Part shown: piece after piece, positions 1 to 64,000 of the stretch
How the letters are laid out: each line of letters opens with the position of its first letter
Numbering within the stretch: position 1 is the first letter of the stretch
From: a virus
Lineage: Duplodnaviria; Caudoviricetes
IMG/VR virus record: IMGVR_UViG_3300037067_018912
Span: 293,276-357,275 of that record
DNA: 64,000 bases
Reading direction: 5' to 3' (one strand)
Program-made: the position numbers and the translations under genes
The notes under the pieces: model-generated
Databases searched by the model: none
Told to the model about the DNA's origin: nothing
Seen by the model: the letters and a program-made list of their open reading frames with translations, nothing else

Positions 1-258
1 AACCGTTGGTTCATATTGAAAATGATATGGATACCGTATCAACTTTTGTTTGAGCACCGAAGCGTGTTCACCCACGGATTGGTGATTGGGACTTTAATTA
101 GGGTTGTGTATGTGGCTGTGATACCCGTTGCCGTATTTGCATTCCGGGGAGATACTCCACATATTCTCACTGCTGTTAATTTAAAAATCCTTTTGTACGT
201 TCTTATCGGCCTTGAAGCGGGTTCTGCCGTGCATACCGTATCAGATAAAATATTTTAA
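1..258 (+). CDS. DUF2227-like metal-binding membrane protein (5' partial)
   Basis: Frame open from base 1; WIPYQ..HRS.FTHG..IGT..R and GLE.G...H...D motifs. Confidence 0.7.
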   Translation, partial: NRWFILKMIWIPYQLLFEHRSVFTHGLVIGTLIRVVYVAVIPVAVFAFRGDTPHILTAVNLKILLYVLIGLEAGSAVHTVSDKIF

Positions 259-265
259 TTTTTTT

Positions 266-291
266 TGTAACCTTCTTATTATTTATACGTA
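266..291 (+). promoter_or_regulatory. ECF-type promoter for the RNA cluster, overlapping a host-type TATCTTTG -7 box
   Basis: TGTAAC 266-271, 16-nt spacer, CGTA 288-291; TATCTTTG 290-297. Confidence 0.75.
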
Positions 292-305
292 TCTTTGTAT
301 CATAT

Positions 306-472
306 GGGGATGTGGACAAATTGGTAAAGTCGCTTGCATGTTTACGCACAGCAGGAGAGACGGAGAGTGTACATCATAACCGTTGGGTTACAGTTGATAA
401 TTTTATGGCGGTGCGCACCGCTGTATTATGAAGACCTATAATCTTTGGGGGTTCGAGTCCCCCCCTTCCCCA
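306..472 (+). tRNA. tRNA-like RNA with 13-nt anticodon loop and ~90-nt variable region
   Basis: GGGGATG/CTTCCCC acceptor, GAC-AAATTGGTAAA-GTC D arm, CTTGC/GCAGG stem, GGGGG-TTCGAGT-CCCCC T arm. Confidence 0.65.
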
Positions 473-564
473 CGATGTCGACCGGAAGGTCGGCATTAAT
501 GTAAGGTTGAATTAAGGGTGCATGAATCTGCAGATAACATGCATCGAATAGTCTTCCAAGCATT

Positions 565-632
565 AGCGATGTAACTCAGTTGGTAGAGTGCTCCAGAAGG
601 AGAAGTCGCAGGTTCGAATCCTGCTGTCGCAA
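565..632 (+). tRNA. tRNA-like RNA with truncated anticodon arm (4 bp + AGAA tetraloop)
   Basis: GCGATG/TGTCGC acceptor, ACTC-AGTTGGTA-GAGT D arm, CTCC-AGAA-GGAG, GCAGG-TTCGAAT-CCTGC T arm. Confidence 0.75.
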
Positions 633-652
633 CTAAAAGTTCTTTGATGATT

Positions 653-869
653 TAAAGTCTTTCCGCTTGAAGCAGAGCAGCACGAATAGTTGAAAAAAAC
701 AGCGTTAACGATGATTCCATTACGGTCATCACGTAAGTGCAGGCTGATGCAGAGGCCGTTGTTTTGTGTAAAGGTGATCGCCGCCAAGTGAAGCAATCTG
801 GTAAGGGCAGATCGGTGAAAAATGGTTGAACGCCAATCATTCTCCTGCAAATGGGACGGAAAGACTTTA
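653..869 (+). ncRNA. Unassigned ~217-nt structured RNA
   Basis: Perfect 13-bp terminal stem TAAAGTCTTTCCG (653-665)/CGGAAAGACTTTA (857-869), lying between tRNA-like genes. Confidence 0.55.
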
Positions 870-872
870 TCT

Positions 873-1077
873 GGTGTCGTGGCGAAATTGGTAGACGCAG
901 CATTCATAAAGAGTGCCATAACGTAGGAATCGGTAGTAAAACCAAATTCTTGAATAGGGGTTACTGTAACGCAAGTTGCACACTGCGAAAAAGATGGGAG
1001 AATAGGACAGGATTCCGGTGGGCGAGTAATAAAGAGTGCCGGGGCGACCCGTGGAGGTTCAAGTCCTTCGGACACCG
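873..1077 (+). tRNA. tRNA-Leu(TAA)-like gene interrupted by a 123-nt insertion
   Basis: GGTGTC/GACACC acceptor, Leu-type D arm, GCATT-CATAAAG-AGTGC anticodon arm, GGG-GCGA-CCC variable arm, T arm; direct repeat ATAAAGAGTGCC at 906-917 and 1029-1040. Confidence 0.75.
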
Positions 1078-1080
1078 CAT

Positions 1081-1161
1081 GGTTGGGTAACTTAAAAATT
1101 AGAGTGGTATTCCTGAAATAGTTGGTAACGCCAGATGTTGGTTCAAGTCCAACCCCAACCG
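1081..1161 (+). tRNA. tRNA-like RNA with enlarged anticodon arm
   Basis: Perfect GGTTGGG/CCCAACC acceptor, GTTGG-TTCAAGT-CCAAC T arm, ~15-nt anticodon loop, D loop lacks GG. Confidence 0.7.
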
Positions 1162-1261
1162 CCTTATAAAAATATTATTCATTTTTTTGTAATTAACAAC
1201 ATTATTTCCTACATTTGTTAGTTGAATTTGGTTTTTTTACAACCGATTAACCACTAACACG

Positions 1262-1588
1262 ATGACAGGACAAGAACTCTACGACTACATCACAAGTCAA
1301 CTCACCCCCGAACAGGCGTTAAAAAAAGTGCTCGAAGGCTATCTGATCGAGTATGAACACCTGAAATTCAGCGAAGAAGGAAATGAAATGCACCCACTGC
1401 TCATAGTTGCCATGTGCGGCATGGAACTCGGATGGCAATTCCTGTTGCCAAAAGATGCCGAAACAGATGAAACCCCAATGGATGGTGTTGTCATGGGCAC
1501 GGAGGATTTCATAAACAAACTTCTTAAACTCGACGTCCCAAAAGAACCCGACGAACAACCCCCTCAAAACAACGAACCCAATGCTTAA
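1262..1588 (+). CDS. hypothetical protein
   Basis: First ORF of a tightly packed + operon; host-type TACATTTG box upstream. Confidence 0.7.
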   Translation: MTGQELYDYITSQLTPEQALKKVLEGYLIEYEHLKFSEEGNEMHPLLIVAMCGMELGWQFLLPKDAETDETPMDGVVMGTEDFINKLLKLDVPKEPDEQPPQNNEPNA

Positions 1589-1919
1589 AATCAACTACAC
1601 CCAAGAATTGATCGACGAGATCAAAAAAGTCTACCCGGATAACACACTACTCCACGATCTTGTAGAAGAAGGGGAAGAATCCATAGGCAGAATGCTTCTC
1701 GATCTTATACCCAAAGACCCAACATACGACGAATTGCTCGCAATTGAAACCTTCGAGGAATTCCAAGCACTGAAAAATCATGCCAAGCAAGCCAAAATAA
1801 AAGACGCCCTGTATGAGAAGTGGATACGGGAAATGCATGCCGCCTATCTAAACGACATACAATCAACACCAATAGTGAAACGGAAATTGATGTACAATCT
1901 TATTGAAGAAGATAAATAA
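1581..1919 (+). CDS. hypothetical protein
   Basis: Overlapping start/stop in operon. Confidence 0.7.
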   Translation: MLKINYTQELIDEIKKVYPDNTLLHDLVEEGEESIGRMLLDLIPKDPTYDELLAIETFEEFQALKNHAKQAKIKDALYEKWIREMHAAYLNDIQSTPIVKRKLMYNLIEEDK

Positions 1920-1927
1920 TTATCACC

Positions 1928-2188
1928 ATGCCCGAAATAAACGAAAATCGTATTAAAACGATCAAAATCATTACGAACAAAGGTGAGGAATACGAATTTC
2001 CCGCTGAACAGCACACAAAGATAAGCACGTGGATGGGGACTATGAATATGGGTGCTTATAATTTCATTGAACACACGCACAATGGAAAGAAACTCTTGGC
2101 GATAATCAGCACCTCTGATGACGAAATTATGGACGAGGTTATGAGACTCTTTGATAAGAGCAATATTGAAAAAATATTAAACAACTGA
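1928..2188 (+). CDS. hypothetical protein
   Basis: Operon packing. Confidence 0.65.
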   Translation: MPEINENRIKTIKIITNKGEEYEFPAEQHTKISTWMGTMNMGAYNFIEHTHNGKKLLAIISTSDDEIMDEVMRLFDKSNIEKILNN

Positions 2189-2189
2189 T

Positions 2190-2399
2190 ATGCCAACAAA
2201 AGTTGCAAGACTCGAAATTCTTGATTCCATAGGTGGGGTTGTAAAAACACACCACATTCCATATTCAAGCGAAATCGACAACACCATTGTCATCAGCATT
2301 GGCAAATATGTTTATTTCTTGAACGATGATGGTGAGATCACGATTAAATCCTTGAGAGATGATATTGATAAACAAATCTATAAACCAATAACAACATGA
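2190..2399 (+). CDS. hypothetical protein
   Basis: Operon packing, ATGA overlap with next gene. Confidence 0.6.
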   Translation: MPTKVARLEILDSIGGVVKTHHIPYSSEIDNTIVISIGKYVYFLNDDGEITIKSLRDDIDKQIYKPITT

Positions 2400-3061
2400 A
2401 AAATCTATTATTCACAATCCTTTTCGCATTCATTGCAATTAGTCTCTTCGCACAAGAAACCCAGGAAAAACCATCACCATTCTCTGCAGGTGCAGATTTC
2501 TACAGCAGTTTCATTTGGAGGGGATCGAAACTTGGAACAGGTCCGGCCTTCCAACCCTGTGTCAAATATGCCACGGACAACCTCGTGATAGGTGCTTGGG
2601 GTTCGTTTGATGCTTCCGGTTTCACAGAAACCGATCTGTTTTTCAGTTATACCCTTCCGTTCAATTTGAGCCTCGGAATGACTGATTATTACTCCCCGGC
2701 ACTTGAATATTTCGATTACTCCGATTCTACGGGAAGCCATGCATTCGAAATCAACGCCGCATACACAATCGAAGGTCTAACCCTCAACGCCAACTATATC
2801 ATTAATGAAGCAGGTGGCATGGGTTCAAAAGGTGGTGATATGTACTTCCAAGCCTTATATCAATTCAAACACTTCAATATGAGTGTCGGTGCGGGTGATG
2901 GTTGGTTAACCACTGACAACAAGTTCAACGTCTGCCACATCGGGATCGGGACAGTAAAGGAGATTAAAATAACCGACAAATTCTCTATACCCGTTACCGG
3001 GCAGGTAGTTCTCAATCCTGAACAGGAGAAGTTGTACGTGGTGGTGGGATTCTCGTTATAA
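2396..3061 (+). CDS. Bacteroidota-type outer-membrane beta-barrel protein (TorF/porin-like)
   Basis: Signal peptide, GADFYSSFIWRG, alternating beta strands, C-terminal VVGFSL. Confidence 0.75.
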   Translation: MKNLLFTILFAFIAISLFAQETQEKPSPFSAGADFYSSFIWRGSKLGTGPAFQPCVKYATDNLVIGAWGSFDASGFTETDLFFSYTLPFNLSLGMTDYYSPALEYFDYSDSTGSHAFEINAAYTIEGLTLNANYIINEAGGMGSKGGDMYFQALYQFKHFNMSVGAGDGWLTTDNKFNVCHIGIGTVKEIKITDKFSIPVTGQVVLNPEQEKLYVVVGFSL

Positions 3062-3080
3062 ATTTACAAAAACTATTAAT

Positions 3081-3365
3081 ATGGCAAATATTAACGAAGG
3101 AATGGCAAAAAAAGACCCTTCCGATTTTGAAAACATCCTCGTGCAATTGAGAACACACGTTAAGGATTCAGAAGGGATTTCCAACGATTTATATTCAATA
3201 GCAGAAACCTTGACCTCCCAAGACAAGGAAGAGTCGAAACCCGAACCCGAACCATCGATGATACGTGGAGGTATAATACCGGAAATGTGCTATCTCATAC
3301 ATCAATTGGAATTGATCAATGCCAAAAACCACGGTCTGTTGCAAAGACTCCACAGAATGGTCTAA
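3081..3365 (+). CDS. hypothetical protein
   Basis: Operon packing. Confidence 0.65.
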   Translation: MANINEGMAKKDPSDFENILVQLRTHVKDSEGISNDLYSIAETLTSQDKEESKPEPEPSMIRGGIIPEMCYLIHQLELINAKNHGLLQRLHRMV

Positions 3366-3368
3366 AAT

Positions 3369-3572
3369 ATGAAAATATTAGCGGAAATATGGAAGTGGTT
3401 GTTGATTGTAGGATGTATAGTCCTATTGGTCATTAAGTGGGTTGTTGTGATCCCAGTATGGTCGTTGACTGGTTTCCTTATTACAGGAAGATTTTTCAAT
3501 GAATTCGATTTCGCCATACTGCCTGAGATATGGTTTGAGGATTTGGTGAACAAAAAAATCAACAACATATGA
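3369..3572 (+). CDS. small membrane protein
   Basis: Hydrophobic N-terminal half. Confidence 0.6.
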   Translation: MKILAEIWKWLLIVGCIVLLVIKWVVVIPVWSLTGFLITGRFFNEFDFAILPEIWFEDLVNKKINNI

Positions 3573-3793
3573 AAGAAAAAATACAAGCACGGATCGACGA
3601 GTACCAAAAGGAACTCGACAAATGGAAAGAACAATGGAGGCAGATTCAGGACGGTGAACTCCCTATGATGCCACCTTTCGCCGATATGGTGAATAGGCAT
3701 TTGGCGATGTACGGTTATCAAATAGGAGAACTCAAATGGGTTCTTGAACAAATGAATACCCCAGAGGAAACAACAAAAACCCCCGTATCATGA
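3569..3793 (+). CDS. hypothetical protein
   Basis: ATGA overlaps on both sides. Confidence 0.65.
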   Translation: MKEKIQARIDEYQKELDKWKEQWRQIQDGELPMMPPFADMVNRHLAMYGYQIGELKWVLEQMNTPEETTKTPVS

Positions 3794-4026
3794 CACACGA
3801 ACAGAAAATTAATTACATGAGGATCGCCGCAGGAATGGCAAGCCTTTACTTCAACAACGACCAATTGGACTTGTTGGTCAGCCTCTATGACACCGTCATC
3901 GAAAAAGAAGGTAAGACATCAGTCAGTGACATCGTGGATGTTGAATTTGCAGTGAAGACTCGCAAGGAGGAAAGGGAACGCAAGGAATTGAGTGAAAAGG
4001 CGAGAAAAGTAGGCGAAAACTCATAG
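3790..4026 (+). CDS. hypothetical protein
   Basis: Operon packing. Confidence 0.65.
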   Translation: MTHEQKINYMRIAAGMASLYFNNDQLDLLVSLYDTVIEKEGKTSVSDIVDVEFAVKTRKEERERKELSEKARKVGENS

Positions 4027-4028
4027 CC

Positions 4029-4367
4029 ATGATGGATTTGATGTATTTTGGATATGGCTACGAGGATGATGCTGTGAAGTACCAATCGGATTTCATCAAC
4101 GAAGTCAAGGAAGTATTCCCGGACGTCGTATTAAAAAACGCCTATGATCAAATCAAGGGATACAGGCAGGAAGTATGGTTGGATGACTGCCGAGAGGATG
4201 ATTATTACACCTTCCTGATCGGCAAAGGGTGGTTCGAAATGTCCCTTACTATGCAACTCGTCATGCATAGCAATGAAAGGAAAGAAGACTTCAAAAAGTG
4301 GTTCAAACTTGCCAAGAAGCAATACCCGGAAGCATTCAAACCGGAAGCGTTGAAAGAGGACGAATAA
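4029..4367 (+). CDS. hypothetical protein
   Basis: Operon packing. Confidence 0.7.
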   Translation: MMDLMYFGYGYEDDAVKYQSDFINEVKEVFPDVVLKNAYDQIKGYRQEVWLDDCREDDYYTFLIGKGWFEMSLTMQLVMHSNERKEDFKKWFKLAKKQYPEAFKPEALKEDE

Positions 4368-4377
4368 ATTTTTAAAA

Positions 4378-4412
4378 TTTGTTGACAACGATATTTAATT
4401 TGAGTATCTTTG
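4378..4412 (+). promoter_or_regulatory. Bacteroidota primary-sigma promoter
   Basis: TTTG at 4378-4381 and TATCTTTG at 4405-4412 upstream of the ORF at 4449. Confidence 0.55.
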
Positions 4413-4448
4413 CAGTCTTTTAAAAATTAACATTAAACAACCAACGAA

Positions 4449-4670
4449 ATGCTGAACACAAAAAAGAGCCTGCACGAATTGATCATGGAGAAGTATGAAT
4501 GCCAAAAAAGGATCAGCATCAACAGTCACCACATCCACGATTTGAGGCAGGAAGGAAAGGACACCACAAAATTGATGAGTGAAATCGAGAATATGAAACA
4601 TCGGATCACTTGCTTAAACCGGGAGATGGAAGACAAATATTCATATTCGTGCCATCATATCACGGTCTAA
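4449..4670 (+). CDS. hypothetical coiled-coil protein
   Basis: Similar pattern to 51181..51399 (I.E.YECQK.I...I..L..EG..T.K...EI). Confidence 0.6.
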   Translation: MLNTKKSLHELIMEKYECQKRISINSHHIHDLRQEGKDTTKLMSEIENMKHRITCLNREMEDKYSYSCHHITV

Positions 4671-4699
4671 TGACTTAAACCCAAACACCTTGAAACAAA

Positions 4700-4903
4700 A
4701 TGATTACCCTCAACGATGTCCAATCACCCTTTTCTATTGATATTATTAATGGACAAAAAGTAATATCAATGGGAGATTATTATGTCCCTCTTGTAAAGAC
4801 AATTTCCAATCAAAGTGCGGAATTGGCTAAACATCTCATGGAGTTTTATTATAAATTAGGCTTTATGGCAGCCGTCCGTCAAATGACAAAAATACAAGAA
4901 TAA
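4700..4903 (+). CDS. hypothetical protein
   Basis: Operon packing. Confidence 0.55.
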   Translation: MITLNDVQSPFSIDIINGQKVISMGDYYVPLVKTISNQSAELAKHLMEFYYKLGFMAAVRQMTKIQE

Positions 4904-4904
4904 A

Positions 4905-5099
4905 ATGTCACGAAGAGAACCACGTTTTTATCCTGGCCACAAAGGAGAGCGCAAAAGGACAGGAGAATGGATCAGCACTTGGGTTAAACCCAAGGGGAAG
5001 TTTTGGAAAAGAAACTCCAATAAGAAGATTAGAAAAAGCGATTCAGTCTCCGGCGGTGGTTTCTTTAAAAAAGTTTGGGGATGGTTTGAGTGGTCGTAA
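4905..5099 (+). CDS. small basic protein
   Basis: K/R-rich 64 aa. Confidence 0.55.
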   Translation: MSRREPRFYPGHKGERKRTGEWISTWVKPKGKFWKRNSNKKIRKSDSVSGGGFFKKVWGWFEWS

Positions 5100-5111
5100 A
5101 CAATTATCATT

Positions 5112-5402
5112 ATGCGATATAAAATTGACGATAATAAAATTTGGGAAGACACCGGAAAAGTCAAGATACACAATTATCCGCCGGAAGGTAGGGGTACGTT
5201 TTCTTATATCACCCGCATCTATCGTGAATATAAAAAAGATCAATTTGGTTGGAAAGAAGTTGAAGGAGAACCTATTTATTTTCACGATCTGAAAACAGAA
5301 CTGTTAGCATTTGCCAAGATAATGGCGGAGTCCGAAGCCGCATTAGATGCCTTATTGGAACGTGAAAAATTTCTTATTCCAATTAATGATTATCCTTTTT
5401 AA
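5112..5402 (+). CDS. hypothetical protein
   Basis: Operon packing. Confidence 0.6.
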   Translation: MRYKIDDNKIWEDTGKVKIHNYPPEGRGTFSYITRIYREYKKDQFGWKEVEGEPIYFHDLKTELLAFAKIMAESEAALDALLEREKFLIPINDYPF

Positions 5403-5450
5403 ATAAAAGTAAGCAACGATATTTGATTTATCCAAAAAAACCCTAAACCA

Positions 5451-6056
5451 ATGTTCAAGAACCCATTCAAAAAGAAAAGGAAGGAAAAGCCGATCTGCAG
5501 GCATTATAACAACTTCCGGTTGTTGAAAGACTTTACCGACGGCGGAGTCCCCTATCTCGACCATGAATGCTACGACTGCGGTTACAGATTCAGTGGCAGA
5601 GTACATGTGAAACCGGAGGATTGGAAAAGTAGGTTCGTCTGTGCGGAAGAAGGTTTCATATTGATCAACAGGATTCCTGAAACCAAACATAAAAAAGTTC
5701 TTTGTATCGTGATCCCCATGTTGTTCTTGATATTGAATTCTTGTGTCCAAGTCGTTGAGAAAGGTCCATTCACATGTGAAAGCAAGGTGATCAATAGACA
5801 TCACGAGGACGCCAAGACCGAATACGGTTACCATTATGGTTACTCCATCATGAAAGGAAAGACCTGTTACCATTATGGTGATTACGATGTCCCGGAAGAG
5901 AACGAGATTACATATATATTCCTCGGTGACACCCTGACAACAAATAATAAAGAATTGTATAATAAAGACCACCTCTTTATCACTTACATGAAAATCTATC
6001 ACGTTGAAAAAGAGGACACATCGTTCAGCCATATCCGGGTCATCGACACCCAATAA
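5451..6056 (+). CDS. hypothetical protein with Zn-ribbon and internal TM/lipobox-like segment
   Basis: CxH...CxxC, then hydrophobic stretch ending LNSC. Confidence 0.6.
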   Translation: MFKNPFKKKRKEKPICRHYNNFRLLKDFTDGGVPYLDHECYDCGYRFSGRVHVKPEDWKSRFVCAEEGFILINRIPETKHKKVLCIVIPMLFLILNSCVQVVEKGPFTCESKVINRHHEDAKTEYGYHYGYSIMKGKTCYHYGDYDVPEENEITYIFLGDTLTTNNKELYNKDHLFITYMKIYHVEKEDTSFSHIRVIDTQ

Positions 6057-6135
6057 AACAAACCGATAATAATTTTTTGGGTTTAAGAGTACGGGTATTT
6101 TATCCCTGATCGGTCGTAAGTATGAAAAAGGACTT

Positions 6136-6915
6136 ATGACCAAAACATTCTTGATATTATTGCTGTCGTTATTATCTTTCGTTCCCGACGATCCGCCGTA
6201 CAAATACGGTAAGCCTACAACTAAAGGTATAAGTGACTACATCAAAACCTTTGAATACGACCTTGTTATAGAATTCAAGAATTATATAAAGGACACTATA
6301 TTAGACGAGGCCGAAGTATGGATAGAGTGTGATAATTTGTCCGAGTACACGGAGCACGACACTTTAGAACTCGGAAGATTTTATATCCCCGGTGATGTTA
6401 TTATTACGAATGAGACCCTGTTCCTCGATTATGATATCAACATGATGTCCAAGTGGAAAAGATCGCAGTATATCGAAACGAACCAATTCGTTAAGGCCAC
6501 CGTGATGCACGAACTGACACATTTCTATTTCTATATGGTAACTTTATATATGAAGTATTCGAAACAATACGTCTCTCCCGAATACAAGGCTACTATCAAT
6601 CTGTTTCCATATAACAGCCAAGGAGCAGAATTTATTGAGGAAGGTGTGTGTGAATACGTCACGGTGAAAATGGGTGAGACTATCCCTTACAAAAATAATT
6701 ACAAACCTGTAACCACAAGAGAAATTATCGAAAACAGGAATACCCACAAACTCAAATACAAATACAGCAGTTTCTTTGTAAAACAACTCCTCGATACGGT
6801 GGACCTGAGAACAGGAATTGAAATCCTTATCTCCAATTCCCCGCCATCTACAGAAGAAATCTTACATCCGGAGACCTTCTACAAAAGGTTGAGATACGAT
6901 ATCCCAAGTGATTAA
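6136..6915 (+). CDS. secreted zincin-like metallopeptidase
   Basis: Signal peptide; ATVMHELTH (HExxH) and downstream EEGxxEY. Confidence 0.75.
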   Translation: MTKTFLILLLSLLSFVPDDPPYKYGKPTTKGISDYIKTFEYDLVIEFKNYIKDTILDEAEVWIECDNLSEYTEHDTLELGRFYIPGDVIITNETLFLDYDINMMSKWKRSQYIETNQFVKATVMHELTHFYFYMVTLYMKYSKQYVSPEYKATINLFPYNSQGAEFIEEGVCEYVTVKMGETIPYKNNYKPVTTREIIENRNTHKLKYKYSSFFVKQLLDTVDLRTGIEILISNSPPSTEEILHPETFYKRLRYDIPSD

Positions 6916-7011
6916 GATATTGCGTTTTATAAACAACGAAAAGTCATTATTATAAGATCGTATTCCTTTCATTGTAATCTTGTCATTTTGGAAGTATTTA
7001 TTGAAAACAGA

Positions 7012-10000
7012 ATGATTTTGAATAACATCGTCATAAACGAAACCTACGGGAGCATTCAGGAACTCAAGAAACTCACGGACGATATCCTGTATGAGGTGGC
7101 AAGTAAGAACTATCCCGATTATCAACGTAATAATATCTTCGGGTACATCTATGGTATTCATCTCGGTGATATGGATGCAACCCGCTACAGGGAAATAGGG
7201 GATTTCGTTAAAAACCACAACGTGCAGGTGTATTTCACCCCATACAAAGAAGGTGATGTTGGTGTTAATGCAAAAACTAAAGGCACATATTTGTTTCCGT
7301 CCACAACCGATAAAAGAGATTACAAAACTGGATTCGGCAGGGAAATCAACGTTAATTACAATTACAATGAGATGAAGAATGCCGTGGATACCATGCTCAA
7401 GGAAAAGGATGCCGAAGGGAAGAACTTTAATGTGACTGATATATATTCCAAGTTTTCCTCAAGATTGCATTTGACCCTTCTTCATGAACTCCAACATGCC
7501 TATGATGAATATAGAAGTAAGGGGATGGCGTTTCAATCAAAACAATCTGTATCTTTTCAAAAGAAATATCCACAAAAAGCGGCTGCTGATACGAAAATGG
7601 AGGAATTGGCCGAACTCAATAAATTCAAATCGTATTCAAATCTCCCCCACGAAGTTTGGGCAAGGTTCACCCAGGCGGTTACTAACGTGCCCTTCTTTAA
7701 TGTCGATATGGATGCCTCGGAGAATTATTTCATTTATGCAATGAATCCTTTGCATAACGTGGTAAAAAAATTCACAACTTATTTCGAGAATTGGAGACTC
7801 CTGCCGGAGAAAATGAAATGGACACTGATTAAAAGGGTTTCACAATTTTGGCATCACGAACAGGAGAGAATGAAAGAAAAGAACCTCAAAGAAAAATCTG
7901 ATTGGGAAATTCACCAAAGACAAAAGGCAAGTGTTCCGCAAAACAATCCCGTAAATATTCCTCAAGGAAGTGTTCCTGTCCAGGCCGAGTCTCTCCTTTC
8001 AGCATCACAATTAGAGGAAGACGTCAAGAATATCACGGATGAAGAGATTGTTATCAGCGCAGGCACAGAACTCTACCACGGCACTATAGAAGAATTCGAC
8101 AAAGAAAAAGCAAAAGTCGGCGGTTATGACGAAATGTTTTGGACAACGACTAACCCCGCTATTGCACAAACTTATATACCACAATCCGGATATCTTTACA
8201 CGTGGAGTCAGACTATAGCAATGCCCAACGAAGACCCAACCGACGTGAATATGCAAAAGGCGTTTGGAATAGATTATGATTATTCCAAAGTCAAGTTTGA
8301 TAGTCATCGGGCGAGTTCTTATATGGAAGCACCTGTGTTCAGGCAGTACAGTGATCAGTATTGGACTCTGAGCAGCGAAGCATATGCGAAATACAAAGCA
8401 TTGGAAGACTTCAAAAAGGCATTCAACGAAAAAGAAAAACAAAACCTCGAAACCGATCAAGACCTTAACGAATTCGAGAGGTTGGAAAACGAGTACAGCG
8501 AAGCCGAACAGAACCTCCGTGGAATGAACGTGGAAAAGTTCAAGAACGAATACGTTAACGGCAAATTGAAAGAACTCGGCTATGAGCCTATTAAATCCGA
8601 CGATTATAACAAAAACTACGGTTGGAAACTCAAAGTTCATAATCAACAATTGCAACCAGCCGACTATAAGGCAGAAGGAAGATTATTTATCGTCAGACCC
8701 AAAAGAGATTTAAAAATCTACGATACTACTGAAGGCGGAAGCAGAGAAGCCGACTTAACCGACCTCGACTATCACAAACACACTTGGTTTCAACAAGCCA
8801 AAGAAAGTGGATATGATGGGATAAAAATTACTGACTTTGCTCAAAGCGAAGACCAAGGTAATGTGGAGCACACTTCGATTGGTCTTTTCCAAGAGACTTT
8901 AAGGGACGTTGCTATCGACGAAGTCCCTGCTGTTCATCACGAACTCGGACAATTCTACGGGACAGATTGGAAAACTCCTGAATATAAGAAATACAAAGGA
9001 ATAACAGAAGAAGAAATAACACCCGGAGGACTCAATACAACTGACCCCGGTGTAATTACTAAAACAGCGTTAAGACTTATTCTCGACTCCGATAAGGCAT
9101 ACGAAATCTTGGATACCACAAGAGCGGGAGGATCAACTTGGTGCGCAGGTGGGTGTGGGATATTGGCAGAAGCACTTAATATCCTTTATGGTTACCCTTT
9201 ATACGCCGTTTATGACCACGATTGGGGACAAGTGGATCATATGGTCGTCCGTACACCGAGAGGAACATTCATCGACTGTGACGGCGAACAAAAGGGTATC
9301 CTTGCCAATTTCAAAAGAAAGGAACATTACGAACGTCCTAATGTGAAATTATCATTGGTTCTTTATGACCAAGACGCTAAAACAAAATTACGCAACAGTA
9401 TCATTTTTGACCATAAGGCAAGCGAGAGATTGGCCGAATTAATCAAAAATGGATTAAATAATACTAATCAAAATAATACTAATCAAAATAATACTAATCA
9501 AAATAATACTAATCAAAATAATAACAATCAGACCCTTAATCAGACCCTCACAAACGAAAATGATGATCCCTCAAAGATCGCAAGTAATGGTCCTGAAGAT
9601 TCTACCAAAAAGATTTATTATAATGGACGTACCAACGCAAGACCGTACACGGGCAAATATATTTATATCACAGACTCACCCGGTTATGCATCAGGTTATT
9701 CAAACGGGAGAGAATTGTATTCTTACACCATTCCTTTCCCTGAGACGAGATTGTTTAGTATAAAAAATTCTAATCATATGAACCTGTTAAGACAATACCT
9801 CGACAGACAGACCATAGAGGCTATAATCCGAGACAGCGGTGCAGGCAGTGAAATTGATTGGGCAGCCTTTGGATATATTTCAACAGACGATTTTGAGGCA
9901 GGGGAAGATTTGTTACAGTACTTGGGTTTTTATGGAGTGAGACTAAAGGAACGTGAGGGAGTGGAATCAATCTATATCTTTGATGAAAAGAACCTGGAAT

Positions 10001-10872
10001 TTGAGGGAAAAGTGGATATAACGACCCCCGATATGATCAAGTCTATAGGTGATTATTATAAGTGGTTCTCCAAAGACAAAAACTTTTTAGAAGAAAACGA
10101 TCCCACAAATCCTATAGCAGAATCAATATCAATAGAGTTGTTATCCTTATTGAATAATTCTTCTTATCTTTGTAACAATTCCCTGGGGGAGACGTATAAA
10201 AGAACTATGAACACGATTTTAAATACCGTTAATACTATTAGTCACGATCCTCTTGTCACTGCTATTAACGAAGAGATCGTAGAGACCATCACCAATAAGG
10301 AGATTATCGAAGGTGTGGGTGATGTTTATGCGCAAAAAGCATTTGGTATCCCTGATACTTCAAAGGACTTTTCAGGCAAGGGCGTTCCGCTGCAAGGAGA
10401 ACTTATTCATCGTGACGGAAATTGGCTCTTAATAAAGAATCCTAATAGTCTCGACGGTTTGGGAAAAAGTGTCAGGGGAGTTATACTTCCTAATGGTGAT
10501 TATTACACTGAGAATTATAGCGAGAAAATTCATTACGATCTTTTGGAGATATTGGCAAATAAGGGCGTTATACCTGTGAATCCGAAGAAGGATTGGTCGA
10601 AGAAGACCCCGCAAGAGTCTGGCTTCTTAACCGTTCAGAGATATAAGGATACTGACGCCGTTGCTATAGGAGAAAGCAATCGTTTGTTGTATGACATAAA
10701 TTTTTACAAAGGGAATGTTTCTCTTTATGACGAATTTCTTGCCAAGGCGAAAACGAAAAATCCCGGTGTCCGGTTTGAGAACAAACTCGTGGGCACGAAA
10801 TTTTTCACAGGCGGGGACAAGTCGAACCGTTTCTCAGCGGATGAAAGCGTGTTGATGAAAAACAATCTGTAA
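7012..10872 (+). CDS. large polyvalent protein (zincin + two ADP-ribosyltransferase-like + Cys-His-Asp domains)
   Basis: LLHELQH; LYHGT...FWTTTNPAIAQTY...GYDGI; GGCGILA...HMVV...FIDCDG; YYNG...YITDSPGYASGY...GFYGV. Confidence 0.7.
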   Translation: MILNNIVINETYGSIQELKKLTDDILYEVASKNYPDYQRNNIFGYIYGIHLGDMDATRYREIGDFVKNHNVQVYFTPYKEGDVGVNAKTKGTYLFPSTTDKRDYKTGFGREINVNYNYNEMKNAVDTMLKEKDAEGKNFNVTDIYSKFSSRLHLTLLHELQHAYDEYRSKGMAFQSKQSVSFQKKYPQKAAADTKMEELAELNKFKSYSNLPHEVWARFTQAVTNVPFFNVDMDASENYFIYAMNPLHNVVKKFTTYFENWRLLPEKMKWTLIKRVSQFWHHEQERMKEKNLKEKSDWEIHQRQKASVPQNNPVNIPQGSVPVQAESLLSASQLEEDVKNITDEEIVISAGTELYHGTIEEFDKEKAKVGGYDEMFWTTTNPAIAQTYIPQSGYLYTWSQTIAMPNEDPTDVNMQKAFGIDYDYSKVKFDSHRASSYMEAPVFRQYSDQYWTLSSEAYAKYKALEDFKKAFNEKEKQNLETDQDLNEFERLENEYSEAEQNLRGMNVEKFKNEYVNGKLKELGYEPIKSDDYNKNYGWKLKVHNQQLQPADYKAEGRLFIVRPKRDLKIYDTTEGGSREADLTDLDYHKHTWFQQAKESGYDGIKITDFAQSEDQGNVEHTSIGLFQETLRDVAIDEVPAVHHELGQFYGTDWKTPEYKKYKGITEEEITPGGLNTTDPGVITKTALRLILDSDKAYEILDTTRAGGSTWCAGGCGILAEALNILYGYPLYAVYDHDWGQVDHMVVRTPRGTFIDCDGEQKGILANFKRKEHYERPNVKLSLVLYDQDAKTKLRNSIIFDHKASERLAELIKNGLNNTNQNNTNQNNTNQNNTNQNNNNQTLNQTLTNENDDPSKIASNGPEDSTKKIYYNGRTNARPYTGKYIYITDSPGYASGYSNGRELYSYTIPFPETRLFSIKNSNHMNLLRQYLDRQTIEAIIRDSGAGSEIDWAAFGYISTDDFEAGEDLLQYLGFYGVRLKEREGVESIYIFDEKNLEFEGKVDITTPDMIKSIGDYYKWFSKDKNFLEENDPTNPIAESISIELLSLLNNSSYLCNNSLGETYKRTMNTILNTVNTISHDPLVTAINEEIVETITNKEIIEGVGDVYAQKAFGIPDTSKDFSGKGVPLQGELIHRDGNWLLIKNPNSLDGLGKSVRGVILPNGDYYTENYSEKIHYDLLEILANKGVIPVNPKKDWSKKTPQESGFLTVQRYKDTDAVAIGESNRLLYDINFYKGNVSLYDEFLAKAKTKNPGVRFENKLVGTKFFTGGDKSNRFSADESVLMKNNL
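9457..9516 (+). repeat. 4 x 15-bp in-frame tandem repeat (NNTNQ linker)
   Basis: AATAATACTAATCAA x4. Confidence 0.95.
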
Positions 10873-10942
10873 GACCCTTCAAGACAAGACCTCTCAGACC
10901 CCTAAAGTTTTATCATAAAGACTTCTTTTAAAGTTTTATCAT

Positions 10943-10973
10943 AGACCCCTTTCCATTACAGAGAGGGGTTTTT
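10943..10973 (+). terminator. intrinsic terminator
   Basis: AGACCCCTTTC...GAGAGGGGTTTTT. Confidence 0.6.
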
Positions 10974-11339
10974 CATTTTATAAAAAAATTTCTGGAAAAA
11001 TTTTTAAGACCTTTGATAAAGGGGGAAGGGGATTTTTTTCTGGAAAAATTTCTGTTATGGCGGTCCTTTCCATGTAGCACCCCCGGCCTCCAGAAGCCGC
11101 CCCTGACGGGCGTCCTGGGCGGGGGGGATACGGAGGGGGCACTGGGGGCTGTTTCCAGAGGGTGTGCCTCTGTACTCTGCCCTGGCTGTGGCTTGCAGAG
11201 GCTTCTGTGTCCCTTGCCTGGCGCAGGGTACAGCAAGAGGGGTTATTTAGAACCATTATAAAGAGTATAAATATACTTGCATAAACATACAGCCGTTTTG
11301 TTTATTTAGACTGTATATAAACAAGGAAACAGGCCACAA

Positions 11340-11367
11340 AAAAGAGGGTGAACGTTCACCCTCTTTT
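11340..11367 (-). terminator. palindromic, possibly bidirectional terminator
   Basis: AAAAGAGGGTGAACGTTCACCCTCTTTT perfect palindrome just after the 190-aa gene. Confidence 0.7.
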
Positions 11368-11390
11368 AAGTTTATTTTGCCGTACCCTTT

Positions 11391-11963
11391 TTAGTTTATT
11401 TCGAGGGTTTCACCGTTCATTTTAACCGATTCGACGTTGGCAACTATATAATCCCGGAACTTGTCAGCGGAGAGGTTTAAAGCCTTTTTAATGGCTTTCT
11501 TTGCCAATGTTTTGGCTGAACTGTTGACGGTTTTATATTCACCCTCAACAATAACTTTTTTCTGTATACCCTGACCGAAGATGTGCAATTCCTGAGTGTC
11601 TTTGTGGAGGCGGATTGCAGGGGTGATGAAGATATAGGCATCAGTCTGCGCCTGACTTTGAGCGGTTCTGTCCTCTGCCTTTTCGGAAAGGTTCTTTTTT
11701 GCGCTTTCAATCATTTCTGACAGGGCAGTTTTGCAAACATCAACTGCTATCATTGATTTCAGGGCAATAGCCGAGAGGGTTGCTTCGTCGCAAGCCAATA
11801 ACTTGGCTAAATCGTTTTCCTTTACGTTCTTAACTGACAGGCCAATGTTTACTGTATGGTTGGCAATTTCGCCCGTAGTTTTGGACAGGTAGTTGTTTAA
11901 TGATACAAAGGTTACACCTTTAAGACCTTGTAAATTGCTGAAAAATTGTTTTCCGTTTTTCAT
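11391..11963 (-). CDS. hypothetical protein, divergent from sigma gene
   Basis: 190-aa ORF with own CGTAAC-N16-CGTA promoter (12028-12003) and terminator. Confidence 0.8.
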   Translation of the reverse strand: MKNGKQFFSNLQGLKGVTFVSLNNYLSKTTGEIANHTVNIGLSVKNVKENDLAKLLACDEATLSAIALKSMIAVDVCKTALSEMIESAKKNLSEKAEDRTAQSQAQTDAYIFITPAIRLHKDTQELHIFGQGIQKKVIVEGEYKTVNSSAKTLAKKAIKKALNLSADKFRDYIVANVESVKMNGETLEIN

Positions 11964-12194
11964 GACTGTTTGTTTTTGTGTGATTGATTTTATATAAGAG
12001 TTTACGGTAAAAACAGTAAAAGGTTACGTAAATGATTATCAATTTTTGCCTATGTGACGAATGGCTTAAAACCTTTGACGAACGGCCAGGTCCTGGAGAC
12101 CAATAGCCAGGTCTTGGCGTTTATCCCAGATCTGGTGCTGTTCGTCACCGGAAATCGTACATTGGTCAAAGTTACAAAATTTAATGCTTATTAG

Positions 12195-12220
12195 TCGAAC
12201 TTTATTTGTATTTTTACGTA
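12195..12220 (+). promoter_or_regulatory. variant ECF promoter upstream of the sigma gene (autoregulation)
   Basis: TCGAAC-N16-CGTA followed by ACATATTACG. Confidence 0.65.
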
Positions 12221-12289
12221 ACATATTACGGAAACAGTTTAAAACAAATTATTAAAGGTCTAAATTGAATAACTTTAAACGTGTGCAAA

Positions 12290-12973
12290 ATGAAAACAGC
12301 AAACAGTAAAACAGCAAAAAACAGATACAACAAATCACGTGTTATGCGTATGGCATGGGTTGTATACCGCAAAAATGGTGGTGACTTATTATGGTCAGAC
12401 AGCCTGAAACAGGCGTGGAATATGGAAAAGAACGGTTTGGCCGTTAATACCATTGAAAACCTTTATACAAGGTATTATAAAATGATTTTCAACCATATCA
12501 TTTTAAGGGTGCGCAAATATGAGATAGCACAGGAATTGACACAGGATGTCTTAATCAAAGCCAATGAACACCTTGCAAATTATGACGTTATGCGCTCCAA
12601 AGTATCAACATGGCTTTTGACTATTGCCAATAACAAAATAATTGATTTTTACCGGAGCAATGCCAATGCAAGTAATAAGGTCAATATTGGCGATTTTGTG
12701 AACGAAAAAGGTAATGAAACCCTGCCCATCATTGGCGGTTCACAGGCTAATGAAATGACTGAAAACGAAGAGTTAAAGGAAAAGATAATGTCCTGTATTG
12801 ACAAATTAAAACCTAATTACAAACAGGTTGCTATATTGCGCTTTGTCGAAGACAAGGAATACAGCGAAATAGCCGAGGCAATGTCCATAACCATTGACAA
12901 TGTGAAAGTTATGGTAAACCGTGTCCGTGCAATGTTACAAGAGCAATTGCAGGACGAATATTCCAACCTCTAA
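12290..12973 (+). CDS. ECF (group IV sigma-70) RNA polymerase sigma factor with N-terminal extension
   Basis: Region 2: AQELTQDVLIK...STWLLTIANNKIIDFYR; region 4: LKPNYKQVAILRFVEDKEYSEIAEAM...VKVMVNRVR. Confidence 0.92.
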   Translation: MKTANSKTAKNRYNKSRVMRMAWVVYRKNGGDLLWSDSLKQAWNMEKNGLAVNTIENLYTRYYKMIFNHIILRVRKYEIAQELTQDVLIKANEHLANYDVMRSKVSTWLLTIANNKIIDFYRSNANASNKVNIGDFVNEKGNETLPIIGGSQANEMTENEELKEKIMSCIDKLKPNYKQVAILRFVEDKEYSEIAEAMSITIDNVKVMVNRVRAMLQEQLQDEYSNL

Positions 12974-13056
12974 CCGAGGTTGGCCATTTGTCCGGTCAAT
13001 GTCCAAAGTGATTTATACAATGTCCTTAATGTCCAAACAATTAACACAATACAATC

Positions 13057-13377
13057 ATGAACGAAATAAATAAAATACCGAGTGAATATATTGAACCGTA
13101 CCTTGTTAAATTTTTAGGTTCAATGATAGATTTCCTGGCCTGTGCCTATCTTACAGAAGAAGACAAACAAAATATTGGTAGGGGTATAGGTTGGACAGTT
13201 GCAGAGGTTAAACTATGGATTAAAGGGGTTGAGGTCTTTGTTTCTCAATCCTGTGGTATTCATGCAAGCATAGCAATGAGCAATCAATTGGAAAAGTTTA
13301 TCTGTATGCCTGACAAAGAATTAAAGGAAATGTGTGCTAAAGTTGCCCGTGAGGCAGTAAGAGAATGGGATGAATAG
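13057..13377 (+). CDS. hypothetical protein
   Basis: ATG after CA-rich leader. Confidence 0.65.
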   Translation: MNEINKIPSEYIEPYLVKFLGSMIDFLACAYLTEEDKQNIGRGIGWTVAEVKLWIKGVEVFVSQSCGIHASIAMSNQLEKFICMPDKELKEMCAKVAREAVREWDE

Positions 13378-13463
13378 CACAATGTGCAAATATAACCGAG
13401 CAATAACGTAACCTTATTGTTCAATTTACGTAAAATCTTACATACAATCAATACACAAACATT

Positions 13464-13805
13464 ATGGCAATGAAAATTATAACCAAAGAGATTGAGGCAA
13501 TGTTCGCCAAACAGGGTGACACCTCAGAGAAAGAGATGAAAGAGATAAAGATCATCATGAAGTTATTCAACCCCGCAGGCGCAGGCACGTGGTATCTGTA
13601 TGAGAAACTGGACGATGATGTTTATATGTGTTTTGCAAACCTCGGCGATAGCGAAATGGCTGAAATGGGTACGGTTTCAATGTCCGAGTTAATGTCGCTG
13701 CGTCTGCCCTTTGGCCTGCACATAGAACGTGACAAAGGTTTCAAACCAATGTCCATAACCTTAGAGGAAGTTTACAACAAGATAAAGGCAGGCGGTCATA
13801 TTTAA
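13464..13805 (+). CDS. DUF2958-like protein
   Basis: KLFNPAGAGTWY.YE...EMGTVSMSEL...GLHIERD. Confidence 0.8.
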   Translation: MAMKIITKEIEAMFAKQGDTSEKEMKEIKIIMKLFNPAGAGTWYLYEKLDDDVYMCFANLGDSEMAEMGTVSMSELMSLRLPFGLHIERDKGFKPMSITLEEVYNKIKAGGHI

Positions 13806-13839
13806 CCTGTAACAAAACAACCCTTTGCACGTATCATTT

Positions 13840-13906
13840 AAAGCATAAGTTTAAACGTTTTCCAATTCAATGACTGAGAGGCCGGACAGCAATGTCCGGC
13901 TTTTTT
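13840..13906 (+). ncRNA. putative ~65-nt small RNA
   Basis: Promoter 13808-13833 followed directly by terminator GCCGGAC-AGCAAT-GTCCGGC-TTTTTT; no ORF. Confidence 0.5.
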
Positions 13907-13973
13907 ATTGTTCATAACTGTAACATTATTGTCCGGCTTACGTAAAATCTTACATAACCAATACACAAAAGCA

Positions 13974-14234
13974 ATGGTAAACATAAAACAAAGTGGTGAT
14001 GTTTATCTTCTCTTTGGCACACAGGCTGTGAAAGCATATGAAGAAAACAACATTAAAGCCGCCGTGAAAATTGTCAAAGATGATAATGGTGCGGCGTACC
14101 ATTGGAACTCAAACCATGACACACCTATGTCACTTATTAATAATATAAATGATTTGTCAGACAGGTACAAAGATAGTGATAACTGTGATGAATACACCGA
14201 AATCACTAAGGAAGAATACGAACTTTTTCAATAA
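13974..14234 (+). CDS. hypothetical protein (paralogue of C-terminus of 25124..25543)
   Basis: YLLFG.QAV.AYE...YHWNSN.D.PMSL...YTEITKEEY shared. Confidence 0.75.
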   Translation: MVNIKQSGDVYLLFGTQAVKAYEENNIKAAVKIVKDDNGAAYHWNSNHDTPMSLINNINDLSDRYKDSDNCDEYTEITKEEYELFQ

Positions 14235-14306
14235 AGAAATTGTATCATTTACGTAACATATTACGTATTTTCCCGTATAATCTTATGTAACCAACACACA
14301 GACACA

Positions 14307-14423
14307 ATGGAAACGATACAGATTGAACGCAGCGAAAAGAATGCACGATGGATGCAGGTAGCATTTATAATTGGCACAGCCTTTTCAGTGGCTTTTTGGG
14401 TGGTCTTATTCATAATCCTTTAA
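14307..14423 (+). CDS. 38-aa single-TM protein (below ORF-track cutoff)
   Basis: ATG after promoter/leader repeat; METIQIERSEKNARWMQVAFIIGTAFSVAFWVVLFIIL. Confidence 0.6.
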   Translation: METIQIERSEKNARWMQVAFIIGTAFSVAFWVVLFIIL

Positions 14424-14433
14424 TCTTACGGTC

Positions 14434-14817
14434 ATGAAAAAATCACTCGCAATGTTATTAAAGGGTTTTGAGTCTTCATCGACTCTTACCCCCGAATTTG
14501 CACAGTTTTACAGGACGTTCAAAAAAGAATTTACCTGTGAATTGCAGAGTATTGGCGCAACCAATATAGAATTTCATCGTGGCCATTTCTACGTGTCCGG
14601 TTTTTTCACTGTTGACGGACAGGCATATTATTTCAGTCTTTCTGATGTGAGGGGCATGGATTACAGCATTAAAAATCATCCTGACAGTTGTATGAGCAAA
14701 TTACTGTACCGCACAGCCAGGGACTACAAAGACTACACAGGCGGTAAGAACAGGTACGCAACCATTAGATTTGATATGGCCGCAGATATGTGCTGGTATT
14801 TCAAAGTGGTTGACTAA
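14434..14817 (+). CDS. hypothetical protein
   Basis: GHFYVSGF...YRTA.DYKDYTGG.N. Confidence 0.75.
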   Translation: MKKSLAMLLKGFESSSTLTPEFAQFYRTFKKEFTCELQSIGATNIEFHRGHFYVSGFFTVDGQAYYFSLSDVRGMDYSIKNHPDSCMSKLLYRTARDYKDYTGGKNRYATIRFDMAADMCWYFKVVD

Positions 14818-14898
14818 GACCACAACAAAATAACCCTTTAACCCTGTAACACACAGGGTTTTTTCACGTATTATCTTACACAATCAATACACAAGACA

Positions 14899-15135
14899 AT
14901 GAGAATAATAAGCGTAATTGAAATCAAAGAGGGTGTTGTTTACGACATCACATCTTTTGGAATCGACGAGGCTAATGTACAGCCGACTGTTGACAAGGCT
15001 GAGAAGTTATTTGAGGAGAAATGCCGTGAATACGGATACGACGAGGACGACCATACGGCCATTGAAGAGTTTATTGAAGACGGATATTTCGGAGGCGGCA
15101 ACTTTTCAATCTGCCTTACTTGGTCAGAAATCTAA
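14899..15135 (+). CDS. acidic hypothetical protein
   Basis: ATG after promoter repeat. Confidence 0.7.
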   Translation: MRIISVIEIKEGVVYDITSFGIDEANVQPTVDKAEKLFEEKCREYGYDEDDHTAIEEFIEDGYFGGGNFSICLTWSEI

Positions 15136-15160
15136 TGTACAACTTTTAATACACCTCATC

Positions 15161-15406
15161 ATGGACACAAATTTCCAATTGAAGTTAGCCAAAGAGGCCG
15201 GGAAGATTACCCTGAAAAGCGCAACCTACGACACATGGGAAGAAGAGTATAAATATCACGTGGGTATGGTTCAGAATCCCTTTCCTTTCGGAGTGTTCAA
15301 ATTAAAACTTGAATCGTTGGACAGAATGTTCAACGCCGACCCGGACGGGAAGAACCCGGCATATGACAAGCCGATACAGAAACTTTGCAACGAATTAGGT
15401 TATTAA
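15161..15406 (+). CDS. hypothetical protein
   Basis: Start reassigned to MDTNFQ. Confidence 0.6.
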   Translation: MDTNFQLKLAKEAGKITLKSATYDTWEEEYKYHVGMVQNPFPFGVFKLKLESLDRMFNADPDGKNPAYDKPIQKLCNELGY

Positions 15407-15425
15407 CCCCTTAAAACATACTATC

Positions 15426-15602
15426 ATGTTACAGATTGTTCATATTAACGGATTTGTTTGGTATGCTGACATAAACAGTCAGGTGTTATACGAAGACAGT
15501 GAGAAGAAGAGCGGCACGCCGTTCTCATTCATGGCACGCAACGAACGGGAGCAAATGGAAAATGAACTCAGATTCCCCCGGCGCAAAGAAGAACAGGACT
15601 AA
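15426..15602 (+). CDS. 58-aa hypothetical protein
   Basis: Fills gap in operon. Confidence 0.5.
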   Translation: MLQIVHINGFVWYADINSQVLYEDSEKKSGTPFSFMARNEREQMENELRFPRRKEEQD

Positions 15603-15623
15603 GGTTTTAATTTAACGACCATA

Positions 15624-16100
15624 ATGTTCAAAGCCAAACAACAAGGATTTAAGACGCTGCAAGAGGTTCAAGCCTACTTGCAGCAACTTCCATTTGTGAA
15701 CTTTGGTGGGTGTGGCATTGCTGCTCTTGCAATGTACAGGTGGCTAAAAAAGAACCGTAAAGCAAGTAGAAAGATTTGTTTTTACATGTTGGCTGATCAA
15801 GGTTTTATCCATGAGAACAACGCCAAGTGTTTGGAGGGTGAGGAAGACAGACAACCAACAGCACCCGGACATATGGTGCTGTATGACAAGGGCAAATATT
15901 TTGATTGTGGTGGTACATATGACCCAACAAGATATAACTATCATTTAAAGGTAACAAAGGAACAATTTATCGTTGAATCTCTCAATAATGTACCGACATG
16001 GCGAGAGGATTTCCCCCGCAAATATCTTATTGGCAGAATAGCACAGAAACTTAATATTGACCTCTCCGACGTAGTTGAAGAATGTGATTGTGAATTGTAA
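15624..16100 (+). CDS. stand-alone Cys-His-Asp (papain/transglutaminase-like) domain protein
   Basis: GGCGIAA...HMVL...YFDCGG, same pattern as domain in 7012..10872. Confidence 0.65.
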   Translation: MFKAKQQGFKTLQEVQAYLQQLPFVNFGGCGIAALAMYRWLKKNRKASRKICFYMLADQGFIHENNAKCLEGEEDRQPTAPGHMVLYDKGKYFDCGGTYDPTRYNYHLKVTKEQFIVESLNNVPTWREDFPRKYLIGRIAQKLNIDLSDVVEECDCEL

Positions 16101-16150
16101 CCTTTCGAATGATTTTACGTAATATCTTACATAATCAACAACACAAGACG

Positions 16151-16381
16151 ATGATAAGCAAAGCAAAATTTGTACAGGTGGTTACCATCAAAGACCCGGA
16201 CACCAAAGGACAGGTTGAGTTATCCATCTACAAACACGAGAACGGCGGAATGTTCGCAATGGATTCTTCCTATATGGAACAACTTGATGGTATCGGCGAT
16301 GAAGATGATATCACTTGCAGGATTCCCGACCCGTTCGGAGATAACGAACATATGACATTGGTCGAACTTCACGAAGATTAA
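16151..16381 (+). CDS. hypothetical protein
   Basis: ATG after promoter repeat; terminator 16420-16443. Confidence 0.7.
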   Translation: MISKAKFVQVVTIKDPDTKGQVELSIYKHENGGMFAMDSSYMEQLDGIGDEDDITCRIPDPFGDNEHMTLVELHED

Positions 16382-16496
16382 ATGATTGTTGGTGTATTGT
16401 TTTAATGTATTGGTAAATTCCCCGGCATCGTCCGGGGTTTTTTATTGTACATATCGAGTATTTATGGTATATTTGCAGATTATCTGACACCCAAAA

Positions 16497-16979
16497 ATGA
16501 AATACACCAAGTACCTCCTTAAAGGAGATTATATCAACATTGAACAATTCGAAAACAAGGAACACCCTTTGTACAACTTTCCACTTGTAGCGATTTCAAT
16601 ACCTCTTACCGTGGCATTGCTTGGGGGAATTATCGTCATGCTCCCGGTTACAATAACGTTTGATAACGGACGGTGGTTGTGGTATAAATGGTTGCTGTAT
16701 GACCGGAAGTATAACCTCTCATATAATGTTCAAAAGACTGTAACAAACATGGAGGCATACCGTATCATTGATCATGGATTCAATAAATTAACACACGGTA
16801 TCAATGAGCAAACCAATATTTTATCAGGCAGTTTTGCAACCCTTGACGGACGAGGAATTAAAAAAGGAATTGAGAGGTTGCACCTTATCCGAACGAATGG
16901 AAACAGAAGAAGCGAAATGCCCAATCTGTGGCCGAAACGAATGGTGGCTATTGCCAAAAGTATCAGTCTCAGTGCGTGA
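16497..16979 (+). CDS. putative membrane protein
   Basis: TM segment; host-type TATATTTG box upstream; overlaps next ORF. Confidence 0.55.
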   Translation: MKYTKYLLKGDYINIEQFENKEHPLYNFPLVAISIPLTVALLGGIIVMLPVTITFDNGRWLWYKWLLYDRKYNLSYNVQKTVTNMEAYRIIDHGFNKLTHGINEQTNILSGSFATLDGRGIKKGIERLHLIRTNGNRRSEMPNLWPKRMVAIAKSISLSA

Positions 16980-17034
16980 GGGTGGCAAGCCTTACATAGA
17001 GTGCCTGCATTGCGGACACACCACACACCTGTAA
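16804..17034 (+). CDS. Zn-ribbon protein
   Basis: CPIC...CLHC. Confidence 0.6.
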   Translation: MSKPIFYQAVLQPLTDEELKKELRGCTLSERMETEEAKCPICGRNEWWLLPKVSVSVREGGKPYIECLHCGHTTHL

Positions 17035-17136
17035 AATCCTGGCTCTAAGGCCATTTTATTTAAAATCTTTTCGCCCTGTGATTGTAACATCACGGGGTTT
17101 TTTACGTAATATCTTACATAATCAACACACAATACA

Positions 17137-17325
17137 ATGGAAAAGAAATTCGTAATTTATTGGGATGAAACCTACATGACTTCCAAATCAAGAGTGGTTG
17201 AATTGAGTTTTTTCAGCGCACTTAAAGGTTTTGATATCGAAGATCAGAACGCTGTTGAACGTCTTGACATTGGCGAAACCACACCAATGGATAACAATCA
17301 CATTTGGATAATGAGAGTAAAATAA
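17137..17325 (+). CDS. hypothetical protein
   Basis: ATG after promoter repeat. Confidence 0.7.
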   Translation: MEKKFVIYWDETYMTSKSRVVELSFFSALKGFDIEDQNAVERLDIGETTPMDNNHIWIMRVK

Positions 17326-17341
17326 CCAATACACACAAGCA

Positions 17342-17728
17342 ATGAAAGCAACAAAATGGATTTGTGAGAACTGCAACAGCGATAATGTTGAGTTCAAAGC
17401 ATGGGTAAAACCCAATGAGAATAACAAATTTGTCGATTATTCCGGTGAGGAAAGTGACGACAATTATTGTCAGGATTGCCAAAAGCACGTTGAAACACAC
17501 CAAGTCGAAATCAAAACCGGGGCAAAAATTATAGGCTTTCAGGTTGTTGGTGAGGGTGATTTGGAGGGTGAAATTCATCCCGATATGGATGCAAGTTTTT
17601 GTGTTTACAATCTCTCACAGGCACGTAAAATGATTGAACTGAATGAAAACTATTGGCGACTCCTGACTATATGGAGTGGTGATATTGAAGAACCAACCAT
17701 GATGTTCAGAGGTAACCCAAGAAAGTAA
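17342..17728 (+). CDS. Zn-ribbon protein
   Basis: CENC...CQDC. Confidence 0.7.
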   Translation: MKATKWICENCNSDNVEFKAWVKPNENNKFVDYSGEESDDNYCQDCQKHVETHQVEIKTGAKIIGFQVVGEGDLEGEIHPDMDASFCVYNLSQARKMIELNENYWRLLTIWSGDIEEPTMMFRGNPRK

Positions 17729-17815
17729 ATGGTTTTATTTAAAACCTTAAAGACCCCGCCTGTAACAAGCGGGGTTTTTTTACGTATTATCTTACGTAAC
17801 CAATACACAAACACA

Positions 17816-18301
17816 ATGACTAAAAAGAGTTTCAAGGAAATGGCATCCTATCATCCTTACAGAGGACATGGAACTAAAGGTTTTAACGCCTTGTTCTTTG
17901 ATTGGAAGTCAGAGGACGTGAACGGCAAATATATCGTAGGCTTCAAGTATTGCCTATGGGCACGCACCGAGAACGCCACGAAGAAAGAACTCGAAGATAC
18001 CCTGTACGATTACATTACAGGCAAAATTGATGATACCAAAATTCCGTGGTATATGCAATTGGTTGAAGCATCCATCGACCAACAGAGGTTCAAAGTGCCT
18101 TTGGGTGGAAACGGCCTTAACAGCATGGTTAATCATTATATAAGTGTGATAATCCTTATGGTTAAAGGTCAGGCAAAGGGTATTGTAACCTCTCTCCCTG
18201 TTGTAAAGCAATGGTGGGATGATGCTCGTTACGTGAAAGTGCCTATTGTAGATTATTACAATGAAAAGGTGATAATAAGTACCATTCAAAACTATATGTG
18301 A
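17816..18301 (+). CDS. hypothetical protein
   Basis: Start reassigned after promoter repeat. Confidence 0.7.
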   Translation: MTKKSFKEMASYHPYRGHGTKGFNALFFDWKSEDVNGKYIVGFKYCLWARTENATKKELEDTLYDYITGKIDDTKIPWYMQLVEASIDQQRFKVPLGGNGLNSMVNHYISVIILMVKGQAKGIVTSLPVVKQWWDDARYVKVPIVDYYNEKVIISTIQNYM

Positions 18302-18302
18302 T

Positions 18303-18548
18303 ATGTACGACAGCCTATTCAGCGACGAAGATATTCGCAAAGTGTTGCAGGAACGAAACATATCAATTCCTGGCAGCAAGGCCGATTTGGCTTCCAAAGA
18401 GATTGGCGACAGGGTTTTCTTCCTATACGGCGAGGACAAGGATTATTATATTGTTATTGACAAAGAACCGGATTCCATGCTCGTATTGGTGAACCCAAAG
18501 AATAATTATCAATGCAAAACACATTCGACATTGGTCAAAGTATTGTAA
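18303..18548 (+). CDS. hypothetical protein
   Basis: Stop codon lies in the next TGTAAC. Confidence 0.6.
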   Translation: MYDSLFSDEDIRKVLQERNISIPGSKADLASKEIGDRVFFLYGEDKDYYIVIDKEPDSMLVLVNPKNNYQCKTHSTLVKVL

Positions 18549-18599
18549 CATTGCGGAATTTTTTACGTAACATCTTACATAATCAATACATACAATACA

Positions 18600-19046
18600 A
18601 TGGGAGGCTTTACACAAATCAGATTACGGCACACTTCAGAAGAAGTGATAGCAAGGGAAAATGAGGAACTGAAAAATTGCGGCGTTGCTCGTAGGTATCG
18701 TTTCTATTCCAATGCCGATATAAGAGCCGAATACGAATATTATCTTAAAGGCGACGGTAATTATCCGCCTCACCTCTTCCCCCCTCACAAAATCAATACT
18801 TTCGAGGATTTTAGAAAATATTGGTCGCCGGAGGCACTTGGAGAGGTCTTTGTTCCCAAAAATGGAACTCTTAACCTCGACTGTTATTTTGGCCGCACAA
18901 GCAAACGGGCAATGCACAATATAGCACGCTACCTGCTTTGTAATTCATCCAAAATTAAATCCGTCAACGGCTCATTCTCCACCTTTGTTGAGCGTTGCGG
19001 GTACGGGAAGAAGAACCAAGCCATATTAATGGAATTGGACAAATAA
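18600..19046 (+). CDS. hypothetical protein
   Basis: ATG after promoter repeat; terminator 19053-19077. Confidence 0.75.
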   Translation: MGGFTQIRLRHTSEEVIARENEELKNCGVARRYRFYSNADIRAEYEYYLKGDGNYPPHLFPPHKINTFEDFRKYWSPEALGEVFVPKNGTLNLDCYFGRTSKRAMHNIARYLLCNSSKIKSVNGSFSTFVERCGYGKKNQAILMELDK

Positions 19047-19131
19047 CATTAAGACCCGCATTATTGCGGGTTTTTTTGTAACCTTTCACCGCAATATACG
19101 TAATATCTTACATAATCAACATACAAACACA

Positions 19132-19398
19132 ATGGCAAAGAAATTACGAGTATCACCAACAGAACGATTAATCCTGACCGAAGCGGATGCAATCTCTTTA
19201 GAGAAAGTATTGCAGTATCTTTGGGAGGATGAACAGGAAAATCACAATTCTATGGTTGAAGAGGGTGGAATGTCTGAACCTGTTAATGGTGAACCCACCG
19301 ACGAAGAACACATTTTCTACCACCTGTACAAATTGAATCAAAAATTGCAGGAGTACAAGAACAGGAAAATTGACAAAATTTGCGACCGAAAATGGTAA
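19132..19398 (+). CDS. hypothetical protein
   Basis: ATG after promoter repeat. Confidence 0.7.
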   Translation: MAKKLRVSPTERLILTEADAISLEKVLQYLWEDEQENHNSMVEEGGMSEPVNGEPTDEEHIFYHLYKLNQKLQEYKNRKIDKICDRKW

Positions 19399-19712
19399 CC
19401 ACAGACAGAGCAAACGAAAGTTATAACATAGCCGTAAAGTATCTACGAGAGAAATACGGCTATAGAAGAAGCGGTCTTGTTGAGAGTGCCAGGAAACGGC
19501 TCGACAAAGCAAAGAACAAAAAGGAGCGCAAAGAGATTGATGACGAATTAACGGATGATGATTATATTCTGATTCACAACCCTATTCCTGACGATGACAG
19601 GGACGGCAAAGAAATAGAACTATTGTTAAGCCAATATCATTACGGTTATACTGTCCGGTTTGAATTGTACAACAAACTGTGTGAACTTGGAGTGATAAAG
19701 TACGAAGAGTAA
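19392..19712 (+). CDS. hypothetical protein
   Basis: Operon packing. Confidence 0.6.
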   Translation: MVTTDRANESYNIAVKYLREKYGYRRSGLVESARKRLDKAKNKKERKEIDDELTDDDYILIHNPIPDDDRDGKEIELLLSQYHYGYTVRFELYNKLCELGVIKYEE

Positions 19713-19948
19713 TGTCCATTTTAAATAAAATCATTATGAACGACACAAAAGATGTATTCATCAAAGATGAAGGCGACTTTGTAACCCTCGGTTTTCAAAC
19801 TGAAAAGGGAAAAATCGCTGCCCGTGAACTATTCCCCGCCAATTGGATATACGGTGAGAATGTCCTGAAAGTAGATGTTAGTATCAAAGACCAAAAAGCA
19901 TTTACCAAAGTACTTGAAATTAAAGAACTCACATGGGAAGAGTGCTAA
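19712..19948 (+). CDS. hypothetical protein
   Basis: TAATG overlap. Confidence 0.6.
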   Translation: MSILNKIIMNDTKDVFIKDEGDFVTLGFQTEKGKIAARELFPANWIYGENVLKVDVSIKDQKAFTKVLEIKELTWEEC

Positions 19949-20052
19949 AAGGATTGTCCATATCCTGGCAGTAATGTACAGAAAGAACCGGAGTGTTGTA
20001 ACATTCCGGTTTTTTTTACGTAATATCTTACATAACCAATACACACAATACT

Positions 20053-20259
20053 ATGTTGAAAGTTAAAGCACTTATAGTAGTAATGAGCCACCTGTCAGAT
20101 GCACAGGAGAAGTTCAGAATGTTTGGCAAGTTGGATGCACACGATATGTATAACGACATCAATTTTGCCAAGTATGTCATTCATAAGACCAATGGTAACC
20201 TGAACCAAGAAATTGATGCGGACAAGTTGTTCGACGAGTACGAAAAATCAATAAAATAA
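20053..20259 (+). CDS. hypothetical protein
   Basis: ATG after promoter repeat. Confidence 0.7.
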   Translation: MLKVKALIVVMSHLSDAQEKFRMFGKLDAHDMYNDINFAKYVIHKTNGNLNQEIDADKLFDEYEKSIK

Positions 20260-20266
20260 GGTTAAC

Positions 20267-20587
20267 ATGAAACAAATACAATTAACAGAGGAACAGTTTG
20301 ACGAGCAATATCATCCTGTCAAAAACCATCTCGACAACAACGCATCGTTTGACGGCTGTATGTTTGAAACCTATGGAGCAGAACTCCAACATATTGTTGG
20401 TTGTCTGAAAGGCACAAAGAGGCAGGTTTGGACGATTATTGAAAGTGACCGCAACGATAACATTTATTATCTCTCCGGTCTGCATATCGTAAACCGTTTG
20501 GGTTTCCTTGTCACGTTAGAACGTGTACCGGAAGACACCGAAGTTGAAGTTTTCATTGACATTGAATCTCACAAATTACCTGAATAA
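20267..20587 (+). CDS. hypothetical phage protein
   Basis: FETYG.E...VWTI...G.H.VNR.G pattern. Confidence 0.75.
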   Translation: MKQIQLTEEQFDEQYHPVKNHLDNNASFDGCMFETYGAELQHIVGCLKGTKRQVWTIIESDRNDNIYYLSGLHIVNRLGFLVTLERVPEDTEVEVFIDIESHKLPE

Positions 20588-20602
20588 CCAATTTTAAATA
20601 AA

Positions 20603-20791
20603 ATGGATAATACAATACATTTCAAACCGTTTAGTGATAATGGAAATGTCAGGTGTTTAAATGGAAATATTCATCGGACGTGTACAACTGATATAAGGAG
20701 AGTAACTTGTCTGAAATGTTTAAATCCAAATACCAACAAAGATTTTTGGTTTAAGCACGAACAAAAACGTGGTAATGCACATAAAAATTAA
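20603..20791 (+). CDS. small Cys/His-rich protein
   Basis: H...C...VTCLKC. Confidence 0.55.
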   Translation: MDNTIHFKPFSDNGNVRCLNGNIHRTCTTDIRRVTCLKCLNPNTNKDFWFKHEQKRGNAHKN

Positions 20792-20795
20792 AGCA

Positions 20796-21050
20796 ATGGC
20801 AAATCATATAACACAGTGGAAACCGCAGGTCACGATAAACGGCCAAACAACTGTATTCGATAACTATGCGGAAGTTAAGAGAAACATGAAACTCCTGCTT
20901 GACCGTAGTATAAGTGAAAGCAAAGGATTAAGATATAACGCTGAAGTTACGGTAAGCCGTTCAAGACGTGGCGAATGGGGTGAATGGTTCGAGTATTGGG
21001 GTTATAATGCCGAGCGTAAACCGTTAATTAAAAAACAAGGTTGGCAATAA
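20796..21050 (+). CDS. hypothetical protein
   Basis: RSRRGEWGEWFE.W. Confidence 0.65.
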   Translation: MANHITQWKPQVTINGQTTVFDNYAEVKRNMKLLLDRSISESKGLRYNAEVTVSRSRRGEWGEWFEYWGYNAERKPLIKKQGWQ

Positions 21051-21121
21051 AAAATCCTTATCCCGCTGTAACAAGCGGGATTTTTTTACGTAACATCTTA
21101 CGTAACCAATACACAACAACA

Positions 21122-21400
21122 ATGAAAAAAGGAACATTTATAAGCATTTGGGATAACGGTTCTTTCCGTACTCCTGCAATTCTGAACGAAGCCACGGGTG
21201 AAGTAACAACCACATCGGTTGATGTTTCCGATGATATTGGAACTTTAATGGAAGAATCGTTTGAAGACGAAGAGGGTGACGAATACGACATCTGCCCTGA
21301 GTGCCACGAATACATTCTCAAAACTGTGATGAAAGAGGGTGTTGGCAAGCACCTGTACGAAGCACAGGTTTGCAGTAACCCTGAGTGTGATAATCAGTAA
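21122..21400 (+). CDS. acidic Zn-ribbon protein
   Basis: CPEC...CSNPEC; ATG after promoter repeat. Confidence 0.7.
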   Translation: MKKGTFISIWDNGSFRTPAILNEATGEVTTTSVDVSDDIGTLMEESFEDEEGDEYDICPECHEYILKTVMKEGVGKHLYEAQVCSNPECDNQ

Positions 21401-21411
21401 ATCATAAAGCC

Positions 21412-21957
21412 ATGTATAGAAATTTCAGCAAAGACACTTTGGAAATCTCCCTCCGGAGATTGACAACCGAGGACAATAAAATTGTGTTGCACATTGAATC
21501 GGACTATTCCAATAGTCCCCGCAAAGCGCAACTGCACGTGAATGAAAAGAACATAGCCGAGACTGTTGAAAAAACGTGGAAATCCATTAAGACCAAAAAA
21601 ATGTTAAGTCTTAACACTTGGTTTGGTGAGATTGATTGGTATGACAACATGACTGACATTTACGAGACCCCGATGGTTAACATCAAAAGGGGACTAAAGC
21701 GTGCTAAAATTGCCCACAAGGAACACGGCTCAATACCCAAGGATTGGTCATTCAACGTGGGAATCGTGTTCAGTGACACAACAACAAACACTCCGGTGTT
21801 AGAGGTCTTAAACAAAGTGTTATACAGCCTCTTCACCAAAGAGATTGAAAAGGAATTTGTAAAGGCAATAAAGCCATTCCTCCGGAAAGAAAAGAGCAAC
21901 GTAAGTTATTCCTTTCCCGTGGAAGACAAACCGTACACCCCGCCAAGATTTTGGTAA
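21412..21957 (+). CDS. hypothetical protein
   Basis: Operon packing; terminator 22007-22036. Confidence 0.7.
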   Translation: MYRNFSKDTLEISLRRLTTEDNKIVLHIESDYSNSPRKAQLHVNEKNIAETVEKTWKSIKTKKMLSLNTWFGEIDWYDNMTDIYETPMVNIKRGLKRAKIAHKEHGSIPKDWSFNVGIVFSDTTTNTPVLEVLNKVLYSLFTKEIEKEFVKAIKPFLRKEKSNVSYSFPVEDKPYTPPRFW

Positions 21958-22070
21958 GAGGACACTGAAAGATATTATTGTGTATATTGTGTTGATTGAT
22001 TATGTAAGCCAGGGACGCCATTCCCTGGCTTTTTTTGTAACATTCCAGATCATTTTACGTAAAATCTTAC

Positions 22071-22143
22071 ATAGGGCGGGTGAAACTGCGGTGCAGTAAT
22101 CCGACCCTACCCGCAAGTGTAAGTTTAGAATCATTCCAAATAA
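22071..22143 (+). ncRNA. duplicated structured element, copy 1
   Basis: Near-identical to 27992-28064; begins at the expected +1 of promoter 22036. Confidence 0.6.
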
Positions 22144-22235
22144 TCCACACATCAGTATTTATTCATGCATGGGTTGTAACAATCCGGAGTATTTTACGTA
22201 ATATCTTACATAAACATAATCAAAACAAACACAAT

Positions 22236-23036
22236 ATGAAATTTAAAAATCCCGCAACAGCAAAGAGAGAAGCAGGTGTTTCTTACCTCGGCAACATCAA
22301 TTCATCGGCAAAGATGATTAAGAACAAAAAGGTAAGTAACAATTACACCTATATCATTTATCTTTCTCCTGCCAAGACGAGTGGTTTCAACGTTTGCACT
22401 CATTCAACACCTGAATGCCGTATGGGTTGTCTCGCAAACAGCGGTAGGGCAAAAGTGGAAGAATACGCCCACAGAAACGTTATTAAGCACGCAAGGGTTG
22501 TAAAAACCCGCTTGTTCTTTGAGGACAAAGATTATTTTATGGCTTGGATGGCTGCAGAAATGAAATCTTATCAACAGAAAGCCAAGAAAGACGGTTATGC
22601 ATTTTCCGCACGCCTGAACGGCACATCGGACATTGATTGGGCAGACAAGAGCGAATTTGGTACAACCATATTTGAAATGTTTCCCGAAGTGCAGTTTTAC
22701 GATTATACTAAGAACCCGCACAAATTCATTAACAAACCTGAAAACTATCATTTAACCTTTTCCTACACAGGCCGTAATTGGGACACCTGCAAAGGCTTAC
22801 TGGACGCAGGTTTCAACGTGGCTGTCATATTCGACACCACCAAGAAAGAACAACTTCCGGCCACGTTCAAAGGTTATGAGGTTATCAATGGCGACCTTAC
22901 AGACTACAGGCCATATGACGGTAAGGGTGTGATTGTCGGCCTCCGCTACAAGGATTGCGCTGATAAGAACATCAACAAGGAACTCTTAAACGGTTGCTTC
23001 GTGGTTAAGACTGCCAAAGAATTGGTTGAAGCCTAA
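22236..23036 (+). CDS. gp88-like (radical-SAM-related) phage protein
   Basis: Cx6CxxxC, RLNGTSDI.W, QFYDYTK, NYHLTFS, GD..D.R motifs. Confidence 0.75.
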   Translation: MKFKNPATAKREAGVSYLGNINSSAKMIKNKKVSNNYTYIIYLSPAKTSGFNVCTHSTPECRMGCLANSGRAKVEEYAHRNVIKHARVVKTRLFFEDKDYFMAWMAAEMKSYQQKAKKDGYAFSARLNGTSDIDWADKSEFGTTIFEMFPEVQFYDYTKNPHKFINKPENYHLTFSYTGRNWDTCKGLLDAGFNVAVIFDTTKKEQLPATFKGYEVINGDLTDYRPYDGKGVIVGLRYKDCADKNINKELLNGCFVVKTAKELVEA

Positions 23037-23131
23037 AGAATTGTCATAAAGAATGACCATAAACCCTGCAAGTTTTGTAACTTTGCAGGGTTTTTTACGT
23101 AATATCTTACATAAACACAATACACAACACA

Positions 23132-23998
23132 ATGAATGTTTTATCCCTTTTCGACGGAATGTCTTGCGGACAGTTGGCTCTCAGAAAGACCAATATAAAG
23201 TACGATAACTATTTCGCAAGTGAGATTGAGAAAGACTCTATAACGGTCGCAACAGCCAATTTTCCCGGCACAATCCAACTCGGAGACGTGACCAAAATCA
23301 CCGCCTCAATGTTGCCACAAATCGACCTTTTAATCGGTGGTTCACCTTGTCAGGGTTTCTCCAATAGCGGAGACGGCCTGAATTTCAGCGACCCCCGCAG
23401 CAAACTGTTTTTTGAATTTGTGAGGTTGTTAAAGGAATTGAAGCCGAAGTATTTCCTGCTCGAAAATGTTGTTATGAAAAAGGAATGGGCAGCAGTCATA
23501 ACCAAATACTTAGGTGTTGATTACATTAAAATCAATTCATCCCTCTTTGTTCCACAGAACAGGCCGAGATTATATTGGACTAACATACCTCTCAATATTG
23601 CCCTCCACATGGAAATGGACGGCATAGAGCCACACGGCAAGACCTTGAAAGATATTCTTCTGCCTGATGGTGATGAGAGGCTGAAACCTTTTATGTTGTC
23701 AGAAAAGGCAAAGGGTTATATGAGCCGTGACAGGCAACCCGGCAAACCGAGGTGGGAATATCACACTAACCCATTGTCCGGTAACGCCGCCTGTCTGACC
23801 GCCAATATGTACAAGGGTGTGCCTTACGGTGTTATTAAAGAGAAAATGCGTAGGTTACATCCTATTGAATGTGAACGTCTGCAGGGTGTTCCTGACGATT
23901 ACACTTCTATGGTGTCAAACACATCAAGGTACAAGATGTTGGGTAATGGTTGGACTGTTGATACAATTGCTTACATAATGTCCTTTATGGAACTTTAA
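23132..23998 (+). CDS. orphan DNA (cytosine-5) methyltransferase
   Basis: SLFDG, GGSPCQGFS, ENV, QNRPR, ERLQG, LGNGW. Confidence 0.92.
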   Translation: MNVLSLFDGMSCGQLALRKTNIKYDNYFASEIEKDSITVATANFPGTIQLGDVTKITASMLPQIDLLIGGSPCQGFSNSGDGLNFSDPRSKLFFEFVRLLKELKPKYFLLENVVMKKEWAAVITKYLGVDYIKINSSLFVPQNRPRLYWTNIPLNIALHMEMDGIEPHGKTLKDILLPDGDERLKPFMLSEKAKGYMSRDRQPGKPRWEYHTNPLSGNAACLTANMYKGVPYGVIKEKMRRLHPIECERLQGVPDDYTSMVSNTSRYKMLGNGWTVDTIAYIMSFMEL

Positions 23999-24009
23999 CC
24001 AATGTACAA

Positions 24010-24249
24010 ATGAAAACGAAAGTCTTATATTTTTGCAGTAATACTCAAAAGAATTACTATCACATTTGGACTGTGTTAAAAGAAAAGTTTGACAATCTGA
24101 CAGCCATAACTGTAGATGAAGTTGAAGAGTATTTGAACAGCATCAATGCAAAGTTTTACATCAAAGAACATCCATACCAATTGGAACTTTATAACCCTGA
24201 GAACGAATATGTTTTCTGTATTAATAAGCCAACAGAATGTCCATTGTAA
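24010..24249 (+). CDS. hypothetical protein
   Basis: Stop codon within next TGTAAC. Confidence 0.6.
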   Translation: MKTKVLYFCSNTQKNYYHIWTVLKEKFDNLTAITVDEVEEYLNSINAKFYIKEHPYQLELYNPENEYVFCINKPTECPL

Positions 24250-24300
24250 CATTTCAAGGTTTTATACGTAACATCTTACATAACCAATGTACAAACACAA

Positions 24301-24846
24301 ATGAATAAGCCAAAATTAGAACTAAAGAAAATCAAGACTTTCCGTGGTATGGAGGGTTATGGTCTGAACGCCGACCTGTATATCAACGGTGTGAAATGTT
24401 ATTTTGTTCTCGACGAGGGTAATGGTGGTGAGATTGATTTCCAACCTGAACTCTATCAGAACCCCAAGGCCGAGCAAGTTAAAGCCAACATAAAACTGTT
24501 GGACGAATACATCGCCACCCTGCCGGAACAGGAACTCTTCACCGATGATAAAGGTAAGAAGCACACATACAAACCCGATTTGTCATTTATCCTTGACGAA
24601 CTGATTAACGAGCAGGAAAAGGCCAAAGTCGCCAAGAAGATGGAGAAACTGTTCGAGACTGCTATTTGTTTCGGTGTGCCGAATAGTGGCAGGTACAGAT
24701 ATATTACTTGGAAAAACAAAAAACCGCTTTCCGCAATGCCGAAGATTATTATCCAAGGCGAAGTGAACCGGATAAAGGCGAAAGAATGCAAAGACGGCGT
24801 TGTCATTCTCAACACCAACCTGCAATCACTTGGTATTATACTGTAA
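24301..24846 (+). CDS. hypothetical phage protein
   Basis: ADLYING...DEGNGG; ATG after promoter repeat. Confidence 0.75.
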   Translation: MNKPKLELKKIKTFRGMEGYGLNADLYINGVKCYFVLDEGNGGEIDFQPELYQNPKAEQVKANIKLLDEYIATLPEQELFTDDKGKKHTYKPDLSFILDELINEQEKAKVAKKMEKLFETAICFGVPNSGRYRYITWKNKKPLSAMPKIIIQGEVNRIKAKECKDGVVILNTNLQSLGIIL

Positions 24847-24859
24847 AATAAACAGACAA

Positions 24860-25033
24860 ATGGACACGAATAAAAAGTTTATTATTGTAGATAATCTTGA
24901 TGATCATCAGGGTTATAATGGTGAAGAAGTTATTGTAGTAACAGAACATGGCGAAAACTATTTCACCGTTCAATCAACCAAAAGTAATTTGCAATGGATG
25001 TGTGGTGAGGAAGAATTACAAGAAATTAAATAA
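24860..25033 (+). CDS. small hypothetical protein
   Basis: Start reassigned to MDTNKK. Confidence 0.55.
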   Translation: MDTNKKFIIVDNLDDHQGYNGEEVIVVTEHGENYFTVQSTKSNLQWMCGEEELQEIK

Positions 25034-25123
25034 AGCCACACGTAAGATATCAGAGAGGGGGTTTGTTTTGTAACATTCCCCCTTTTTTTACGTAATATCT
25101 TACACAATCAATATACAAACACA

Positions 25124-25543
25124 ATGGGAAGAATAAAACAAATGAAAGCGGATATCGAAGTTATGCTCTTTGATATCTATCATCACATCGGTATTGATAA
25201 GCCGACCAATCATGAAGAGATTGTCGATTTCGTCTTCAATGATGTTGCAGAAGCAGCAGGAATTGAATCAGGCGATTTTCATTCCGGTGATGTGGCTATA
25301 GGTTTCCGCAGATGGATGGAATCGAAACCCACAGAACAGAACATTTACCTCCTCTTCGGCGAACAGGCCGTCAGAGCATATGAAGATGGTGGAGTTGAAG
25401 CCGCTGTGGAAAGCGTTAAGAATGGTGAGGGTTCGGTGTACCATTGGAATTCAAACCGTGACAATCCTATGTCACTTCTTGGTGAGGCTGACGGTTGGGA
25501 AGATTATACCGAGATTACCAAAGAAGAATATGATCAATTTTAA
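25124..25543 (+). CDS. two-module hypothetical protein
   Basis: C-terminal module paralogous to 13974..14234. Confidence 0.75.
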   Translation: MGRIKQMKADIEVMLFDIYHHIGIDKPTNHEEIVDFVFNDVAEAAGIESGDFHSGDVAIGFRRWMESKPTEQNIYLLFGEQAVRAYEDGGVEAAVESVKNGEGSVYHWNSNRDNPMSLLGEADGWEDYTEITKEEYDQF

Positions 25544-25617
25544 AGAAACCACGCCGGGGGTGTAACAAACCCCCGGTTATTACGTAATATCTTACACAAC
25601 AATAAAGCATAACCACA

Positions 25618-26133
25618 ATGAAAGATAATATTTGGTCAGAAATCAGAAGCAACTTTGAAGACGAAGGCGTTATTCATATTGATGCTTGGATCAGCGGAGA
25701 CGACAACGAAGAAGGTAAAGTTATTGCCACCATCGACAAGGCAACAAGTGTTGTTTCTTACCGGGATGACCGGGCGAAAACTGATGCATATGCACAGGAA
25801 ATAATAGCAGAAGTCTTGGCTGACCTCACCAAAAGTACTATTCCTGATGAGGATGCAAACTTCACACAGTTCATGGTGGAAATGAATGGCAAATTGAAAC
25901 CCCCTACACCGAAGAACGCCACCGATAAAATAGAAGATTTGACATACGATATTGACGTCCGTGGTGACTACGCCCTGTTCATTGAAAAGAAACATTTCAT
26001 CGAAGAATGGAAACTCGACAATGAGGCGAGAGAAGCCGCAGGTGGTATAACGTTCTTCCGGGTGATCCGGGACGGCGTGCAGCAATCCGGCCACGGATGG
26101 ATTGAGAACGGCGAGATTGTTCAATGGGGTTAA
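25618..26133 (+). CDS. hypothetical protein
   Basis: ATG after promoter repeat. Confidence 0.7.
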   Translation: MKDNIWSEIRSNFEDEGVIHIDAWISGDDNEEGKVIATIDKATSVVSYRDDRAKTDAYAQEIIAEVLADLTKSTIPDEDANFTQFMVEMNGKLKPPTPKNATDKIEDLTYDIDVRGDYALFIEKKHFIEEWKLDNEAREAAGGITFFRVIRDGVQQSGHGWIENGEIVQWG

Positions 26134-26169
26134 TAATCACAATGAAGAGACTTTAAATAAATCAATAAT

Positions 26170-44673: not shown

Positions 44674-45090
44674 TTAGTTGAATATTTGTAGTTTTTTTGT
44701 TCCCACAATCTTTTTGACGTGACTTTCAAGGTAGTCGACAGTAATAGAATCCTTGTTCTTTATGAGGAAGCCTTTGGTCTTGTGGTATTTGATACCTTTG
44801 TAAACGATCTGCAGTTTAGAGCAGTAATTGATACAATATATCTCTTCGACCTTTATAATCCCCGTTACATTACCGACGAAATCACCCTTCTTGAATTTGG
44901 CGTTATCGTCAATATATTGTCTTTTGGCTATTTCAATCTTTTCGGCATAATCGGCTTTGATTTGTCGTATCTTTTCCTCACGTGCTCGTTCAAGAGCACT
45001 TATGAGATCAATAGTCTGTTGCGATGTCATATAGTCGTTCGTTTTATTTATTTGAGACTCTGACCATTTGATGTTCTCACGAATTCCCAA
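44674..45090 (-). CDS. hypothetical protein
   Basis: Operon packing; start uncertain. Confidence 0.6.
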   Translation of the reverse strand: MGIRENIKWSESQINKTNDYMTSQQTIDLISALERAREEKIRQIKADYAEKIEIAKRQYIDDNAKFKKGDFVGNVTGIIKVEEIYCINYCSKLQIVYKGIKYHKTKGFLIKNKDSITVDYLESHVKKIVGTKKLQIFN

Positions 45091-45458
45091 TCGTACAGGT
45101 CTTCCGCCTCCACACCCCGGCAGTCATAGCCATGAGGGTCTTTAAGGTTGTCTGTTATACCCAAGTCTCCCATACGTGAAACCATCCACACCCGTACTTT
45201 TGTTCCTGCTTTGCAGATGTGTTCTGTTGTGTTCTTTTCGACGGGGTGCGTGCCGTTCCAAACGTGCATCTCAAAATCTTTTTTGGTTCGGGCATGTATC
45301 TCGAACCTCCCCCACAAAAACATGGCTGTAGGGTCTTGTTCAACTTCTGCAGGGTACTTTAAATTAAATAATTCGTCAAAGGTGAGTGTTTCACGTTTGA
45401 CGATACCATCTAACGGTGTGGCTTGGCAGTCTTTCACGAATTGGGTGTTTTCAATCAT
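45048..45458 (-). CDS. hypothetical phage protein
   Basis: V.MVSRMGD.GIT..L....GY..R. Confidence 0.7.
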   Translation of the reverse strand: MIENTQFVKDCQATPLDGIVKRETLTFDELFNLKYPAEVEQDPTAMFLWGRFEIHARTKKDFEMHVWNGTHPVEKNTTEHICKAGTKVRVWMVSRMGDLGITDNLKDPHGYDCRGVEAEDLYDWEFVRTSNGQSLK

Positions 45459-45706
45459 GGTTGTGTGGGTTTACTTTCGAACAGTTCAACGTATAATTTG
45501 GGACACTTATATTGACAATCTGTGCTTAAACCGATGAATACAATACGTGGATTTTCCTTTTCGATTTTATCTGCAAGTTGTCGCAGGTGTTCTACCATCC
45601 AAGAATTGTCAGTCCAATCGTTTATACGGTCGGGCGGTAAATCACCTGCCATTAAAGGTATTTCCCACTTTGTCAATACATCTGATTTTGTTATTCCAAG
45701 TGCCAT
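45455..45706 (-). CDS. hypothetical protein
   Basis: ATGA overlap. Confidence 0.6.
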   Translation of the reverse strand: MALGITKSDVLTKWEIPLMAGDLPPDRINDWTDNSWMVEHLRQLADKIEKENPRIVFIGLSTDCQYKCPKLYVELFESKPTQP

Positions 45707-45717
45707 ATAAATAATAT

Positions 45718-46077
45718 TTAATCAAGTAAATGTTTGTTCTCTTTATAATTCAAATAATAACCACCATGCAAAAAACAGAAACGTTCGAACAACCATTCGT
45801 CAATATCAAACAAGGTATTGAGTTGTGCCTGTGTGGGTGCAATATCAATAATAGGTGTGCTATAAACAACACTTCCAACCATAAGCCATCCGGTTTTCAT
45901 CATCATGTCTTTTGGCTTTAGATGGTTTGGAAAGAGTTCACGGGCGATTTCGCTATGTATGGACACAAGTTCTTCATTGAGAGGTCCATTGTATTTATGA
46001 ACCTTTCCGTCCCGTGCAATCCAAAATTCCTTTTCTCTGCGTTCGGTATTGATCTTTATGTTGTATTCTTCGTCCAT
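45718..46077 (-). CDS. hypothetical protein
   Basis: WI..DG...H..IA...GW...TQAQ...L. Confidence 0.65.
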   Translation of the reverse strand: MDEEYNIKINTERREKEFWIARDGKVHKYNGPLNEELVSIHSEIARELFPNHLKPKDMMMKTGWLMVGSVVYSTPIIDIAPTQAQLNTLFDIDEWLFERFCFLHGGYYLNYKENKHLLD

Positions 46078-46078
46078 A

Positions 46079-46297
46079 TTAACTTATCTTTTGTTCTTTG
46101 GCCTCATTAACGGCAAATTTCAAGATGCGTCGGTAGGTTTCTTCTACTCTCATTTCCTGTTCGTACTGTAAGCCAGGATCGCTGCAAGGGTCTCCACCGT
46201 TTTCCCATGCATCAATCATATCTTCGAGACGTCTCTTTTCCATCTCATAATCATCGATCAGGGACTTTATTTCACGTATACTGTCGTCGTATGTCAT
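46079..46297 (-). CDS. hypothetical protein
   Basis: Operon packing. Confidence 0.6.
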   Translation of the reverse strand: MTYDDSIREIKSLIDDYEMEKRRLEDMIDAWENGGDPCSDPGLQYEQEMRVEETYRRILKFAVNEAKEQKIS

Positions 46298-46305
46298 AAC
46301 GGTTT

Positions 46306-46479
46306 TTACTGTTTTGAATTATAAATTCTATCAATCAGGTCGTGGAGTTGCTCTTTGGCTATCTTGATGTCTTCTTCCTCCATGCCGTAGGACGAGCCTG
46401 CGATCTGGTGGCTGCTCAAGACCTTGGTGTTGCCTTTGAGAATTCTGTCCACCCTATTTTTTGCTTCTGATCTATTCAT
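46306..46479 (-). CDS. hypothetical protein
   Basis: Start reassigned to MNRSEA downstream of promoter. Confidence 0.55.
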   Translation of the reverse strand: MNRSEAKNRVDRILKGNTKVLSSHQIAGSSYGMEEEDIKIAKEQLHDLIDRIYNSKQ

Positions 46480-46512
46480 TTCAATTTTTGTTATTACAAA
46501 GATACAAAATAT

Positions 46513-46538
46513 TACGAGAATCAAGCAAATGTGTTACA
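46513..46538 (-). promoter_or_regulatory. ECF promoter with adjacent host-type TATCTTTG box
   Basis: TGTAAC-N16-CGTA; CAAAGATA on + at 46497-46504. Confidence 0.7.
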
Positions 46539-46559
46539 AAATTATTGTATATTCGCATC

Positions 46560-47792
46560 ATGCTACCAATATATATAAATAAAAAAATGGGTATTAATTA
46601 TATTGATATTAATAATACAACCATTGATTTGAACAACAAAAAGCGTTTTGTGGTAAGTCTATTTACCGGAGCAGGAGGATTAGATATTGGTTTGGAAATG
46701 GCAGGATTTACTACAGTAATGTGTATTGAAAATGACAGTAATTGTCGAGCAACATTAAAACATAACAGGCCGGAATGGTGTATGTTTGAAAAGGGCGATA
46801 AAGAAGTAAATGGTATTACTATTAGAAGAGAAATTGGAGACATACGAAACATAGATGTTTCTGAGGTTAAAATGATTTTAAAGAAGGGGGGTAAAAGTAA
46901 TATCGATTTAGTTGTTGGAGGTGCACCATGTCAACCTTTTTCCAACATTGGAAAGAAACAAGGTAAAGACGATAAGAAAAACGGTGACCTATTTCTTGAA
47001 TTTGTGAAATTTGTGAAAGGTTTAAATCCGAAAGCATTTATTTTCGAGAATGTGAGTGGAATAACACAAAAAAAACATGAAGCCATAATTAATTATATGG
47101 TTGAAAAACTTGGTGGTTTAGGCTATGGTATTTCTCGTACCGTTTTGAATGCTGCCAATTATGGTGTACCACAAAGAAGAGAAAGGTTTTTTCTTATAGG
47201 TATAAAAGGTGTAGATACTCCTGCATTTCCATTACCGACACATTTCAAACAAGATAAAAAGACATTTGAAGATTTTAAAAATGAATTTGATACCCTCCCC
47301 GATTTATTTAATCCCAAGAAATGGAAGACCGTCAACGAAGCATTCAAAAGTCTTCCGAAATCATACAGAGAGAGAAATGATTATAAGGTAATGAGGATAT
47401 CAAATACTGTCCAAGAAAGAATGAAATATATAAAACAAGGGCAGAATTTCAAAGTTATACCTAAGAATATGCGGCCAAAACGGTTTCTTAATGGTAAACA
47501 TCAAGGAAATGACACTTTTGGTAGATTAAGAAGCAACCAACCATCTCTTACAATAAGAACGGCTGCCTATAATCCATCCAAAGGCATGTATATTCACCCA
47601 ATTGAGGACAGGGGATTGGACATTATTGAAATGGCTGCACTTCAATCATTCCCGTATAATTGGGAGTTTAAGTGCGCCAACAACAGTAAAATAACCTTGA
47701 TAAGCGGAGGCAAGCAAATCGGGAATGCCGTGCCCCCAAAATTGGCAGAAGCGGTTGGTAGAGCAATGATGATACAAATTAATTCGCTTTAA
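46560..47792 (+). CDS. type II DNA (cytosine-5) methyltransferase, cognate of adjacent endonuclease
   Basis: FTGAGG, GGAPCQPFS, ENV, YGVPQRRER, LQSFP, QIGNAVPP; start uncertain (46560 or 46587). Confidence 0.92.
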   Translation: MLPIYINKKMGINYIDINNTTIDLNNKKRFVVSLFTGAGGLDIGLEMAGFTTVMCIENDSNCRATLKHNRPEWCMFEKGDKEVNGITIRREIGDIRNIDVSEVKMILKKGGKSNIDLVVGGAPCQPFSNIGKKQGKDDKKNGDLFLEFVKFVKGLNPKAFIFENVSGITQKKHEAIINYMVEKLGGLGYGISRTVLNAANYGVPQRRERFFLIGIKGVDTPAFPLPTHFKQDKKTFEDFKNEFDTLPDLFNPKKWKTVNEAFKSLPKSYRERNDYKVMRISNTVQERMKYIKQGQNFKVIPKNMRPKRFLNGKHQGNDTFGRLRSNQPSLTIRTAAYNPSKGMYIHPIEDRGLDIIEMAALQSFPYNWEFKCANNSKITLISGGKQIGNAVPPKLAEAVGRAMMIQINSL

Positions 47793-48642
47793 CGAGAATC
47801 CGAGTCAAGGCAGTCTCAGCAGTTGCAAGAGTGTTGACCTCAAACACCTCATCTACGGCTGCCTGTGGAAGACTTTGCACCGTGGTAATTGAGTGAGTTG
47901 CTACCGTCCTTAATGCTCTTCTGTCGGCATCAGTGACGTTTTTTGAAATGGCGTAGTACTTCAAGCCATCCGGGTTTATGATCCAATTACGGGTCTGCAA
48001 ATGAACGTAGATCGCTTTCATCAAACTGCCTTCATGTGGAATCTGTAATCTTCGATCCGGTCGTAATGAGAATTTGACGGATATGTATCCAATTATCTGA
48101 TCAAACGAACACCTGTGGACTAACGACAAATATCTTGTCTGAAGTCGAGTAATATTCTCAGTTGTTATATTATCGATTTCTTCAATATCATCCAAAACTT
48201 CACGAGCCAAAGTGCCGTCGATTATTACAAAGTCGGGATTGGATGAGATCAATTCAACATTTGTCGAATCCACTATCTTTCCACGCAAATCCAATATCAA
48301 TTCATATAGGTTTTCTTCATATAGCCTGGCTACGTCAAACTGAGTTATGTTCGGCAAAGGTAAGGCAATATAATTCACAACGTTTCGAGCGAATAAATTC
48401 CAAGCAGACAAGGCTATCAACCATTCATACCAATTCCCGTGTGCATTCTTTTTTGCATCTTCAGTTACCCTATCATCTTCTGCACTGATGACCGCATCGA
48501 ATTCATTGAAAAGTCTTTCAAAAGATTTATTCGTTTCCGGTAAAACGTTGTGTAATAACTGACAAAAGGCTTCGTCCTTTATTATTTGGGGTTTTTCTTC
48601 TGTTGTGTTCTTATGTAGAATTCTTATTAACGACATTGGCAC
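47779..48642 (-). CDS. Cfr10I/Bse634I/SgrAI-family type II restriction endonuclease
   Basis: G.WYEW, SNPDF, SVK.SLRPDRRLQ..HEGSLMKA, TVATHSIT; convergent and overlapping with MTase. Confidence 0.85.
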   Translation of the reverse strand: MPMSLIRILHKNTTEEKPQIIKDEAFCQLLHNVLPETNKSFERLFNEFDAVISAEDDRVTEDAKKNAHGNWYEWLIALSAWNLFARNVVNYIALPLPNITQFDVARLYEENLYELILDLRGKIVDSTNVELISSNPDFVIIDGTLAREVLDDIEEIDNITTENITRLQTRYLSLVHRCSFDQIIGYISVKFSLRPDRRLQIPHEGSLMKAIYVHLQTRNWIINPDGLKYYAISKNVTDADRRALRTVATHSITTVQSLPQAAVDEVFEVNTLATAETALTRILVKAN

Positions 48643-48803
48643 TTATTGTTTTGAAATAGATTATTAAATATAATCCATTCAAAGAATAGTTGCAAGGGTT
48701 TTAAAAAAAATCCCGACAGGGGTTGGCTGCCGGGATAGGAAATTAGAAAATTTATGGAAAATTAGGGAAGAAAGCGTTGTGTTAAAGGATTTAATTAAGG
48801 GTT

Positions 48804-49073
48804 TCAATCAAACCATTCCACGTAATAAGGTAAGTATTTGATGTCATATCCTGTATTCATATCCCAAGGTGCTGTTGAGTATTTCGGACAGTTGTCGATT
48901 GGTCTTGCATGCACTATAGCCTTTCCGTCCGGTCCATAAGCACCTCCTATATAGTCGTAGACGTCCCAAGCGTTCCCTTTGTCGTCAATGCACCTTCCGA
49001 TACTCAAAGGTCTTTTCAACCTCAAAGGTTTGGTTTCCCCTGTGAAGGGGGATGAATAAGTTATGCGTACCAT
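48804..49073 (-). CDS. hypothetical protein
   Basis: Operon packing. Confidence 0.6.
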   Translation of the reverse strand: MVRITYSSPFTGETKPLRLKRPLSIGRCIDDKGNAWDVYDYIGGAYGPDGKAIVHARPIDNCPKYSTAPWDMNTGYDIKYLPYYVEWFD

Positions 49074-49085
49074 ATGAATTATTAT

Positions 49086-49532
49086 TTATGACTCTTGTTT
49101 TGAGTCTGTTTTAATGACAGTTTCAAAATAGAATTTGCCGGAGAATGGTTTGTCAGGTGTTATATCGAACAACCTGGCGACCTCAAGCATATATGCTTTT
49201 GTTTTACGGGAGCGTTCTACCACAGGATTCTTGGGTAGTTTAGCAATCCTTTTATGAAAGTCTGACATATAACGCCTGAAACCTTCCAAATCCAATGCTC
49301 TTTTATAATGATTGATGATTTTAATTGCAGGAAGAAGATTATTAAGGTTATCTATTTCCTTCAATTTGGCGTATATCTCGGTTGCGGTGGAACAAGTGTG
49401 AAAAAGTTTATACTTGTGTTTCTTTTTTGAAAGGATATGATCTACCTGCCAATCGTTACCCAAGGGTTTTCCGGTGTAAGCACATAATCCATTGAACTTG
49501 TCGTGTACGGCTTGACGGGTTGATTTATTCAT
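49086..49532 (-). CDS. HNH endonuclease-like protein
   Basis: CAYTG...WQVDH...NLLPA...NHYK. Confidence 0.8.
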   Translation of the reverse strand: MNKSTRQAVHDKFNGLCAYTGKPLGNDWQVDHILSKKKHKYKLFHTCSTATEIYAKLKEIDNLNNLLPAIKIINHYKRALDLEGFRRYMSDFHKRIAKLPKNPVVERSRKTKAYMLEVARLFDITPDKPFSGKFYFETVIKTDSKQES

Positions 49533-49788
49533 GATGTTTGCTTTTCACGTCCCGTATTTTGAGTTTATGAATCTTCCCGTCGCAGCACATGGCGTCATGA
49601 ACAGCCTGTTCCGACTTTTTGTTTGTCACTTGGAGTGTTGAGTAACCCGCTTCCTTTAATTGTTCCTTGGAGCACCTCTCGGCACTCCCACATTTACCCA
49701 ACACACATTTGCTTGCGCAAGTGCAGAAGCACAAACCGTCCGTTCCAACCAATATCACGCTCATGATAACCGTATTATTCGGGTTCAA
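49525..49788 (-). CDS. Cys-rich hypothetical protein
   Basis: Multiple Cys. Confidence 0.55.
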   Translation of the reverse strand: MNPNNTVIMSVILVGTDGLCFCTCASKCVLGKCGSAERCSKEQLKEAGYSTLQVTNKKSEQAVHDAMCCDGKIHKLKIRDVKSKHHE

Positions 49789-50827
49789 TTATTGATTGGT
49801 CAATATCGTTGATCCGTATCACACCACCCTTGACTATTTTCGTCTCGGTCTCGATTGTGATGGTGTTGGCGTCTTGCTCTTTAACCTCTGCCTTGTCGAT
49901 CTTTTTAAAGTATACGCTTTTGAAGGTAGGGACGAGGTAGCCGCCCTCCACGGTGGACGAGAACAACCCGGCGTATAAACGGTAGTCGGAGTTATTGTTG
50001 TAATTATGATAGTCGATTTTAGAGATACAGGGGATGAAATTCTCCGGGTAGGAAACTTTCGGCTGTTCGATGAAGAAGTCCCGTATCCAACCGGATACTT
50101 CAACCTGACTGCCGCTTCCACATCTTTCCAAAGAGAAGAAGTCCTTGTAATTACACGTTTCGTCATTTATATCGGCGATCCTGTTTGCCACAATAAGTAG
50201 GTAGTCTGCGAATTCTTTCACCGCTCCGGTGATCTTGCCGACTTGGAACATAAAGGTCAGCCAATCGGATTTTGTACCTGTGATCATGACCTTGGGTATG
50301 CCGCAAAGGTACATGCTGTAATTGTAATACGGACTCACCATATCGAGAAAGGCAGTGCGGTCAGCAAATTTCGACTCCTCCGTGTCAGTGGTGAAGTCAG
50401 GGAAGGCGTCCTCGATCAATTTTGAGGGCACTCTGCCTTGGAGTGCTGATATCAGCAACTCAGGACTGATAAACTCACCCCCTTGCAGGATCGTAATTTC
50501 GATCTTTTCTTTGGACTCGGTGAAGTATTTCCTATATGTTTCAGGCTTCTTATTGACTTCATAGGCCAAATTATTCAATACCACGTTCCACAGTATGGTG
50601 GGTGAAATAATCACACCATAATGACATCTCCAACATAAGGTAAGGTAGTCGAGATAATTCCTGTGTGAGATAAGAGATTCGAATGCAGTGACCTGTTGAA
50701 AACCTTTCTCAATATTGAAGAAATACCTTGGATTGAATTGTGTAGCCGTGAGGTTTAATTCCTTATTTTCCAATGCCGGATCAAGGATAATTTCTTTTTC
50801 ACTAATCGTATCGTCAAATTTTTTCAT
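49775..50827 (-). CDS. DUF4419-like protein
   Basis: H....ISP..LW, PDFTT, YY.Y...CGIP.V...GT..DW, SGWI. Confidence 0.75.
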   Translation of the reverse strand: MKKFDDTISEKEIILDPALENKELNLTATQFNPRYFFNIEKGFQQVTAFESLISHRNYLDYLTLCWRCHYGVIISPTILWNVVLNNLAYEVNKKPETYRKYFTESKEKIEITILQGGEFISPELLISALQGRVPSKLIEDAFPDFTTDTEESKFADRTAFLDMVSPYYNYSMYLCGIPKVMITGTKSDWLTFMFQVGKITGAVKEFADYLLIVANRIADINDETCNYKDFFSLERCGSGSQVEVSGWIRDFFIEQPKVSYPENFIPCISKIDYHNYNNNSDYRLYAGLFSSTVEGGYLVPTFKSVYFKKIDKAEVKEQDANTITIETETKIVKGGVIRINDIDQSIIEPE

Positions 50828-50857
50828 AGTATAATGTTTTTATCGGTTGTGTCGATT

Positions 50858-51166
50858 TCACGTCAGGTTTAAGTCTTTTTTGCAGACGATCAGTATCAAT
50901 TCGATCCTCATAGCCGCCCGGAGTCCGAATCTGTCGTCACAATCTGCCGCCTTTTTGACGTGCGGATGAATTGTTTTCCAATATTCGACATCTTGTTTCA
51001 TTTCATCAGGGAATATGTCGGTTAATTCACTGAACATGCTCCAAGCCTGGGCGTCGAAGTTCTGCACGTTCGTTATGACGTATTCTTGGAATTCCTTCTT
51101 CGCTTCCGGACTTTCGTGTCTTTGGTTTCCGAGTTGAACGAGTTTGACTTTATCTTCCCACTCCAT
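50858..51166 (-). CDS. hypothetical protein
   Basis: Operon packing. Confidence 0.6.
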   Translation of the reverse strand: MEWEDKVKLVQLGNQRHESPEAKKEFQEYVITNVQNFDAQAWSMFSELTDIFPDEMKQDVEYWKTIHPHVKKAADCDDRFGLRAAMRIELILIVCKKDLNLT

Positions 51167-51180
51167 ATTAATAATTCACA

Positions 51181-51399
51181 TTAATAATCTAATTGGTATT
51201 TCTTTCTCAATTCCTTTTGGAATTCAGTGATTTTCTTTTCCAATTCCTTGATTTCCTTTTCTTCCTTGGAGGTACTGTAACCGTCATCAGTCAACACACG
51301 AATCGTCCTTCGTAGGAAGATGATCTTTTTTTGACACTCGTAGATCGCTGAGATCAACGTTTTTATATTGACCATACCTTCTTGTTTGGTGGTTTTCAT
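51181..51399 (-). CDS. coiled-coil hypothetical protein
   Basis: Resembles 4449..4670. Confidence 0.6.
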   Translation of the reverse strand: MKTTKQEGMVNIKTLISAIYECQKKIIFLRRTIRVLTDDGYSTSKEEKEIKELEKKITEFQKELRKKYQLDY

Positions 51400-51426
51400 G
51401 ATATTGGTTTTAAAAAAGAAGGGGTT

Positions 51427-52305
51427 TTATTCCCCCTCCATTGATAATTCACCGCTTCTGTACTTCTCTGCGATTTCAAGCAATAAATCCTTCTTTTTCA
51501 AGGAGGTGAGTTTTACGATAGCAGTCTCAAGTTCCGTCAACTTATCCACTTGAAGTTTCTGTGCGTTTTGGAAATTGAGCATCATGTCCTTGAATGTCAG
51601 TAAATTCTTTTTTCTCTTGTCAGTCGAATTGGACAACAGTTCAATAACTCCATGAAGGTTGGCTTCAATTTCAATTTGCGCCAAACGAGATTCTTTTTGT
51701 TGCGCTGTCAATGCATCCAATTTTTCGTTGATAGTTACCAAAGACAGAGTTTCAACGGGGGCGGTTGCAGGAATTTCGTCGGTTGCGGTTTTTTCCACCT
51801 GAATAAACTGTTCTACATCTTTAACGATTTGGGCAAGTTTCTTTTTCCCTTTGGTAGTGATTTCATCGGAAATTTTTTCCTTTTCGATTGTGGTATTGGA
51901 TTCTGCTTTTCTCCAATCATTGCCCATGATTCCTTTCAACATGAATTCGGCACGTTGGTTGTTGGGAACTCTGACATGTTTTAAACCACCCTTATACATG
52001 CTTTGATAAGCCACATTAAGAAACTTATAAGCCATTACTTCATCAGGTTCTTTGCCAATCCAAATTGCAGTAACATCACCAATAGGCGATATGACGAATT
52101 TTACCACCCTCATTCTTTCAAAAATGTCAATGTTGGGTTGGATAGGCATTTTGAAATGCCTGTACATGGAGACACGTATTGTTTCTCCCGGACTGTCAGC
52201 GATTTCGATGTTGGTAGACAAAGTGGATGTTTCCACCACGTGTTTGTGTACTGCTTTAAGGAATTGCACGGCTGCAAGAATACTTTCCTTCTTATAATTC
52301 TTCAT
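51427..52305 (-). CDS. hypothetical protein with C-terminal coiled coil
   Basis: 292-aa ORF. Confidence 0.7.
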   Translation of the reverse strand: MKNYKKESILAAVQFLKAVHKHVVETSTLSTNIEIADSPGETIRVSMYRHFKMPIQPNIDIFERMRVVKFVISPIGDVTAIWIGKEPDEVMAYKFLNVAYQSMYKGGLKHVRVPNNQRAEFMLKGIMGNDWRKAESNTTIEKEKISDEITTKGKKKLAQIVKDVEQFIQVEKTATDEIPATAPVETLSLVTINEKLDALTAQQKESRLAQIEIEANLHGVIELLSNSTDKRKKNLLTFKDMMLNFQNAQKLQVDKLTELETAIVKLTSLKKKDLLLEIAEKYRSGELSMEGE

Positions 52306-52391
52306 AATCTCCTGATAATTAATTTATATTCGAAAATGTCGACCAAATGTAATTAAAATTTTTATTAAATGGTAAAAAAAGTGGATTATTT

Positions 52392-53105
52392 TTAATCAAG
52401 TAAGGCATCCATTTGAGCCGATTCATTCACAAATTTTAAACTTTTTCCACAAAACGGGCAGTAATTGATCACTATATATGAATGCCCACCGTCGTGAATA
52501 ATGATCCCGTATTCCTTTTTGTTCTCCGAACGGAAGATCAGGTTGTCGGGACAGTCAAACCCGTTCGGGTGTTGTTCGCAGCGATGTGCGATATGTCTTT
52601 CCATGTCATGGCAGCAATACACGTCCTTTTCAACAAGATGTACTCCTTCGCTGTTTTCCGGCAGGATATGGCCAAGTATCTCAGTTATCATTTTCTCCTC
52701 ACTTATTTCATCATCGTGGTCGGTGTTGCCGCTGTCCTCGTTGTCGTCTGAGCCGTAGGCTACCTTTTTCTCCTTATTCCATGCATTGCCGTCTTCCGGG
52801 ATGTATGCTCTCAACTTGTCCTTGCGGCCAAGATAAAATATAAAACAAATCGGCCATTCCCAATCACCTCCGGCATTGACAAAATAGATGTGGAATCCTG
52901 GTGCTATCTCTCTGTAGCCGACAGGGTATGTGGAAAATCCTTCGTTTTTTCCAAAGTAAGTATAATTTTCGAAATCGAATTGAACCTTACTCAAATCCTT
53001 TTGAATCTTGTCTGAAAGATTATCATAGGGAAAGTCGTCACTTGTCATCAATTTCTCAATCTTGGCAAGGAATTCCTCTTGAGTTGTTGGTTTATAGTAT
53101 CTCAT
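52392..53105 (-). CDS. two-domain protein with Cys-rich C-terminal domain
   Basis: CC..M...C..H...CPD...EYG..IHDGG...I.YCPFCG. Confidence 0.7.
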   Translation of the reverse strand: MRYYKPTTQEEFLAKIEKLMTSDDFPYDNLSDKIQKDLSKVQFDFENYTYFGKNEGFSTYPVGYREIAPGFHIYFVNAGGDWEWPICFIFYLGRKDKLRAYIPEDGNAWNKEKKVAYGSDDNEDSGNTDHDDEISEEKMITEILGHILPENSEGVHLVEKDVYCCHDMERHIAHRCEQHPNGFDCPDNLIFRSENKKEYGIIIHDGGHSYIVINYCPFCGKSLKFVNESAQMDALLD

Positions 53106-53476
53106 TGGTGTTTGTTTATAGTGAAAAATCTGTCTTTACAAATATATTTAAAAAAAAGGGTATCTCCAACACTCTTGTTGTACCATAATTCATTGGTTAT
53201 TAGGAATCCATTGCTGCGGTTGTGACTGTAACTGACGAGTTCGGCGAACTGCGTGGTGTCTGCGACCCTTTGTATCAGCCACATCTTGACCAATACCGGG
53301 GAATGAAACTTATCCTGTGTGAGCGTTCCACTCGATTCTGCACTAACAATCACGAACTTTTCGTTACGGAATAATTCCCTATCATTGAGTTTCGACCTGC
53401 ATGATCTGGTAAGCAAAATAATACCTGTGAGGACTATGAAAATAACCGTCATACTTATACTTATTTGTTTATTCAT
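53102..53476 (-). CDS. membrane-anchored protein
   Basis: N-terminal TM. Confidence 0.6.
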   Translation of the reverse strand: MNKQISISMTVIFIVLTGIILLTRSCRSKLNDRELFRNEKFVIVSAESSGTLTQDKFHSPVLVKMWLIQRVADTTQFAELVSYSHNRSNGFLITNELWYNKSVGDTLFFKYICKDRFFTINKHQ

Positions 53477-53814
53477 GGCAAATCCATTATTTGTTTATAG
53501 AATTCTATGTTGTCCATTTCCTTTTGAAGGCGTTCCTTTTTGGTCTTGACTTTCTCGTTCTTGATGAATTTGATGTTGGAGACAGCACGTTTGACTTGCT
53601 TTTCAAGCCATTCCTTCGGAGGGTGCTCGTCCTTGTCCATTACGTGTAGACATACACGGTAGCCGTCTTCATAACCGCCATCGGTATTCTCACCCCAATT
53701 CTCCATCAACTCCTGCTGTTTGGCGTCGGTGTCGATCTCAGATTGGTCGAGGTGTTTGTAATCCGTGTGGCTTCCGCCCCGGAAATACTTATCAAGTTTG
53801 ATCCAAACTTTCAT
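53473..53814 (-). CDS. hypothetical protein
   Basis: ATGA overlap. Confidence 0.65.
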   Translation of the reverse strand: MKVWIKLDKYFRGGSHTDYKHLDQSEIDTDAKQQELMENWGENTDGGYEDGYRVCLHVMDKDEHPPKEWLEKQVKRAVSNIKFIKNEKVKTKKERLQKEMDNIEFYKQIMDLP

Positions 53815-53821
53815 GTGTTAT

Positions 53822-54055
53822 TTATTTGAATTTATCTTTTGATATCGACCACACGCTTGGTTTCAGATGCGGGTTGTCGCCAATGTATCTTATGATCAGG
53901 CTTTCATTAGCCTGTTCAAGTTCTTTCAAGGCGTCGTTTATCAACTGCACCTTATCGTTCAAGTCGCTTTGTGTGAGAATAATCTGCATCATGCACAACT
54001 TATGCCATTTGACGAGGATCGTCCTTTCCATTCCGCTGTAATCGTCCAAATTCAT
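53822..54055 (-). CDS. hypothetical protein
   Basis: Operon packing. Confidence 0.55.
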   Translation of the reverse strand: MNLDDYSGMERTILVKWHKLCMMQIILTQSDLNDKVQLINDALKELEQANESLIIRYIGDNPHLKPSVWSISKDKFK

Positions 54056-54064
54056 TGAAGTGTT

Positions 54065-54322
54065 TTATGAATTCTGTTTGATCTTTTCCTGCCATTCTTG
54101 TTTGGTCGTTTCCAACCTGCGTTTCAATTCGGTAGTCATTTTGACAATCTTCTCATTCCACTCTTCGTCGCTGTCGCAACTGATTTCTGTCCAATGCATG
54201 TTGAAATCTTTGTTGTTGTCTTCCGTGCCGACGAAAGAGTCGCCGTTGAACTTCATGCCGAGGGTGTGCAGGTCAGCATACCTCTTGTTCTGTTTTTCGT
54301 GTATTTCGTCGATGAAACTCAT
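54065..54322 (-). CDS. hypothetical protein
   Basis: Operon packing. Confidence 0.6.
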   Translation of the reverse strand: MSFIDEIHEKQNKRYADLHTLGMKFNGDSFVGTEDNNKDFNMHWTEISCDSDEEWNEKIVKMTTELKRRLETTKQEWQEKIKQNS

Positions 54323-54636
54323 GGTAATTGTTGTAGTTTGGTGAATTCTTTTAAATCTTTCTCAAATTTTTTCTCACGTGCTATTAATTCTTTCTTATAT
54401 GCCTTACAGTTTCTCAGCCAATTCAACAAGTTCTGATTGGTGTGCCATTCCTTTTCACCCGTTTTCTTATCCTTAATCACAAACAGGTGTTGGTACACCT
54501 TACCCCTTTTGGTGAATTTGACAAAGTGGAAAATGATATTAATGCCAAATTCTTCTGCGAGTTTAATGGTCTGTTTCAAAACAGGATAGTCTTTCGCTGC
54601 TTGTTCAAGTGATATTGAATACTTTCCTTTTATCAT
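54319..54636 (-). CDS. hypothetical protein
   Basis: Start reassigned to MIKGKY (ATGA overlap). Confidence 0.6.
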   Translation of the reverse strand: MIKGKYSISLEQAAKDYPVLKQTIKLAEEFGINIIFHFVKFTKRGKVYQHLFVIKDKKTGEKEWHTNQNLLNWLRNCKAYKKELIAREKKFEKDLKEFTKLQQLP

Positions 54637-54872
54637 GATATTTCGATTTGATAATCCTTCCATAATTGGTCGATGGTCTTGTTGCCAATTTTGGCATGCG
54701 ACAGCCAATTTGCAAACGCTTTTGCTTCCTGTTCGGCATCGGCTTTCATTGCCCGTAGCACCGCTTCTTTGTATTGAAGCGGGAATTCTCTTGGGAAGAT
54801 TGATTCAACACCTTTCTCCTTGGCGAATTTGGTGTATTCTTCCTGCAGTATTTCTTCGGATGTCTTATTCAT
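54633..54872 (-). CDS. hypothetical protein
   Basis: Start reassigned to MNKTSE. Confidence 0.55.
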   Translation of the reverse strand: MNKTSEEILQEEYTKFAKEKGVESIFPREFPLQYKEAVLRAMKADAEQEAKAFANWLSHAKIGNKTIDQLWKDYQIEIS

Positions 54873-55218
54873 CGACTTCCACTTTAATTTCATACTTGAA
54901 TTCGCATTCCTGTGGTTCAAAGCCTTTTTCACTCTCCCACCAATGCTCCTTTTTGAACGGGTGAATGACAAGTATGTTTTTTTCAACCCATTGCTCCCGG
55001 TCGTAGACCTTTTCCCAAACACTGAAAAGAACCTGTTTGCCGTGTTTTGCCAAGTCTTTGCTGAAAGAGGCAAGTCCCATGAGTTCAGCGGGGTGCTCCC
55101 CCGGAGGGTTGCATTTAGACGCCTGCATGTAACTATCAGCCAATTCTTTTATGGCAGTCTCTTCGTTATCGAATTCTCCTTCGATAGAGAGTTTGAATGA
55201 TTCCATCTTGTATTTCAT
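54865..55218 (-). CDS. hypothetical protein
   Basis: Operon packing. Confidence 0.6.
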   Translation of the reverse strand: MKYKMESFKLSIEGEFDNEETAIKELADSYMQASKCNPPGEHPAELMGLASFSKDLAKHGKQVLFSVWEKVYDREQWVEKNILVIHPFKKEHWWESEKGFEPQECEFKYEIKVEVDE

Positions 55219-55233
55219 AGTAAACAGATTTGT

Positions 55234-55467
55234 TTATTTCTTGGTATTACGTCTTACAATAGCGAAGAACTCAATCCCCCTGTTTTTAAATGCGGGAGGA
55301 AAGACTGTGAAATACCTGAATTCGTTAGCACCCACACTTCCGGTGGCTTTTGCCATAATAGCAGCACTCCTTGCACACTCCATAGAGTTGCCGGAGACTA
55401 CAGTGAAACCTTCCATTCCCTCTACGGGAATGTCATTCAGGTTACTTAAAGGCAGTTGTCCTTCCAT
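55234..55467 (-). CDS. hypothetical protein
   Basis: Has own ECF promoter. Confidence 0.55.
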   Translation of the reverse strand: MEGQLPLSNLNDIPVEGMEGFTVVSGNSMECARSAAIMAKATGSVGANEFRYFTVFPPAFKNRGIEFFAIVRRNTKK

Positions 55468-55492
55468 ATCAATTGATTTTATTAATCAATGT

Positions 55493-55518
55493 TACGAATC
55501 GGAAGTTATTATGTTACA
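55493..55518 (-). promoter_or_regulatory. ECF promoter
   Basis: TGTAAC-N16-CGTA. Confidence 0.7.
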
Positions 55519-55565
55519 AATATAAGTATAAAAGGAATACAATGATCAAAATAATTAAGAAAAAA

Positions 55566-55590
55566 AACGGGATGTGTTTTACATCCCGTT
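55566..55590 (-). terminator. terminator of rtcB
   Basis: AACGGGATGT-GTTTT-ACATCCCGTT with T-tract on minus strand. Confidence 0.75.
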
Positions 55591-55595
55591 GATTC

Positions 55596-56780
55596 TTAGT
55601 GCGCTTTGAAGTTGTAGAGCGGCTTTATGGTGTCGACGATATCCACGGTGTCCGTGATAGCCGCCTTGATTTCTTCAATGGACTTGTAAGCCTGTGGTGC
55701 TTCGTCGAGAGTTTCAGTACCCACTGAGGTCGTATAGATTCCCTTCATCGACTTAGCGAAGTCTCCCATATCGAGGTTCTTCTTCGCCATGCTCCTGCTC
55801 ATGAGTCTACCTGCACCGTGAGGTGCGGAATAGTTCCAATCTTCGTTACCCTTACCAATACATAACAGCGAACCGTCACGCATATTGATTGGAATAAGGA
55901 GTTTCTCATCCTTTTCAGCACTTACCGCACCCTTACGTAGGATCATACGCTTGAAATCGATATAGTTGTGGATGGTCTCAAACCTCGATTCCTCGTATAG
56001 GTTCATCTCATCCAATATGATCATAGCCATCGTAGCACGGTTAAGGACGGCAAATAATTGCACGATCTTCATGTCGTTCATATAATCGTTGAAATCATCC
56101 CCGATCAGGAAAGCCAATTCCTTGTCAGTTACAGGCTTCTTGATCTTCTTCAATTCCACAGCAATATCCTTCTCACGACCTTCGGCCTTTAAACGCTTGA
56201 TAAGGTTATCCTTTATCTTACCCATTTCATTTGCGTTGGAGAATGCTAAGTCCTGATAGTACTTACACACATCACCGCCGAGTTTCCTGCTTCCGGAGTG
56301 TATAACAAGATACAACTTTCCTGTGGACTCGGACTTACCAACCTCGATGAAGTGGTTTCCACCACCCAATGAACCGAGTGATAAAGCCGCCCTTTGCAAG
56401 TCAACACGCTTTTGACAACGAAGTCCTGAAAAGTCGAACTTCGCCCTTGACTTGGAGTGTACATCGAAACCGTTTGGAACTTGGGACTTGATAATTTCAT
56501 CCAATTTCTTGAAGTCGATATCAACCTCCTTTAATTCAACAGTCAACATACCACATCCGATATCGACACCCACGAGGTTTGGGGTGATCTTATCAATGAC
56601 GGTCATGGTCGTACCAACCGTGCAACCCTTCCCGGCGTGTGCGTCAGGCATGATACGGATTTTAGAATCCTGGTATGCCTCGAAGTTACACATCTTCTTT
56701 ACTTGCTCGAATGCTTCGTATTCGAAGGTCTCAGCAAAGATGAGGGTTTCAATACCTTTTATGTTGGTTATGATCTTCAT
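55596..56780 (-). CDS. rtcB: RtcB RNA 3'-phosphate/5'-OH ligase
   Basis: MPDAH.GKG, VGVDIGCG, GGGNHFIE, HSGSR, HNY, RKGA, SAPHGAGR, DEAP.AYK. Confidence 0.95.
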   Translation of the reverse strand: MKIITNIKGIETLIFAETFEYEAFEQVKKMCNFEAYQDSKIRIMPDAHAGKGCTVGTTMTVIDKITPNLVGVDIGCGMLTVELKEVDIDFKKLDEIIKSQVPNGFDVHSKSRAKFDFSGLRCQKRVDLQRAALSLGSLGGGNHFIEVGKSESTGKLYLVIHSGSRKLGGDVCKYYQDLAFSNANEMGKIKDNLIKRLKAEGREKDIAVELKKIKKPVTDKELAFLIGDDFNDYMNDMKIVQLFAVLNRATMAMIILDEMNLYEESRFETIHNYIDFKRMILRKGAVSAEKDEKLLIPINMRDGSLLCIGKGNEDWNYSAPHGAGRLMSRSMAKKNLDMGDFAKSMKGIYTTSVGTETLDEAPQAYKSIEEIKAAITDTVDIVDTIKPLYNFKAH

Positions 56781-56804
56781 TATGGTTATTTGTAAAACAG
56801 ATAT

Positions 56805-56830
56805 TACGATATTATAAGGGTTTTGTTACA
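56805..56830 (-). promoter_or_regulatory. ECF promoter for rtcB
   Basis: TGTAAC-N16-CGTA ending 25 nt upstream of ATG. Confidence 0.75.
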
Positions 56831-56937
56831 AAAACCGAAGGGAGGCTGCCGTTCTGGTTAAACGGAACAACCTCCCTCATAATTAATTGTATTACACAAT
56901 ATCGAACAAGCAAAGATATAAAATAAATTTCAAATTA

Positions 56938-57786
56938 TCAAGCCGATTTTCTGCGACGGTTTAAAATCCATGCCGGAATATAAGCATGTCTGCTTGACCG
57001 TTTCTTTTTTGGTTTTTCAGGCTTGGTTTGCTTTGACTGTGTGATGGGATTCTTTGGTTGAAGATTCTTTTTCACAATTTTCTTCCTCCGGACTACCTTC
57101 GGTTTTTCTATTTGAACAGGTTTTTGTTTCAATTTGATAGGTTCAGGCTTTTGTTTCTCCTTTACGGGGACAGGTTTCTGGTTTTTACCTTTCCATACAG
57201 GTTCTGTTTCGACAATATATGCATCGATTTGTTCGTTGTATTTCTTGCATTTGGCATCGTTTTCTTTTTTCAGGACGGCGATCCTTAACCGTTCATGGTT
57301 GAGGTTGGCTTTGAATTCCTTTAAATAATGGTATTGTTGATGAAGTGTGTCATGACAAGTCCTGCACAGGCACAACAAATCTTTGGTGCGCAGTATTTCC
57401 CATCCGAATGCGTCGTATGTGGTGTGATGCGCCTGCATAGGTGTGTTGGCATGGTCCTTGTCGTCCTTGAAAAACTCACAACGGTGGCCTGCTATCATTC
57501 TTATGTAATCCGAGACATATCTCCAATAGAGCGTTTTGTTCGTATAATCCTTGTAATTGCCATTATAATAAAACCTGTCCCGAATATAAGCACAGATGTA
57601 TTCCCGGTCGACATCGGGGTTGCTGTAGTCTTTCTTCATTTCATCCCAATGCCTTTTTACGTCAAGGGGGTCGTTCTTATATGGAATTGCTTTATTGGTC
57701 AGGAGGTATTTTTCGATGAATCCCACGGTCTCCGGCGTGGTAAATAAGAGTTGTTTCATTAAACCTAACGTGTGAATAGCCGCCAC
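56938..57786 (-). CDS. HNH-like nuclease with basic C-terminal tail
   Basis: HH.TY...E...DL..LCRTCH...H. Confidence 0.7.
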   Translation of the reverse strand: MAAIHTLGLMKQLLFTTPETVGFIEKYLLTNKAIPYKNDPLDVKRHWDEMKKDYSNPDVDREYICAYIRDRFYYNGNYKDYTNKTLYWRYVSDYIRMIAGHRCEFFKDDKDHANTPMQAHHTTYDAFGWEILRTKDLLCLCRTCHDTLHQQYHYLKEFKANLNHERLRIAVLKKENDAKCKKYNEQIDAYIVETEPVWKGKNQKPVPVKEKQKPEPIKLKQKPVQIEKPKVVRRKKIVKKNLQPKNPITQSKQTKPEKPKKKRSSRHAYIPAWILNRRRKSA

Positions 57787-57891
57787 AGGGACAGCAAAAT
57801 CCGGTTATTTACAAAAGCAATGGTTTAAGATTATTTGAATTATTGCTTTAAATAACGAATATAACACATTCAGTATTAAAATGCAAGGGTT

Positions 57892-58143
57892 CTAAATAAT
57901 ATTTCTTTTGGTTTGTGCAATCAAATTACCTTTATAATATAATTTCCGTTCATTAGGGGTGGTAATTAAAATCAATCCATCAAAATTATATGTGTATCCT
58001 TTGGGTAGACTCTCGCCAAAGTTTATTATATCACATCCATTATTAATTGGTGGACATGCAATATATGTAATTATTTTATCGTCCAAATCTTTTATTATAA
58101 TGCAATTCGGATTTTTTTTATCAAAGTAAATATTATAGTCCAT
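57892..58143 (-). CDS. hypothetical protein
   Basis: AT-rich ORF. Confidence 0.5.
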   Translation of the reverse strand: MDYNIYFDKKNPNCIIIKDLDDKIITYIACPPINNGCDIINFGESLPKGYTYNFDGLILITTPNERKLYYKGNLIAQTKRNII

Positions 58144-58182
58144 GATTTCATATCTATATATTATAGATTGTGATGGTTGTTA

Positions 58183-58383
58183 TTACATTTGCATGTAATA
58201 CCTTTTAACTACTTTTTCGAATAATGCGAATAGGTCGGCATCTTCAACCAAGTCGAGGTTGTCCAGATCAAGGTTAGATATGTGAACGCCGTTGAATTCG
58301 AAATTACTCCAACGCATAGTGGCATTAGAGAAACCATCCCGTTCCTTAATTTTTTTCAATCTCTCGATTACAAGTTCTCTCAT
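58183..58383 (-). CDS. hypothetical protein
   Basis: Start reassigned to MRELVI; host-type TATCTTTG box upstream. Confidence 0.55.
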   Translation of the reverse strand: MRELVIERLKKIKERDGFSNATMRWSNFEFNGVHISNLDLDNLDLVEDADLFALFEKVVKRYYMQM

Positions 58384-58529
58384 GGTCAAGTTGTTTTGTG
58401 GATGATACGCCAAAGATACTACGTTGTTACAGATATTAATCAAAAAAAACGAGAATTTTTTTCGTGGAATGAAATATTGTGTTATATTTGTTTCGAAATC
58501 TTTATTTGTCAAACGAATAATACAAGATT

Positions 58530-59162
58530 ATGGGATTTAAAAGTTTATTTATTAAAGAAGATGGGGATCAGAAACCCCCTGAAAAAACAACAGGTGCTAA
58601 AACCGCTCCTGTTAACAATGAACCTCTTCCACCTACTTTCTCCGGTATAAAAGGGATGGTAAACGAGAAGATGCTCAGTAATTTAAAGGACGTTATAAGA
58701 AAGGGCAACCTTTCCGGCGTTGACTACTATGAATTCTCACAGGCTGTCGAACAATTGGGCAACATCATCCCCGACGACAAGACCAGGTTTGCAGCAGCAT
58801 TTGCCACACTCATCTCCTCCGGAGGTGTTTCCAAGGCAACTCTGCTTTCATCTATTGACACATACATCGGTATGATTAACAAGGAAAAGGAAGTTTTTTC
58901 TGTTGATTTTAAAAAACGTGCTGATGAAACTGTGGGTAAACGTACCAAGGCTGTACAGGATGCACAGAAAAGGATTGCTGAGTTGCAGAAAGAACTCACG
59001 AACCTCAGTCAGTTTGTGATCGAAGAATCTCAAAACGTGCAGCAGGAAGAATTGAAACTCAAACAAGTCCAAAGCAATTTTGATACTTCCGTTGAACACC
59101 TGCTGAATTGCCTGAACTCCGACAAGGAGAAGATCAACCTCTATATTAATGAAATAAAATAA
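58530..59162 (+). CDS. coiled-coil protein, first gene of ABC/OmpA operon
   Basis: G.DYYEF motif, long helices. Confidence 0.75.
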   Translation: MGFKSLFIKEDGDQKPPEKTTGAKTAPVNNEPLPPTFSGIKGMVNEKMLSNLKDVIRKGNLSGVDYYEFSQAVEQLGNIIPDDKTRFAAAFATLISSGGVSKATLLSSIDTYIGMINKEKEVFSVDFKKRADETVGKRTKAVQDAQKRIAELQKELTNLSQFVIEESQNVQQEELKLKQVQSNFDTSVEHLLNCLNSDKEKINLYINEIK

Positions 59163-59168
59163 CATCGA

Positions 59169-60188
59169 ATGATAAGTAATATGTTACCAAGCGGCATGCA
59201 AGGTGGTGAAAAGAAACCACTATGGCAGCAAAAGGGTGGCACGTTCTCAATAGTCGTGCTCGCCGGATTGATAATCGCATTCATTGTGAATGCTCCGAAA
59301 CTCTTATTCCTCTTCCAAAGCACTTTGAGTGCGCTATTGACTTTGGGTGCAATTGGCCTTATAGTCTTCCTGTTCACAGACAAGAAGTTTAGAATGGCAT
59401 TGAGCGTCGGTTATTTTATATTCATGAGGAAACTATTGGGGTTCTTTGTAGAGATGGCCCCTGACAAGATTCTTGAAAGAAGAATAGCACAAATGGAACG
59501 CAATACAGCCGACAGTGAAAAAGCAGTTGGCAAGTTGGGTGGCATCAAGCGTGACCTTGAAAAGAAACTCCGTGAAAAAGAGGTGAAAATTAAGGAAAAT
59601 GCCGATGCAGCAAAAGTACTTCGTCAGAGGGGCGACAACAACAGGCAATTGATAGCCGAACGTGAAATGCAGCGTCAGACCAAACTCGCCAACATGTATG
59701 TCGAGATACTCAATTCAGTTACTAAGTGGTATGCTACTCTTATGAAACTGACCGAGATGGCCAAACTGACCGTCGAGGACGCACGTAACGAAGTCGAGGC
59801 TTTGAAAGAGCAATACAAGATTGCAAGCATAGCCTACAGTTCCTACAAAAGTGCCATGTCGGCAATGAAGGGTGATCCTGACGAGGCCGCCTTATATCAA
59901 TCGGCTATGGAGAAGATGACTGACGATATAAGTTCCAAACTCGGTGAGATGGAATTGGTTCTCAATGAGACTTCCGGTGTCATCAACAAGATTGATGTTC
60001 AGAAGGAGATCATGTCCATACAGGGTGGTCAACTTTTGGAAAAATATGAGAAATTGGGATTGGACGGCATCCTCAATAGGTTTGAAACACTTCCTTCGGG
60101 CAAGGTTCAAAATTCAATTGAGATGGAATATGAACCCATTACACTCAGCACAGAAGTCAAAACGGCTTCAAATTATTTTGACAACTGA
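59169..60188 (+). CDS. membrane-anchored PspA/IM30-like coiled-coil protein
   Basis: N-terminal TMs then long coiled coil. Confidence 0.65.
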   Translation: MISNMLPSGMQGGEKKPLWQQKGGTFSIVVLAGLIIAFIVNAPKLLFLFQSTLSALLTLGAIGLIVFLFTDKKFRMALSVGYFIFMRKLLGFFVEMAPDKILERRIAQMERNTADSEKAVGKLGGIKRDLEKKLREKEVKIKENADAAKVLRQRGDNNRQLIAEREMQRQTKLANMYVEILNSVTKWYATLMKLTEMAKLTVEDARNEVEALKEQYKIASIAYSSYKSAMSAMKGDPDEAALYQSAMEKMTDDISSKLGEMELVLNETSGVINKIDVQKEIMSIQGGQLLEKYEKLGLDGILNRFETLPSGKVQNSIEMEYEPITLSTEVKTASNYFDN

Positions 60189-60221
60189 AATTAATAATCA
60201 TAACTTTAAAATTTTACTGAA

Positions 60222-61787
60222 ATGTGGAACAAATTAACTTTTGGTGGTAGATTGGTAATAACAATCTTGATAATGGGTGCGGTGGTATGCGCCTATATAT
60301 TCCTGATCAAACCGAATATCAAAACCCTTTCAAAGGGTACTAAAGGCACTACGGCGACGTCTCAAAAGAAATCGTCCGGTGGTCTTTTCTCATCAGGTGA
60401 TGAACTTACCGTGACTTATAACACTTTTATCGGTGTAGCGGGTCTGATTCATATGAACGACGGTATTGCTCCGAACAAAGAATCCCGTATGTATAAGGAA
60501 TATGGTATATTACTTACCATTAATATACAGGATATTGTAAAGGATAGCCGTAGTTCTTTGATCTCCGGTGATATTGATGCAGTTTATTGCACTACAGACG
60601 CCTTGTCGATAGATATGTCAAGTGGAAGTGGTGTTGTTATGGCGAAAGCGAAACAGATCATGCAGATCAATCAATCAAGAGGTGCTGATGTGCTTGTCGT
60701 TGATCCTTCAATAAAAAGGATTTCCGATCTCAAGGGTAAAGAGATTGCTTGTGCAGTCGGAACTGCCTCACAGACAGGTCTTATTGAATTTTTGAAATTG
60801 AGTAAAATGACGGTGAAAGATGTTATTATTATTAAAGTTGGTGATGGCATCGAAGCATCCAATATGTTCAAGAGCGGTCAAGTCCCGGCTGCTATGGTGT
60901 GGTATCCTGACAACAAGGATTGTCTTGATGCTATTCCTGGTTCAAGGGAATTAATTTCCACCAAGCAGGCATCTAATATTATTGCCGATGGTTTACTTGT
61001 TACAGAAGAAGTTCTTAACGAAAAGGGTGAAGAAATTACCAAATTGGTAACCGCATGGCTTGTAGGTAATGCTGAAATGAATGTTGACGAGGCCGCAAAA
61101 CAACATGCCGCAAAAGTGTTTGCAAGAGACTTCCTCGGTGACAAACCGGGAACATATGAAGTTTCTTTGGATATGCTCTCCGGCGTGAGGTTCTCGACCT
61201 ATGGTGATAATATGAATTTCTTCGGTCTGAATCCCACTTTCACAGGTGTCACAGGCGACGAAATGTATACGAAAATGTCGGTAATATATGCTAATCTTGG
61301 TCAGACCAAATCACCACAGCCTTGGAGATCAATATCTGACGTATCTATATTACAAGCCATAAACCTTTCAAGTGATCCCAAGCAGGCTGCCGAAGTTGCA
61401 CCTTCATTCGCTCCTGCTCCGAAAGAATTGGAGACTGCACCTGCCATATCGAATATAAAAGCATCAATAAACTTTGATAATAATTCTGCAGAATTGGACG
61501 AAGATGATAAATACATCATCAAAAAAGAATTTGCAGGAATTGCTAAATCGTTCAGGGATGCTCGCATAAGGATAGCCGGGAACACCGACAACGTCGGAAA
61601 TGCAGCGTATAACAAAACCTTGTCAAGGAAACGTGCACAGGCTGTTGCTGATTATTTGATACAAGAGTACAGTTTCGATCCTGATAAATTCATAATCATT
61701 GGCAACGGGTCGAAAGAAGCCATTGAGGACGGAAGCGTCGGTTCAAATGAAAATTACAGGAGAACTGATTTCGAAGTCGTCAATTAA
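60222..61787 (+). CDS. SsuA/THI5-like ABC substrate-binding protein fused to OmpA-like domain
   Basis: SRGAD...I..I.DLKGK.IA, VW.P, IAD; C-terminal I.F..NS..L, GNTDNVG...N..LS..RAQAV..YL, RRTDF. Confidence 0.85.
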   Translation: MWNKLTFGGRLVITILIMGAVVCAYIFLIKPNIKTLSKGTKGTTATSQKKSSGGLFSSGDELTVTYNTFIGVAGLIHMNDGIAPNKESRMYKEYGILLTINIQDIVKDSRSSLISGDIDAVYCTTDALSIDMSSGSGVVMAKAKQIMQINQSRGADVLVVDPSIKRISDLKGKEIACAVGTASQTGLIEFLKLSKMTVKDVIIIKVGDGIEASNMFKSGQVPAAMVWYPDNKDCLDAIPGSRELISTKQASNIIADGLLVTEEVLNEKGEEITKLVTAWLVGNAEMNVDEAAKQHAAKVFARDFLGDKPGTYEVSLDMLSGVRFSTYGDNMNFFGLNPTFTGVTGDEMYTKMSVIYANLGQTKSPQPWRSISDVSILQAINLSSDPKQAAEVAPSFAPAPKELETAPAISNIKASINFDNNSAELDEDDKYIIKKEFAGIAKSFRDARIRIAGNTDNVGNAAYNKTLSRKRAQAVADYLIQEYSFDPDKFIIIGNGSKEAIEDGSVGSNENYRRTDFEVVN

Positions 61788-61872
61788 AGTTTGTATTATT
61801 TGTTTGGTTAGAGGGTGCTGCCGCCTTTACGGTGTGCAGCACCCTCTTTCAATATCTAAAAAACGATATTAA

Positions 61873-62049
61873 ATGAAAACAAAAACTATATTAATCATAA
61901 TTGTAGTGGTAATAGCCATCGCTGTGATTGGATATTACACCTTTCCTTTGGTCTTGGCATTGTTTAAGACAGCGATGGGTATAATAGCCTTACTGCTCGT
62001 CGCACTTGGAATTGCCATAGGTACAATTGTATCAAAACTAAAGAAATGA
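61873..62049 (+). CDS. 58-aa two-TM protein
   Basis: Hydrophobic; ATGA overlap with permease. Confidence 0.6.
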   Translation: MKTKTILIIIVVVIAIAVIGYYTFPLVLALFKTAMGIIALLLVALGIAIGTIVSKLKK

Positions 62050-62939
62050 TGAAGAATAACATATTCAAATTCGACGGACAGGTCGATGCCAAGACTATGA
62101 TCGTCCTCAAGGTACTCGGCGTAGTGGGATTCTTGTTGACATGGGAGGTTTTAAGCCTATTCAGTGTCCCTCAGATATTACCGTCGCCGTACAGGGTGCT
62201 TTTAGCACTCAAGGAATTGCTGACGGACGGTGGGACGTATACCGATATAGGGTTTTCAATCAAATTGAACCTCACGGGTTATGTGTATGCTATTCTGATA
62301 ACCATTCCTTTCGGTTTCCTTATAGCATTATACCCCGGATTTAGGGGTCTTTTTAATGCAAATATAAACGCCACACGCTACCTGCCGTTGACTGCGGTTA
62401 CGGGTCTATTCATAGCCTGGTTCGGTCTTGAGTTCAGTATGAAATCCTATTTCATGGGTTTTTCTATACTGATATACTTACTACCTGCAATGATACAGAG
62501 GGTCGACGAAGTGGAAAAGATACACAAGCAGATCATTCACACCCTCGGCGCAACGACGTGGCAGAAATTCAGGTACGTCTTCTTCCCGTCGACTATGCCA
62601 AAGTTTTGGAGGGATGTGAGGTTGCTCACAGCCATATCATGGACATACATCATCGTAGCCGAACTCATGAATAAAACGCACGGTGTGGGTGCTATGGTGT
62701 TCAACGCCGGAAAGCAAAGTAGGGCAGATCAGATCATCGCTATACTGATAATAATTATTGTTATCGGCATGCTGCAGGATATTGTGTTCATATTCAGCCA
62801 CAGGTTGATGTTCCCGCATGATTATAACATCTATCGTCAAAAGAAAATCGTGCTCGTACCTGTCAATCCATCGGAGATCGCCAAACCTGCAGAATCAGTC
62901 AAAAAGAATCTGTTGCAACGCTTAAACCTCATGAAATGA
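62046..62939 (+). CDS. SsuC/TauC-like ABC permease
   Basis: LPSP..V, TLGAT.WQ....V..P, W..II.AE. Confidence 0.88.
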   Translation: MMKNNIFKFDGQVDAKTMIVLKVLGVVGFLLTWEVLSLFSVPQILPSPYRVLLALKELLTDGGTYTDIGFSIKLNLTGYVYAILITIPFGFLIALYPGFRGLFNANINATRYLPLTAVTGLFIAWFGLEFSMKSYFMGFSILIYLLPAMIQRVDEVEKIHKQIIHTLGATTWQKFRYVFFPSTMPKFWRDVRLLTAISWTYIIVAELMNKTHGVGAMVFNAGKQSRADQIIAILIIIIVIGMLQDIVFIFSHRLMFPHDYNIYRQKKIVLVPVNPSEIAKPAESVKKNLLQRLNLMK

Positions 62940-63136
62940 GAGACACTTTGGAGTTCATTAAAGACGGTTTTGAATATATATGGGATGATTACATATATCC
63001 TTTCCTGTTTAAAGAATATCGTTCAGATACTACCGTTTATGGTAGAGAATATAAAATAAAAAGGACGTTGAATACAGGCAACATCGCCTTATTGCTTGCA
63101 ATAGTGGCAATTATATTGATAATAACACTTAAATAA
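62936..63136 (+). CDS. small membrane protein
   Basis: C-terminal TM; ATGA overlap. Confidence 0.55.
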   Translation: MRDTLEFIKDGFEYIWDDYIYPFLFKEYRSDTTVYGREYKIKRTLNTGNIALLLAIVAIILIITLK

Positions 63137-63143
63137 TATTCGT

Positions 63144-63962
63144 ATGGGATATTTTGAAGAAAATACGTGCGATCCCCCTTGCACTTACACAGATGTCAAC
63201 GTTATTGATTATATCAACATAACGCAGAAATTCGAGAACGGGCGTGTCTTGTTCGATAATTTCAACTACTCAATAAAGGACATCAAGGGTGAAGGACAAT
63301 TCCTGTCAATCCTCGGCAAGTCCGGTTGTGGAAAATCTCAATTACTGAAATACTTGGCCGACTTGCAAGAACCAACATCGGGCGACATTCTCGTCTATGG
63401 GAAGAAACATAGTGATGAAAATAGAATTCCTATGGTCTTTCAGGAATATTCGTCGTTTCCTTGGTATACAGTCCTACAGAACGTTTCCCTTCCCTTGGTT
63501 CTCAAAGGTGTGGACAGTAAGGAAATTAAAGACCGGGCGATGAAAATGATAGAATTCGTTGGTTTGAGTGGCCATGAGTACAAATGGGCAAAGCCGGGGC
63601 AGTTGTCTGGTGGACAGTTGCAAAGGGTGGCCATCGCCAGGAACCTGGTTAGCAATCCTCAAATCCTGCTCTTGGATGAACCGTTGAGTGCCTTGGATAT
63701 CATCACCAAGAATGACATACAGAACCTGTTATTGAAATTGTTCTACAGCAAAGAAATTGATATAACGTTTGTATACGTTACCCACGACATTCGGGAAGCG
63801 GTGTACCTGTCCAATAAGGTAATCATCCTTGGCGGGTCTCCTACTCAGGTCCTGAATGAATATAATATTGATTTGGGGATGAGGACTCCAAGTGTGAAGC
63901 ACACTGTGGATTTCCTTAATTATGTGAAGCGGATAGACGAGGATTTCAGTAAGGTGATATAA
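63144..63962 (+). CDS. SsuB/TauB-like ABC ATP-binding protein
   Basis: GKSGCGKS, LSGGQ, LLLDEP, VTHD. Confidence 0.93.
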   Translation: MGYFEENTCDPPCTYTDVNVIDYINITQKFENGRVLFDNFNYSIKDIKGEGQFLSILGKSGCGKSQLLKYLADLQEPTSGDILVYGKKHSDENRIPMVFQEYSSFPWYTVLQNVSLPLVLKGVDSKEIKDRAMKMIEFVGLSGHEYKWAKPGQLSGGQLQRVAIARNLVSNPQILLLDEPLSALDIITKNDIQNLLLKLFYSKEIDITFVYVTHDIREAVYLSNKVIILGGSPTQVLNEYNIDLGMRTPSVKHTVDFLNYVKRIDEDFSKVI

Positions 63963-64000
63963 GGTTGTACGGTAAATTACCGTACAAGTACCGTACAAGT

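What the first reader, a model, noticed from the sequence alone, without database searches (positions are those of the whole stretch)
306..1161. tRNA-like genes that all have remodelled anticodon regions
Seen: four tRNA-shaped genes (306-472, 565-632, 873-1077, 1081-1161) plus a fifth at 38608-38811 keep paired acceptor stems and canonical TTCRA T loops, yet none has an ordinary uninterrupted anticodon arm. The arms are respectively enlarged, shortened to a tetraloop, interrupted, enlarged and interrupted. Random decay would not be expected to spare acceptor and T arms five times out of five. Both loci sit behind the phage ECF promoter. Inference: either precursors needing non-canonical splicing, or non-decoding tRNA mimics (decoys for host anticodon nucleases, synthetase or ribosome modulators, or processing signals that release neighbouring ncRNAs).
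Basis: partly seen in the sequence, partly recalled or inferred. Interest (0 to 1): 0.85.

Follow-up and report, generated by a model that had tools for sequence, protein, structure and literature searches.

The report
Phage tRNA-shaped RNAs without working anticodons
A 357-kb phage with about 60 normal tRNAs also encodes at least eight tRNA-shaped RNAs whose decoding loop is closed off or replaced by a folded RNA domain. One belongs to a family kept, with compensating mutations, in ten related phage contigs, so it is a working RNA of unknown role and not a dead tRNA gene.

Summary
All five genes keep acceptor, D and T arms, none has a normal 7-nt anticodon loop, and both loci follow the phage's TGTAAC-N16-CGTA promoter. 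Three more such genes lie elsewhere in the genome.

The main new evidence concerns #5 (38608-38811, minus strand). It has homologues in ten other related phage contigs, which rules out decay. It is a tRNA-Val-like frame whose anticodon stem encloses a 137-170 nt domain. That domain has invariant blocks (GAAAGUAA, AAAUC) and covarying helices: 95.9% of cells paired, 0 of 500 shuffles as good.

Just before the 3' strand of the anticodon stem, A35 and C36 are invariant. Positions 33, 34 and 37 vary in ways a decoding loop would not tolerate. An HDV-like ribozyme cuts right after discriminator A73.

#1 has a relative in which the same stem carries a tetraloop. The whole #1-#4 cassette is missing from the closest relatives, so it is a swappable accessory module.

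Nothing matches group I, BHB-intron, tmRNA or Y RNA. My best reading (about 0.5) is unspliced, non-decoding tRNA-scaffolded RNAs. A new kind of intron sealed by the phage RtcB is not excluded (about 0.22). No expression data could be obtained. This scan has reported similar RNAs in other giant phages.

The parts
266..291 (+). Phage ECF-type promoter TGTAAC-N16-CGTA driving the #1-#4 cassette
   Evidence: The motif occurs 45 times in the genome against 1.5 expected. Sequence read.
306..471 (+). tRNA-like #1. Class-II (Leu-type) frame: 3-bp D stem and an AAATTGGTAAA D loop. Hairpin 333-355 has a 13-nt loop. About 91 extra nt (356-446) lie where the variable arm would be.
   Evidence: The relative L078:2331-2512 has the same CTTGC/GCAGG stem with a UUUA tetraloop.
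473..564 (+). Structured spacer with two stable hairpins
   Evidence: MFE -34.8 kcal/mol, z = -6.1
565..632 (+). tRNA-like #2 (68 nt). The anticodon arm is reduced to a 4-bp stem with an AGAA tetraloop (591-602).
   Evidence: Rfam tRNA 45.8 bits, with 4 nt where 9 are expected
653..872 (+). Structured spacer RNA closed by a 13-bp helix (AAAGUCUUUCCG with CGGAAAGACUUU)
   Evidence: z = -2.3. No Rfam match.
873..1077 (+). tRNA-like #3. Leu(UAA)-type frame with a GGGGCGACCC variable arm. About 133 nt lie between the 12-nt direct repeats at 906-917 and 1029-1040.
   Evidence: No homologue found.
1081..1161 (+). tRNA-like #4 (81 nt). Abnormal anticodon arm (5-nt loop, or C33 with a G.G mismatch) and a 13-nt variable arm.
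   Evidence: Rfam 39.3 bits. ARAGORN finds it only at a lowered threshold.
38860..38885 (-). ECF-type promoter for #5
38608..38811 (-). tRNA-like #5. Val-type frame. Anticodon stem 38784-38780 with 38642-38638 encloses a conserved 137-nt domain (38779-38643). Within it: hairpin I1 38779-38742; long-range helix 38741-38737 with 38652-38649; GAAAGUAA 38722-38715; hairpin 38702-38686; GAAAUC 38672-38667; single-stranded UAACCU 38648-38643.
   Evidence: Ten homologous contigs and covariation
38539..38607 (-). HDV-like (theta-type) self-cleaving ribozyme. The predicted cut falls directly 3' of discriminator A73 of #5.
   Evidence: RF02682 at 25.4 bits over the full model length, E = 0.011, below the 44-bit cut-off. 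P1 and P4 covary with G004, L073, L083 and L086.
38018..38575 (-). HNH homing-type endonuclease following the ribozyme
   Evidence: PF13392 at 7.9e-6; phrog_59 at 4.5e-18. In G004 it follows a canonical tRNA-Pro and the same ribozyme.
37455..38021 (-). Conserved 188-aa gene (phrog_4786, annotated 'cysteine dioxygenase'). It is the syntenic anchor downstream of the #5-type RNA in every relative reached through it.
55596..56780 (-). RtcB RNA ligase behind its own ECF promoter at 56830. Possible partner, link unproven.
   Evidence: PF01139 at 7.3e-60; promoter

Best explanation
These are real, separately promoted genes for tRNA-shaped RNAs that do not decode.

The tRNA top half (acceptor stem, D arm, T arm) is kept. 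By inference it gives the RNA tRNA-like maturation and stability: a 5' cut by RNase P; a 3' cut by RNase Z or, for #5, by the built-in HDV-like ribozyme exactly after the discriminator; then probably CCA addition.

The decoding end is either closed off (#2, #4, and 274636 elsewhere in the genome) or carries a folded RNA domain that stays in the mature RNA (#1, #3, #5, and 34765 and 265389 elsewhere). Each gene carries a different domain.

#5 belongs to a conserved family. It is a tRNA-Val-like body with a roughly 140-nt multi-helix domain between position 31 and the 3' half of the anticodon loop. It keeps A35, C36 and A73, which I recall as the main ValRS identity elements. It may therefore still be recognised, and perhaps charged, by ValRS while being unable to read codons.

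Shown here: the genes, the frames, the promoters, conservation and covariation for #5, the ribozyme position, and absence of the #1-#4 cassette in the nearest relatives. Inferred: the processing route, the absence of splicing, and any charging. The cellular role is unknown.
For: 1. Frames are intact far beyond chance, and such frames recur at eight places in this genome.

2. The #5 family has eleven members: G000, L073, L076, L077, L078, L080, L083, L085, L086, L087 and L088.
- In the 9-sequence alignment, 43 pairs are 95.9% paired.
- 32 pairs show changes on both sides.
- 0 of 500 shuffles reach this, and slid controls pair at 44% or less.
- Every insert helix shows compensatory changes.

3. 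The 7 nt before the 3' strand of the anticodon stem do not behave like a decoding loop.
- Position 33 is U in 6 members and A in 5.
- Position 37 is A in 6, U in 4 and C in 1.
- Position 34 is A in 7 of 11, which from my own knowledge is unusual for bacterial tRNA-Val.
- A35 and C36 are invariant in all 11.

4. Six members have a UUU or UUUU bulge in the T stem, and one has tandem mismatches there.

5. Every relative seen carries the insert, which co-evolves with its frame. No insert-free allele appeared among relatives whose neighbouring protein is 64-83% identical.

6. The genome already has canonical tRNA-Val (CAC, UAC, GAC) and tRNA-Leu (UAA).

7. In L078 the #1-type RNA has a UUUA tetraloop on the same stem. 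Leu-type frames with a tetraloop plus a roughly 110-nt insert occur in unrelated IMG/VR contigs.

8. No group I, tmRNA, Y RNA or other ribozyme match was found in the inserts at E <= 10. The genome has no splicing endonuclease or archease.

9. The ribozyme cuts exactly after A73 and covaries across relatives.
Against: - No expression or RNA-end data could be obtained, so 'unspliced' is an inference.
- Invariant A35 and C36 with a freely varying wobble base is also what a real tRNA-Val anticodon would show.
- The phage encodes RtcB, a known tRNA-splicing ligase, and RNA ligase genes lie within 1.5 kb of the locus in two relatives.
- The folding energies of #1, #3 and #5 are no better than those of shuffled sequence (z = -1.0, -1.0 and +1.2).
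- No homologue was found for #2, #3 or #4, and only one for #1. The whole cassette is absent from the three nearest relatives. So nothing shows selection on #2, #3 or #4.
- The 12-nt direct repeat in #3 looks like a recent insertion scar.
Confidence: 0.5

Rival explanations
1. The inserts are introns of an undescribed kind. The precursor is cut at both ends of the insert by a host or phage nuclease, or by the RNA itself. The phage RtcB then joins the 2',3'-cyclic phosphate and 5'-OH ends, giving working tRNA-Val(NAC) from #5 and tRNA-Leu(UAA) from #3.
For: - RtcB lies in the same window behind the same promoter class.
- A35 and C36 are invariant while N34 varies among A, G and U, all of which would read valine codons.
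- The last 7 nt form a normal-looking loop (UUAACAU) in L076 and L086.
- #3 keeps UAA in a loop-like context.
- Lak megaphages, which infect Prevotella, were reported to have tRNAs with conserved 'enigmatic introns' (PMC6784885).
- U31.G39 at the edge of the insert is invariant in the nine members of the covariation alignment.
Against: - No splicing endonuclease or archease is encoded.
- The covariation-supported fold is a multi-way junction, not a bulge-helix-bulge.
- There is no group I match, and the last insert base is G in only 3 of 11 members.
- No splice point gives U33 in 5 of 11 members or a purine at position 37 in 5 of 11.
- No insert-free allele was seen.
- The canonical isoacceptors are already present.
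- #2, #4 and the #1 relative have tetraloops or pentaloops, which no splicing can turn into an anticodon loop.
Confidence: 0.22
2. Most of the set (#2, #3, #4, perhaps #1) are decaying or insertion-damaged copies from the phage's fast-turning-over tRNA arrays. They have no function of their own and were carried along in a swappable promoter cassette.
For: - The cassette at 259-1161 is replaced by a 49-codon ORF in L071, where the neighbouring protein is 88% identical. By gene order it is also absent from a second JGI contig, and it is absent from L072.
- tRNA array content differs widely between G000 and G004.
- #3 has a 12-nt direct repeat resembling a target-site duplication.
- Folding z-scores are unremarkable.
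- No homologue was found for #2, #3 or #4.
Against: - In all four, damage is confined to the anticodon region while about 50 frame positions stay paired. The same holds for three more genes in this genome.
- The closures are tidy: an AGAA tetraloop in #2 and a UUCG cap in 274636.
- The cassette has its own phage-specific promoter and two strongly structured spacers.
- The #1 architecture recurs in L078 and in unrelated viral contigs.
- Decay is excluded for #5.
Confidence: 0.15
3. The tRNA shapes serve mainly as cutting marks. RNase P and RNase Z cleavage at each tRNA-like element releases the structured RNAs between them (473-564 and 653-872) and separates the #5 RNA from the HNH mRNA. The released RNAs would be the functional products.
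For: - The spacers are more structured than the tRNA-likes themselves (z = -6.1 and -2.3).
- Relatives also place other conserved structured RNAs next to the #5-type gene.
- tRNA-punctuated processing is an established principle in mitochondrial transcripts and tRNA-linked small RNAs (own knowledge).
Against: - It does not explain a conserved, covarying 140-nt domain inside #5, nor the invariant A35, C36 and A73.
- A plain tRNA or a simple hairpin would be enough as a cutting mark.
- #5 in this phage has no upstream RNA to release.
Confidence: 0.1

Closest known systems
'Enigmatic introns' in tRNA genes of Lak megaphages (Devoto et al. 2019, PMC6784885)
   Same: Both are huge phages of Bacteroidota-type hosts with large tRNA sets. 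In both, some tRNA genes are interrupted by conserved inserts that fit no Rfam class.
   Different: The Lak inserts were called introns from tRNAscan predictions and from alleles with and without the insert. Here no insert-free allele exists, several genes have no possible anticodon, and the #5 insert has a covariation-supported fold.
Bacteriophage T4 stable RNAs RNAC (species 1) and RNAD (species 2)
   Same: Both are small stable RNAs of unknown role transcribed from a phage tRNA region (PMC3014915). From my own knowledge they have tRNA-like ends and are matured by tRNA-processing enzymes.
   Different: No sequence or structure comparison was made here. The T4 RNAs are 119-139 nt and lie inside the tRNA cluster, whereas these sit in separate ECF-promoter cassettes.
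Theta (minimal HDV-like) ribozymes 3' of phage tRNAs (Kienbeck et al. 2024, PMC10879173)
   Same: A ribozyme directly abuts the 3' end of a phage tRNA-type gene, so that self-cleavage makes the 3' end.
   Different: The paper links them to suppressor tRNAs and recoding, and does not mention interrupted tRNAs. Here the upstream RNA is a non-canonical tRNA-Val-like RNA, and an HNH endonuclease gene follows.
Valine-accepting tRNA-like structures of tymoviruses (own knowledge; Rfam RF00233)
   Same: Each is a viral RNA that mimics tRNA-Val well enough for host tRNA enzymes without acting in decoding. This is a possible functional analogy for #5.
   Different: The tymovirus structure is a 3'-terminal pseudoknotted element of a plus-strand RNA genome. 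It has no homology to these genes: RF00233 scores 13.1 bits on #1 only. Charging of #5 is untested.
YrlA-type Y RNAs with Ro60/Rsr, and tmRNA
   Same: Both are non-decoding RNAs built on tRNA-like modules. In bacteria, Y RNA genes often lie next to rtcB (own knowledge).
   Different: YrlA scores 19.3 bits against a 69-bit cut-off. Pfam TROVE has no hit in the genome. ARAGORN finds no tmRNA, and G3.U70 is absent.

Membership tests
Canonical decoding tRNA (Rfam RF00005) | Acceptor stem, D arm and T arm with a T-psi-C loop | tested here: met
   All five keep them.
Canonical decoding tRNA (Rfam RF00005) | 5-bp anticodon stem closing a 7-nt loop with U33 and a purine at position 37 | tested here: not met
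   The loops are 13 nt, 4 nt, an interrupted loop, 5 nt (or 7 nt with C33), and 137 nt. ARAGORN at default settings calls none.
tRNA interrupted by a group I intron | Group I catalytic core (Rfam RF00028), U.G at the 5' splice site, terminal G | tested here: not met
   No RF00028 hit at E <= 10 in either locus, nor at E <= 0.5 in L073 and L076. The inserts of 91-170 nt are shorter than any group I intron I know of (about 200 nt, own knowledge). The last insert base is G in 3 of 11 family members.
Archaeal or eukaryal protein-spliced tRNA intron | Bulge-helix-bulge at the exon-intron junctions | tested here: not met
   The covariation-supported fold of the #5 family starts a hairpin directly after position 31 and leaves 6-9 unpaired nt on the 3' side. 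There is no 3-4-3 motif.
Archaeal or eukaryal protein-spliced tRNA intron | Splicing endonuclease (PF01974) together with an RtcB ligase | tested here: inconclusive
   RtcB is present (7.3e-60). The phage genome has no PF01974 or archease hit at E <= 10. Host enzymes could not be examined.
tmRNA | Alanine identity (G3.U70), tag reading frame, no D stem | tested here: not met
   ARAGORN finds no tmRNA. There is no G3.U70. The apparent short ORF in #5 is a hairpin whose stem covaries.
Y RNA (YrlA) with Ro60 | Match to RF02553 and a TROVE-domain protein gene | tested here: not met
   YrlA scores 19.3 bits against a 69-bit cut-off. PF05731 gives no hit at E <= 1 in the whole genome.
HDV-like / theta ribozyme (element 38539-38607) | Nested double-pseudoknot fold with the cleavage site at its 5' end | tested here: inconclusive
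   RF02682 aligns over its full length but scores 25.4 bits, below the 44-bit cut-off, and the relatives give no hit at E <= 1. By eye, P1 and P4 show compensatory changes in G004, L073, L083 and L086. Cleavage was not tested.
#5-type tRNA-Val-like RNA family (defined here; model R1) | YCURU/GYAGR stem enclosing a domain with GAAAGUAA, a UGARGCUR hairpin loop and an AAAUC block, followed by N-A-C-N-U | tested here: met
   The window copy scores 112.9 bits with R1. The ten training members score 86-165 bits, and nothing else in 777 kb exceeds 18.3 bits. The window copy was itself in the training set.
Lak megaphage 'enigmatic' tRNA introns | Sequence or structural likeness to the published inserts | not testable with these tools
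   Only the paper's text was available.

The most novel reading that the evidence does not exclude
The conserved 140-nt domain in #5, and by extension the other inserts, is a new class of tRNA intron in phages of bacteria. It would be excised without a group I core or a BHB endonuclease and sealed by the phage's own RtcB, so this phage would run a private tRNA-splicing pathway. Equally novel and also not excluded: #5 is a valine-accepting but non-decoding tRNA mimic in a DNA phage.
Probability: 0.2. Interest if true: 0.9.

Novelty: new variant of a known kind. Interest (0 to 1): 0.7.

Why it matters
Huge phages carry dozens of tRNA genes, usually explained by codon supply or escape from host tRNA-cutting defences. 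This phage shows a second layer. The tRNA body is reused as a chassis for RNAs that cannot decode, and at least one of these is conserved with its own folded domain and its own self-cleaving 3' end.

If these RNAs are stable and charged, they may target host tRNA enzymes, synthetases or defences in an undescribed way. If they are spliced, bacteria-infecting viruses would have a tRNA-splicing route not known in bacteria.

Either way, the #5 family now has eleven sequences, a covariance model and a fold. That turns the 'enigmatic introns' reported for megaphages in 2019 into a directly testable case. The result also warns annotators that default tRNA finders miss these genes, and that intron modes mislabel them.

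Tried and rejected
- **Group I intron, other ribozymes, riboswitches.** Permissive Rfam scans of both loci and of relatives gave only tRNA and one HDV-like hit.
- **BHB intron with endonuclease.** No PF01974 or archease, and no BHB in the supported fold.
- **tmRNA-like tag.** #5 has a 21-codon frame after GAAAGUAA, but that region is a hairpin with compensatory changes and relatives lack the start codon, so I dropped it.
- **Hammerhead.** CUGAUAG in #5 is not conserved in relatives.
- **One mobile insert family.** The inserts of #1, #3, #5, 34765, 265389 and G002:9546 share no similarity (all z <= 1.25). They have no other copy in the genome. Model R1 does not hit #1 or #3.
- **Pseudoknot between the N-A-C-N-U tail and the insert.** No convincing covarying partner column.
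- **Homology of spacer 633-872 with the upstream RNAs of L073 and L083.** None found.
- **Searches that found nothing.** Phage GenBank blastn; relatives of P0001 in viral and metagenome contigs; the ORF at 2396-3061; DNA patterns for #2 and #5 in viral contigs; look-alike windows in this scan.
- **Ro60 link.** Pfam TROVE was not detected.
Full report
**Setting.** The window is the last 64 kb (293276-357275) of a complete 357,275-bp phage genome with direct terminal repeats. The phage has about 60 canonical tRNA genes at 249-283 kb and 159 kb. They include Val(CAC, UAC, GAC), Leu(UAA) and two suppressors. Its long ORFs are open in the standard code. It uses a phage-specific promoter, (T/C)GTAAC-N16-CGTA, found 45 times against 1.5 expected by chance.

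**The observation.** Both loci start with that promoter, at 266 (+) and 38885 (-). All five genes keep paired acceptor stems (6 or 7 of 7), D arms and TTCRA T loops.
- ARAGORN at default settings finds none.
- Rfam tRNA scores #2 at 45.8, #4 at 39.3 and #1 at 25.4 bits.
- #3 and #5 appear only with ARAGORN's intron option, with forced splice points.

The anticodon regions are as follows.
- #1: a hairpin with a 13-nt loop, then about 91 extra nt in the variable-arm position.
- #2: a 4-bp stem with an AGAA tetraloop.
- #3: about 133 nt between two copies of a 12-nt repeat.
- #4: a 5-nt loop, or a 7-nt loop with C33 and a stem mismatch, plus a 13-nt variable arm.
- #5: a 5-bp stem enclosing 137 nt.

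I ran a strict scan for a tRNA frame with any interior over about 870 kb of this phage and six relatives. Apart from canonical tRNAs, it returned #1, #3, #4 and #5, three further odd genes in this genome (34765-34934 minus strand; 265389-265501, a long hairpin; 274636-274716, a UUCG-capped stem) and one in relative G002. It returned no other non-canonical frame in any record. #2 fails that filter because of its A1.A72 mismatch and two G.U pairs, but Rfam scores it above threshold.

**What the inserts are not.**
- Permissive Rfam scans give no group I intron, tmRNA, Y RNA or ribozyme in the inserts.
- The genome has no tRNA-splicing endonuclease, archease or Pfam TROVE protein.
- The inserts share no sequence with each other or with any other part of the genome.
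- Their folding energies are ordinary. The two spacers in the first locus are clearly structured, with z = -6.1 and -2.3.

**The first locus is a swappable cassette.** The ORF just downstream (1262-1588) has an 88%-identical homologue on JGI contig L071.
- There, the upstream DUF2227 gene and the downstream promoter and ORF align with the window.
- The 900 nt at 259-1161 are replaced by a 49-codon ORF.
- By gene order, a second JGI contig also lacks the cassette. So does the 58%-identical relative L072.

#1-#4 are thus not conserved at this site, and no covariation test is possible for #2, #3 or #4.

**The #5 family.** The 188-aa gene downstream of #5 (37455-38021, minus strand) has hundreds of homologues. 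I reached related contigs through it and through a DNA pattern search.
- This gave ten further contigs with a #5-type gene: L073, L076, L077, L078, L080, L083, L085, L086, L087 and L088.
- Most sit behind the same promoter type.
- In the six reached through the 188-aa gene, the RNA gene lies just upstream of its homologue.

All have a tRNA-Val-like frame. The D arm, the UCUGY/RCAGA-type anticodon stem, the AAGUC variable loop and A73 resemble the phage's own tRNA-Val(UAC). Their anticodon stem encloses 137-170 nt. The stem itself covaries (G-C to A-U at 30-40; C-G, U.G and U-A at 27-43).

The insert has invariant GAAAGUAA and AAAUC blocks and a hairpin with a UGARGCUR loop. The RNAalifold consensus on nine sequences has these parts:
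- a 40-nt hairpin starting directly after position 31;
- a long-range helix closing a central multi-helix domain;
- 6-9 unpaired nt before the 3' strand of the anticodon stem.

Of its 43 pairs, 95.9% of cells are paired and 32 pairs change on both sides. No shuffle out of 500 reaches this, and slid controls pair at 44% or less. Each insert helix has compensatory changes. A covariance model of the domain scores members at 86-165 bits, and nothing else in 777 kb exceeds 18 bits. This excludes pseudogene decay for #5.

**Decoding or not.** The 7 nt before the 3' strand read NNNACNU.
- A35 and C36 are invariant in all 11 members.
- U38 is present in 10 of 11.
- Position 34 is A in 7, G in 3 and U in 1.
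- Position 33 is U in 6 and A in 5.
- Position 37 is A in 6, U in 4 and C in 1.

No choice of splice point restores U33 and a purine at 37 in all members. Six members carry a UUU or UUUU bulge in the T stem, and one has tandem mismatches there. From my own knowledge, that is where EF-Tu binds. No insert-free allele was seen among relatives whose neighbouring protein ranges from 83% down to 64% identity. The phage also already has three canonical tRNA-Val genes. These points favour a non-decoding RNA. From my own knowledge, A35, C36 and A73 are the main ValRS identity elements, so retained synthetase recognition is a reasonable but untested inference. The same data (NAC with a free wobble base) keep the intron reading alive.

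**3' end.** Directly after A73 of #5 lies a 69-nt HDV-like ribozyme. RF02682 aligns over its full length at 25.4 bits, E = 0.011, below the 44-bit cut-off. The same element follows the #5-type gene in L073, L083, L086 and probably L085. In G004 it follows a canonical tRNA-Pro(UGG) next to a homologous HNH gene. P1 and P4 show compensatory changes. This matches the published theta ribozymes 3' of phage tRNAs (PMC10879173), a paper that does not mention interrupted tRNAs. A precisely made discriminator end suggests that the acceptor end matters.

**#1-type relatives.** L078 carries, next to its #5-type gene, a 182-nt Leu-type frame.
- Its D arm is identical to #3's.
- It has the same CTTGC/GCAGG stem as #1, closed by UUUA, followed by about 100 nt before the T arm.

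Leu-type frames with a tetraloop plus a roughly 110-nt insert and 7/7 acceptor stems also occur in unrelated IMG/VR contigs: L090/L094, and L096/L098/L104/L105. #1 and #3 therefore fit a wider architecture, a class-II tRNA top half with no anticodon and a giant variable-region domain.

**Interpretation.**
- Best reading (0.5): unspliced, non-decoding tRNA-scaffolded RNAs, each displaying a different domain or none. They would be matured through the tRNA pathway, or through the ribozyme for #5.
- A new intron type sealed by RtcB (window 55596-56780): 0.22.
- Decay for #2-#4: 0.15.
- Processing marks for the neighbouring structured RNAs: 0.1, and not exclusive of the others.

No expression data could be obtained.

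**Relation to what is known.** Lak megaphages were reported to have tRNAs with conserved 'enigmatic introns' (PMC6784885). T4 makes two tRNA-region stable RNAs of unknown role (PMC3014915). Jumbo-phage RtcB is usually read as tRNA repair (PMC7824862). This scan has reported similar tRNA-shaped RNAs with structured inserts in other giant phages. I used those notes as leads only.

Noticed in passing
G000 249-283 kb (L013-L015), e.g. 250497-250583, 265074-265158, 276549-276633; relative G004 (L031, L033): Many otherwise canonical phage tRNAs for class-I amino acids carry long variable arms: Gln(UUG) 87 nt, Lys 83-85, Thr 85, Asn 86, Cys 82, Trp 83. Meanwhile Leu(UAG, CAG, CAA) are 75 nt and lack one. 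The long Gln and Trp forms recur in relative G004.
   Followed up: partly
G000 159671-159745 (-) and 282907-282981 (+): Opal (UCA) and amber (CUA) suppressor tRNAs are present although long ORFs are open in code 11. Relative L085 has two CUA suppressors close to its #5-type RNA.
   Followed up: no
window 637-647 and 38818-38826 (-); L076, L077, L078, L080, L086, L087 just upstream of the tRNA-likes; L085 7622-7633: The motif AAGTTCTTTAA (or AAGTTCTTTGA) lies between the promoter -10 box and the 5' end of the tRNA-like genes. It also occurs once after #2 without a promoter. It could be a shared leader or a processing site.
   Followed up: no
L073:9198-9312 and L076:7731-7844: Another conserved 112-115-nt tRNA-shaped RNA (acceptor GGTGTTG/CAACACC) has an insert containing GGATAATGAGG...CCCTGCTGCG. 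It was not found in this phage.
   Followed up: partly
L076:7405-7490, L080 (rev) about 960-1060; L073:8160-8390 and L083: Two further conserved structured RNAs lie between the promoter and the #5-type gene in relatives. One contains GGTCGAACTCGAACC and a GAUG...CAUC closing helix. Neither has a detectable homologue in the window.
   Followed up: partly
G004:178822-179485 (L069), L070: The HNH endonuclease plus HDV-like ribozyme unit sits after a canonical tRNA-Pro(UGG) at the head of a tRNA array in G004. In L070 the HNH sits there without a ribozyme. This resembles a free-standing homing endonuclease moving among tRNA genes.
   Followed up: partly
window 37455-38021 (-): A widely conserved 188-aa protein (686 homologues) has no Pfam match and matches phrog_4786 'cysteine dioxygenase'. 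It lies just downstream of the #5-type RNA in all six relatives reached through it. A functional link is untested.
   Followed up: partly
L078:623-1666; a JGI 24.5-kb contig without DNA: RNA ligase genes (PF09414) lie within 1.5 kb of the #5-type locus in two relatives.
   Followed up: no
L085:7652-7719 and 7726-7908: A relative has a 68-nt tRNA-like RNA (Rfam 41.1 bits) followed by a second insert-bearing tRNA-like RNA. That insert also contains GAAAGUAA but is not hit by model R1.
   Followed up: no
G000 34765-34934 (-) and G002:9546-9669: Insert-bearing tRNA-like genes lie at roughly syntenic places, upstream of homologous genes, in this phage and in a relative whose helicase is 61% identical. 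Their sequences are unrelated.
   Followed up: partly

What the first reader, a model, noticed from the sequence alone, without database searches (positions are those of the whole stretch)
873..1077. tRNA-Leu(TAA) split by a 123-nt insert bounded by a 12-bp direct repeat over the anticodon
Seen: ATAAAGAGTGCC occurs at 906-917 and 1029-1040. Deleting one copy plus the 111 nt between them yields a complete 82-nt class II tRNA-Leu (position 33 is A rather than U). The repeat includes the anticodon and the 3' stem strand, so the 5' strand GCATT can pair with either copy. Established: tRNA anticodon regions are integration targets, and Leu(UAA) hosts group I introns, but this insert is shorter than typical group I introns. 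Inference: a miniature intron, a DNA-level excisable switch, or an integration scar.
Basis: partly seen in the sequence, partly recalled or inferred. Interest (0 to 1): 0.75.

Follow-up and report, generated by a model that had tools for sequence, protein, structure and literature searches.

The report
Conserved tRNA-like RNA with inserted domain
A giant phage encodes a leucine-tRNA-shaped RNA whose anticodon arm is interrupted by a conserved 123-base piece bounded by a repeated 12-mer; it is most likely a non-decoding tRNA mimic, one of an undescribed operon of such mimics, and not a classic intron or a fresh insertion scar.

Summary
The 12-mer occurs at 906-917 and 1029-1040 (about 1 in 1000 by chance). 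Removing 123 nt gives an RNA that ARAGORN calls tRNA-Leu(UAA) at default settings.

The window is the end of a 357-kb phage with about 60 normal tRNAs, a tmRNA and an RtcB ligase. One relative (L131:2065-2283) carries the same gene with its insert: 78% identity, both repeat copies kept (12/12 and 11/12), invariant blocks next to diverged ones, a hairpin of variable length, and three compensatory pair changes. So the insert is maintained. It is not junk or a recent scar.

It is not a group I intron: no Rfam match, too short, and the U/G splice rule cannot be met. There is no bulge-helix-bulge motif, and the phage has no splicing endonuclease gene.

The "restored" loop has A33 and a pairing 32-38, kept in both phages; none of the phage's 59 tRNAs has A33.

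The gene sits in a promoter-driven operon of tRNA-like RNAs that all lack normal anticodon loops. Members of this operon recur, in varying sets, in related phages.

Best reading (about 0.5): an unspliced tRNA mimic with an expanded anticodon/variable domain and two alternative folds. Cutting at twin hairpins followed by RtcB joining is not excluded (about 0.17). The same scan noted this stretch before, on this genome only.

The parts
259..300 (+). Promoter-like motif in front of the ncRNA operon (T-run, -35-like hexamer, 16-18 nt spacer, -10-like box)
   Evidence: The same motif precedes the equivalent ncRNA operons in L131, L132, L133, L137, L143, L145 and L118. The generic sigma-70 scan does not call it.
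873..905 (+). 5' part of the tRNA-like body: acceptor 5' strand 873-879, D arm 882-898 (Leu type), 5' strand of the anticodon stem 900-905
   Evidence: ARAGORN cloverleaf. There are 2 differences from L131 in 33 nt.
906..917 (+). Repeat copy 1: loop plus 3' strand of the proximal anticodon-like hairpin
   Evidence: Identical in L131, together with the next 10 nt.
918..1028 (+). 111 nt between the copies. Conserved blocks are about 918-927, 947-970, 975-999 and 1018-1028; diverged stretches are about 928-946 and 1000-1017
   Evidence: Alignment with L131. Single copy in the genome. No Rfam family matches.
942..997 (+). Central irregular hairpin domain of the insert; its tip hairpin 965-980 is capped by a GNRA tetraloop
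   Evidence: RNAalifold consensus. Pair 957/986 changes G-C to A-U in L131. The tip hairpin keeps its stem, but its loop grows from 4 to 16 nt in L131.
1021..1040 (+). Second, pseudo-anticodon hairpin containing repeat copy 2 (1029-1040): 4 standard pairs, two G-A/A-G mismatches that could be tandem sheared pairs (inferred, not tested), one closing pair
   Evidence: Read from the sequence and from the consensus fold. Both substitutions in L131 (at 1024 and 1034) turn G-U pairs into A-U pairs.
1041..1077 (+). 3' part of the tRNA-like body: short variable arm with a GNRA loop (1041-1050), T arm (1053-1069), acceptor 3' strand (1070-1076), discriminator G1077
   Evidence: ARAGORN. T-stem pair 1055/1067 changes A-U to G-C in L131.
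306..472 (+). Neighbour RNA 1: tRNA-like, with a hairpin at the anticodon position followed by a variable region of about 90 nt
   Evidence: Homologs in G003 (72%), L131 (85%), L133 (85%). By eye also in L121, L147 and, in short form, L145.
565..632 (+). Neighbour RNA 2: mini-tRNA whose anticodon arm is a 4-bp stem with a tetraloop
   Evidence: Rfam tRNA 45.8 bits with a 12-nt anticodon arm. L122 has a counterpart with a different 4-bp stem and a different tetraloop.
653..869 (+). Neighbour structured RNA closed by a perfect 13-bp helix
   Evidence: Inverted repeat I2. Fold z-score -3.15. Partial homologs in L133 and L143.
1081..1161 (+). Neighbour RNA 4: tRNA-like with a 26-nt anticodon region and no U33
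   Evidence: Rfam tRNA 39.3 bits. 80% identical homolog in L145/L146.
55596..56780 (-). RtcB RNA ligase gene. It is a possible partner only under the splicing rival
   Evidence: Pfam PF01139, E 7e-60.

Best explanation
Window 873-1077 encodes a stable, non-decoding tRNA mimic. It is transcribed from the conserved promoter at about 259-300 as part of a multi-RNA precursor. Its intact acceptor, D and T arms give it the tRNA shape. That shape is expected (inferred) to let RNase P and the 3' processing enzymes cut it out and to keep it stable. The 'insert' is not removed. It is an expansion of the anticodon/variable region, as in the neighbouring RNA 1 family, and it carries a conserved irregular hairpin domain (942-997). 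The second copy of the 12-mer builds a second anticodon-like hairpin (1021-1040). Because the 12-mer is duplicated, the RNA has two near-equal folds: (A) a proximal anticodon-like hairpin plus the second hairpin, each showing the same A/U-rich five-base loop; or (B) a long-range helix 900-905/1034-1039 that closes around the whole insert. I infer that the molecule acts by binding, not by decoding. The likeliest role is as a decoy or sponge for a factor that recognises tRNA shape and the anticodon hairpin, for example a host tRNA-directed nuclease or modifying enzyme. Shown here: conservation, structure, operon context, absence of known intron signatures. Inferred: expression, processing, lack of splicing, binding role.
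For: 1. The insert is under selection. The L131 homolog is 78% identical over 223 nt, with invariant blocks (including both 12-mer copies and their inner flanks) next to stretches of about 50% identity, and a hairpin with a conserved stem but a variable loop.
2. There are three compensatory pair changes (905/1034, 957/986, 1055/1067) and none in any slid control.
3. The restored loop is not an anticodon loop. A33 is kept in both phages, and 32-38 covaries C-G to U-A, which implies a 6-bp stem with a 5-nt loop. Of 59 tRNAs in this phage, 55 have U33, none has A33, and only one has C32-G38.
4. The discriminator is G, whereas the two genuine Leu tRNA genes I checked by eye have A. The G-G mismatch at 7-66 is conserved.
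5. The phage already has a canonical tRNA-Leu(UAA).
6. All four tRNA-like genes of the operon have sound acceptor, D and T arms but abnormal anticodon regions. Relatives carry the same kinds with compensating changes: a stem plus tetraloop in L122 and L145; RNA 1 relatives with variable regions of about 90-110 nt in G003, L121, L131, L133 and L147, and with none in L145.
7. A conserved promoter-like motif precedes the operon in eight phages.
8. No known intron or ribozyme family matches, and the phage has no tRNA-splicing endonuclease gene.
9. The two folds are within 0.7 kcal/mol. RNAalifold chooses fold A; single-sequence MFE chooses fold B.
Against: - Only two sequences carry this RNA, so covariation is thin: 49 of 500 shuffles reach the observed values.
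- The insert's folding energy is not better than shuffles (z -0.8 to -1.8).
- Alternative pairing explains why the 3' stem strand is duplicated, but not why the five loop bases are duplicated too.
- Exact removal of 123 nt gives a product good enough for ARAGORN's default threshold, and the phage has RtcB. Both fit splicing.
- There is no expression data.
- The operon is absent from the closest relative found (L114), and this RNA is absent from eight other complete or near-complete related genomes. It is therefore dispensable and could be drifting.
- The proposed binding partner is a guess.
Confidence: 0.5

Rival explanations
1. An intron that needs proteins. In fold A the two copies of the 12-mer sit in two hairpins with the same loop. 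An endoribonuclease that recognises this loop and its 3' stem cuts both at the same position. The phage's RtcB then joins the outer halves into an 82-nt Leu-type tRNA or tRNA-like RNA. This is the logic of Ire1 plus RtcB splicing of XBP1/HAC1, or of archaeal tRNA splicing.
For: Exact excision gives a cloverleaf that ARAGORN accepts at default settings. An RtcB gene is present. Both copies, including the loop bases, are conserved in L131, which a shared recognition site would explain. The 905/1034 covariation keeps the stem of the joined product. The tRNA body is well kept, with a compensatory change in the T stem.
Against: No endonuclease candidate was found: PF01974 is absent from the phage, and no RNase domain appears among the 10 ORFs scanned next to RtcB. 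There is no bulge-helix-bulge motif (read from the sequence). The product would have A33, a pairing 32-38, G73 and a 7-66 mismatch, so it would decode poorly. Sister RNAs in the operon lack anticodon loops without having any insert to remove. A normal tRNA-Leu(UAA) already exists. RtcB is common in phages as a tRNA repair enzyme (established knowledge).
Confidence: 0.17
2. A dead gene. A tRNA-Leu gene was broken by a DNA insertion that duplicated 12 bp of target, or by an integration event at the anticodon loop. The locus is now a pseudogene carried along in a variable region.
For: A short direct repeat flanking an insert is the classic mark of transposition or integration, and tRNA anticodon loops are known integration targets (established knowledge). 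The operon is absent from the nearest relative L114, and this RNA is missing from most relatives. The insert's fold is not unusually stable.
Against: Both repeat copies and four insert blocks are nearly invariant between two phages whose other insert segments are only about 50% identical. There are compensatory changes inside the insert and in the T stem. The insert is single copy in the genome, has no terminal inverted repeats, and has no match in the phage or plasmid collections or in viral, metagenome or genome contigs. No integrase or transposase gene lies beside it (ORF list).
Confidence: 0.12
3. A DNA-level switch. Recombination or replication slippage between the two 12-bp copies deletes 123 bp in part of the phage population and turns on a tRNA gene.
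For: Perfect 12-bp direct repeats 123 bp apart. The deletion product is a valid-looking tRNA gene.
Against: The sequences around the two copies share no similarity or dyad symmetry that a site-specific recombinase would need. In L131 the copies differ at one base, yet the rest of the insert is conserved, which a simple spacer would not need. A 23-mer covering 896-918, which an empty allele would also carry, has no match in metagenome contigs, and the overlapping 28-mer 890-917 has none in viral contigs. Records of this genome itself are excluded from those scans, so this is weak evidence.
Confidence: 0.04
4. A self-splicing or self-cleaving RNA: a very small group I-like intron, or a new small ribozyme whose cuts RtcB repairs.
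For: The pattern of invariant, seemingly unpaired blocks between variable helices, together with GNRA loops, looks like a catalytic or tertiary-folded RNA. tRNA-Leu(UAA) is the classic host of bacterial group I introns (established knowledge).
Against: No match to Intron_gpI or to any Rfam ribozyme family, even at E up to 10 on a 221-nt query. At 123 nt it is well below known group I sizes. Any junction inside the repeat puts the same base before both splice sites, and the one junction at the repeat's left edge gives C and A. The rule of U before the 5' site and G ending the intron therefore cannot be met.
Confidence: 0.04

Closest known systems
Group I introns in bacterial and plastid tRNA-Leu(UAA) genes
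   Same: An intervening sequence inside the anticodon loop of a Leu(UAA)-type gene. Exact removal restores a cloverleaf.
   Different: 123 nt against roughly 200-250 nt or more. No Rfam Intron_gpI match. The U/G splice-site rule cannot be met. The restored loop has A33.
Archaeal/eukaryal tRNA introns (bulge-helix-bulge, EndA/Sen endonuclease, RtcB ligase)
   Same: The ambiguous junction range (32/33 to 44/45) includes the canonical 37/38 site. An RtcB ligase is encoded.
   Different: The tRNA body is of bacterial type. No 3-nt/4-bp/3-nt motif can be drawn. PF01974 is absent from the phage.
Unconventional XBP1/HAC1 splicing (Ire1 cuts twin stem-loops, RtcB or Trl1 joins)
   Same: Two hairpins with the same loop sequence at the two borders, and an RtcB ligase available.
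   Different: No nuclease is known or found here. The substrate is a tRNA-like RNA in a phage. This is an analogy, not homology.
tRNA mimics and tRNA-scaffolded RNAs (tmRNA tRNA-like domain, bacterial YrlA Y RNAs, mascRNA, viral tRNA-like structures)
   Same: Acceptor, T and D elements are kept while decoding is lost. An extra RNA domain is carried on a tRNA frame.
   Different: The ends lie at the acceptor stem, unlike YrlA. No Ro/TROVE gene is present. There is no tag reading frame as in tmRNA, and the phage has a separate tmRNA. The duplicated anticodon half-arm has no counterpart.
Class II tRNAs with long variable arms
   Same: Leu-type D arm. The extra material lies between the anticodon stem and the T arm when the RNA is read in fold A.
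   Different: The extra region is about 137 nt, against about 10-25 nt. It includes a second anticodon-like hairpin.
Integration or transposition scars in tRNA genes
   Same: A short direct repeat over the anticodon loop flanks foreign-looking DNA.
   Different: The insert and both copies are conserved with covariation in a second phage. It is single copy, has no inverted ends and has no recombinase gene nearby.

Membership tests
Group I intron | Conserved catalytic core (P3-P9) detectable by the Rfam Intron_gpI model | tested here: not met
   No match at E up to 10 in 1-2500 or in 865-1085.
Group I intron | U as the last exon base before the 5' splice site, and G as the last intron base | tested here: not met
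   Every junction inside the repeat puts the same base at both places. The left-edge junction gives C905 and A1028.
Bulge-helix-bulge tRNA intron | Two 3-nt bulges separated by a 4-bp helix at the exon-intron borders | tested here: not met
   By hand on fold B: an internal loop of 8 by 9 nt lies between helix 900-905/1034-1039 and the 4-bp helix 914-917/1021-1024. The candidate central helix has a mismatch and the bulges are unequal.
Bulge-helix-bulge tRNA intron | A splicing endonuclease (tRNA_int_endo, PF01974) is available | tested here: not met
   Absent from the 357-kb phage genome, while the control genomes gave matches. The host is unknown.
Decoding tRNA-Leu(UAA) | tRNA model score above the curated threshold | tested here: inconclusive
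   The genomic sequence scores 17.6 bits against a cut-off of 29. The 123-nt deletion product passes ARAGORN's default threshold.
Decoding tRNA-Leu(UAA) | Seven-base anticodon loop with U33 and an unpaired 32-38 | tested here: not met
   A33 in both phages. 32-38 is C-G here and U-A in L131. 0 of 59 tRNAs in this phage have A33.
Decoding tRNA-Leu(UAA) | Discriminator A73, as in the phage's Leu tRNAs and in bacterial LeuRS identity (E. coli rule, from established knowledge) | tested here: not met
   G at 1077 in both phages. A in the two genuine Leu genes I checked by eye, Leu(UAA) and Leu(GAG).
MITE or IS insertion with target-site duplication | Direct repeat flanking the element | tested here: met
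   12/12 repeat.
MITE or IS insertion with target-site duplication | Terminal inverted repeats and further copies elsewhere | tested here: not met
   No inverted ends. Single copy in the genome. No match in the phage or plasmid collections or in viral, metagenome or genome contigs.
tRNA-like ncRNA operon of this phage clade (defined here) | Lies behind the conserved promoter-like motif downstream of the DUF2227 gene | tested here: met
   G000 window 259-1161; in L131 it is the first gene after the motif.
tRNA-like ncRNA operon of this phage clade (defined here) | Sound acceptor, D and T arms with a non-canonical anticodon region, conserved in at least one other phage | tested here: met
Bacterial Y RNA (YrlA) system | Ro/TROVE protein partner, and a tRNA-like module internal to a terminal Ro-binding stem | tested here: not met
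   No PF05731 in the phage. The only YrlA hit is a chance-level 19 bits elsewhere, at 421-526. The topology is the opposite.

The most novel reading that the evidence does not exclude
A phage tRNA-type gene carries a new kind of bacterial-world intron that needs no ribozyme. Twin hairpins with identical loops are cut at matching positions by a still unknown endoribonuclease, possibly a host anticodon nuclease. The phage's RtcB then seals the halves, so a Leu-type tRNA or tRNA mimic is made only when that nuclease is active.
Probability: 0.15. Interest if true: 0.9.

Novelty: new variant of a known kind. Interest (0 to 1): 0.6.

Why it matters
tRNA biology is a main battleground between phages and bacteria: anticodon nucleases on the host side, and tRNA sets and RNA ligases on the phage side. 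This phage clade maintains a promoter-driven operon of RNAs that keep the tRNA shape but have lost, or elaborately rebuilt, the anticodon arm. Such RNAs cannot decode, so they must act by being bound or processed. I found no description of this operon, or of this Leu-type member, in Rfam or in the papers searched.

If they are decoys, they would be a new RNA-based counter-defence. If the Leu-type member is spliced by a nuclease plus RtcB, it would be the first intron of that kind outside archaea and eukaryotes. In either case, tRNA finders and Rfam miss or misread these genes.

Tried and rejected
- **Group I intron or known ribozymes:** no Rfam match.
- **Bulge-helix-bulge intron:** no motif can be drawn and the phage has no endonuclease gene.
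- **Y RNA system:** no TROVE protein.
- **Multi-copy mobile element:** the insert is single copy.
- **Tandem duplication of a tRNA with a 123-nt period:** by eye, the regions after copy 1 and before copy 2 do not resemble the tRNA halves.
- **Homology between this insert and the RNA 1 insert:** none beyond the tRNA parts.
- **A closely related tRNA body elsewhere in G000 or G003:** none. The best is 74%, driven by the D arm.
- **Searches for further homologs that found nothing:**
  - phage collection and plasmid collection;
  - viral contigs with three patterns;
  - metagenome contigs;
  - genome contigs;
  - covariance model R1 on four complete related genomes and about 45 loci.
- **Flanking-gene route:** this succeeded only for L131. 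The other look-ups gave operons without this RNA.
- **Antisense pairing of 918-952 with the 5' leader of ORF 1262:** -25 kcal/mol, about 12th of 47,630 genome windows. The leader is the same in L114, which lacks the RNA. That part of the insert is not conserved in L131, where I found no clear target. I treat it as probably chance.
- **RNase candidates next to RtcB:** none by Pfam.

Full report
**Setting.** The window is the last 64 kb of a 357,275-bp virus record with direct terminal repeats. The genome carries about 60 tRNA genes and a tmRNA at 249-283 kb. Among them are a canonical 88-nt tRNA-Leu(UAA) and two suppressor-type tRNAs. An RtcB ligase gene lies at window 55596-56780 on the minus strand. 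The finding lies about 10 kb past the tRNA arrays.

**Observation.**
- The 12-mer is present exactly at 906-917 and 1029-1040. The flanking bases differ on both sides, so the repeat has sharp edges.
- A direct repeat this long appears in 6 of 5000 dinucleotide shuffles of 873-1077.
- ARAGORN finds nothing in the window by default. With its intron option it finds the gene.
- Joining 873-905 to 1029-1077 gives a class II tRNA-Leu(taa) at ARAGORN's default threshold.
- Rfam's tRNA model spans 873-1077 at only 17.6 bits.
- The body is sound: six of seven acceptor pairs, a Leu-type D arm, a canonical T loop, and a 4-bp variable arm.
- Four details argue against an ordinary decoder: A at position 33, a C32-G38 pair, a G-G mismatch at 7-66, and G as discriminator.
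- None of the phage's 59 ordinary tRNAs has A33, and only one has C32-G38.

**Known intron types.**
- No Rfam family other than tRNA matches the region, even with lax filters.
- A group I intron is excluded on three counts: size, no core match, and splice-site logic. Any junction within the repeat puts the same base before both splice sites.
- I could not draw a bulge-helix-bulge motif, and the phage has no PF01974 endonuclease.
- The insert is single copy in the genome and has no inverted ends.
- Its predicted folding energy is not better than that of shuffles (z -0.8 to -1.8).

**Relatives.** The large terminase identified a clade of related phages of about 325-365 kb.
- Synteny with the nearest complete one (G003, terminase 83% identical) is good on both sides of the locus. 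There, only the first tRNA-like RNA of the operon is present.
- The closest relative reached through the downstream gene (L114, 88% identical protein) has no ncRNA genes at all between the same two flanking genes. It has a small ORF instead, although the downstream gene's promoter and leader are conserved.
- The conserved upstream gene (DUF2227) served as an anchor for sampling the locus in many relatives.

**The second copy of the gene.** One contig, L131 (an NCBI metagenome assembly), carries a clear homolog of 873-1077 at 2065-2283. It is 78% identical over 223 nt, has an insert of 134 nt, and is the first gene behind the operon's promoter-like motif.
- The conservation pattern is uneven. 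The exons differ at very few positions.
- Copy 1 of the 12-mer and the next 10 nt are identical. Copy 2 differs at one base, and the 11 nt before it differ at one base.
- Two inner blocks (about 947-970 and 975-999) are nearly invariant, whereas 928-946 and 1000-1017 are only about half identical.
- The tip hairpin 965-980 keeps its 6-bp stem while its loop grows from a GNRA tetraloop to 16 nt.
- Three base pairs change on both sides and stay paired: 905/1034 (C-G to U-A), 957/986 (G-C to A-U) and the T-stem pair 1055/1067 (A-U to G-C). No slid control shows any such change.
- With two sequences this is suggestive, not proof: 49 of 500 shuffles do as well.
- Even so, junk DNA diverging at the rate of the variable stretches would not keep both 12-mers.

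**Two folds.** The 5' strand 900-905 can pair with 911-916 or with 1034-1039. The segment 1021-1024 can pair with 914-917 or with 1037-1040. Constrained folds of the two arrangements differ by 0.7 kcal/mol.
- In fold A the RNA has a normal-looking anticodon hairpin and then a region of about 137 nt before the T arm. That region contains the central domain, a second hairpin built on copy 2, and the short GNRA-capped variable arm.
- In fold B a long-range helix closes around the insert.
- RNAalifold prefers A. The single-sequence minimum-energy folds prefer B.
- The three substitutions in L131 that touch these helices fit both folds.
- The 32-38 covariation implies a 6-bp stem with a five-base loop in either fold and in any spliced product. 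That is not an anticodon loop.

**Operon context.**
- In this window a promoter-like motif at about 259-300 is followed by four tRNA-like genes (306-472, 565-632, 873-1077, 1081-1161) and a 217-nt structured RNA (653-869). All four tRNA-like genes have good acceptor, D and T arms and abnormal anticodon regions.
- The same promoter-like motif precedes equivalent operons in at least seven relatives.
- Their content varies, but the theme repeats:
  - mini-tRNAs in which a short stem and tetraloop replace the anticodon arm, with different stems in different phages;
  - relatives of the first RNA, with a hairpin at the anticodon position and a variable region of 0 to about 110 nt;
  - a homolog of the fourth RNA;
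  - another tRNA-like gene with a 147-nt piece in its anticodon loop and no similarity to this insert.
- Defects confined to the anticodon arm, together with compensating changes elsewhere, are not what random decay gives. These RNAs are selected for tRNA shape without decoding.
- By analogy with the first RNA's family, the "insert" of 873-1077 reads naturally as an expanded anticodon/variable region.

**Conclusion.**
- Most likely (about 0.5), 873-1077 encodes an unspliced tRNA mimic with a conserved extra domain and a duplicated anticodon half-arm that allows two folds. That it acts by being bound, for instance as a decoy for a tRNA-directed host enzyme, is my inference.
- Splicing by an unknown endonuclease at the twin loops, followed by RtcB ligation, explains the duplicated loop bases better. 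It remains open (about 0.17) but lacks a nuclease candidate and yields a poor decoder.
- A dead, interrupted gene (about 0.12), a DNA-level switch (about 0.04) and a self-splicing RNA (about 0.04) fit the conservation or the tests less well.
- Searches of the phage and plasmid collections, of viral, metagenome and genome contigs, and a covariance model run on four more complete relatives found no third copy. The RNA is therefore rare within the clade.
- I found no paper describing such RNAs. That is limited by the library searched.

Noticed in passing
window 306-1161; L122:2994-3529; L131:2065-3215; L133:4540-5330; L137:3990-5070; L143:1560-2480; L145:3530-4130; L147:1715-2430: A clade of 325-365 kb phages carries a variable operon of tRNA-like RNAs downstream of a DUF2227 gene. 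Their anticodon arms are replaced by stem-tetraloops or by large expansions, and other structured RNAs are interleaved. Almost none of it matches Rfam.
   Followed up: partly
window 639-647; also before most RNAs in L121, L131, L133, L137, L143, L147: A nine-base spacer motif (window 639-647) recurs just upstream of the individual RNAs of these operons. It may be a processing site. The window holds 6 copies against 1.2 expected.
   Followed up: partly
L131:3085-3215; L118:3825-3970; L133:5237-5370; L145:4000-4135: An RNA of about 130 nt, closed by a 7-bp helix, sits directly in front of the next ORF's start codon in at least ten relatives, like a leader or riboswitch. It is absent from this window. 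No Rfam match in L131.
   Followed up: no
L131:2500-2910; L121:4400-4830; L137:4340-4780: A conserved RNA of about 400 nt lies inside the operon of three relatives. No Rfam match in L131.
   Followed up: no
window 653-869: A 217-nt RNA with a perfect 13-bp closing helix and a fold z-score of -3.15. Partial homologs sit at the same operon position in L133, L143 and L147.
   Followed up: partly
window 38604-38812 (minus strand): Another tRNA-like gene (8-bp acceptor stem, good D and T arms) with about 130 nt in place of the anticodon arm. It lies in an intergenic gap between minus-strand ORFs.
   Followed up: partly
genome 265389-265501 and 34764-34934 (outside the window): Two more tRNA-like sequences with 39-nt and 77-nt pieces in the anticodon loop. 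The first lies inside the Lys/Tyr tRNA array and scores 33 bits with Rfam's tRNA model.
   Followed up: no
window 918-952 and 1206-1250: The 5' part of the insert is complementary to the leader of the downstream ORF 1262-1588 (-25 kcal/mol, about 12th of 47,630 genome windows). The leader is unchanged in L114, which lacks the RNA, so this is probably chance.
   Followed up: yes
genome 159493-159745 and 282907-282981 (outside the window): tRNAs with anticodons UCA and CUA (opal and amber suppressor types) in a phage whose genes read open under the standard code in this window. This may indicate late-stage stop-codon recoding.
   Followed up: no
G003 92939-93023 (L087): An 85-nt class II-shaped tRNA with anticodon UGG in a relative. 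It shares the D arm and anticodon-stem strand of the gene studied here but nothing else.
   Followed up: partly

What the first reader, a model, noticed from the sequence alone, without database searches (positions are those of the whole stretch)
14840..25600. Terminator-promoter fusion cassettes: the -35 box sits in the preceding terminator hairpin
Seen: in eight copies (14845, 17083, 17761, 19997, 21067, 23076, 25069, 25561) TGTAAC lies in or at the loop of a GC-rich hairpin whose 3' arm plus T-tract forms the 16-nt spacer, e.g. CCTGTGAT-TGTAAC-ATCACGGG-GTTTTTTA-CGTA. Stem sequences differ between copies while pairing is kept. In three others the TAA of TGTAAC is the upstream stop codon (16100, 18548, 24249). 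One ~70-bp unit thus ends a transcript, starts the next and supplies a CA-rich leader. Established analogy: PeSL promoter/stem-loop elements that shuffle modules in T4-type phages. Inference: an integrase-free, integron-like array where recombination between units swaps self-contained 1-4-gene cassettes; cruciform extrusion could also gate the promoters.
Basis: partly seen in the sequence, partly recalled or inferred. Interest (0 to 1): 0.8.

Follow-up and report, generated by a model that had tools for sequence, protein, structure and literature searches.

The report
Fused terminator-promoter units in giant phage
In a 357-kb uncultured phage, a row of small accessory genes is punctuated by about 18 copies of one compact signal that stops one transcript and starts the next. 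It has the same design as the "PeSL" cassettes of T4-type phages, but is built on a promoter type read by ECF sigma factors, one of which the phage encodes next to the array.

Summary
All eight named copies have a stable hairpin (dG -10.7 to -21.3 kcal/mol) with TGTAAC in the loop or 5' arm. Seven are followed by a T6-T8 run that fills the 16-nt spacer up to CGTA. The three stop-codon-in-TGTAAC cases are also real.

The unit is TTGTAAC-N16-CGTAAnATCTTACA plus a ~25-nt CA-rich leader. It is an ECF-sigma-type promoter. An ECF-type sigma gene (window 12290-12973) lies directly upstream of the array, and a 327-kb relative has the same sigma-then-array layout, with eight of its 36 units also carrying embedded terminators.

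Gene gain and loss between this phage and metagenomic relatives (75-85% nucleotide identity) always touches a unit or a leader-like junction. Three events carry direct-repeat signatures of recombination within the units. Against the distant relative, only 14 of 42 ORFs are shared, and their order is scrambled.

The PeSL analogy holds. PeSL stem-loops overlapping the -35 box were already described in 2010. I found no support for the "integron-like" label or for cruciform gating.

This scan has already reported the same design on other phage DNA (e1-5644390, e1-5346448).

Verdict: a real feature, and a new variant of a known kind.

The parts
12290..12973 (+). ECF-type sigma factor gene (227 aa), directly upstream of the promoter array
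   Evidence: Pfam Sigma70_r2 and Sigma70_r4_2. NCBIfam TIGR02937 sigma70-ECF, 93 bits. Best solved-structure relative is B. subtilis SigW, 5wuq. The ortholog (51-52% identity) sits in the same position in relative G001.
14840..14898 (+). Unit with embedded terminator: hairpin 14840-14860 (CCCTGT/ACAGGG), -35 TGTAAC at 14845, T6, -10 CGTAT at 14867, leader, ATG at 14899
   Evidence: dG -10.7. Ortholog in L029 keeps the stem.
17073..17136 (+). Unit with embedded terminator: hairpin 17073-17098, TGTAAC at 17083 is the loop, T6, CGTAA at 17105, ATG at 17137
   Evidence: dG -15.2. The L022 ortholog has G.U changed to A-U, which keeps the pair.
17749..17815 (+). Unit with embedded terminator: CCCCGC/GCGGGG around TGTAAC at 17761, T7, CGTAT at 17783, ATG at 17816
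   Evidence: dG -17.1.
19980..20052 (+). Unit with embedded terminator: CCGGAGTGT/ACATTCCGG around TGTAAC at 19997, T8, CGTAA at 20019, ATG at 20053
   Evidence: dG -21.3.
21048..21121 (+). Unit with embedded terminator: TCCCGCT/AGCGGGA around TGTAAC at 21067, T7, CGTAA at 21089, ATG at 21122
   Evidence: dG -14.7.
23061..23131 (+). Unit with embedded terminator: CCCTGCAA/TTGCAGGG around TGTAAC at 23076, T6, CGTAA at 23098, ATG at 23132 (C5 DNA methylase)
   Evidence: dG -17.9.
25052..25123 (+). Unit with embedded terminator: GGGGG/CCCCC around TGTAAC at 25069, T7, CGTAA at 25091, ATG at 25124
   Evidence: dG -19.7. The L013 ortholog has a longer stem.
25553..25617 (+). Unit with embedded hairpin but no T-run in this phage: CCGGGGGT/ACCCCCGG around TGTAAC at 25561, CGTAA at 25583, ATG at 25618
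   Evidence: dG -19.2. The ortholog in L027 has T6.
19054..19131 (+). Unit with a separate terminator just upstream. Its T-run runs into TTGTAAC at 19077. CGTAA at 19099, ATG at 19132.
   Evidence: dG -15.1.
22006..22074 (+). Unit with an upstream terminator (22006-22031) whose T-run runs into TTGTAAC at 22036. CGTAA at 22058. It drives a ~70-nt structured RNA instead of an ORF.
   Evidence: This unit is duplicated around an extra cassette in relative L038.
16096..16150 (+). Unit without a terminator: the TAA of TGTAAC (16098-16100) is the stop codon of ORF 15624-16100. CGTAA at 16118, ATG at 16151.
18544..18599 (+). Unit without a terminator: the TAA of TGTAAC (18546-18548) is the stop codon of ORF 18303-18548. 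CGTAA at 18566, ATG at 18600.
24245..24300 (+). Unit without a terminator: the TAA of TGTAAC (24247-24249) is the stop codon of ORF 24010-24249. CGTAA at 24267, ATG at 24301.
   Evidence: The 79-aa gene is absent in relative L013.
13407..14306 (+). First three units of the array (-10 at 13429, 13941 and 14274). Two of them (13429, 14274) have CGTAAC as the -35. The cassette of unit 13941 plus the 86-aa gene is absent in relative L029.
22175..22235 (+). Unit with a weak embedded hairpin (dG -8.0) behind the small RNA. CGTAA at 22197, ATG at 22236 (GP88-family protein).
27305..31949 (+). Further promoters of the same -35/-10 class. Of these, only 28184 keeps part of the array core (ATCTTACA), without the CA-rich leader. 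-10 at 27327, 27979, 28184, 30571 and 31945.

Best explanation
The region (window ~13.4-28.2 kb) is a hyperplastic accessory-gene region of a jumbo phage. Its host is probably in Bacteroidota, inferred from the leaders without a Shine-Dalgarno sequence and from TAnnTTTG-like boxes.

Its short operons (1-4 small genes, or a small RNA) are each headed by one composite unit with three parts:
1. An ECF-type promoter, TTGTAAC-N16-(TTTA)CGTAA. It is most likely read by host core RNA polymerase carrying the phage's own ECF-type sigma factor, encoded directly upstream (inferred).
2. A ~25-nt G-poor CA-rich leader for Shine-Dalgarno-independent translation (inferred).
3. In about half the units, an intrinsic terminator for the preceding operon.

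The promoter fixes only the -35 hexamer, the spacer length and a T-rich stretch next to the -10. The terminator can therefore be laid over it. TGTAAC sits in the loop or 5' arm, the freely variable flanks form the stem, and the U-tract doubles as the -10-proximal spacer. The hairpin acts in the RNA of the upstream transcript, and the promoter acts in duplex DNA, so the two do not conflict.

Where the upstream ORF runs into the -35 box (stop codon = TAA of TGTAAC) there is no terminator, and read-through is expected.

A side effect, and possibly a selected one, is that the repeated 40-70-bp units and leader-like junctions give homology every 0.3-1.3 kb. Genes are gained, lost and shuffled at these points, as at PeSLs in T4-type phages.
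For: Shown by sequence:
- Motif copy number and strict N16 spacing: 45 sites with N16 against 4 each with N15 and N17.
- Conservation profile with invariant GTAAC, TTTACGTAA and ATCTTAC, and 32-35 nt from the -10 to the ATG.
- Eight strong hairpins, seven with T6-T8.
- Enrichment over other GTAAC sites, p = 4e-6. The T-run is longer when a hairpin is present, p = 0.001.
- Stems differ between copies, with pair-preserving and compensatory changes. Examples: CCCCGC/GCGGGG versus TCCCGC/GCGGGA in this phage; CCCGAAG/CTTCGGG versus CCCAAAG/CTTTGGG in G001.
- Orthologous hairpins are kept in relatives.

Sigma factor:
- ECF family by Pfam and NCBIfam, with SigW as the best PDB hit.
- B. subtilis SigW promoters have a tgAAAC -35 and a CGTA -10 (PMC5758882).
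- Flavobacterial ECF-class promoters have a CGT -10 box (PMC9723704).
- The sigma-then-array synteny is conserved in G001: 36 same-strand units, 8 with embedded terminators.

Gene turnover:
- Seven indels against contigs at 75-85% nucleotide identity.
- L038 carries an extra cassette flanked by two near-identical copies of one terminator plus -35.
- The indels of the 62-aa and 78-aa genes are flanked by the leader and a leader-like junction (TAACCAATACACACAAGCAATG).
- Only 14 of 42 ORFs are shared with G001. Their order is scrambled while the flanks are collinear.
- Twenty of the 153 unit pairs share exact runs of >=20 nt, up to 28 nt.
Against: - There are no transcript data. Start sites, 3' ends and the sigma-promoter pairing are all inferred.
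- The phage has three ECF-type sigma genes, and Bacteroidota hosts have many, so which sigma reads the units is open.
- One of the eight hairpins (25561) lacks a T-run.
- Conservation of ATCTTACATAA beyond the -10 is not explained by an ECF promoter alone. It may be an operator, since TTACGTAA is a palindrome.
- The breakpoint evidence is weak statistically. Indels must fall between genes, and the units fill most of the intergenic space. Nine of 14 boundaries lie at unit junctions against ~46% expected. Two indels (the 79-aa and 57-aa genes) show no clear flanking repeats.
Confidence: 0.7

Rival explanations
1. The units are only promoters and terminators. Gene turnover happens by illegitimate recombination anywhere and survives only between genes. 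Because every cassette brings or finds a promoter, the units make turnover tolerable rather than causing it.
For: All seven indels are intergenic, as selection alone would give. Unit junctions are ~46% of junctions and hold 9 of 14 boundaries, which is not significant. Indels D and E have no clear flanking repeats. The median longest exact run between units is only 11 nt.
Against: The L038 extra cassette is flanked by two copies of the same, otherwise unique, terminator hairpin plus -35. The indels of the 62-aa and 78-aa genes are flanked by the leader and a leader-like repeat in register. PeSLs give an experimentally supported precedent (PMC2839356 abstract).
Confidence: 0.3
2. The promoters are read by a host ECF sigma factor or by one of the other two phage sigma factors, not by the adjacent one.
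For: There are three phage ECF-type sigma genes. Flavobacterial hosts have an ECF promoter class with a CGT -10 box. The same -35/-10 class is spread over the whole genome, including the tRNA arrays.
Against: The sigma-then-array adjacency is conserved in a relative at 51-52% sigma identity. The adjacent sigma gene has no such promoter of its own, which fits a gene expressed earlier that then turns the array on.
Confidence: 0.25
3. The hairpins are not terminators. Instead they are 3'-end stabilisers or RNase processing sites of a long read-through transcript.
For: One strong hairpin (25561) lacks a T-run. Three units have no terminator at all, so read-through occurs anyway.
Against: Seven of the eight hairpins have T6-T8 directly after a GC-rich stem, the classic intrinsic-terminator form. 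The T-run lengthens specifically when a hairpin is present.
Confidence: 0.1
4. The inverted repeats act in DNA, either as cruciforms or as operator palindromes that gate the promoters.
For: The -35 lies at the centre of the inverted repeat. TTGTAACAA is itself partly palindromic.
Against: Stem sequences differ between units, so no common protein site exists. The stems are short, with loops of 4-16 nt, which are poor cruciform formers. About half the units have the same promoter with no repeat.
Confidence: 0.04

Closest known systems
PeSLs (promoter-early stem-loops) of T4-type phages RB49/phi1, T4/PST and KVP40/nt-1 (Arbiol et al. 2010, PMC2839356; Comeau et al. 2014, PMC4122927)
   Same: - Small composite promoter-terminator motifs repeated tens of times.
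- Concentrated in hyperplastic regions in front of small ORFan genes.
- The stem-loop lies between or over the -35/-10 boxes.
- Upstream stop codon and downstream start codon lie inside the motif.
- Indels and replacements between close relatives fall at the motifs.
   Different: - The promoter here is ECF-type (TGTAAC-N16-CGTA) and probably depends on a phage-encoded sigma factor. PeSLs use a host sigma-70 early promoter.
- The leader has no Shine-Dalgarno sequence.
- The host phylum and phage lineage are unrelated.
- Promoter and terminator activity and mini-circles were shown experimentally for PeSLs. Nothing has been tested here.
ECF (group 4) sigma-factor promoters, e.g. B. subtilis SigW (-35 tgAAAC, -10 CGTA; PMC5758882). 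The N16 spacing of SigW and SigX TGTAAC-N17-CGAC are from my own knowledge.
   Same: An AAC-ending -35, a CGT(A) -10, a rigid 16-nt spacer and a T-rich spacer segment. The cognate sigma has regions 2 and 4 only.
   Different: The T-tract here is next to the -10, not next to the -35. An extra conserved block (ATCTTACATAA) covers the start-site region. The sigma factor is phage-encoded and has no anti-sigma gene evident next to it (not examined in detail).
Phage-encoded sigma factors with private promoter sets (e.g. phiEco32 gp36, B. subtilis SPO1 gp28 and gp33/34; from my own knowledge and earlier scan note e1-2029573)
   Same: The phage brings a sigma factor that redirects host core polymerase to a repeated phage-specific promoter.
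   Different: Those systems are not described as fused with terminators, or as borders of shuffled cassettes.
Integron cassette arrays
   Same: A row of small, mostly unknown genes with a repeated element at each junction and high turnover.
   Different: There is no integrase, no attC-like imperfect palindrome with conserved R/L boxes, and no single Pc promoter. Here every cassette has its own promoter, and the repeat is a transcription signal.

Membership tests
PeSL (promoter-early stem-loop) cassettes | Strong host sigma-70-type early promoter (TTGACA-N17-TATAAT with AT-rich upstream region) | tested here: not met
   The boxes are TGTAAC-N16-CGTAA. The sigma-70 consensus scan was not enriched: 62 found against 52.5 expected.
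PeSL (promoter-early stem-loop) cassettes | Stable stem-loop within or next to the promoter, acting as terminator or attenuator of upstream transcription | tested here: met
   The structure is present in 8 units embedded and 3 directly upstream. Terminator form, stem plus T6-T8. Function was not tested.
PeSL (promoter-early stem-loop) cassettes | Concentrated in hyperplastic regions upstream of small ORFan genes | tested here: met
   18 of 19 strict copies lie in 15 kb of a 357-kb genome. Most of the ORFs scanned have no Pfam match. Only 14 of 42 ORFs are shared with relative G001, while the flanks are collinear.
PeSL (promoter-early stem-loop) cassettes | Indels and replacements between close relatives have junctions in the motifs | tested here: inconclusive
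   All 7 indels touch a unit or a leader-like junction, and 3 carry direct-repeat signatures. The null expectation is high, however, and the relatives are only 1-2-kb contigs.
PeSL (promoter-early stem-loop) cassettes | Excised mini-circles formed by recombination between neighbouring motifs | not testable with these tools
   This needs PCR or long reads from phage DNA.
ECF sigma-dependent promoter | A -35 ending in AAC and a -10 containing CGT, at a fixed 16-17-nt spacing | tested here: met
   GTAAC-N16-CGTA occurs 45 times, against 4 each for N15 and N17. Literature consensus.
ECF sigma-dependent promoter | A cognate ECF sigma factor (regions 2 and 4 only) is present | tested here: met
   Window 12290-12973: Sigma70_r2 plus r4_2, TIGR02937 at 93 bits. 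Two further paralogs exist in the genome.
ECF sigma-dependent promoter | Transcription starts depend on that sigma factor | not testable with these tools
   This needs in vitro transcription or transcript mapping.
Integron | Tyrosine-recombinase integrase with attI, and attC sites at cassette ends | tested here: not met
   The junction repeat is a promoter-terminator, not an attC-like element. None of the array-region ORFs scanned by Pfam was an integrase. The whole genome was not searched for integrases.

The most novel reading that the evidence does not exclude
The fused units are more than compact punctuation. They may act as the recombination substrates of a cassette-exchange system in Bacteroidota jumbo phages, in which cassettes are excised as circles and re-inserted at any unit, as proposed for PeSL mini-circles. 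In addition, termination inside the next promoter may hand core polymerase directly to the phage sigma factor for re-initiation, coupling the expression of neighbouring cassettes.
Probability: 0.15. Interest if true: 0.65.

Novelty: new variant of a known kind. Interest (0 to 1): 0.4.

Why it matters
It shows that the PeSL solution has arisen again in an unrelated giant-phage lineage. In that solution one short element ends a transcript, starts the next, and marks the borders at which accessory genes come and go. Here it is built on a different promoter class and a phage-supplied sigma factor.

That supports the idea that self-contained transcription units are a general way for large phages to keep a fast-changing pool of accessory genes expressible.

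The array also gives a ready-made, internally replicated set of natural ECF promoter and terminator variants. These could be used to test how much sequence freedom an ECF promoter spacer tolerates.

Tried and rejected
- Megablast of 20 kb of the array against GenBank phages found no match.
- An exact-motif scan of IMG/VR found no match.
- A search for close relatives of the sigma protein in IMG/VR found none.
- A scan of IMG/VR with the G001-type unit returned only G001 itself plus unrelated single hits.
- Thirty of the 36 metagenome hits to the 19-mer were an unrelated repeat or chance matches.
- ARAGORN found no tRNA or tmRNA in 12-35 kb.
- Rfam gave nothing above gathering score in 11-36 kb.
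- My first enrichment test, which scored any enclosing hairpin with dG <= -9, was not significant (p = 0.19). Coding-region chance hairpins passed it. Only the terminator-like criterion with a T-run separates promoters from controls.
- A single consensus structure for the count of structure pairs was not attempted, because the stems are not in register relative to TGTAAC.
- I considered and rejected a sequence-specific operator palindrome, because the stems differ between units.
- I also rejected a sigma-70 or Bacteroidota sigma-A promoter, because the boxes do not fit.

Full report
**What the window is.** The window is the last 64 kb of a 357,275-bp IMG/VR virus record with direct terminal repeats and 40% GC. 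It has no close match among GenBank phages.

**The repeat.**
- The core TACGTAATATCTTACA (<=2 mismatches) occurs 18 times on the + strand between window 13427 and 28182, and once elsewhere in the genome.
- Aligned on the -10, the units read tTGTAAC-N16-(ttTTTA)CGTAAtATCTTACAtAAyCAAtACAcAA...ATG. GTAAC, TTTACGTAA and ATCTTAC are almost invariant. The distance from the C of CGTA to the ATG is 32-35 nt in 14 of the 18 units.
- Genome-wide, the minimal pattern GTAAC-N16-CGTA occurs 45 times, against 4 each for N15 and N17. The array is therefore a subclass, with a shared leader, of a general promoter class of this phage. That class also heads the tRNA arrays and accessory genes such as RtcB.

**The hairpins.**
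- The stems are 5-10 bp and GC-rich, with dG from -10.7 to -21.3 kcal/mol. TGTAAC lies in the loop or 5' arm. The 3' arm plus a T6-T8 run fills the 16-nt spacer.
- The exception is 25561, which has GGTTATTA instead of a T-run. Its ortholog in a relative has T6.
- Two further units (19099, 22058) have a separate terminator whose T-run runs into TTGTAAC. One more (13941) has a terminator ~15 nt upstream.
- Three units (13429, 22197, 28184) have weaker embedded pairings.
- Three units (16118, 18566, 24267) use the TAA of TGTAAC as the stop codon of the upstream ORF and have no terminator.
- Under a terminator-like criterion, 7 of 45 promoter sites qualify against 4 of 508 other GTAAC sites (p = 4e-6). 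A laxer criterion without the T-run was not significant.
- T-runs are longer in hairpin units (p = 0.001). A TTTA stretch next to the -10 is conserved in all units, so the terminator's U-tract re-uses a promoter element.
- Stem sequences are unrelated between units. Pair-preserving changes are seen between paralogs and orthologs: C-G to U-A at the outer pair of 17761 versus 21067, and G.U to A-U in the L022 ortholog of 17083.

**Which promoter type.**
- TGTAAC-N16-CGTA is the ECF sigma layout. For B. subtilis, SigW promoters have a tgAAAC -35 and a CGTA -10 (PMC5758882).
- A flavobacterial ECF promoter class with a CGT -10 box has been mapped (PMC9723704). I could not verify its -35 box from the text.
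- The phage encodes three sigma-70 region 2 plus region 4_2 proteins.
- One of them, window 12290-12973, is an ECF-family sigma (TIGR02937, 93 bits; best solved relative SigW). It ends 434 nt before the -35 of the first unit.
- It has no such promoter of its own.
- That this sigma reads the array is an inference from adjacency and from conserved synteny, described below.

**Relatives.**
- One metagenome scan with the 19-mer found six short contigs with true copies of the unit: L013, L022, L027, L029 and L038 from one sample, and L039 from another. They are 75-85% identical to the window in nucleotide sequence. The other 30 hits were an unrelated repeat or chance matches.
- The embedded terminators are kept at orthologous positions.
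- A GP88-family protein of the array led to a 327-kb IMG/VR phage, G001, at 70% protein identity.
- In G001 the sigma ortholog (51-52% identity) lies 1.6 kb upstream of 36 same-strand GTAAC-N16-CGTA units and none on the other strand. Eight of these have embedded terminators. Paralogous hairpins show compensatory double changes, CCCGAAG/CTTCGGG versus CCCAAAG/CTTTGGG.
- The design is therefore a conserved trait of a phage lineage, not an accident of one genome.

**Gene turnover.** Against the close contigs I found seven indels:
- A: unit 13941 plus its 86-aa gene is absent in L029.
- B: the 78-aa gene 14899-15135 is absent in L029.
- C: the 62-aa gene 17137-17325 is absent in L022.
- D: the 79-aa gene 24010-24249 is absent in L013.
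- E: the 57-aa gene 24860-25033 is absent in L013.
- F: L038 has an extra cassette, made of a unit, a paralog of the 62-aa gene 20603-20791 and a terminator. It is flanked by two near-identical copies of the terminator plus -35 that is single here at 22006-22041.
- G: L039 has an extra ~66-aa gene behind unit 16118 and a different upstream gene.

How these indels bear on recombination:
- B and C are flanked by the unit's leader on one side and a leader-like intercistronic junction on the other (for example TAACCAATACACACAAGCAATG).
- F has the signature expected of a crossover within a unit.
- D and E show no clear repeats.
- Against G001, only 14 of 42 array-region ORFs have a homolog in the corresponding 44 kb, and their order is scrambled. 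In window coordinates the order is 26482, 21128, 19712, 16163, 18600, 16728, 17810, 22236, 24313, 24860, 26949, 28234, 18318. The upstream flank and the sigma gene are collinear.
- Twenty of the 153 unit pairs share exact runs of at least 20 nt, up to 28 nt.
- This fits unit-mediated homologous recombination, but the test is weak. Indels must fall between genes, units make up about half of all junctions, and 9 of 14 boundaries at unit junctions is not significant.

**Comparison with what is known.**
- PeSLs of T4-type phages are composite promoter-terminator motifs in hyperplastic regions. [quoted passage not shown] They have experimentally shown promoter and terminator activity, and recombination between them produces indels and mini-circles (PMC2839356; PMC4122927).
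- The present units work like PeSLs in every respect I could check.
- They fail the defining promoter feature. They are ECF-type and probably depend on a phage sigma factor, rather than being host sigma-70 early promoters.
- Integrons are a poor comparison, because there is no integrase or attC and each cassette has its own promoter.
- Cruciform gating is not supported. About half the units lack any repeat, and the stems are short with large loops.

**Earlier notes of this scan.** The same design was reported on other phage DNA (e1-5644390, e1-5346448), as were ECF promoter arrays in related jumbo phages (e1-3458879, e1-5368905), found. I reached the PeSL and ECF readings before reading these notes. 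The Guerin et al. paper was a lead from e1-5368905, and I checked it.

**Verdict.**
- The mechanism is compact terminator-over-promoter punctuation of an ECF-sigma-driven accessory-gene array, with likely but unproven recombination at the units.
- It is a new variant of a known kind and of moderate interest.

Noticed in passing
window 22071-22143 and 27992-28064; L038:912-985; G001 (L043 ~2850, ~5190, ~9750): A ~70-nt structured RNA-like element (core ...GGGCGGGTGAAACTGCGGTGCAGTAATCC...CCCGC) starts at +1 of two units in place of the leader and ORF. It shows a compensatory change (GCGGG/CCCGC versus GTGGG/CCCAC). It is conserved in the close relative and present in three promoter-driven copies in the 327-kb relative. 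It has no Rfam match.
   Followed up: partly
window 21970-22005: The 3' UTR of the 181-aa gene, just before the terminator at 22006, carries the unit leader in inverted orientation. Its reverse complement reads CTTACATAATCAATCAACACAATATACACAAT. It has no promoter or ORF of its own. It is kept in L038. It is either a recombination scar or an RNA segment antisense to all the cassette leaders.
   Followed up: partly
window 27327-27640: Promoter 27327 heads ~300 nt without an ORF. This stretch contains a tRNA-like T-arm and acceptor 3' end (GGGTTCGAATCCC...CCTCCA) and gives a weak Rfam tmRNA 3'-part match (19.5 bits, below gathering score). ARAGORN finds nothing. It is followed by a terminator near 27620.
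   Followed up: partly
window 17040-17065, 17735-17750, 19725-19740, 20590-20602, 27230-27250, 27640-27652; G001 units: An AT-rich near-palindrome, TTTTATTTAAAA / TTTTAAATAAAA, recurs just upstream of hairpin-type units and at some intercistronic junctions. In G001 it forms the spacer of most hairpin-less units (TTGTAACCATTTTTATTTAAAATCGTATAAT). Its function is unknown.
   Followed up: no
window 13974-14234 and 25124-25543: Two paralogous genes (51% identity over 76 aa) sit in different cassettes, each directly behind a unit. This is an internal example of cassette duplication.
   Followed up: partly
window 13427-28200 (each unit); also 12214-12233, 14249-14268, 35170-35190: The -10 region is the 8-bp palindrome TTACGTAA, followed 4 nt later by TTACATAA. 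Similar tandem copies occur without a -35 box at a few other sites. This could be an operator for a regulator that switches the class off, which would explain conservation beyond the ECF -10.
   Followed up: no
window 16440-16496 and 28125-28145: TAnnTTTG boxes (TATATTTG), of the Bacteroidota primary-sigma -7 type, lie upstream of ORF 16497-16979 and just before unit 28184. This suggests that some genes inside the array are also read by the host primary sigma factor.
   Followed up: no
window 47779-48642 (-) and 23132-23998 (+): The phage carries a Cfr10I/Bse634I-family restriction endonuclease gene and, inside the array, a C5 cytosine methylase gene. The methylase is absent from the corresponding place in G001.
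   Followed up: no

Follow-up and report, generated by a model that had tools for sequence, protein, structure and literature searches.

A stand-alone rtcB gene under the generic promoter class of a tRNA-rich jumbo phage, with a probable role in RNA repair

What does an RNA ligase do in a phage that also carries a candidate self-cleaving ribozyme and insert-bearing tRNA-like genes under the same promoter core? The question is raised by the rtcB gene of a T4-like jumbo phage with a genome of 357 kb (matches to Gp23, portal and baseplate proteins), which lies in the 64,000-nt stretch of DNA analysed here, hereafter the window. RtcB enzymes join 2′,3′-cyclic phosphate or 3′-phosphate ends to 5′-OH ends in a GTP/Mn-dependent reaction, and HDV-like ribozymes leave a 2′,3′-cyclic phosphate and a 5′-OH, i.e. 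the substrate ends of RtcB. The sequence-only reading of this DNA gave the end chemistry of RtcB as it is established, and assembled the ligase, the large-insert tRNA-like genes, an HDV-like ribozyme and the shared promoter core into a dispersed tRNA splicing/repair system. All of these parts are present, the ribozyme as a candidate.

If RtcB did act on those RNAs, this would be the first enzymatic RNA splicing/ligation pathway from a bacterial virus; the evidence presented below argues against such action on the tRNA-like and ribozyme RNAs of the phage. Phage RtcB proteins are already read as a class of counter-defence RNA-repair enzymes, to which this locus adds one more member. Its value lies in the setting, which comprises about 60 tRNAs, a tmRNA, three ECF sigma factors, a very regular promoter class, six aberrant tRNA-like RNAs and the ribozyme candidate.

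The rtcB gene and its product

55596..56780, minus strand: rtcB coding sequence, 394 aa; predicted RNA 3′-phosphate/2′,3′-cyclic phosphate to 5′-OH ligase

The rtcB product matched Pfam PF01139 with E = 7.3e-60 and 203.8 bits (family cut-off 27) and PHROG 1075, 'tRNA splicing ligase', with E = 2.5e-135. Aligned with P. horikoshii RtcB (the region holding H329 excepted), the phage protein has identical residues at D95, C98, N202, H203, H234 and H404. We take the aligned positions to be the metal-binding and guanylylated residues of RtcB. Positions 55596-56780 encode an intact RtcB with predicted RNA ligase activity. A megablast search with positions 55000-58000 against named phage records returned zero matches.

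The transcription unit and its promoter class

56805..56830, minus strand: rtcB promoter of ECF-sigma type, an exact match to TGTAAC-N16-CGTA
55566..55590, minus strand: intrinsic terminator of rtcB, 10-bp stem and T-run (terminator scan; -18.6 kcal/mol, z = -6.9)
about 56838..56878, minus strand: terminator hairpin of the upstream gene (-28 kcal/mol, z = -5.3; 0 of 200 shuffles equally stable)

The CGTA element ends 24 nt from the rtcB ATG, and the U-run that follows the hairpin of the upstream gene extends into the −35 element of rtcB. Flanked by these two strong terminator hairpins, rtcB is predicted to be monocistronic, which bears out the earlier description of a stand-alone unit.

The motif TGTAAC-N16-CGTA occurs in 29 exact copies in the window, compared with a mean of 0.08 and a maximum of 1 in 100 shuffles, and the whole genome holds 41. 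It lies directly upstream of 19 of the 107 candidate ORFs of the window and also heads the ordinary tRNA arrays of the phage. A −35 element with AAC, a −10 element CGT(A/C) and a spacer of about 16 nt are given as features of ECF promoters in a part of PMC5758882, and the motif has all three. Judged by its sequence, the rtcB promoter belongs to the generic and commonest class of the phage, which is of ECF-sigma type.

The same motif heads three tRNA-like loci, at 266 (plus strand), 27305 (plus strand) and 38885 (minus strand).

266..1163, plus strand: promoter 266-291 and four tRNA-like elements (Rfam tRNA matches of 25.4, 45.8 and 39.3 bits; ARAGORN with introns allowed; T-arm/acceptor script)
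306-471, plus strand: tRNA-like element with an insert of about 95 nt
565-632, plus strand: tRNA-like element with a tetraloop replacing the anticodon loop
873-1078, plus strand: tRNA-like element with an insert of about 121 nt between 12-nt direct repeats
1081-1162, plus strand: tRNA-like element
27305..27418, plus strand: promoter 27305-27330 and tRNA-like element without anticodon arm, 27357-27415 (motif; T-arm script)
38608..38885, minus strand: promoter 38885..38860 (motif) and tRNA-like element 38811..38608, in which an insert of roughly 150 nt replaces the anticodon loop

Downstream of CGTA, the ORF promoters follow the consensus CGTAayATCTTACA, to which rtcB (CGTAATATCT) conforms and from which the tRNA-like loci depart (CGTATCTTTG, CGTAATATTG, CGTAAATACA). 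The claim that rtcB and the tRNA loci have this motif in common stood exactly at all three loci, and failed as a mark of a special group, the motif being generic. Since it is the commonest promoter class, its sharing with the tRNA-like genes and the ribozyme is no proof of joint function.

12281..12973, plus strand: ECF-family sigma factor of the phage (Pfam Sigma70_r2/r4_2; TIGR02937 sigma70-ECF, 93 bits)

Three phage ECF-family sigma genes score above the TIGR02937 cut-off of 42.9 (93, 60.5 and 75.2 bits). A variant, TCGAAC-N16-CGTA, lies upstream of the gene at 12281..12973, whose product may be the sigma factor that reads these promoters.

RtcB in other phages and its probable role in RNA repair

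An RtcB relative was encoded in 147 of 150 candidate viral stretches. The neighbours of rtcB were conserved in 0 of 80 loci of relatives, and the family is, by its gene contexts, apparently mobile and acting alone. tRNAs were present in 26 of 34 rtcB-bearing records, and 6 of the 24 rtcB-bearing records of at least 90% completeness had none, which argues that RtcB is independent of phage tRNAs. The nearest tRNA lay at most 3 kb upstream, on the same strand as rtcB, in 23 of the 80 loci; such proximity to tRNA clusters fits any tRNA-related role, repair or other. An ECF-type promoter preceded rtcB in none of the 30 relatives checked. By eye, the rtcB promoter of the closest relatives resembles what we take to be the Bacteroidetes consensus, TTTG/TAnnTTTG.

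ARAGORN found 60 tRNAs and a tmRNA (104.8 bits) upstream of the window; this heavy investment in translation RNAs counts for a repair function. Domains acting on RNA ends are scattered over the genome, namely an Rv2179c-like 3′-5′ exoribonuclease, a CCA-adding-type PolyA_pol and the phosphatase domain HAD_SAK_2 ('RNA repair'), and two metallophosphoesterases adjoin tRNA arrays.

The phage RtcB is probably a counter-defence RNA-repair ligase that is expressed with the tRNA and anti-defence genes of the phage. As a self-contained repair gene, rtcB would be read from the standard ECF-sigma-type promoter, as would the tRNA genes of the phage and dozens of small genes of early or anti-defence type. 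During infection, metal-independent host ribonucleases (anticodon nucleases, toxin/defence RNases) would cut host or phage tRNAs, and possibly other translation RNAs as well, and RtcB would reseal the breaks. In this scheme we infer the substrates of RtcB, the timing of its expression and the sigma factor that reads its promoter. A similar role, as the ligase for tRNAs cut by host RNases, is assigned to RtcB of jumbo phages in a part of PMC7824862.

A main role in mending toxin-cut non-tRNA targets (ribosomal RNA, mRNA), with RtcB as a ribosome-rescue enzyme, appears unlikely. The top NCBIfam models for the protein, the generic PRK09588 'RtcB family' (144.5 bits) and TIGR03073 'release_rtcB' (109 bits), point in that direction with scores below their own cut-offs, as does the tmRNA carried by the phage. 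Against it, a general Pfam scan of the 381 other ORFs revealed no release-factor-like partner, and rtcB is recurrently placed near tRNA clusters in other phages.

The HDV-like ribozyme candidate

38539..38607, minus strand: candidate HDV-like (theta-type) self-cleaving ribozyme (Rfam RF02682, 25.4 bits, E = 0.014)

This score, from the sensitive Rfam scan of 38400-38950 that alone detected the candidate, is below the gathering score of 44, and a genome-level RF02682 search gave no matches, missing the 38539 site too. The nested double pseudoknot of P1 (with G1.U), P2, P3 and P4, together with the J4/2 C, is present in all six aligned sequences. P1 and P3 are 100% paired across the alignment, with three pairs, in P1, changed on both sides; the sequences of P2 and P4 vary among relatives and their pairing is kept. 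None of 500 shuffles matched the percentage paired, the both-side-changed cells or the covariation score, and 16 of 500 had three both-side-changed pairs. The acceptor strand of the tRNA-like element runs to 38609 and is followed by the discriminator base at 38608 and by G1 of the ribozyme at 38607, so that the predicted cleavage site is at most 5 nt from the tRNA-like 3′ end, at which no CCA is encoded. We consider 38539..38607 a well-supported candidate for an HDV-like ribozyme abutting a tRNA-like RNA.

Looser descriptors of HDV-like folds were uninformative, because sequences with the catalytic C were not enriched over those with A, G or T. The loosest descriptor gave 29 with C near tRNA ends and 32, 32 and 31 with A, G and T (of 65), and the stricter one 8 there, compared with 6, 7 and 7 (of 65); window-wide, the stricter descriptor gave 140 compared with 151, 136 and 186. 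The repeated element at 22071/27993 was also considered as a ribozyme and rejected, having no Rfam match and, by hand, no HDV-like order of helices.

Because its own ribozyme would make one RtcB-type end, a role of the ligase in phage RNA processing is chemically possible. RtcB could join the cyclic-phosphate end of the tRNA-like RNA, or the 5′-OH end of the downstream RNA, to another RNA, or circularise a fragment. DRB0094, an RNA ligase of another family, occurs in 54.5% of theta-ribozyme phage genomes according to section 7 of PMC10879173; the name RtcB is absent from that paper. None of 23 viral records that carry a ribozyme of this type encoded RtcB (only 2 of these records are at least 90% complete), and a loose ribozyme core was present in 2 of 80 rtcB neighbourhoods. 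Moreover, the genome holds a single such core, the canonical tRNA arrays of the phage showed none, and the 3′ maturation of a tRNA requires removal of the cyclic phosphate rather than ligation. Taken with the suitable ends, these observations make the joining of ribozyme products very unlikely. We hold it just as improbable that the parts form a cut-and-join pathway, in which insert-bearing tRNA scaffolds, one of them trimmed by the ribozyme, would be processed to 2′,3′-cyclic phosphate and 5′-OH ends and then joined or circularised by RtcB, under one ECF-sigma regulon; if true, it would be a viral analogue of archaeal/eukaryal tRNA splicing or of circular-RNA formation.

The tRNA-like elements and their inserts

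The large-insert tRNA-like genes at the three loci are real. The element 38811..38608 has 7 of 7 acceptor pairs, a T arm and a D arm nearly identical to that of 565-632; the tRNA model of Rfam did not match it at E ≤ 10. The end of 27357-27415 is matched by the tmRNA model at 19.5 bits, and its 5′ half was assigned by eye. In the 250-1250 region, a Y-RNA-like Rfam match was insignificant (19.3 bits, E = 0.36).

That RtcB seals the exons of these genes, after a nuclease or ribozyme has cut out their inserts of 95-150 nt, has several observations in its favour. Large inserts occupy the anticodon-arm position in three tRNA-like genes, and the minimum-energy fold of 873-1079 places the insert within an anticodon stem built with the second copy of the 12-nt repeat. 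A related contig in run X1 keeps both tRNA-like flanks around a different insert, 103 different letters replacing 89. The core promoter is common to rtcB and the tRNA-like loci, and RtcB was the sole RNA ligase detected in the genome, the Rnl1 search being uninformative, as its control matched nothing either.

Other observations speak against such splicing. Conceptual excision from 873-1078 leaves a junction that is ambiguous within the 12-nt repeat, and hence an ambiguous anticodon loop; the deletion defined by the repeat gives, as read by eye, a loop without U before the anticodon. For 306-471 and 38811..38608, ARAGORN with introns allowed and folding gave no clean anticodon arm. None of the three elements with inserts folds more stably than shuffles (z = -1.0, -1.0 and +1.0). 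Bulge-helix-bulge motifs gave 0-4 loose matches per element, compared with shuffle means of 0.8-1.2, none positioned to restore a tRNA. Rfam scans showed no ribozyme within or beside the inserts; those of 250-1250 and 27300-28240 (E ≤ 10) and of the whole window (E ≤ 1) gave none at all, and the HDV-like candidate adjoins the 3′ terminus of a tRNA-like RNA, not an insert boundary. A whole-genome search for EndA (PF01974) gave no match at E ≤ 0.1, with a control that found the family in four archaea, and no archease was found in the genome. The paralogous elements, in turn, have a tetraloop or lack the anticodon arm, which suggests that they are non-decoding tRNA scaffolds whose inserts are perhaps never removed.

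The closest large RtcB-bearing phage had no insert-bearing tRNA-like gene (T-arm/acceptor script), ribozyme or such promoter, and a DNA search of the locus at 250-1250 against it found nothing. At title/abstract level, supplements aside, we found no paper tying phage tRNA introns to RtcB. No insert-less variant of this phage was seen for positions 1-1500 in contigs of four runs; apparent insert-less joints in these DNA contigs were ordinary tRNAs of other organisms matching the two halves. An 18-nt anticodon-arm word had one IMG/VR match, due to chance according to the alignment.

With a generic promoter, a ribozyme off the insert boundaries, neither EndA nor bulge-helix-bulge motifs beyond chance found, and rtcB seldom or never accompanied by the other parts in the phages compared, the proposed functional link between these parts is not supported. 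Splicing sealed by RtcB is the least probable of the readings, with a very slight chance of being correct, and plain repair of cleaved tRNA is favoured over it.

Comparison with known systems

The bacterial RtcR-RtcA-RtcB operon and the Rsr-Y RNA-RtcB module have the ligase family and the presumed resealing of tRNA or rRNA in common with the phage, and the latter module also resembles it in the tRNA-like non-coding RNAs. In contrast to these modules, the phage rtcB stands outside an operon, and the genome gave 0 matches to RtcA (PF01137) and to Ro/TROVE (PF05731). Phage T4 repairs PrrC-cleaved tRNA with Pnkp and Rnl1, healing and then sealing the ends. That pair is likewise a phage answer to host tRNA cutting, in the same T4-like virion lineage; RtcB would instead seal directly, and an Rnl2-type ligase was not found in the genome. 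Archaeal splicing by EndA, RtcB and archease resembles our system in RtcB and in the near-anticodon inserts of tRNA-like genes, and differs in the components that our searches did not find in the phage.

The phage protein belongs to the family of phage and jumbo-phage RtcB (PHROG 1075; PMC7824862, in part), also a stand-alone gene in tRNA-rich jumbo phages, from which the present gene differs in its ECF-sigma-type promoter, as compared with the relatives checked. The ribozyme candidate agrees with the theta ribozymes beside phage tRNAs, as described in a part of PMC10879173, in having G1 right after the tRNA-like 3′ end, nested helices and the J4/2 C. The ligase here is RtcB, and the upstream partner of the ribozyme is an insert-bearing tRNA-like RNA and not a normal tRNA.

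The rtcB gene and its transcription unit

The product of rtcB (394 aa) matched Pfam PF01139 (E = 7.3e-60) and PHROG 1075, 'tRNA splicing ligase' (E = 2.5e-135); the gene is a fresh addition to a known phage gene family. In a phmmer alignment, residues D95, C98, N202, H203, H234 and H404 of Pyrococcus horikoshii RtcB, which are the metal ligands and the guanylylation site, were identical in the phage RtcB; the stretch holding H329 was unaligned. The genome carries a single RtcB copy, and searches for RtcA and an Rnl2-type ligase found neither. The proposal that rtcB is a stand-alone unit with a TGTAAC-N16-CGTA promoter was borne out by the flanking terminator hairpins and the exact motif.

Features of the rtcB unit
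about 56878..56838, −: terminator hairpin of the preceding gene (56938..57786), z = −5.3; its U-run leads directly into TGTAAC
56830..56805, −: rtcB promoter TGTAAC-N16-CGTA; end of CGTA 24 nt from the ATG
55596..56780, −: rtcB ORF
55590..55566, −: rtcB terminator, a 10-bp hairpin with a T-run (terminator scan; fold z = −6.9)

Promoter class and sigma factors

The window contained 29 exact copies of the motif (0.08 expected; 100 shuffles, maximum 1) and the whole genome 41; 48 of the 67 relaxed matches fell within the last 117 kb of the genome. Motif strands matched gene direction, all copies from 266 to 31923 being plus and all from 38885 to 58431 minus. Within the window the motif lay directly upstream of 19 of 107 candidate ORFs. 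The other nine window copies comprised three ahead of tRNA-like loci, one ahead of a repeated non-coding element and, in our own reading, three ahead of genes with a start probably annotated too far upstream, and two within ORFs.

As described in parts of PMC5758882, ECF sigma promoters are marked by an AAC-containing −35 element and a CGTA −10 element, and Bacillus subtilis sigma-W recognises TGAAAC and CGTA. Three genes of the ECF sigma factor family in the phage exceeded the TIGR02937 cut-off (L003 and L007 are stretches of the genome outside the window).

ECF-family sigma factor genes
12281-12973, +: in the window, with its own ECF-like promoter TCGAAC-N16-CGTA upstream
L003:13556-14257, −
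L007:9388-9966, −

The sequence after the rtcB CGTA, CGTAATATCT, resembled the ORF consensus CGTAayATCTTACA, and the three tRNA-like loci diverged from that consensus downstream of CGTA. The promoter core was also found ahead of ordinary tRNA arrays (e.g. 249524, 253308, 264542, 272365). Because the motif heads many ORFs as well as these arrays, sharing it shows only that rtcB belongs to the largest regulon of the phage. The sequence-only reading had linked rtcB to the insert-bearing tRNAs and the ribozyme through this promoter; as a generic class, it argues only weakly for any specific partnership.

A very regular short-gene array occupied window positions 13900-28200 (+). Here, the TGTAAC −35 element often lay in the terminator loop of the previous gene, with the T-run as spacer (e.g. 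17761, 19997, 21067, 25069), and the leader ATCTTACATAAyCAATACACAA was nearly invariant, reaching the ATG. We also observed a non-coding element of ~60 nt in two copies, 22071-22130 and 27993-28050 (+), each beginning a few bases past an ECF-type promoter (22036, 27957), with a second promoter and then a gene after it. One helix, GCGGGT/ACCCGC in one form and GTGGGT/GCCCAC in the other, stays paired through a two-sided change; the element had no Rfam match.

tRNA-like elements

Six tRNA-like elements lay downstream of three ECF-type promoters (266 +, 27305 +, 38885 −), all of them missed by ARAGORN at default settings.

tRNA-like elements
306-471, +: element 1, anticodon arm expanded by an insertion of ~95 nt; Rfam tRNA score 25.4 bits, under gathering
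565-632, +: element 2, 4-bp stem and AGAA tetraloop at the anticodon-arm position; Rfam tRNA 45.8 bits
873-1078, +: element 3, 121-nt 'intron'; reported by ARAGORN only with introns allowed
1081-1162, +: element 4, irregular in its anticodon region; Rfam tRNA score 39.3 bits
27357-27415, +: element 5, acceptor, D and T arms without an anticodon arm (5' half identified by eye); its only match is to the tRNA-like part of the tmRNA model
38811..38608, −: element 6, insert of ~150 nt, with a T arm and a fully paired 7-bp acceptor stem; Rfam gave no tRNA match at E ≤ 10

A perfect direct repeat of 12 nt (906-917 and 1029-1040) flanked the 'intron' of element 3, the D arm of element 6 was almost identical to that of element 2, and none of the six encoded CCA. 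Since a tetraloop or nothing replaces the anticodon loop in some elements, we infer that the set looks like non-decoding tRNA scaffolds, some with extra domains, and not like interrupted decoding tRNAs. They resemble naturally occurring tRNA scaffolds for other RNAs.

Long extra arms were present in many normal class-I tRNAs of the phage. Several otherwise canonical Gln, Lys, Thr, Asn, Cys and Trp tRNAs of this class, 80-90 nt in total, had hairpin-forming long variable arms, which are unusual for these isotypes (among them L018:10497-10582, L019:9074-9157, L019:9223-9304 and L020:4549-4632, outside the window). The phage may be prone to expansions that persist in its mature RNAs. Between two tRNA-like elements, ~190 nt were enclosed by a perfect 13-nt inverted repeat (653-665 and 857-869, +) and may be a structured RNA freed by tRNA-end processing. 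In the element 3 insert, the 17 nt at 933-949 were 88% complementary to 1224-1240 (+), within the leader of the ORF that follows (1262-1588); this may be chance.

HDV-like ribozyme

With a sensitive Rfam scan, one candidate was found in 38400-38950, matching the HDV ribozyme of F. prausnitzii.

Ribozyme candidate
38607..38539, −: HDV-like (theta-type) ribozyme, full-length RF02682 match, 25.4 bits, E = 0.014 (gathering score 44)

Its G1 immediately follows the discriminator base of element 6, the same arrangement as that of the theta ribozymes adjoining phage tRNAs described in parts of PMC10879173. The core motif had a single copy in the genome. A pattern scan of IMG/VR returned 54 loci; 23 of them had a perfect 7-bp P1, and many of these lay directly 3' of a tRNA. 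When six distinct sequences were aligned, all 60 cells of P1 and P3 were paired, and both sides had changed in three P1 pairs. None of 500 shuffles matched the observed percentage paired, number of two-sided-change cells or covariation score, and 16 attained three such pairs. P2 and P4 varied in most of the six with pairing kept, and the J4/2 C was present in all. On these comparisons we take the ribozyme as real. Its predicted cleavage would free the element 6 RNA with a 2',3'-cyclic phosphate and leave a 5'-OH on the downstream RNA, which reads into an HNH endonuclease ORF (38018..38575).

Interpretation of RtcB

RNA repair, raised in the sequence-only reading as the simpler alternative, is the best-supported interpretation of RtcB. 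Expressed from the ECF-type regulon together with tRNAs and many small genes, RtcB would reseal tRNA, or other translation RNA, after cutting by host ribonucleases. This reading agrees with the account of jumbo-phage RtcB in parts of PMC7824862. It also fits the other RNA-end enzymes of the phage, namely a HAD_SAK_2 domain, an Rv2179c-like exoribonuclease and a CCA-adding-type domain, and the metallophosphoesterases near its tRNA arrays.

Among other viruses, tRNAs were present in 26 of 34 rtcB-bearing records, yet six of the 24 records that were at least 90% complete had none. The fetched flank contained a tRNA at 50 of 80 rtcB loci, in most cases on the same strand and upstream; one lineage of roughly 58-kb contigs accounts for most of these loci. 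The genes flanking our rtcB recurred at none of the 80 loci, and none of the 30 relatives checked had an ECF-type promoter ahead of rtcB. The nearest large RtcB-bearing relative (RtcB 74% identical, 14 ordinary tRNAs) is a different phage, as its genome has 25% G+C; it had no copy of the promoter motif, no ribozyme core and, by our own script, no insert-bearing tRNA-like gene. On this evidence, rtcB moves by itself among unrelated phages and operates in genomes that have neither inserts nor ribozymes.

On chemical grounds RtcB could also take part in processing the phage's own RNAs; we consider this unlikely. Handling of ribozyme products is more doubtful still: RtcB was found in none of 23 viral records with the same ribozyme type, a result that is suggestive and not proof because few of them are near complete (two at least 90%, four more 64-89%). 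A loose ribozyme core occurred at two of the 80 rtcB loci (flanks up to 10 kb per side). About as improbable is a part in splicing the tRNA-like inserts, with RtcB as the sealing enzyme, as first proposed: the splicing endonuclease PF01974 was absent from the genome (a control search recovered it in four archaea), as was archease, bulge-helix-bulge motifs at insert junctions were not above shuffles, no Rfam ribozyme was found within the tRNA-like loci, and the HDV-like ribozyme is not at any insert boundary.

The RNA surroundings are more unusual than rtcB itself, combining insert-bearing tRNA-like scaffolds, a tRNA-abutting HDV-like ribozyme and an ECF regulon in a T4-like jumbo phage; they may have no connection to rtcB. 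A literature search of titles and abstracts returned no report tying phage RtcB to insert-bearing tRNAs.

Phage and genome setting

The window covers positions 293276-357275, the final 64 kb of a record (357,275 bp, 40.0% G+C) to which IMG/VR assigns direct terminal repeats, although a search of the two record ends for identical terminal repeats (200-10,000 nt) was negative. Pfam scans of 381 ORFs besides rtcB (106 within the window, 275 elsewhere) identified a T4-like myovirus, with Gp23 capsid protein (E = 4.2e-74) and T4 portal, baseplate, sheath and terminase matches, and numerous nucleotide-metabolism genes. ARAGORN placed 60 tRNAs and a tmRNA (Rfam, 104.8 bits) at 159-283 kb, nearly all in arrays at 249-283 kb, and, at default settings, none within the window. 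Beside the arrays, the archaeal RNase P RNA model gave a weak match (L020:7607-7805; 26.2 bits, E = 0.0012, far under gathering).

A polyvalent protein of 1507 aa (L009:5962-10485, −) joins an ADP-ribosyltransferase, a GNAT acetyltransferase and a CCA-adding-type nucleotidyltransferase with an RNA-binding domain. In a type II restriction-modification pair (46461-48642), a C5 cytosine methylase (46461-47792, +) overlaps a Cfr10I/Bse634I-family endonuclease (47779-48642, −); two further C5 methylases lie at 23132-23998 and L019:7190-8122. Host-like transport genes, encoding an NMT1/OmpA fusion, an ABC permease and an ABC ATPase, occupy the right end of the record (window 59169-63962, +).
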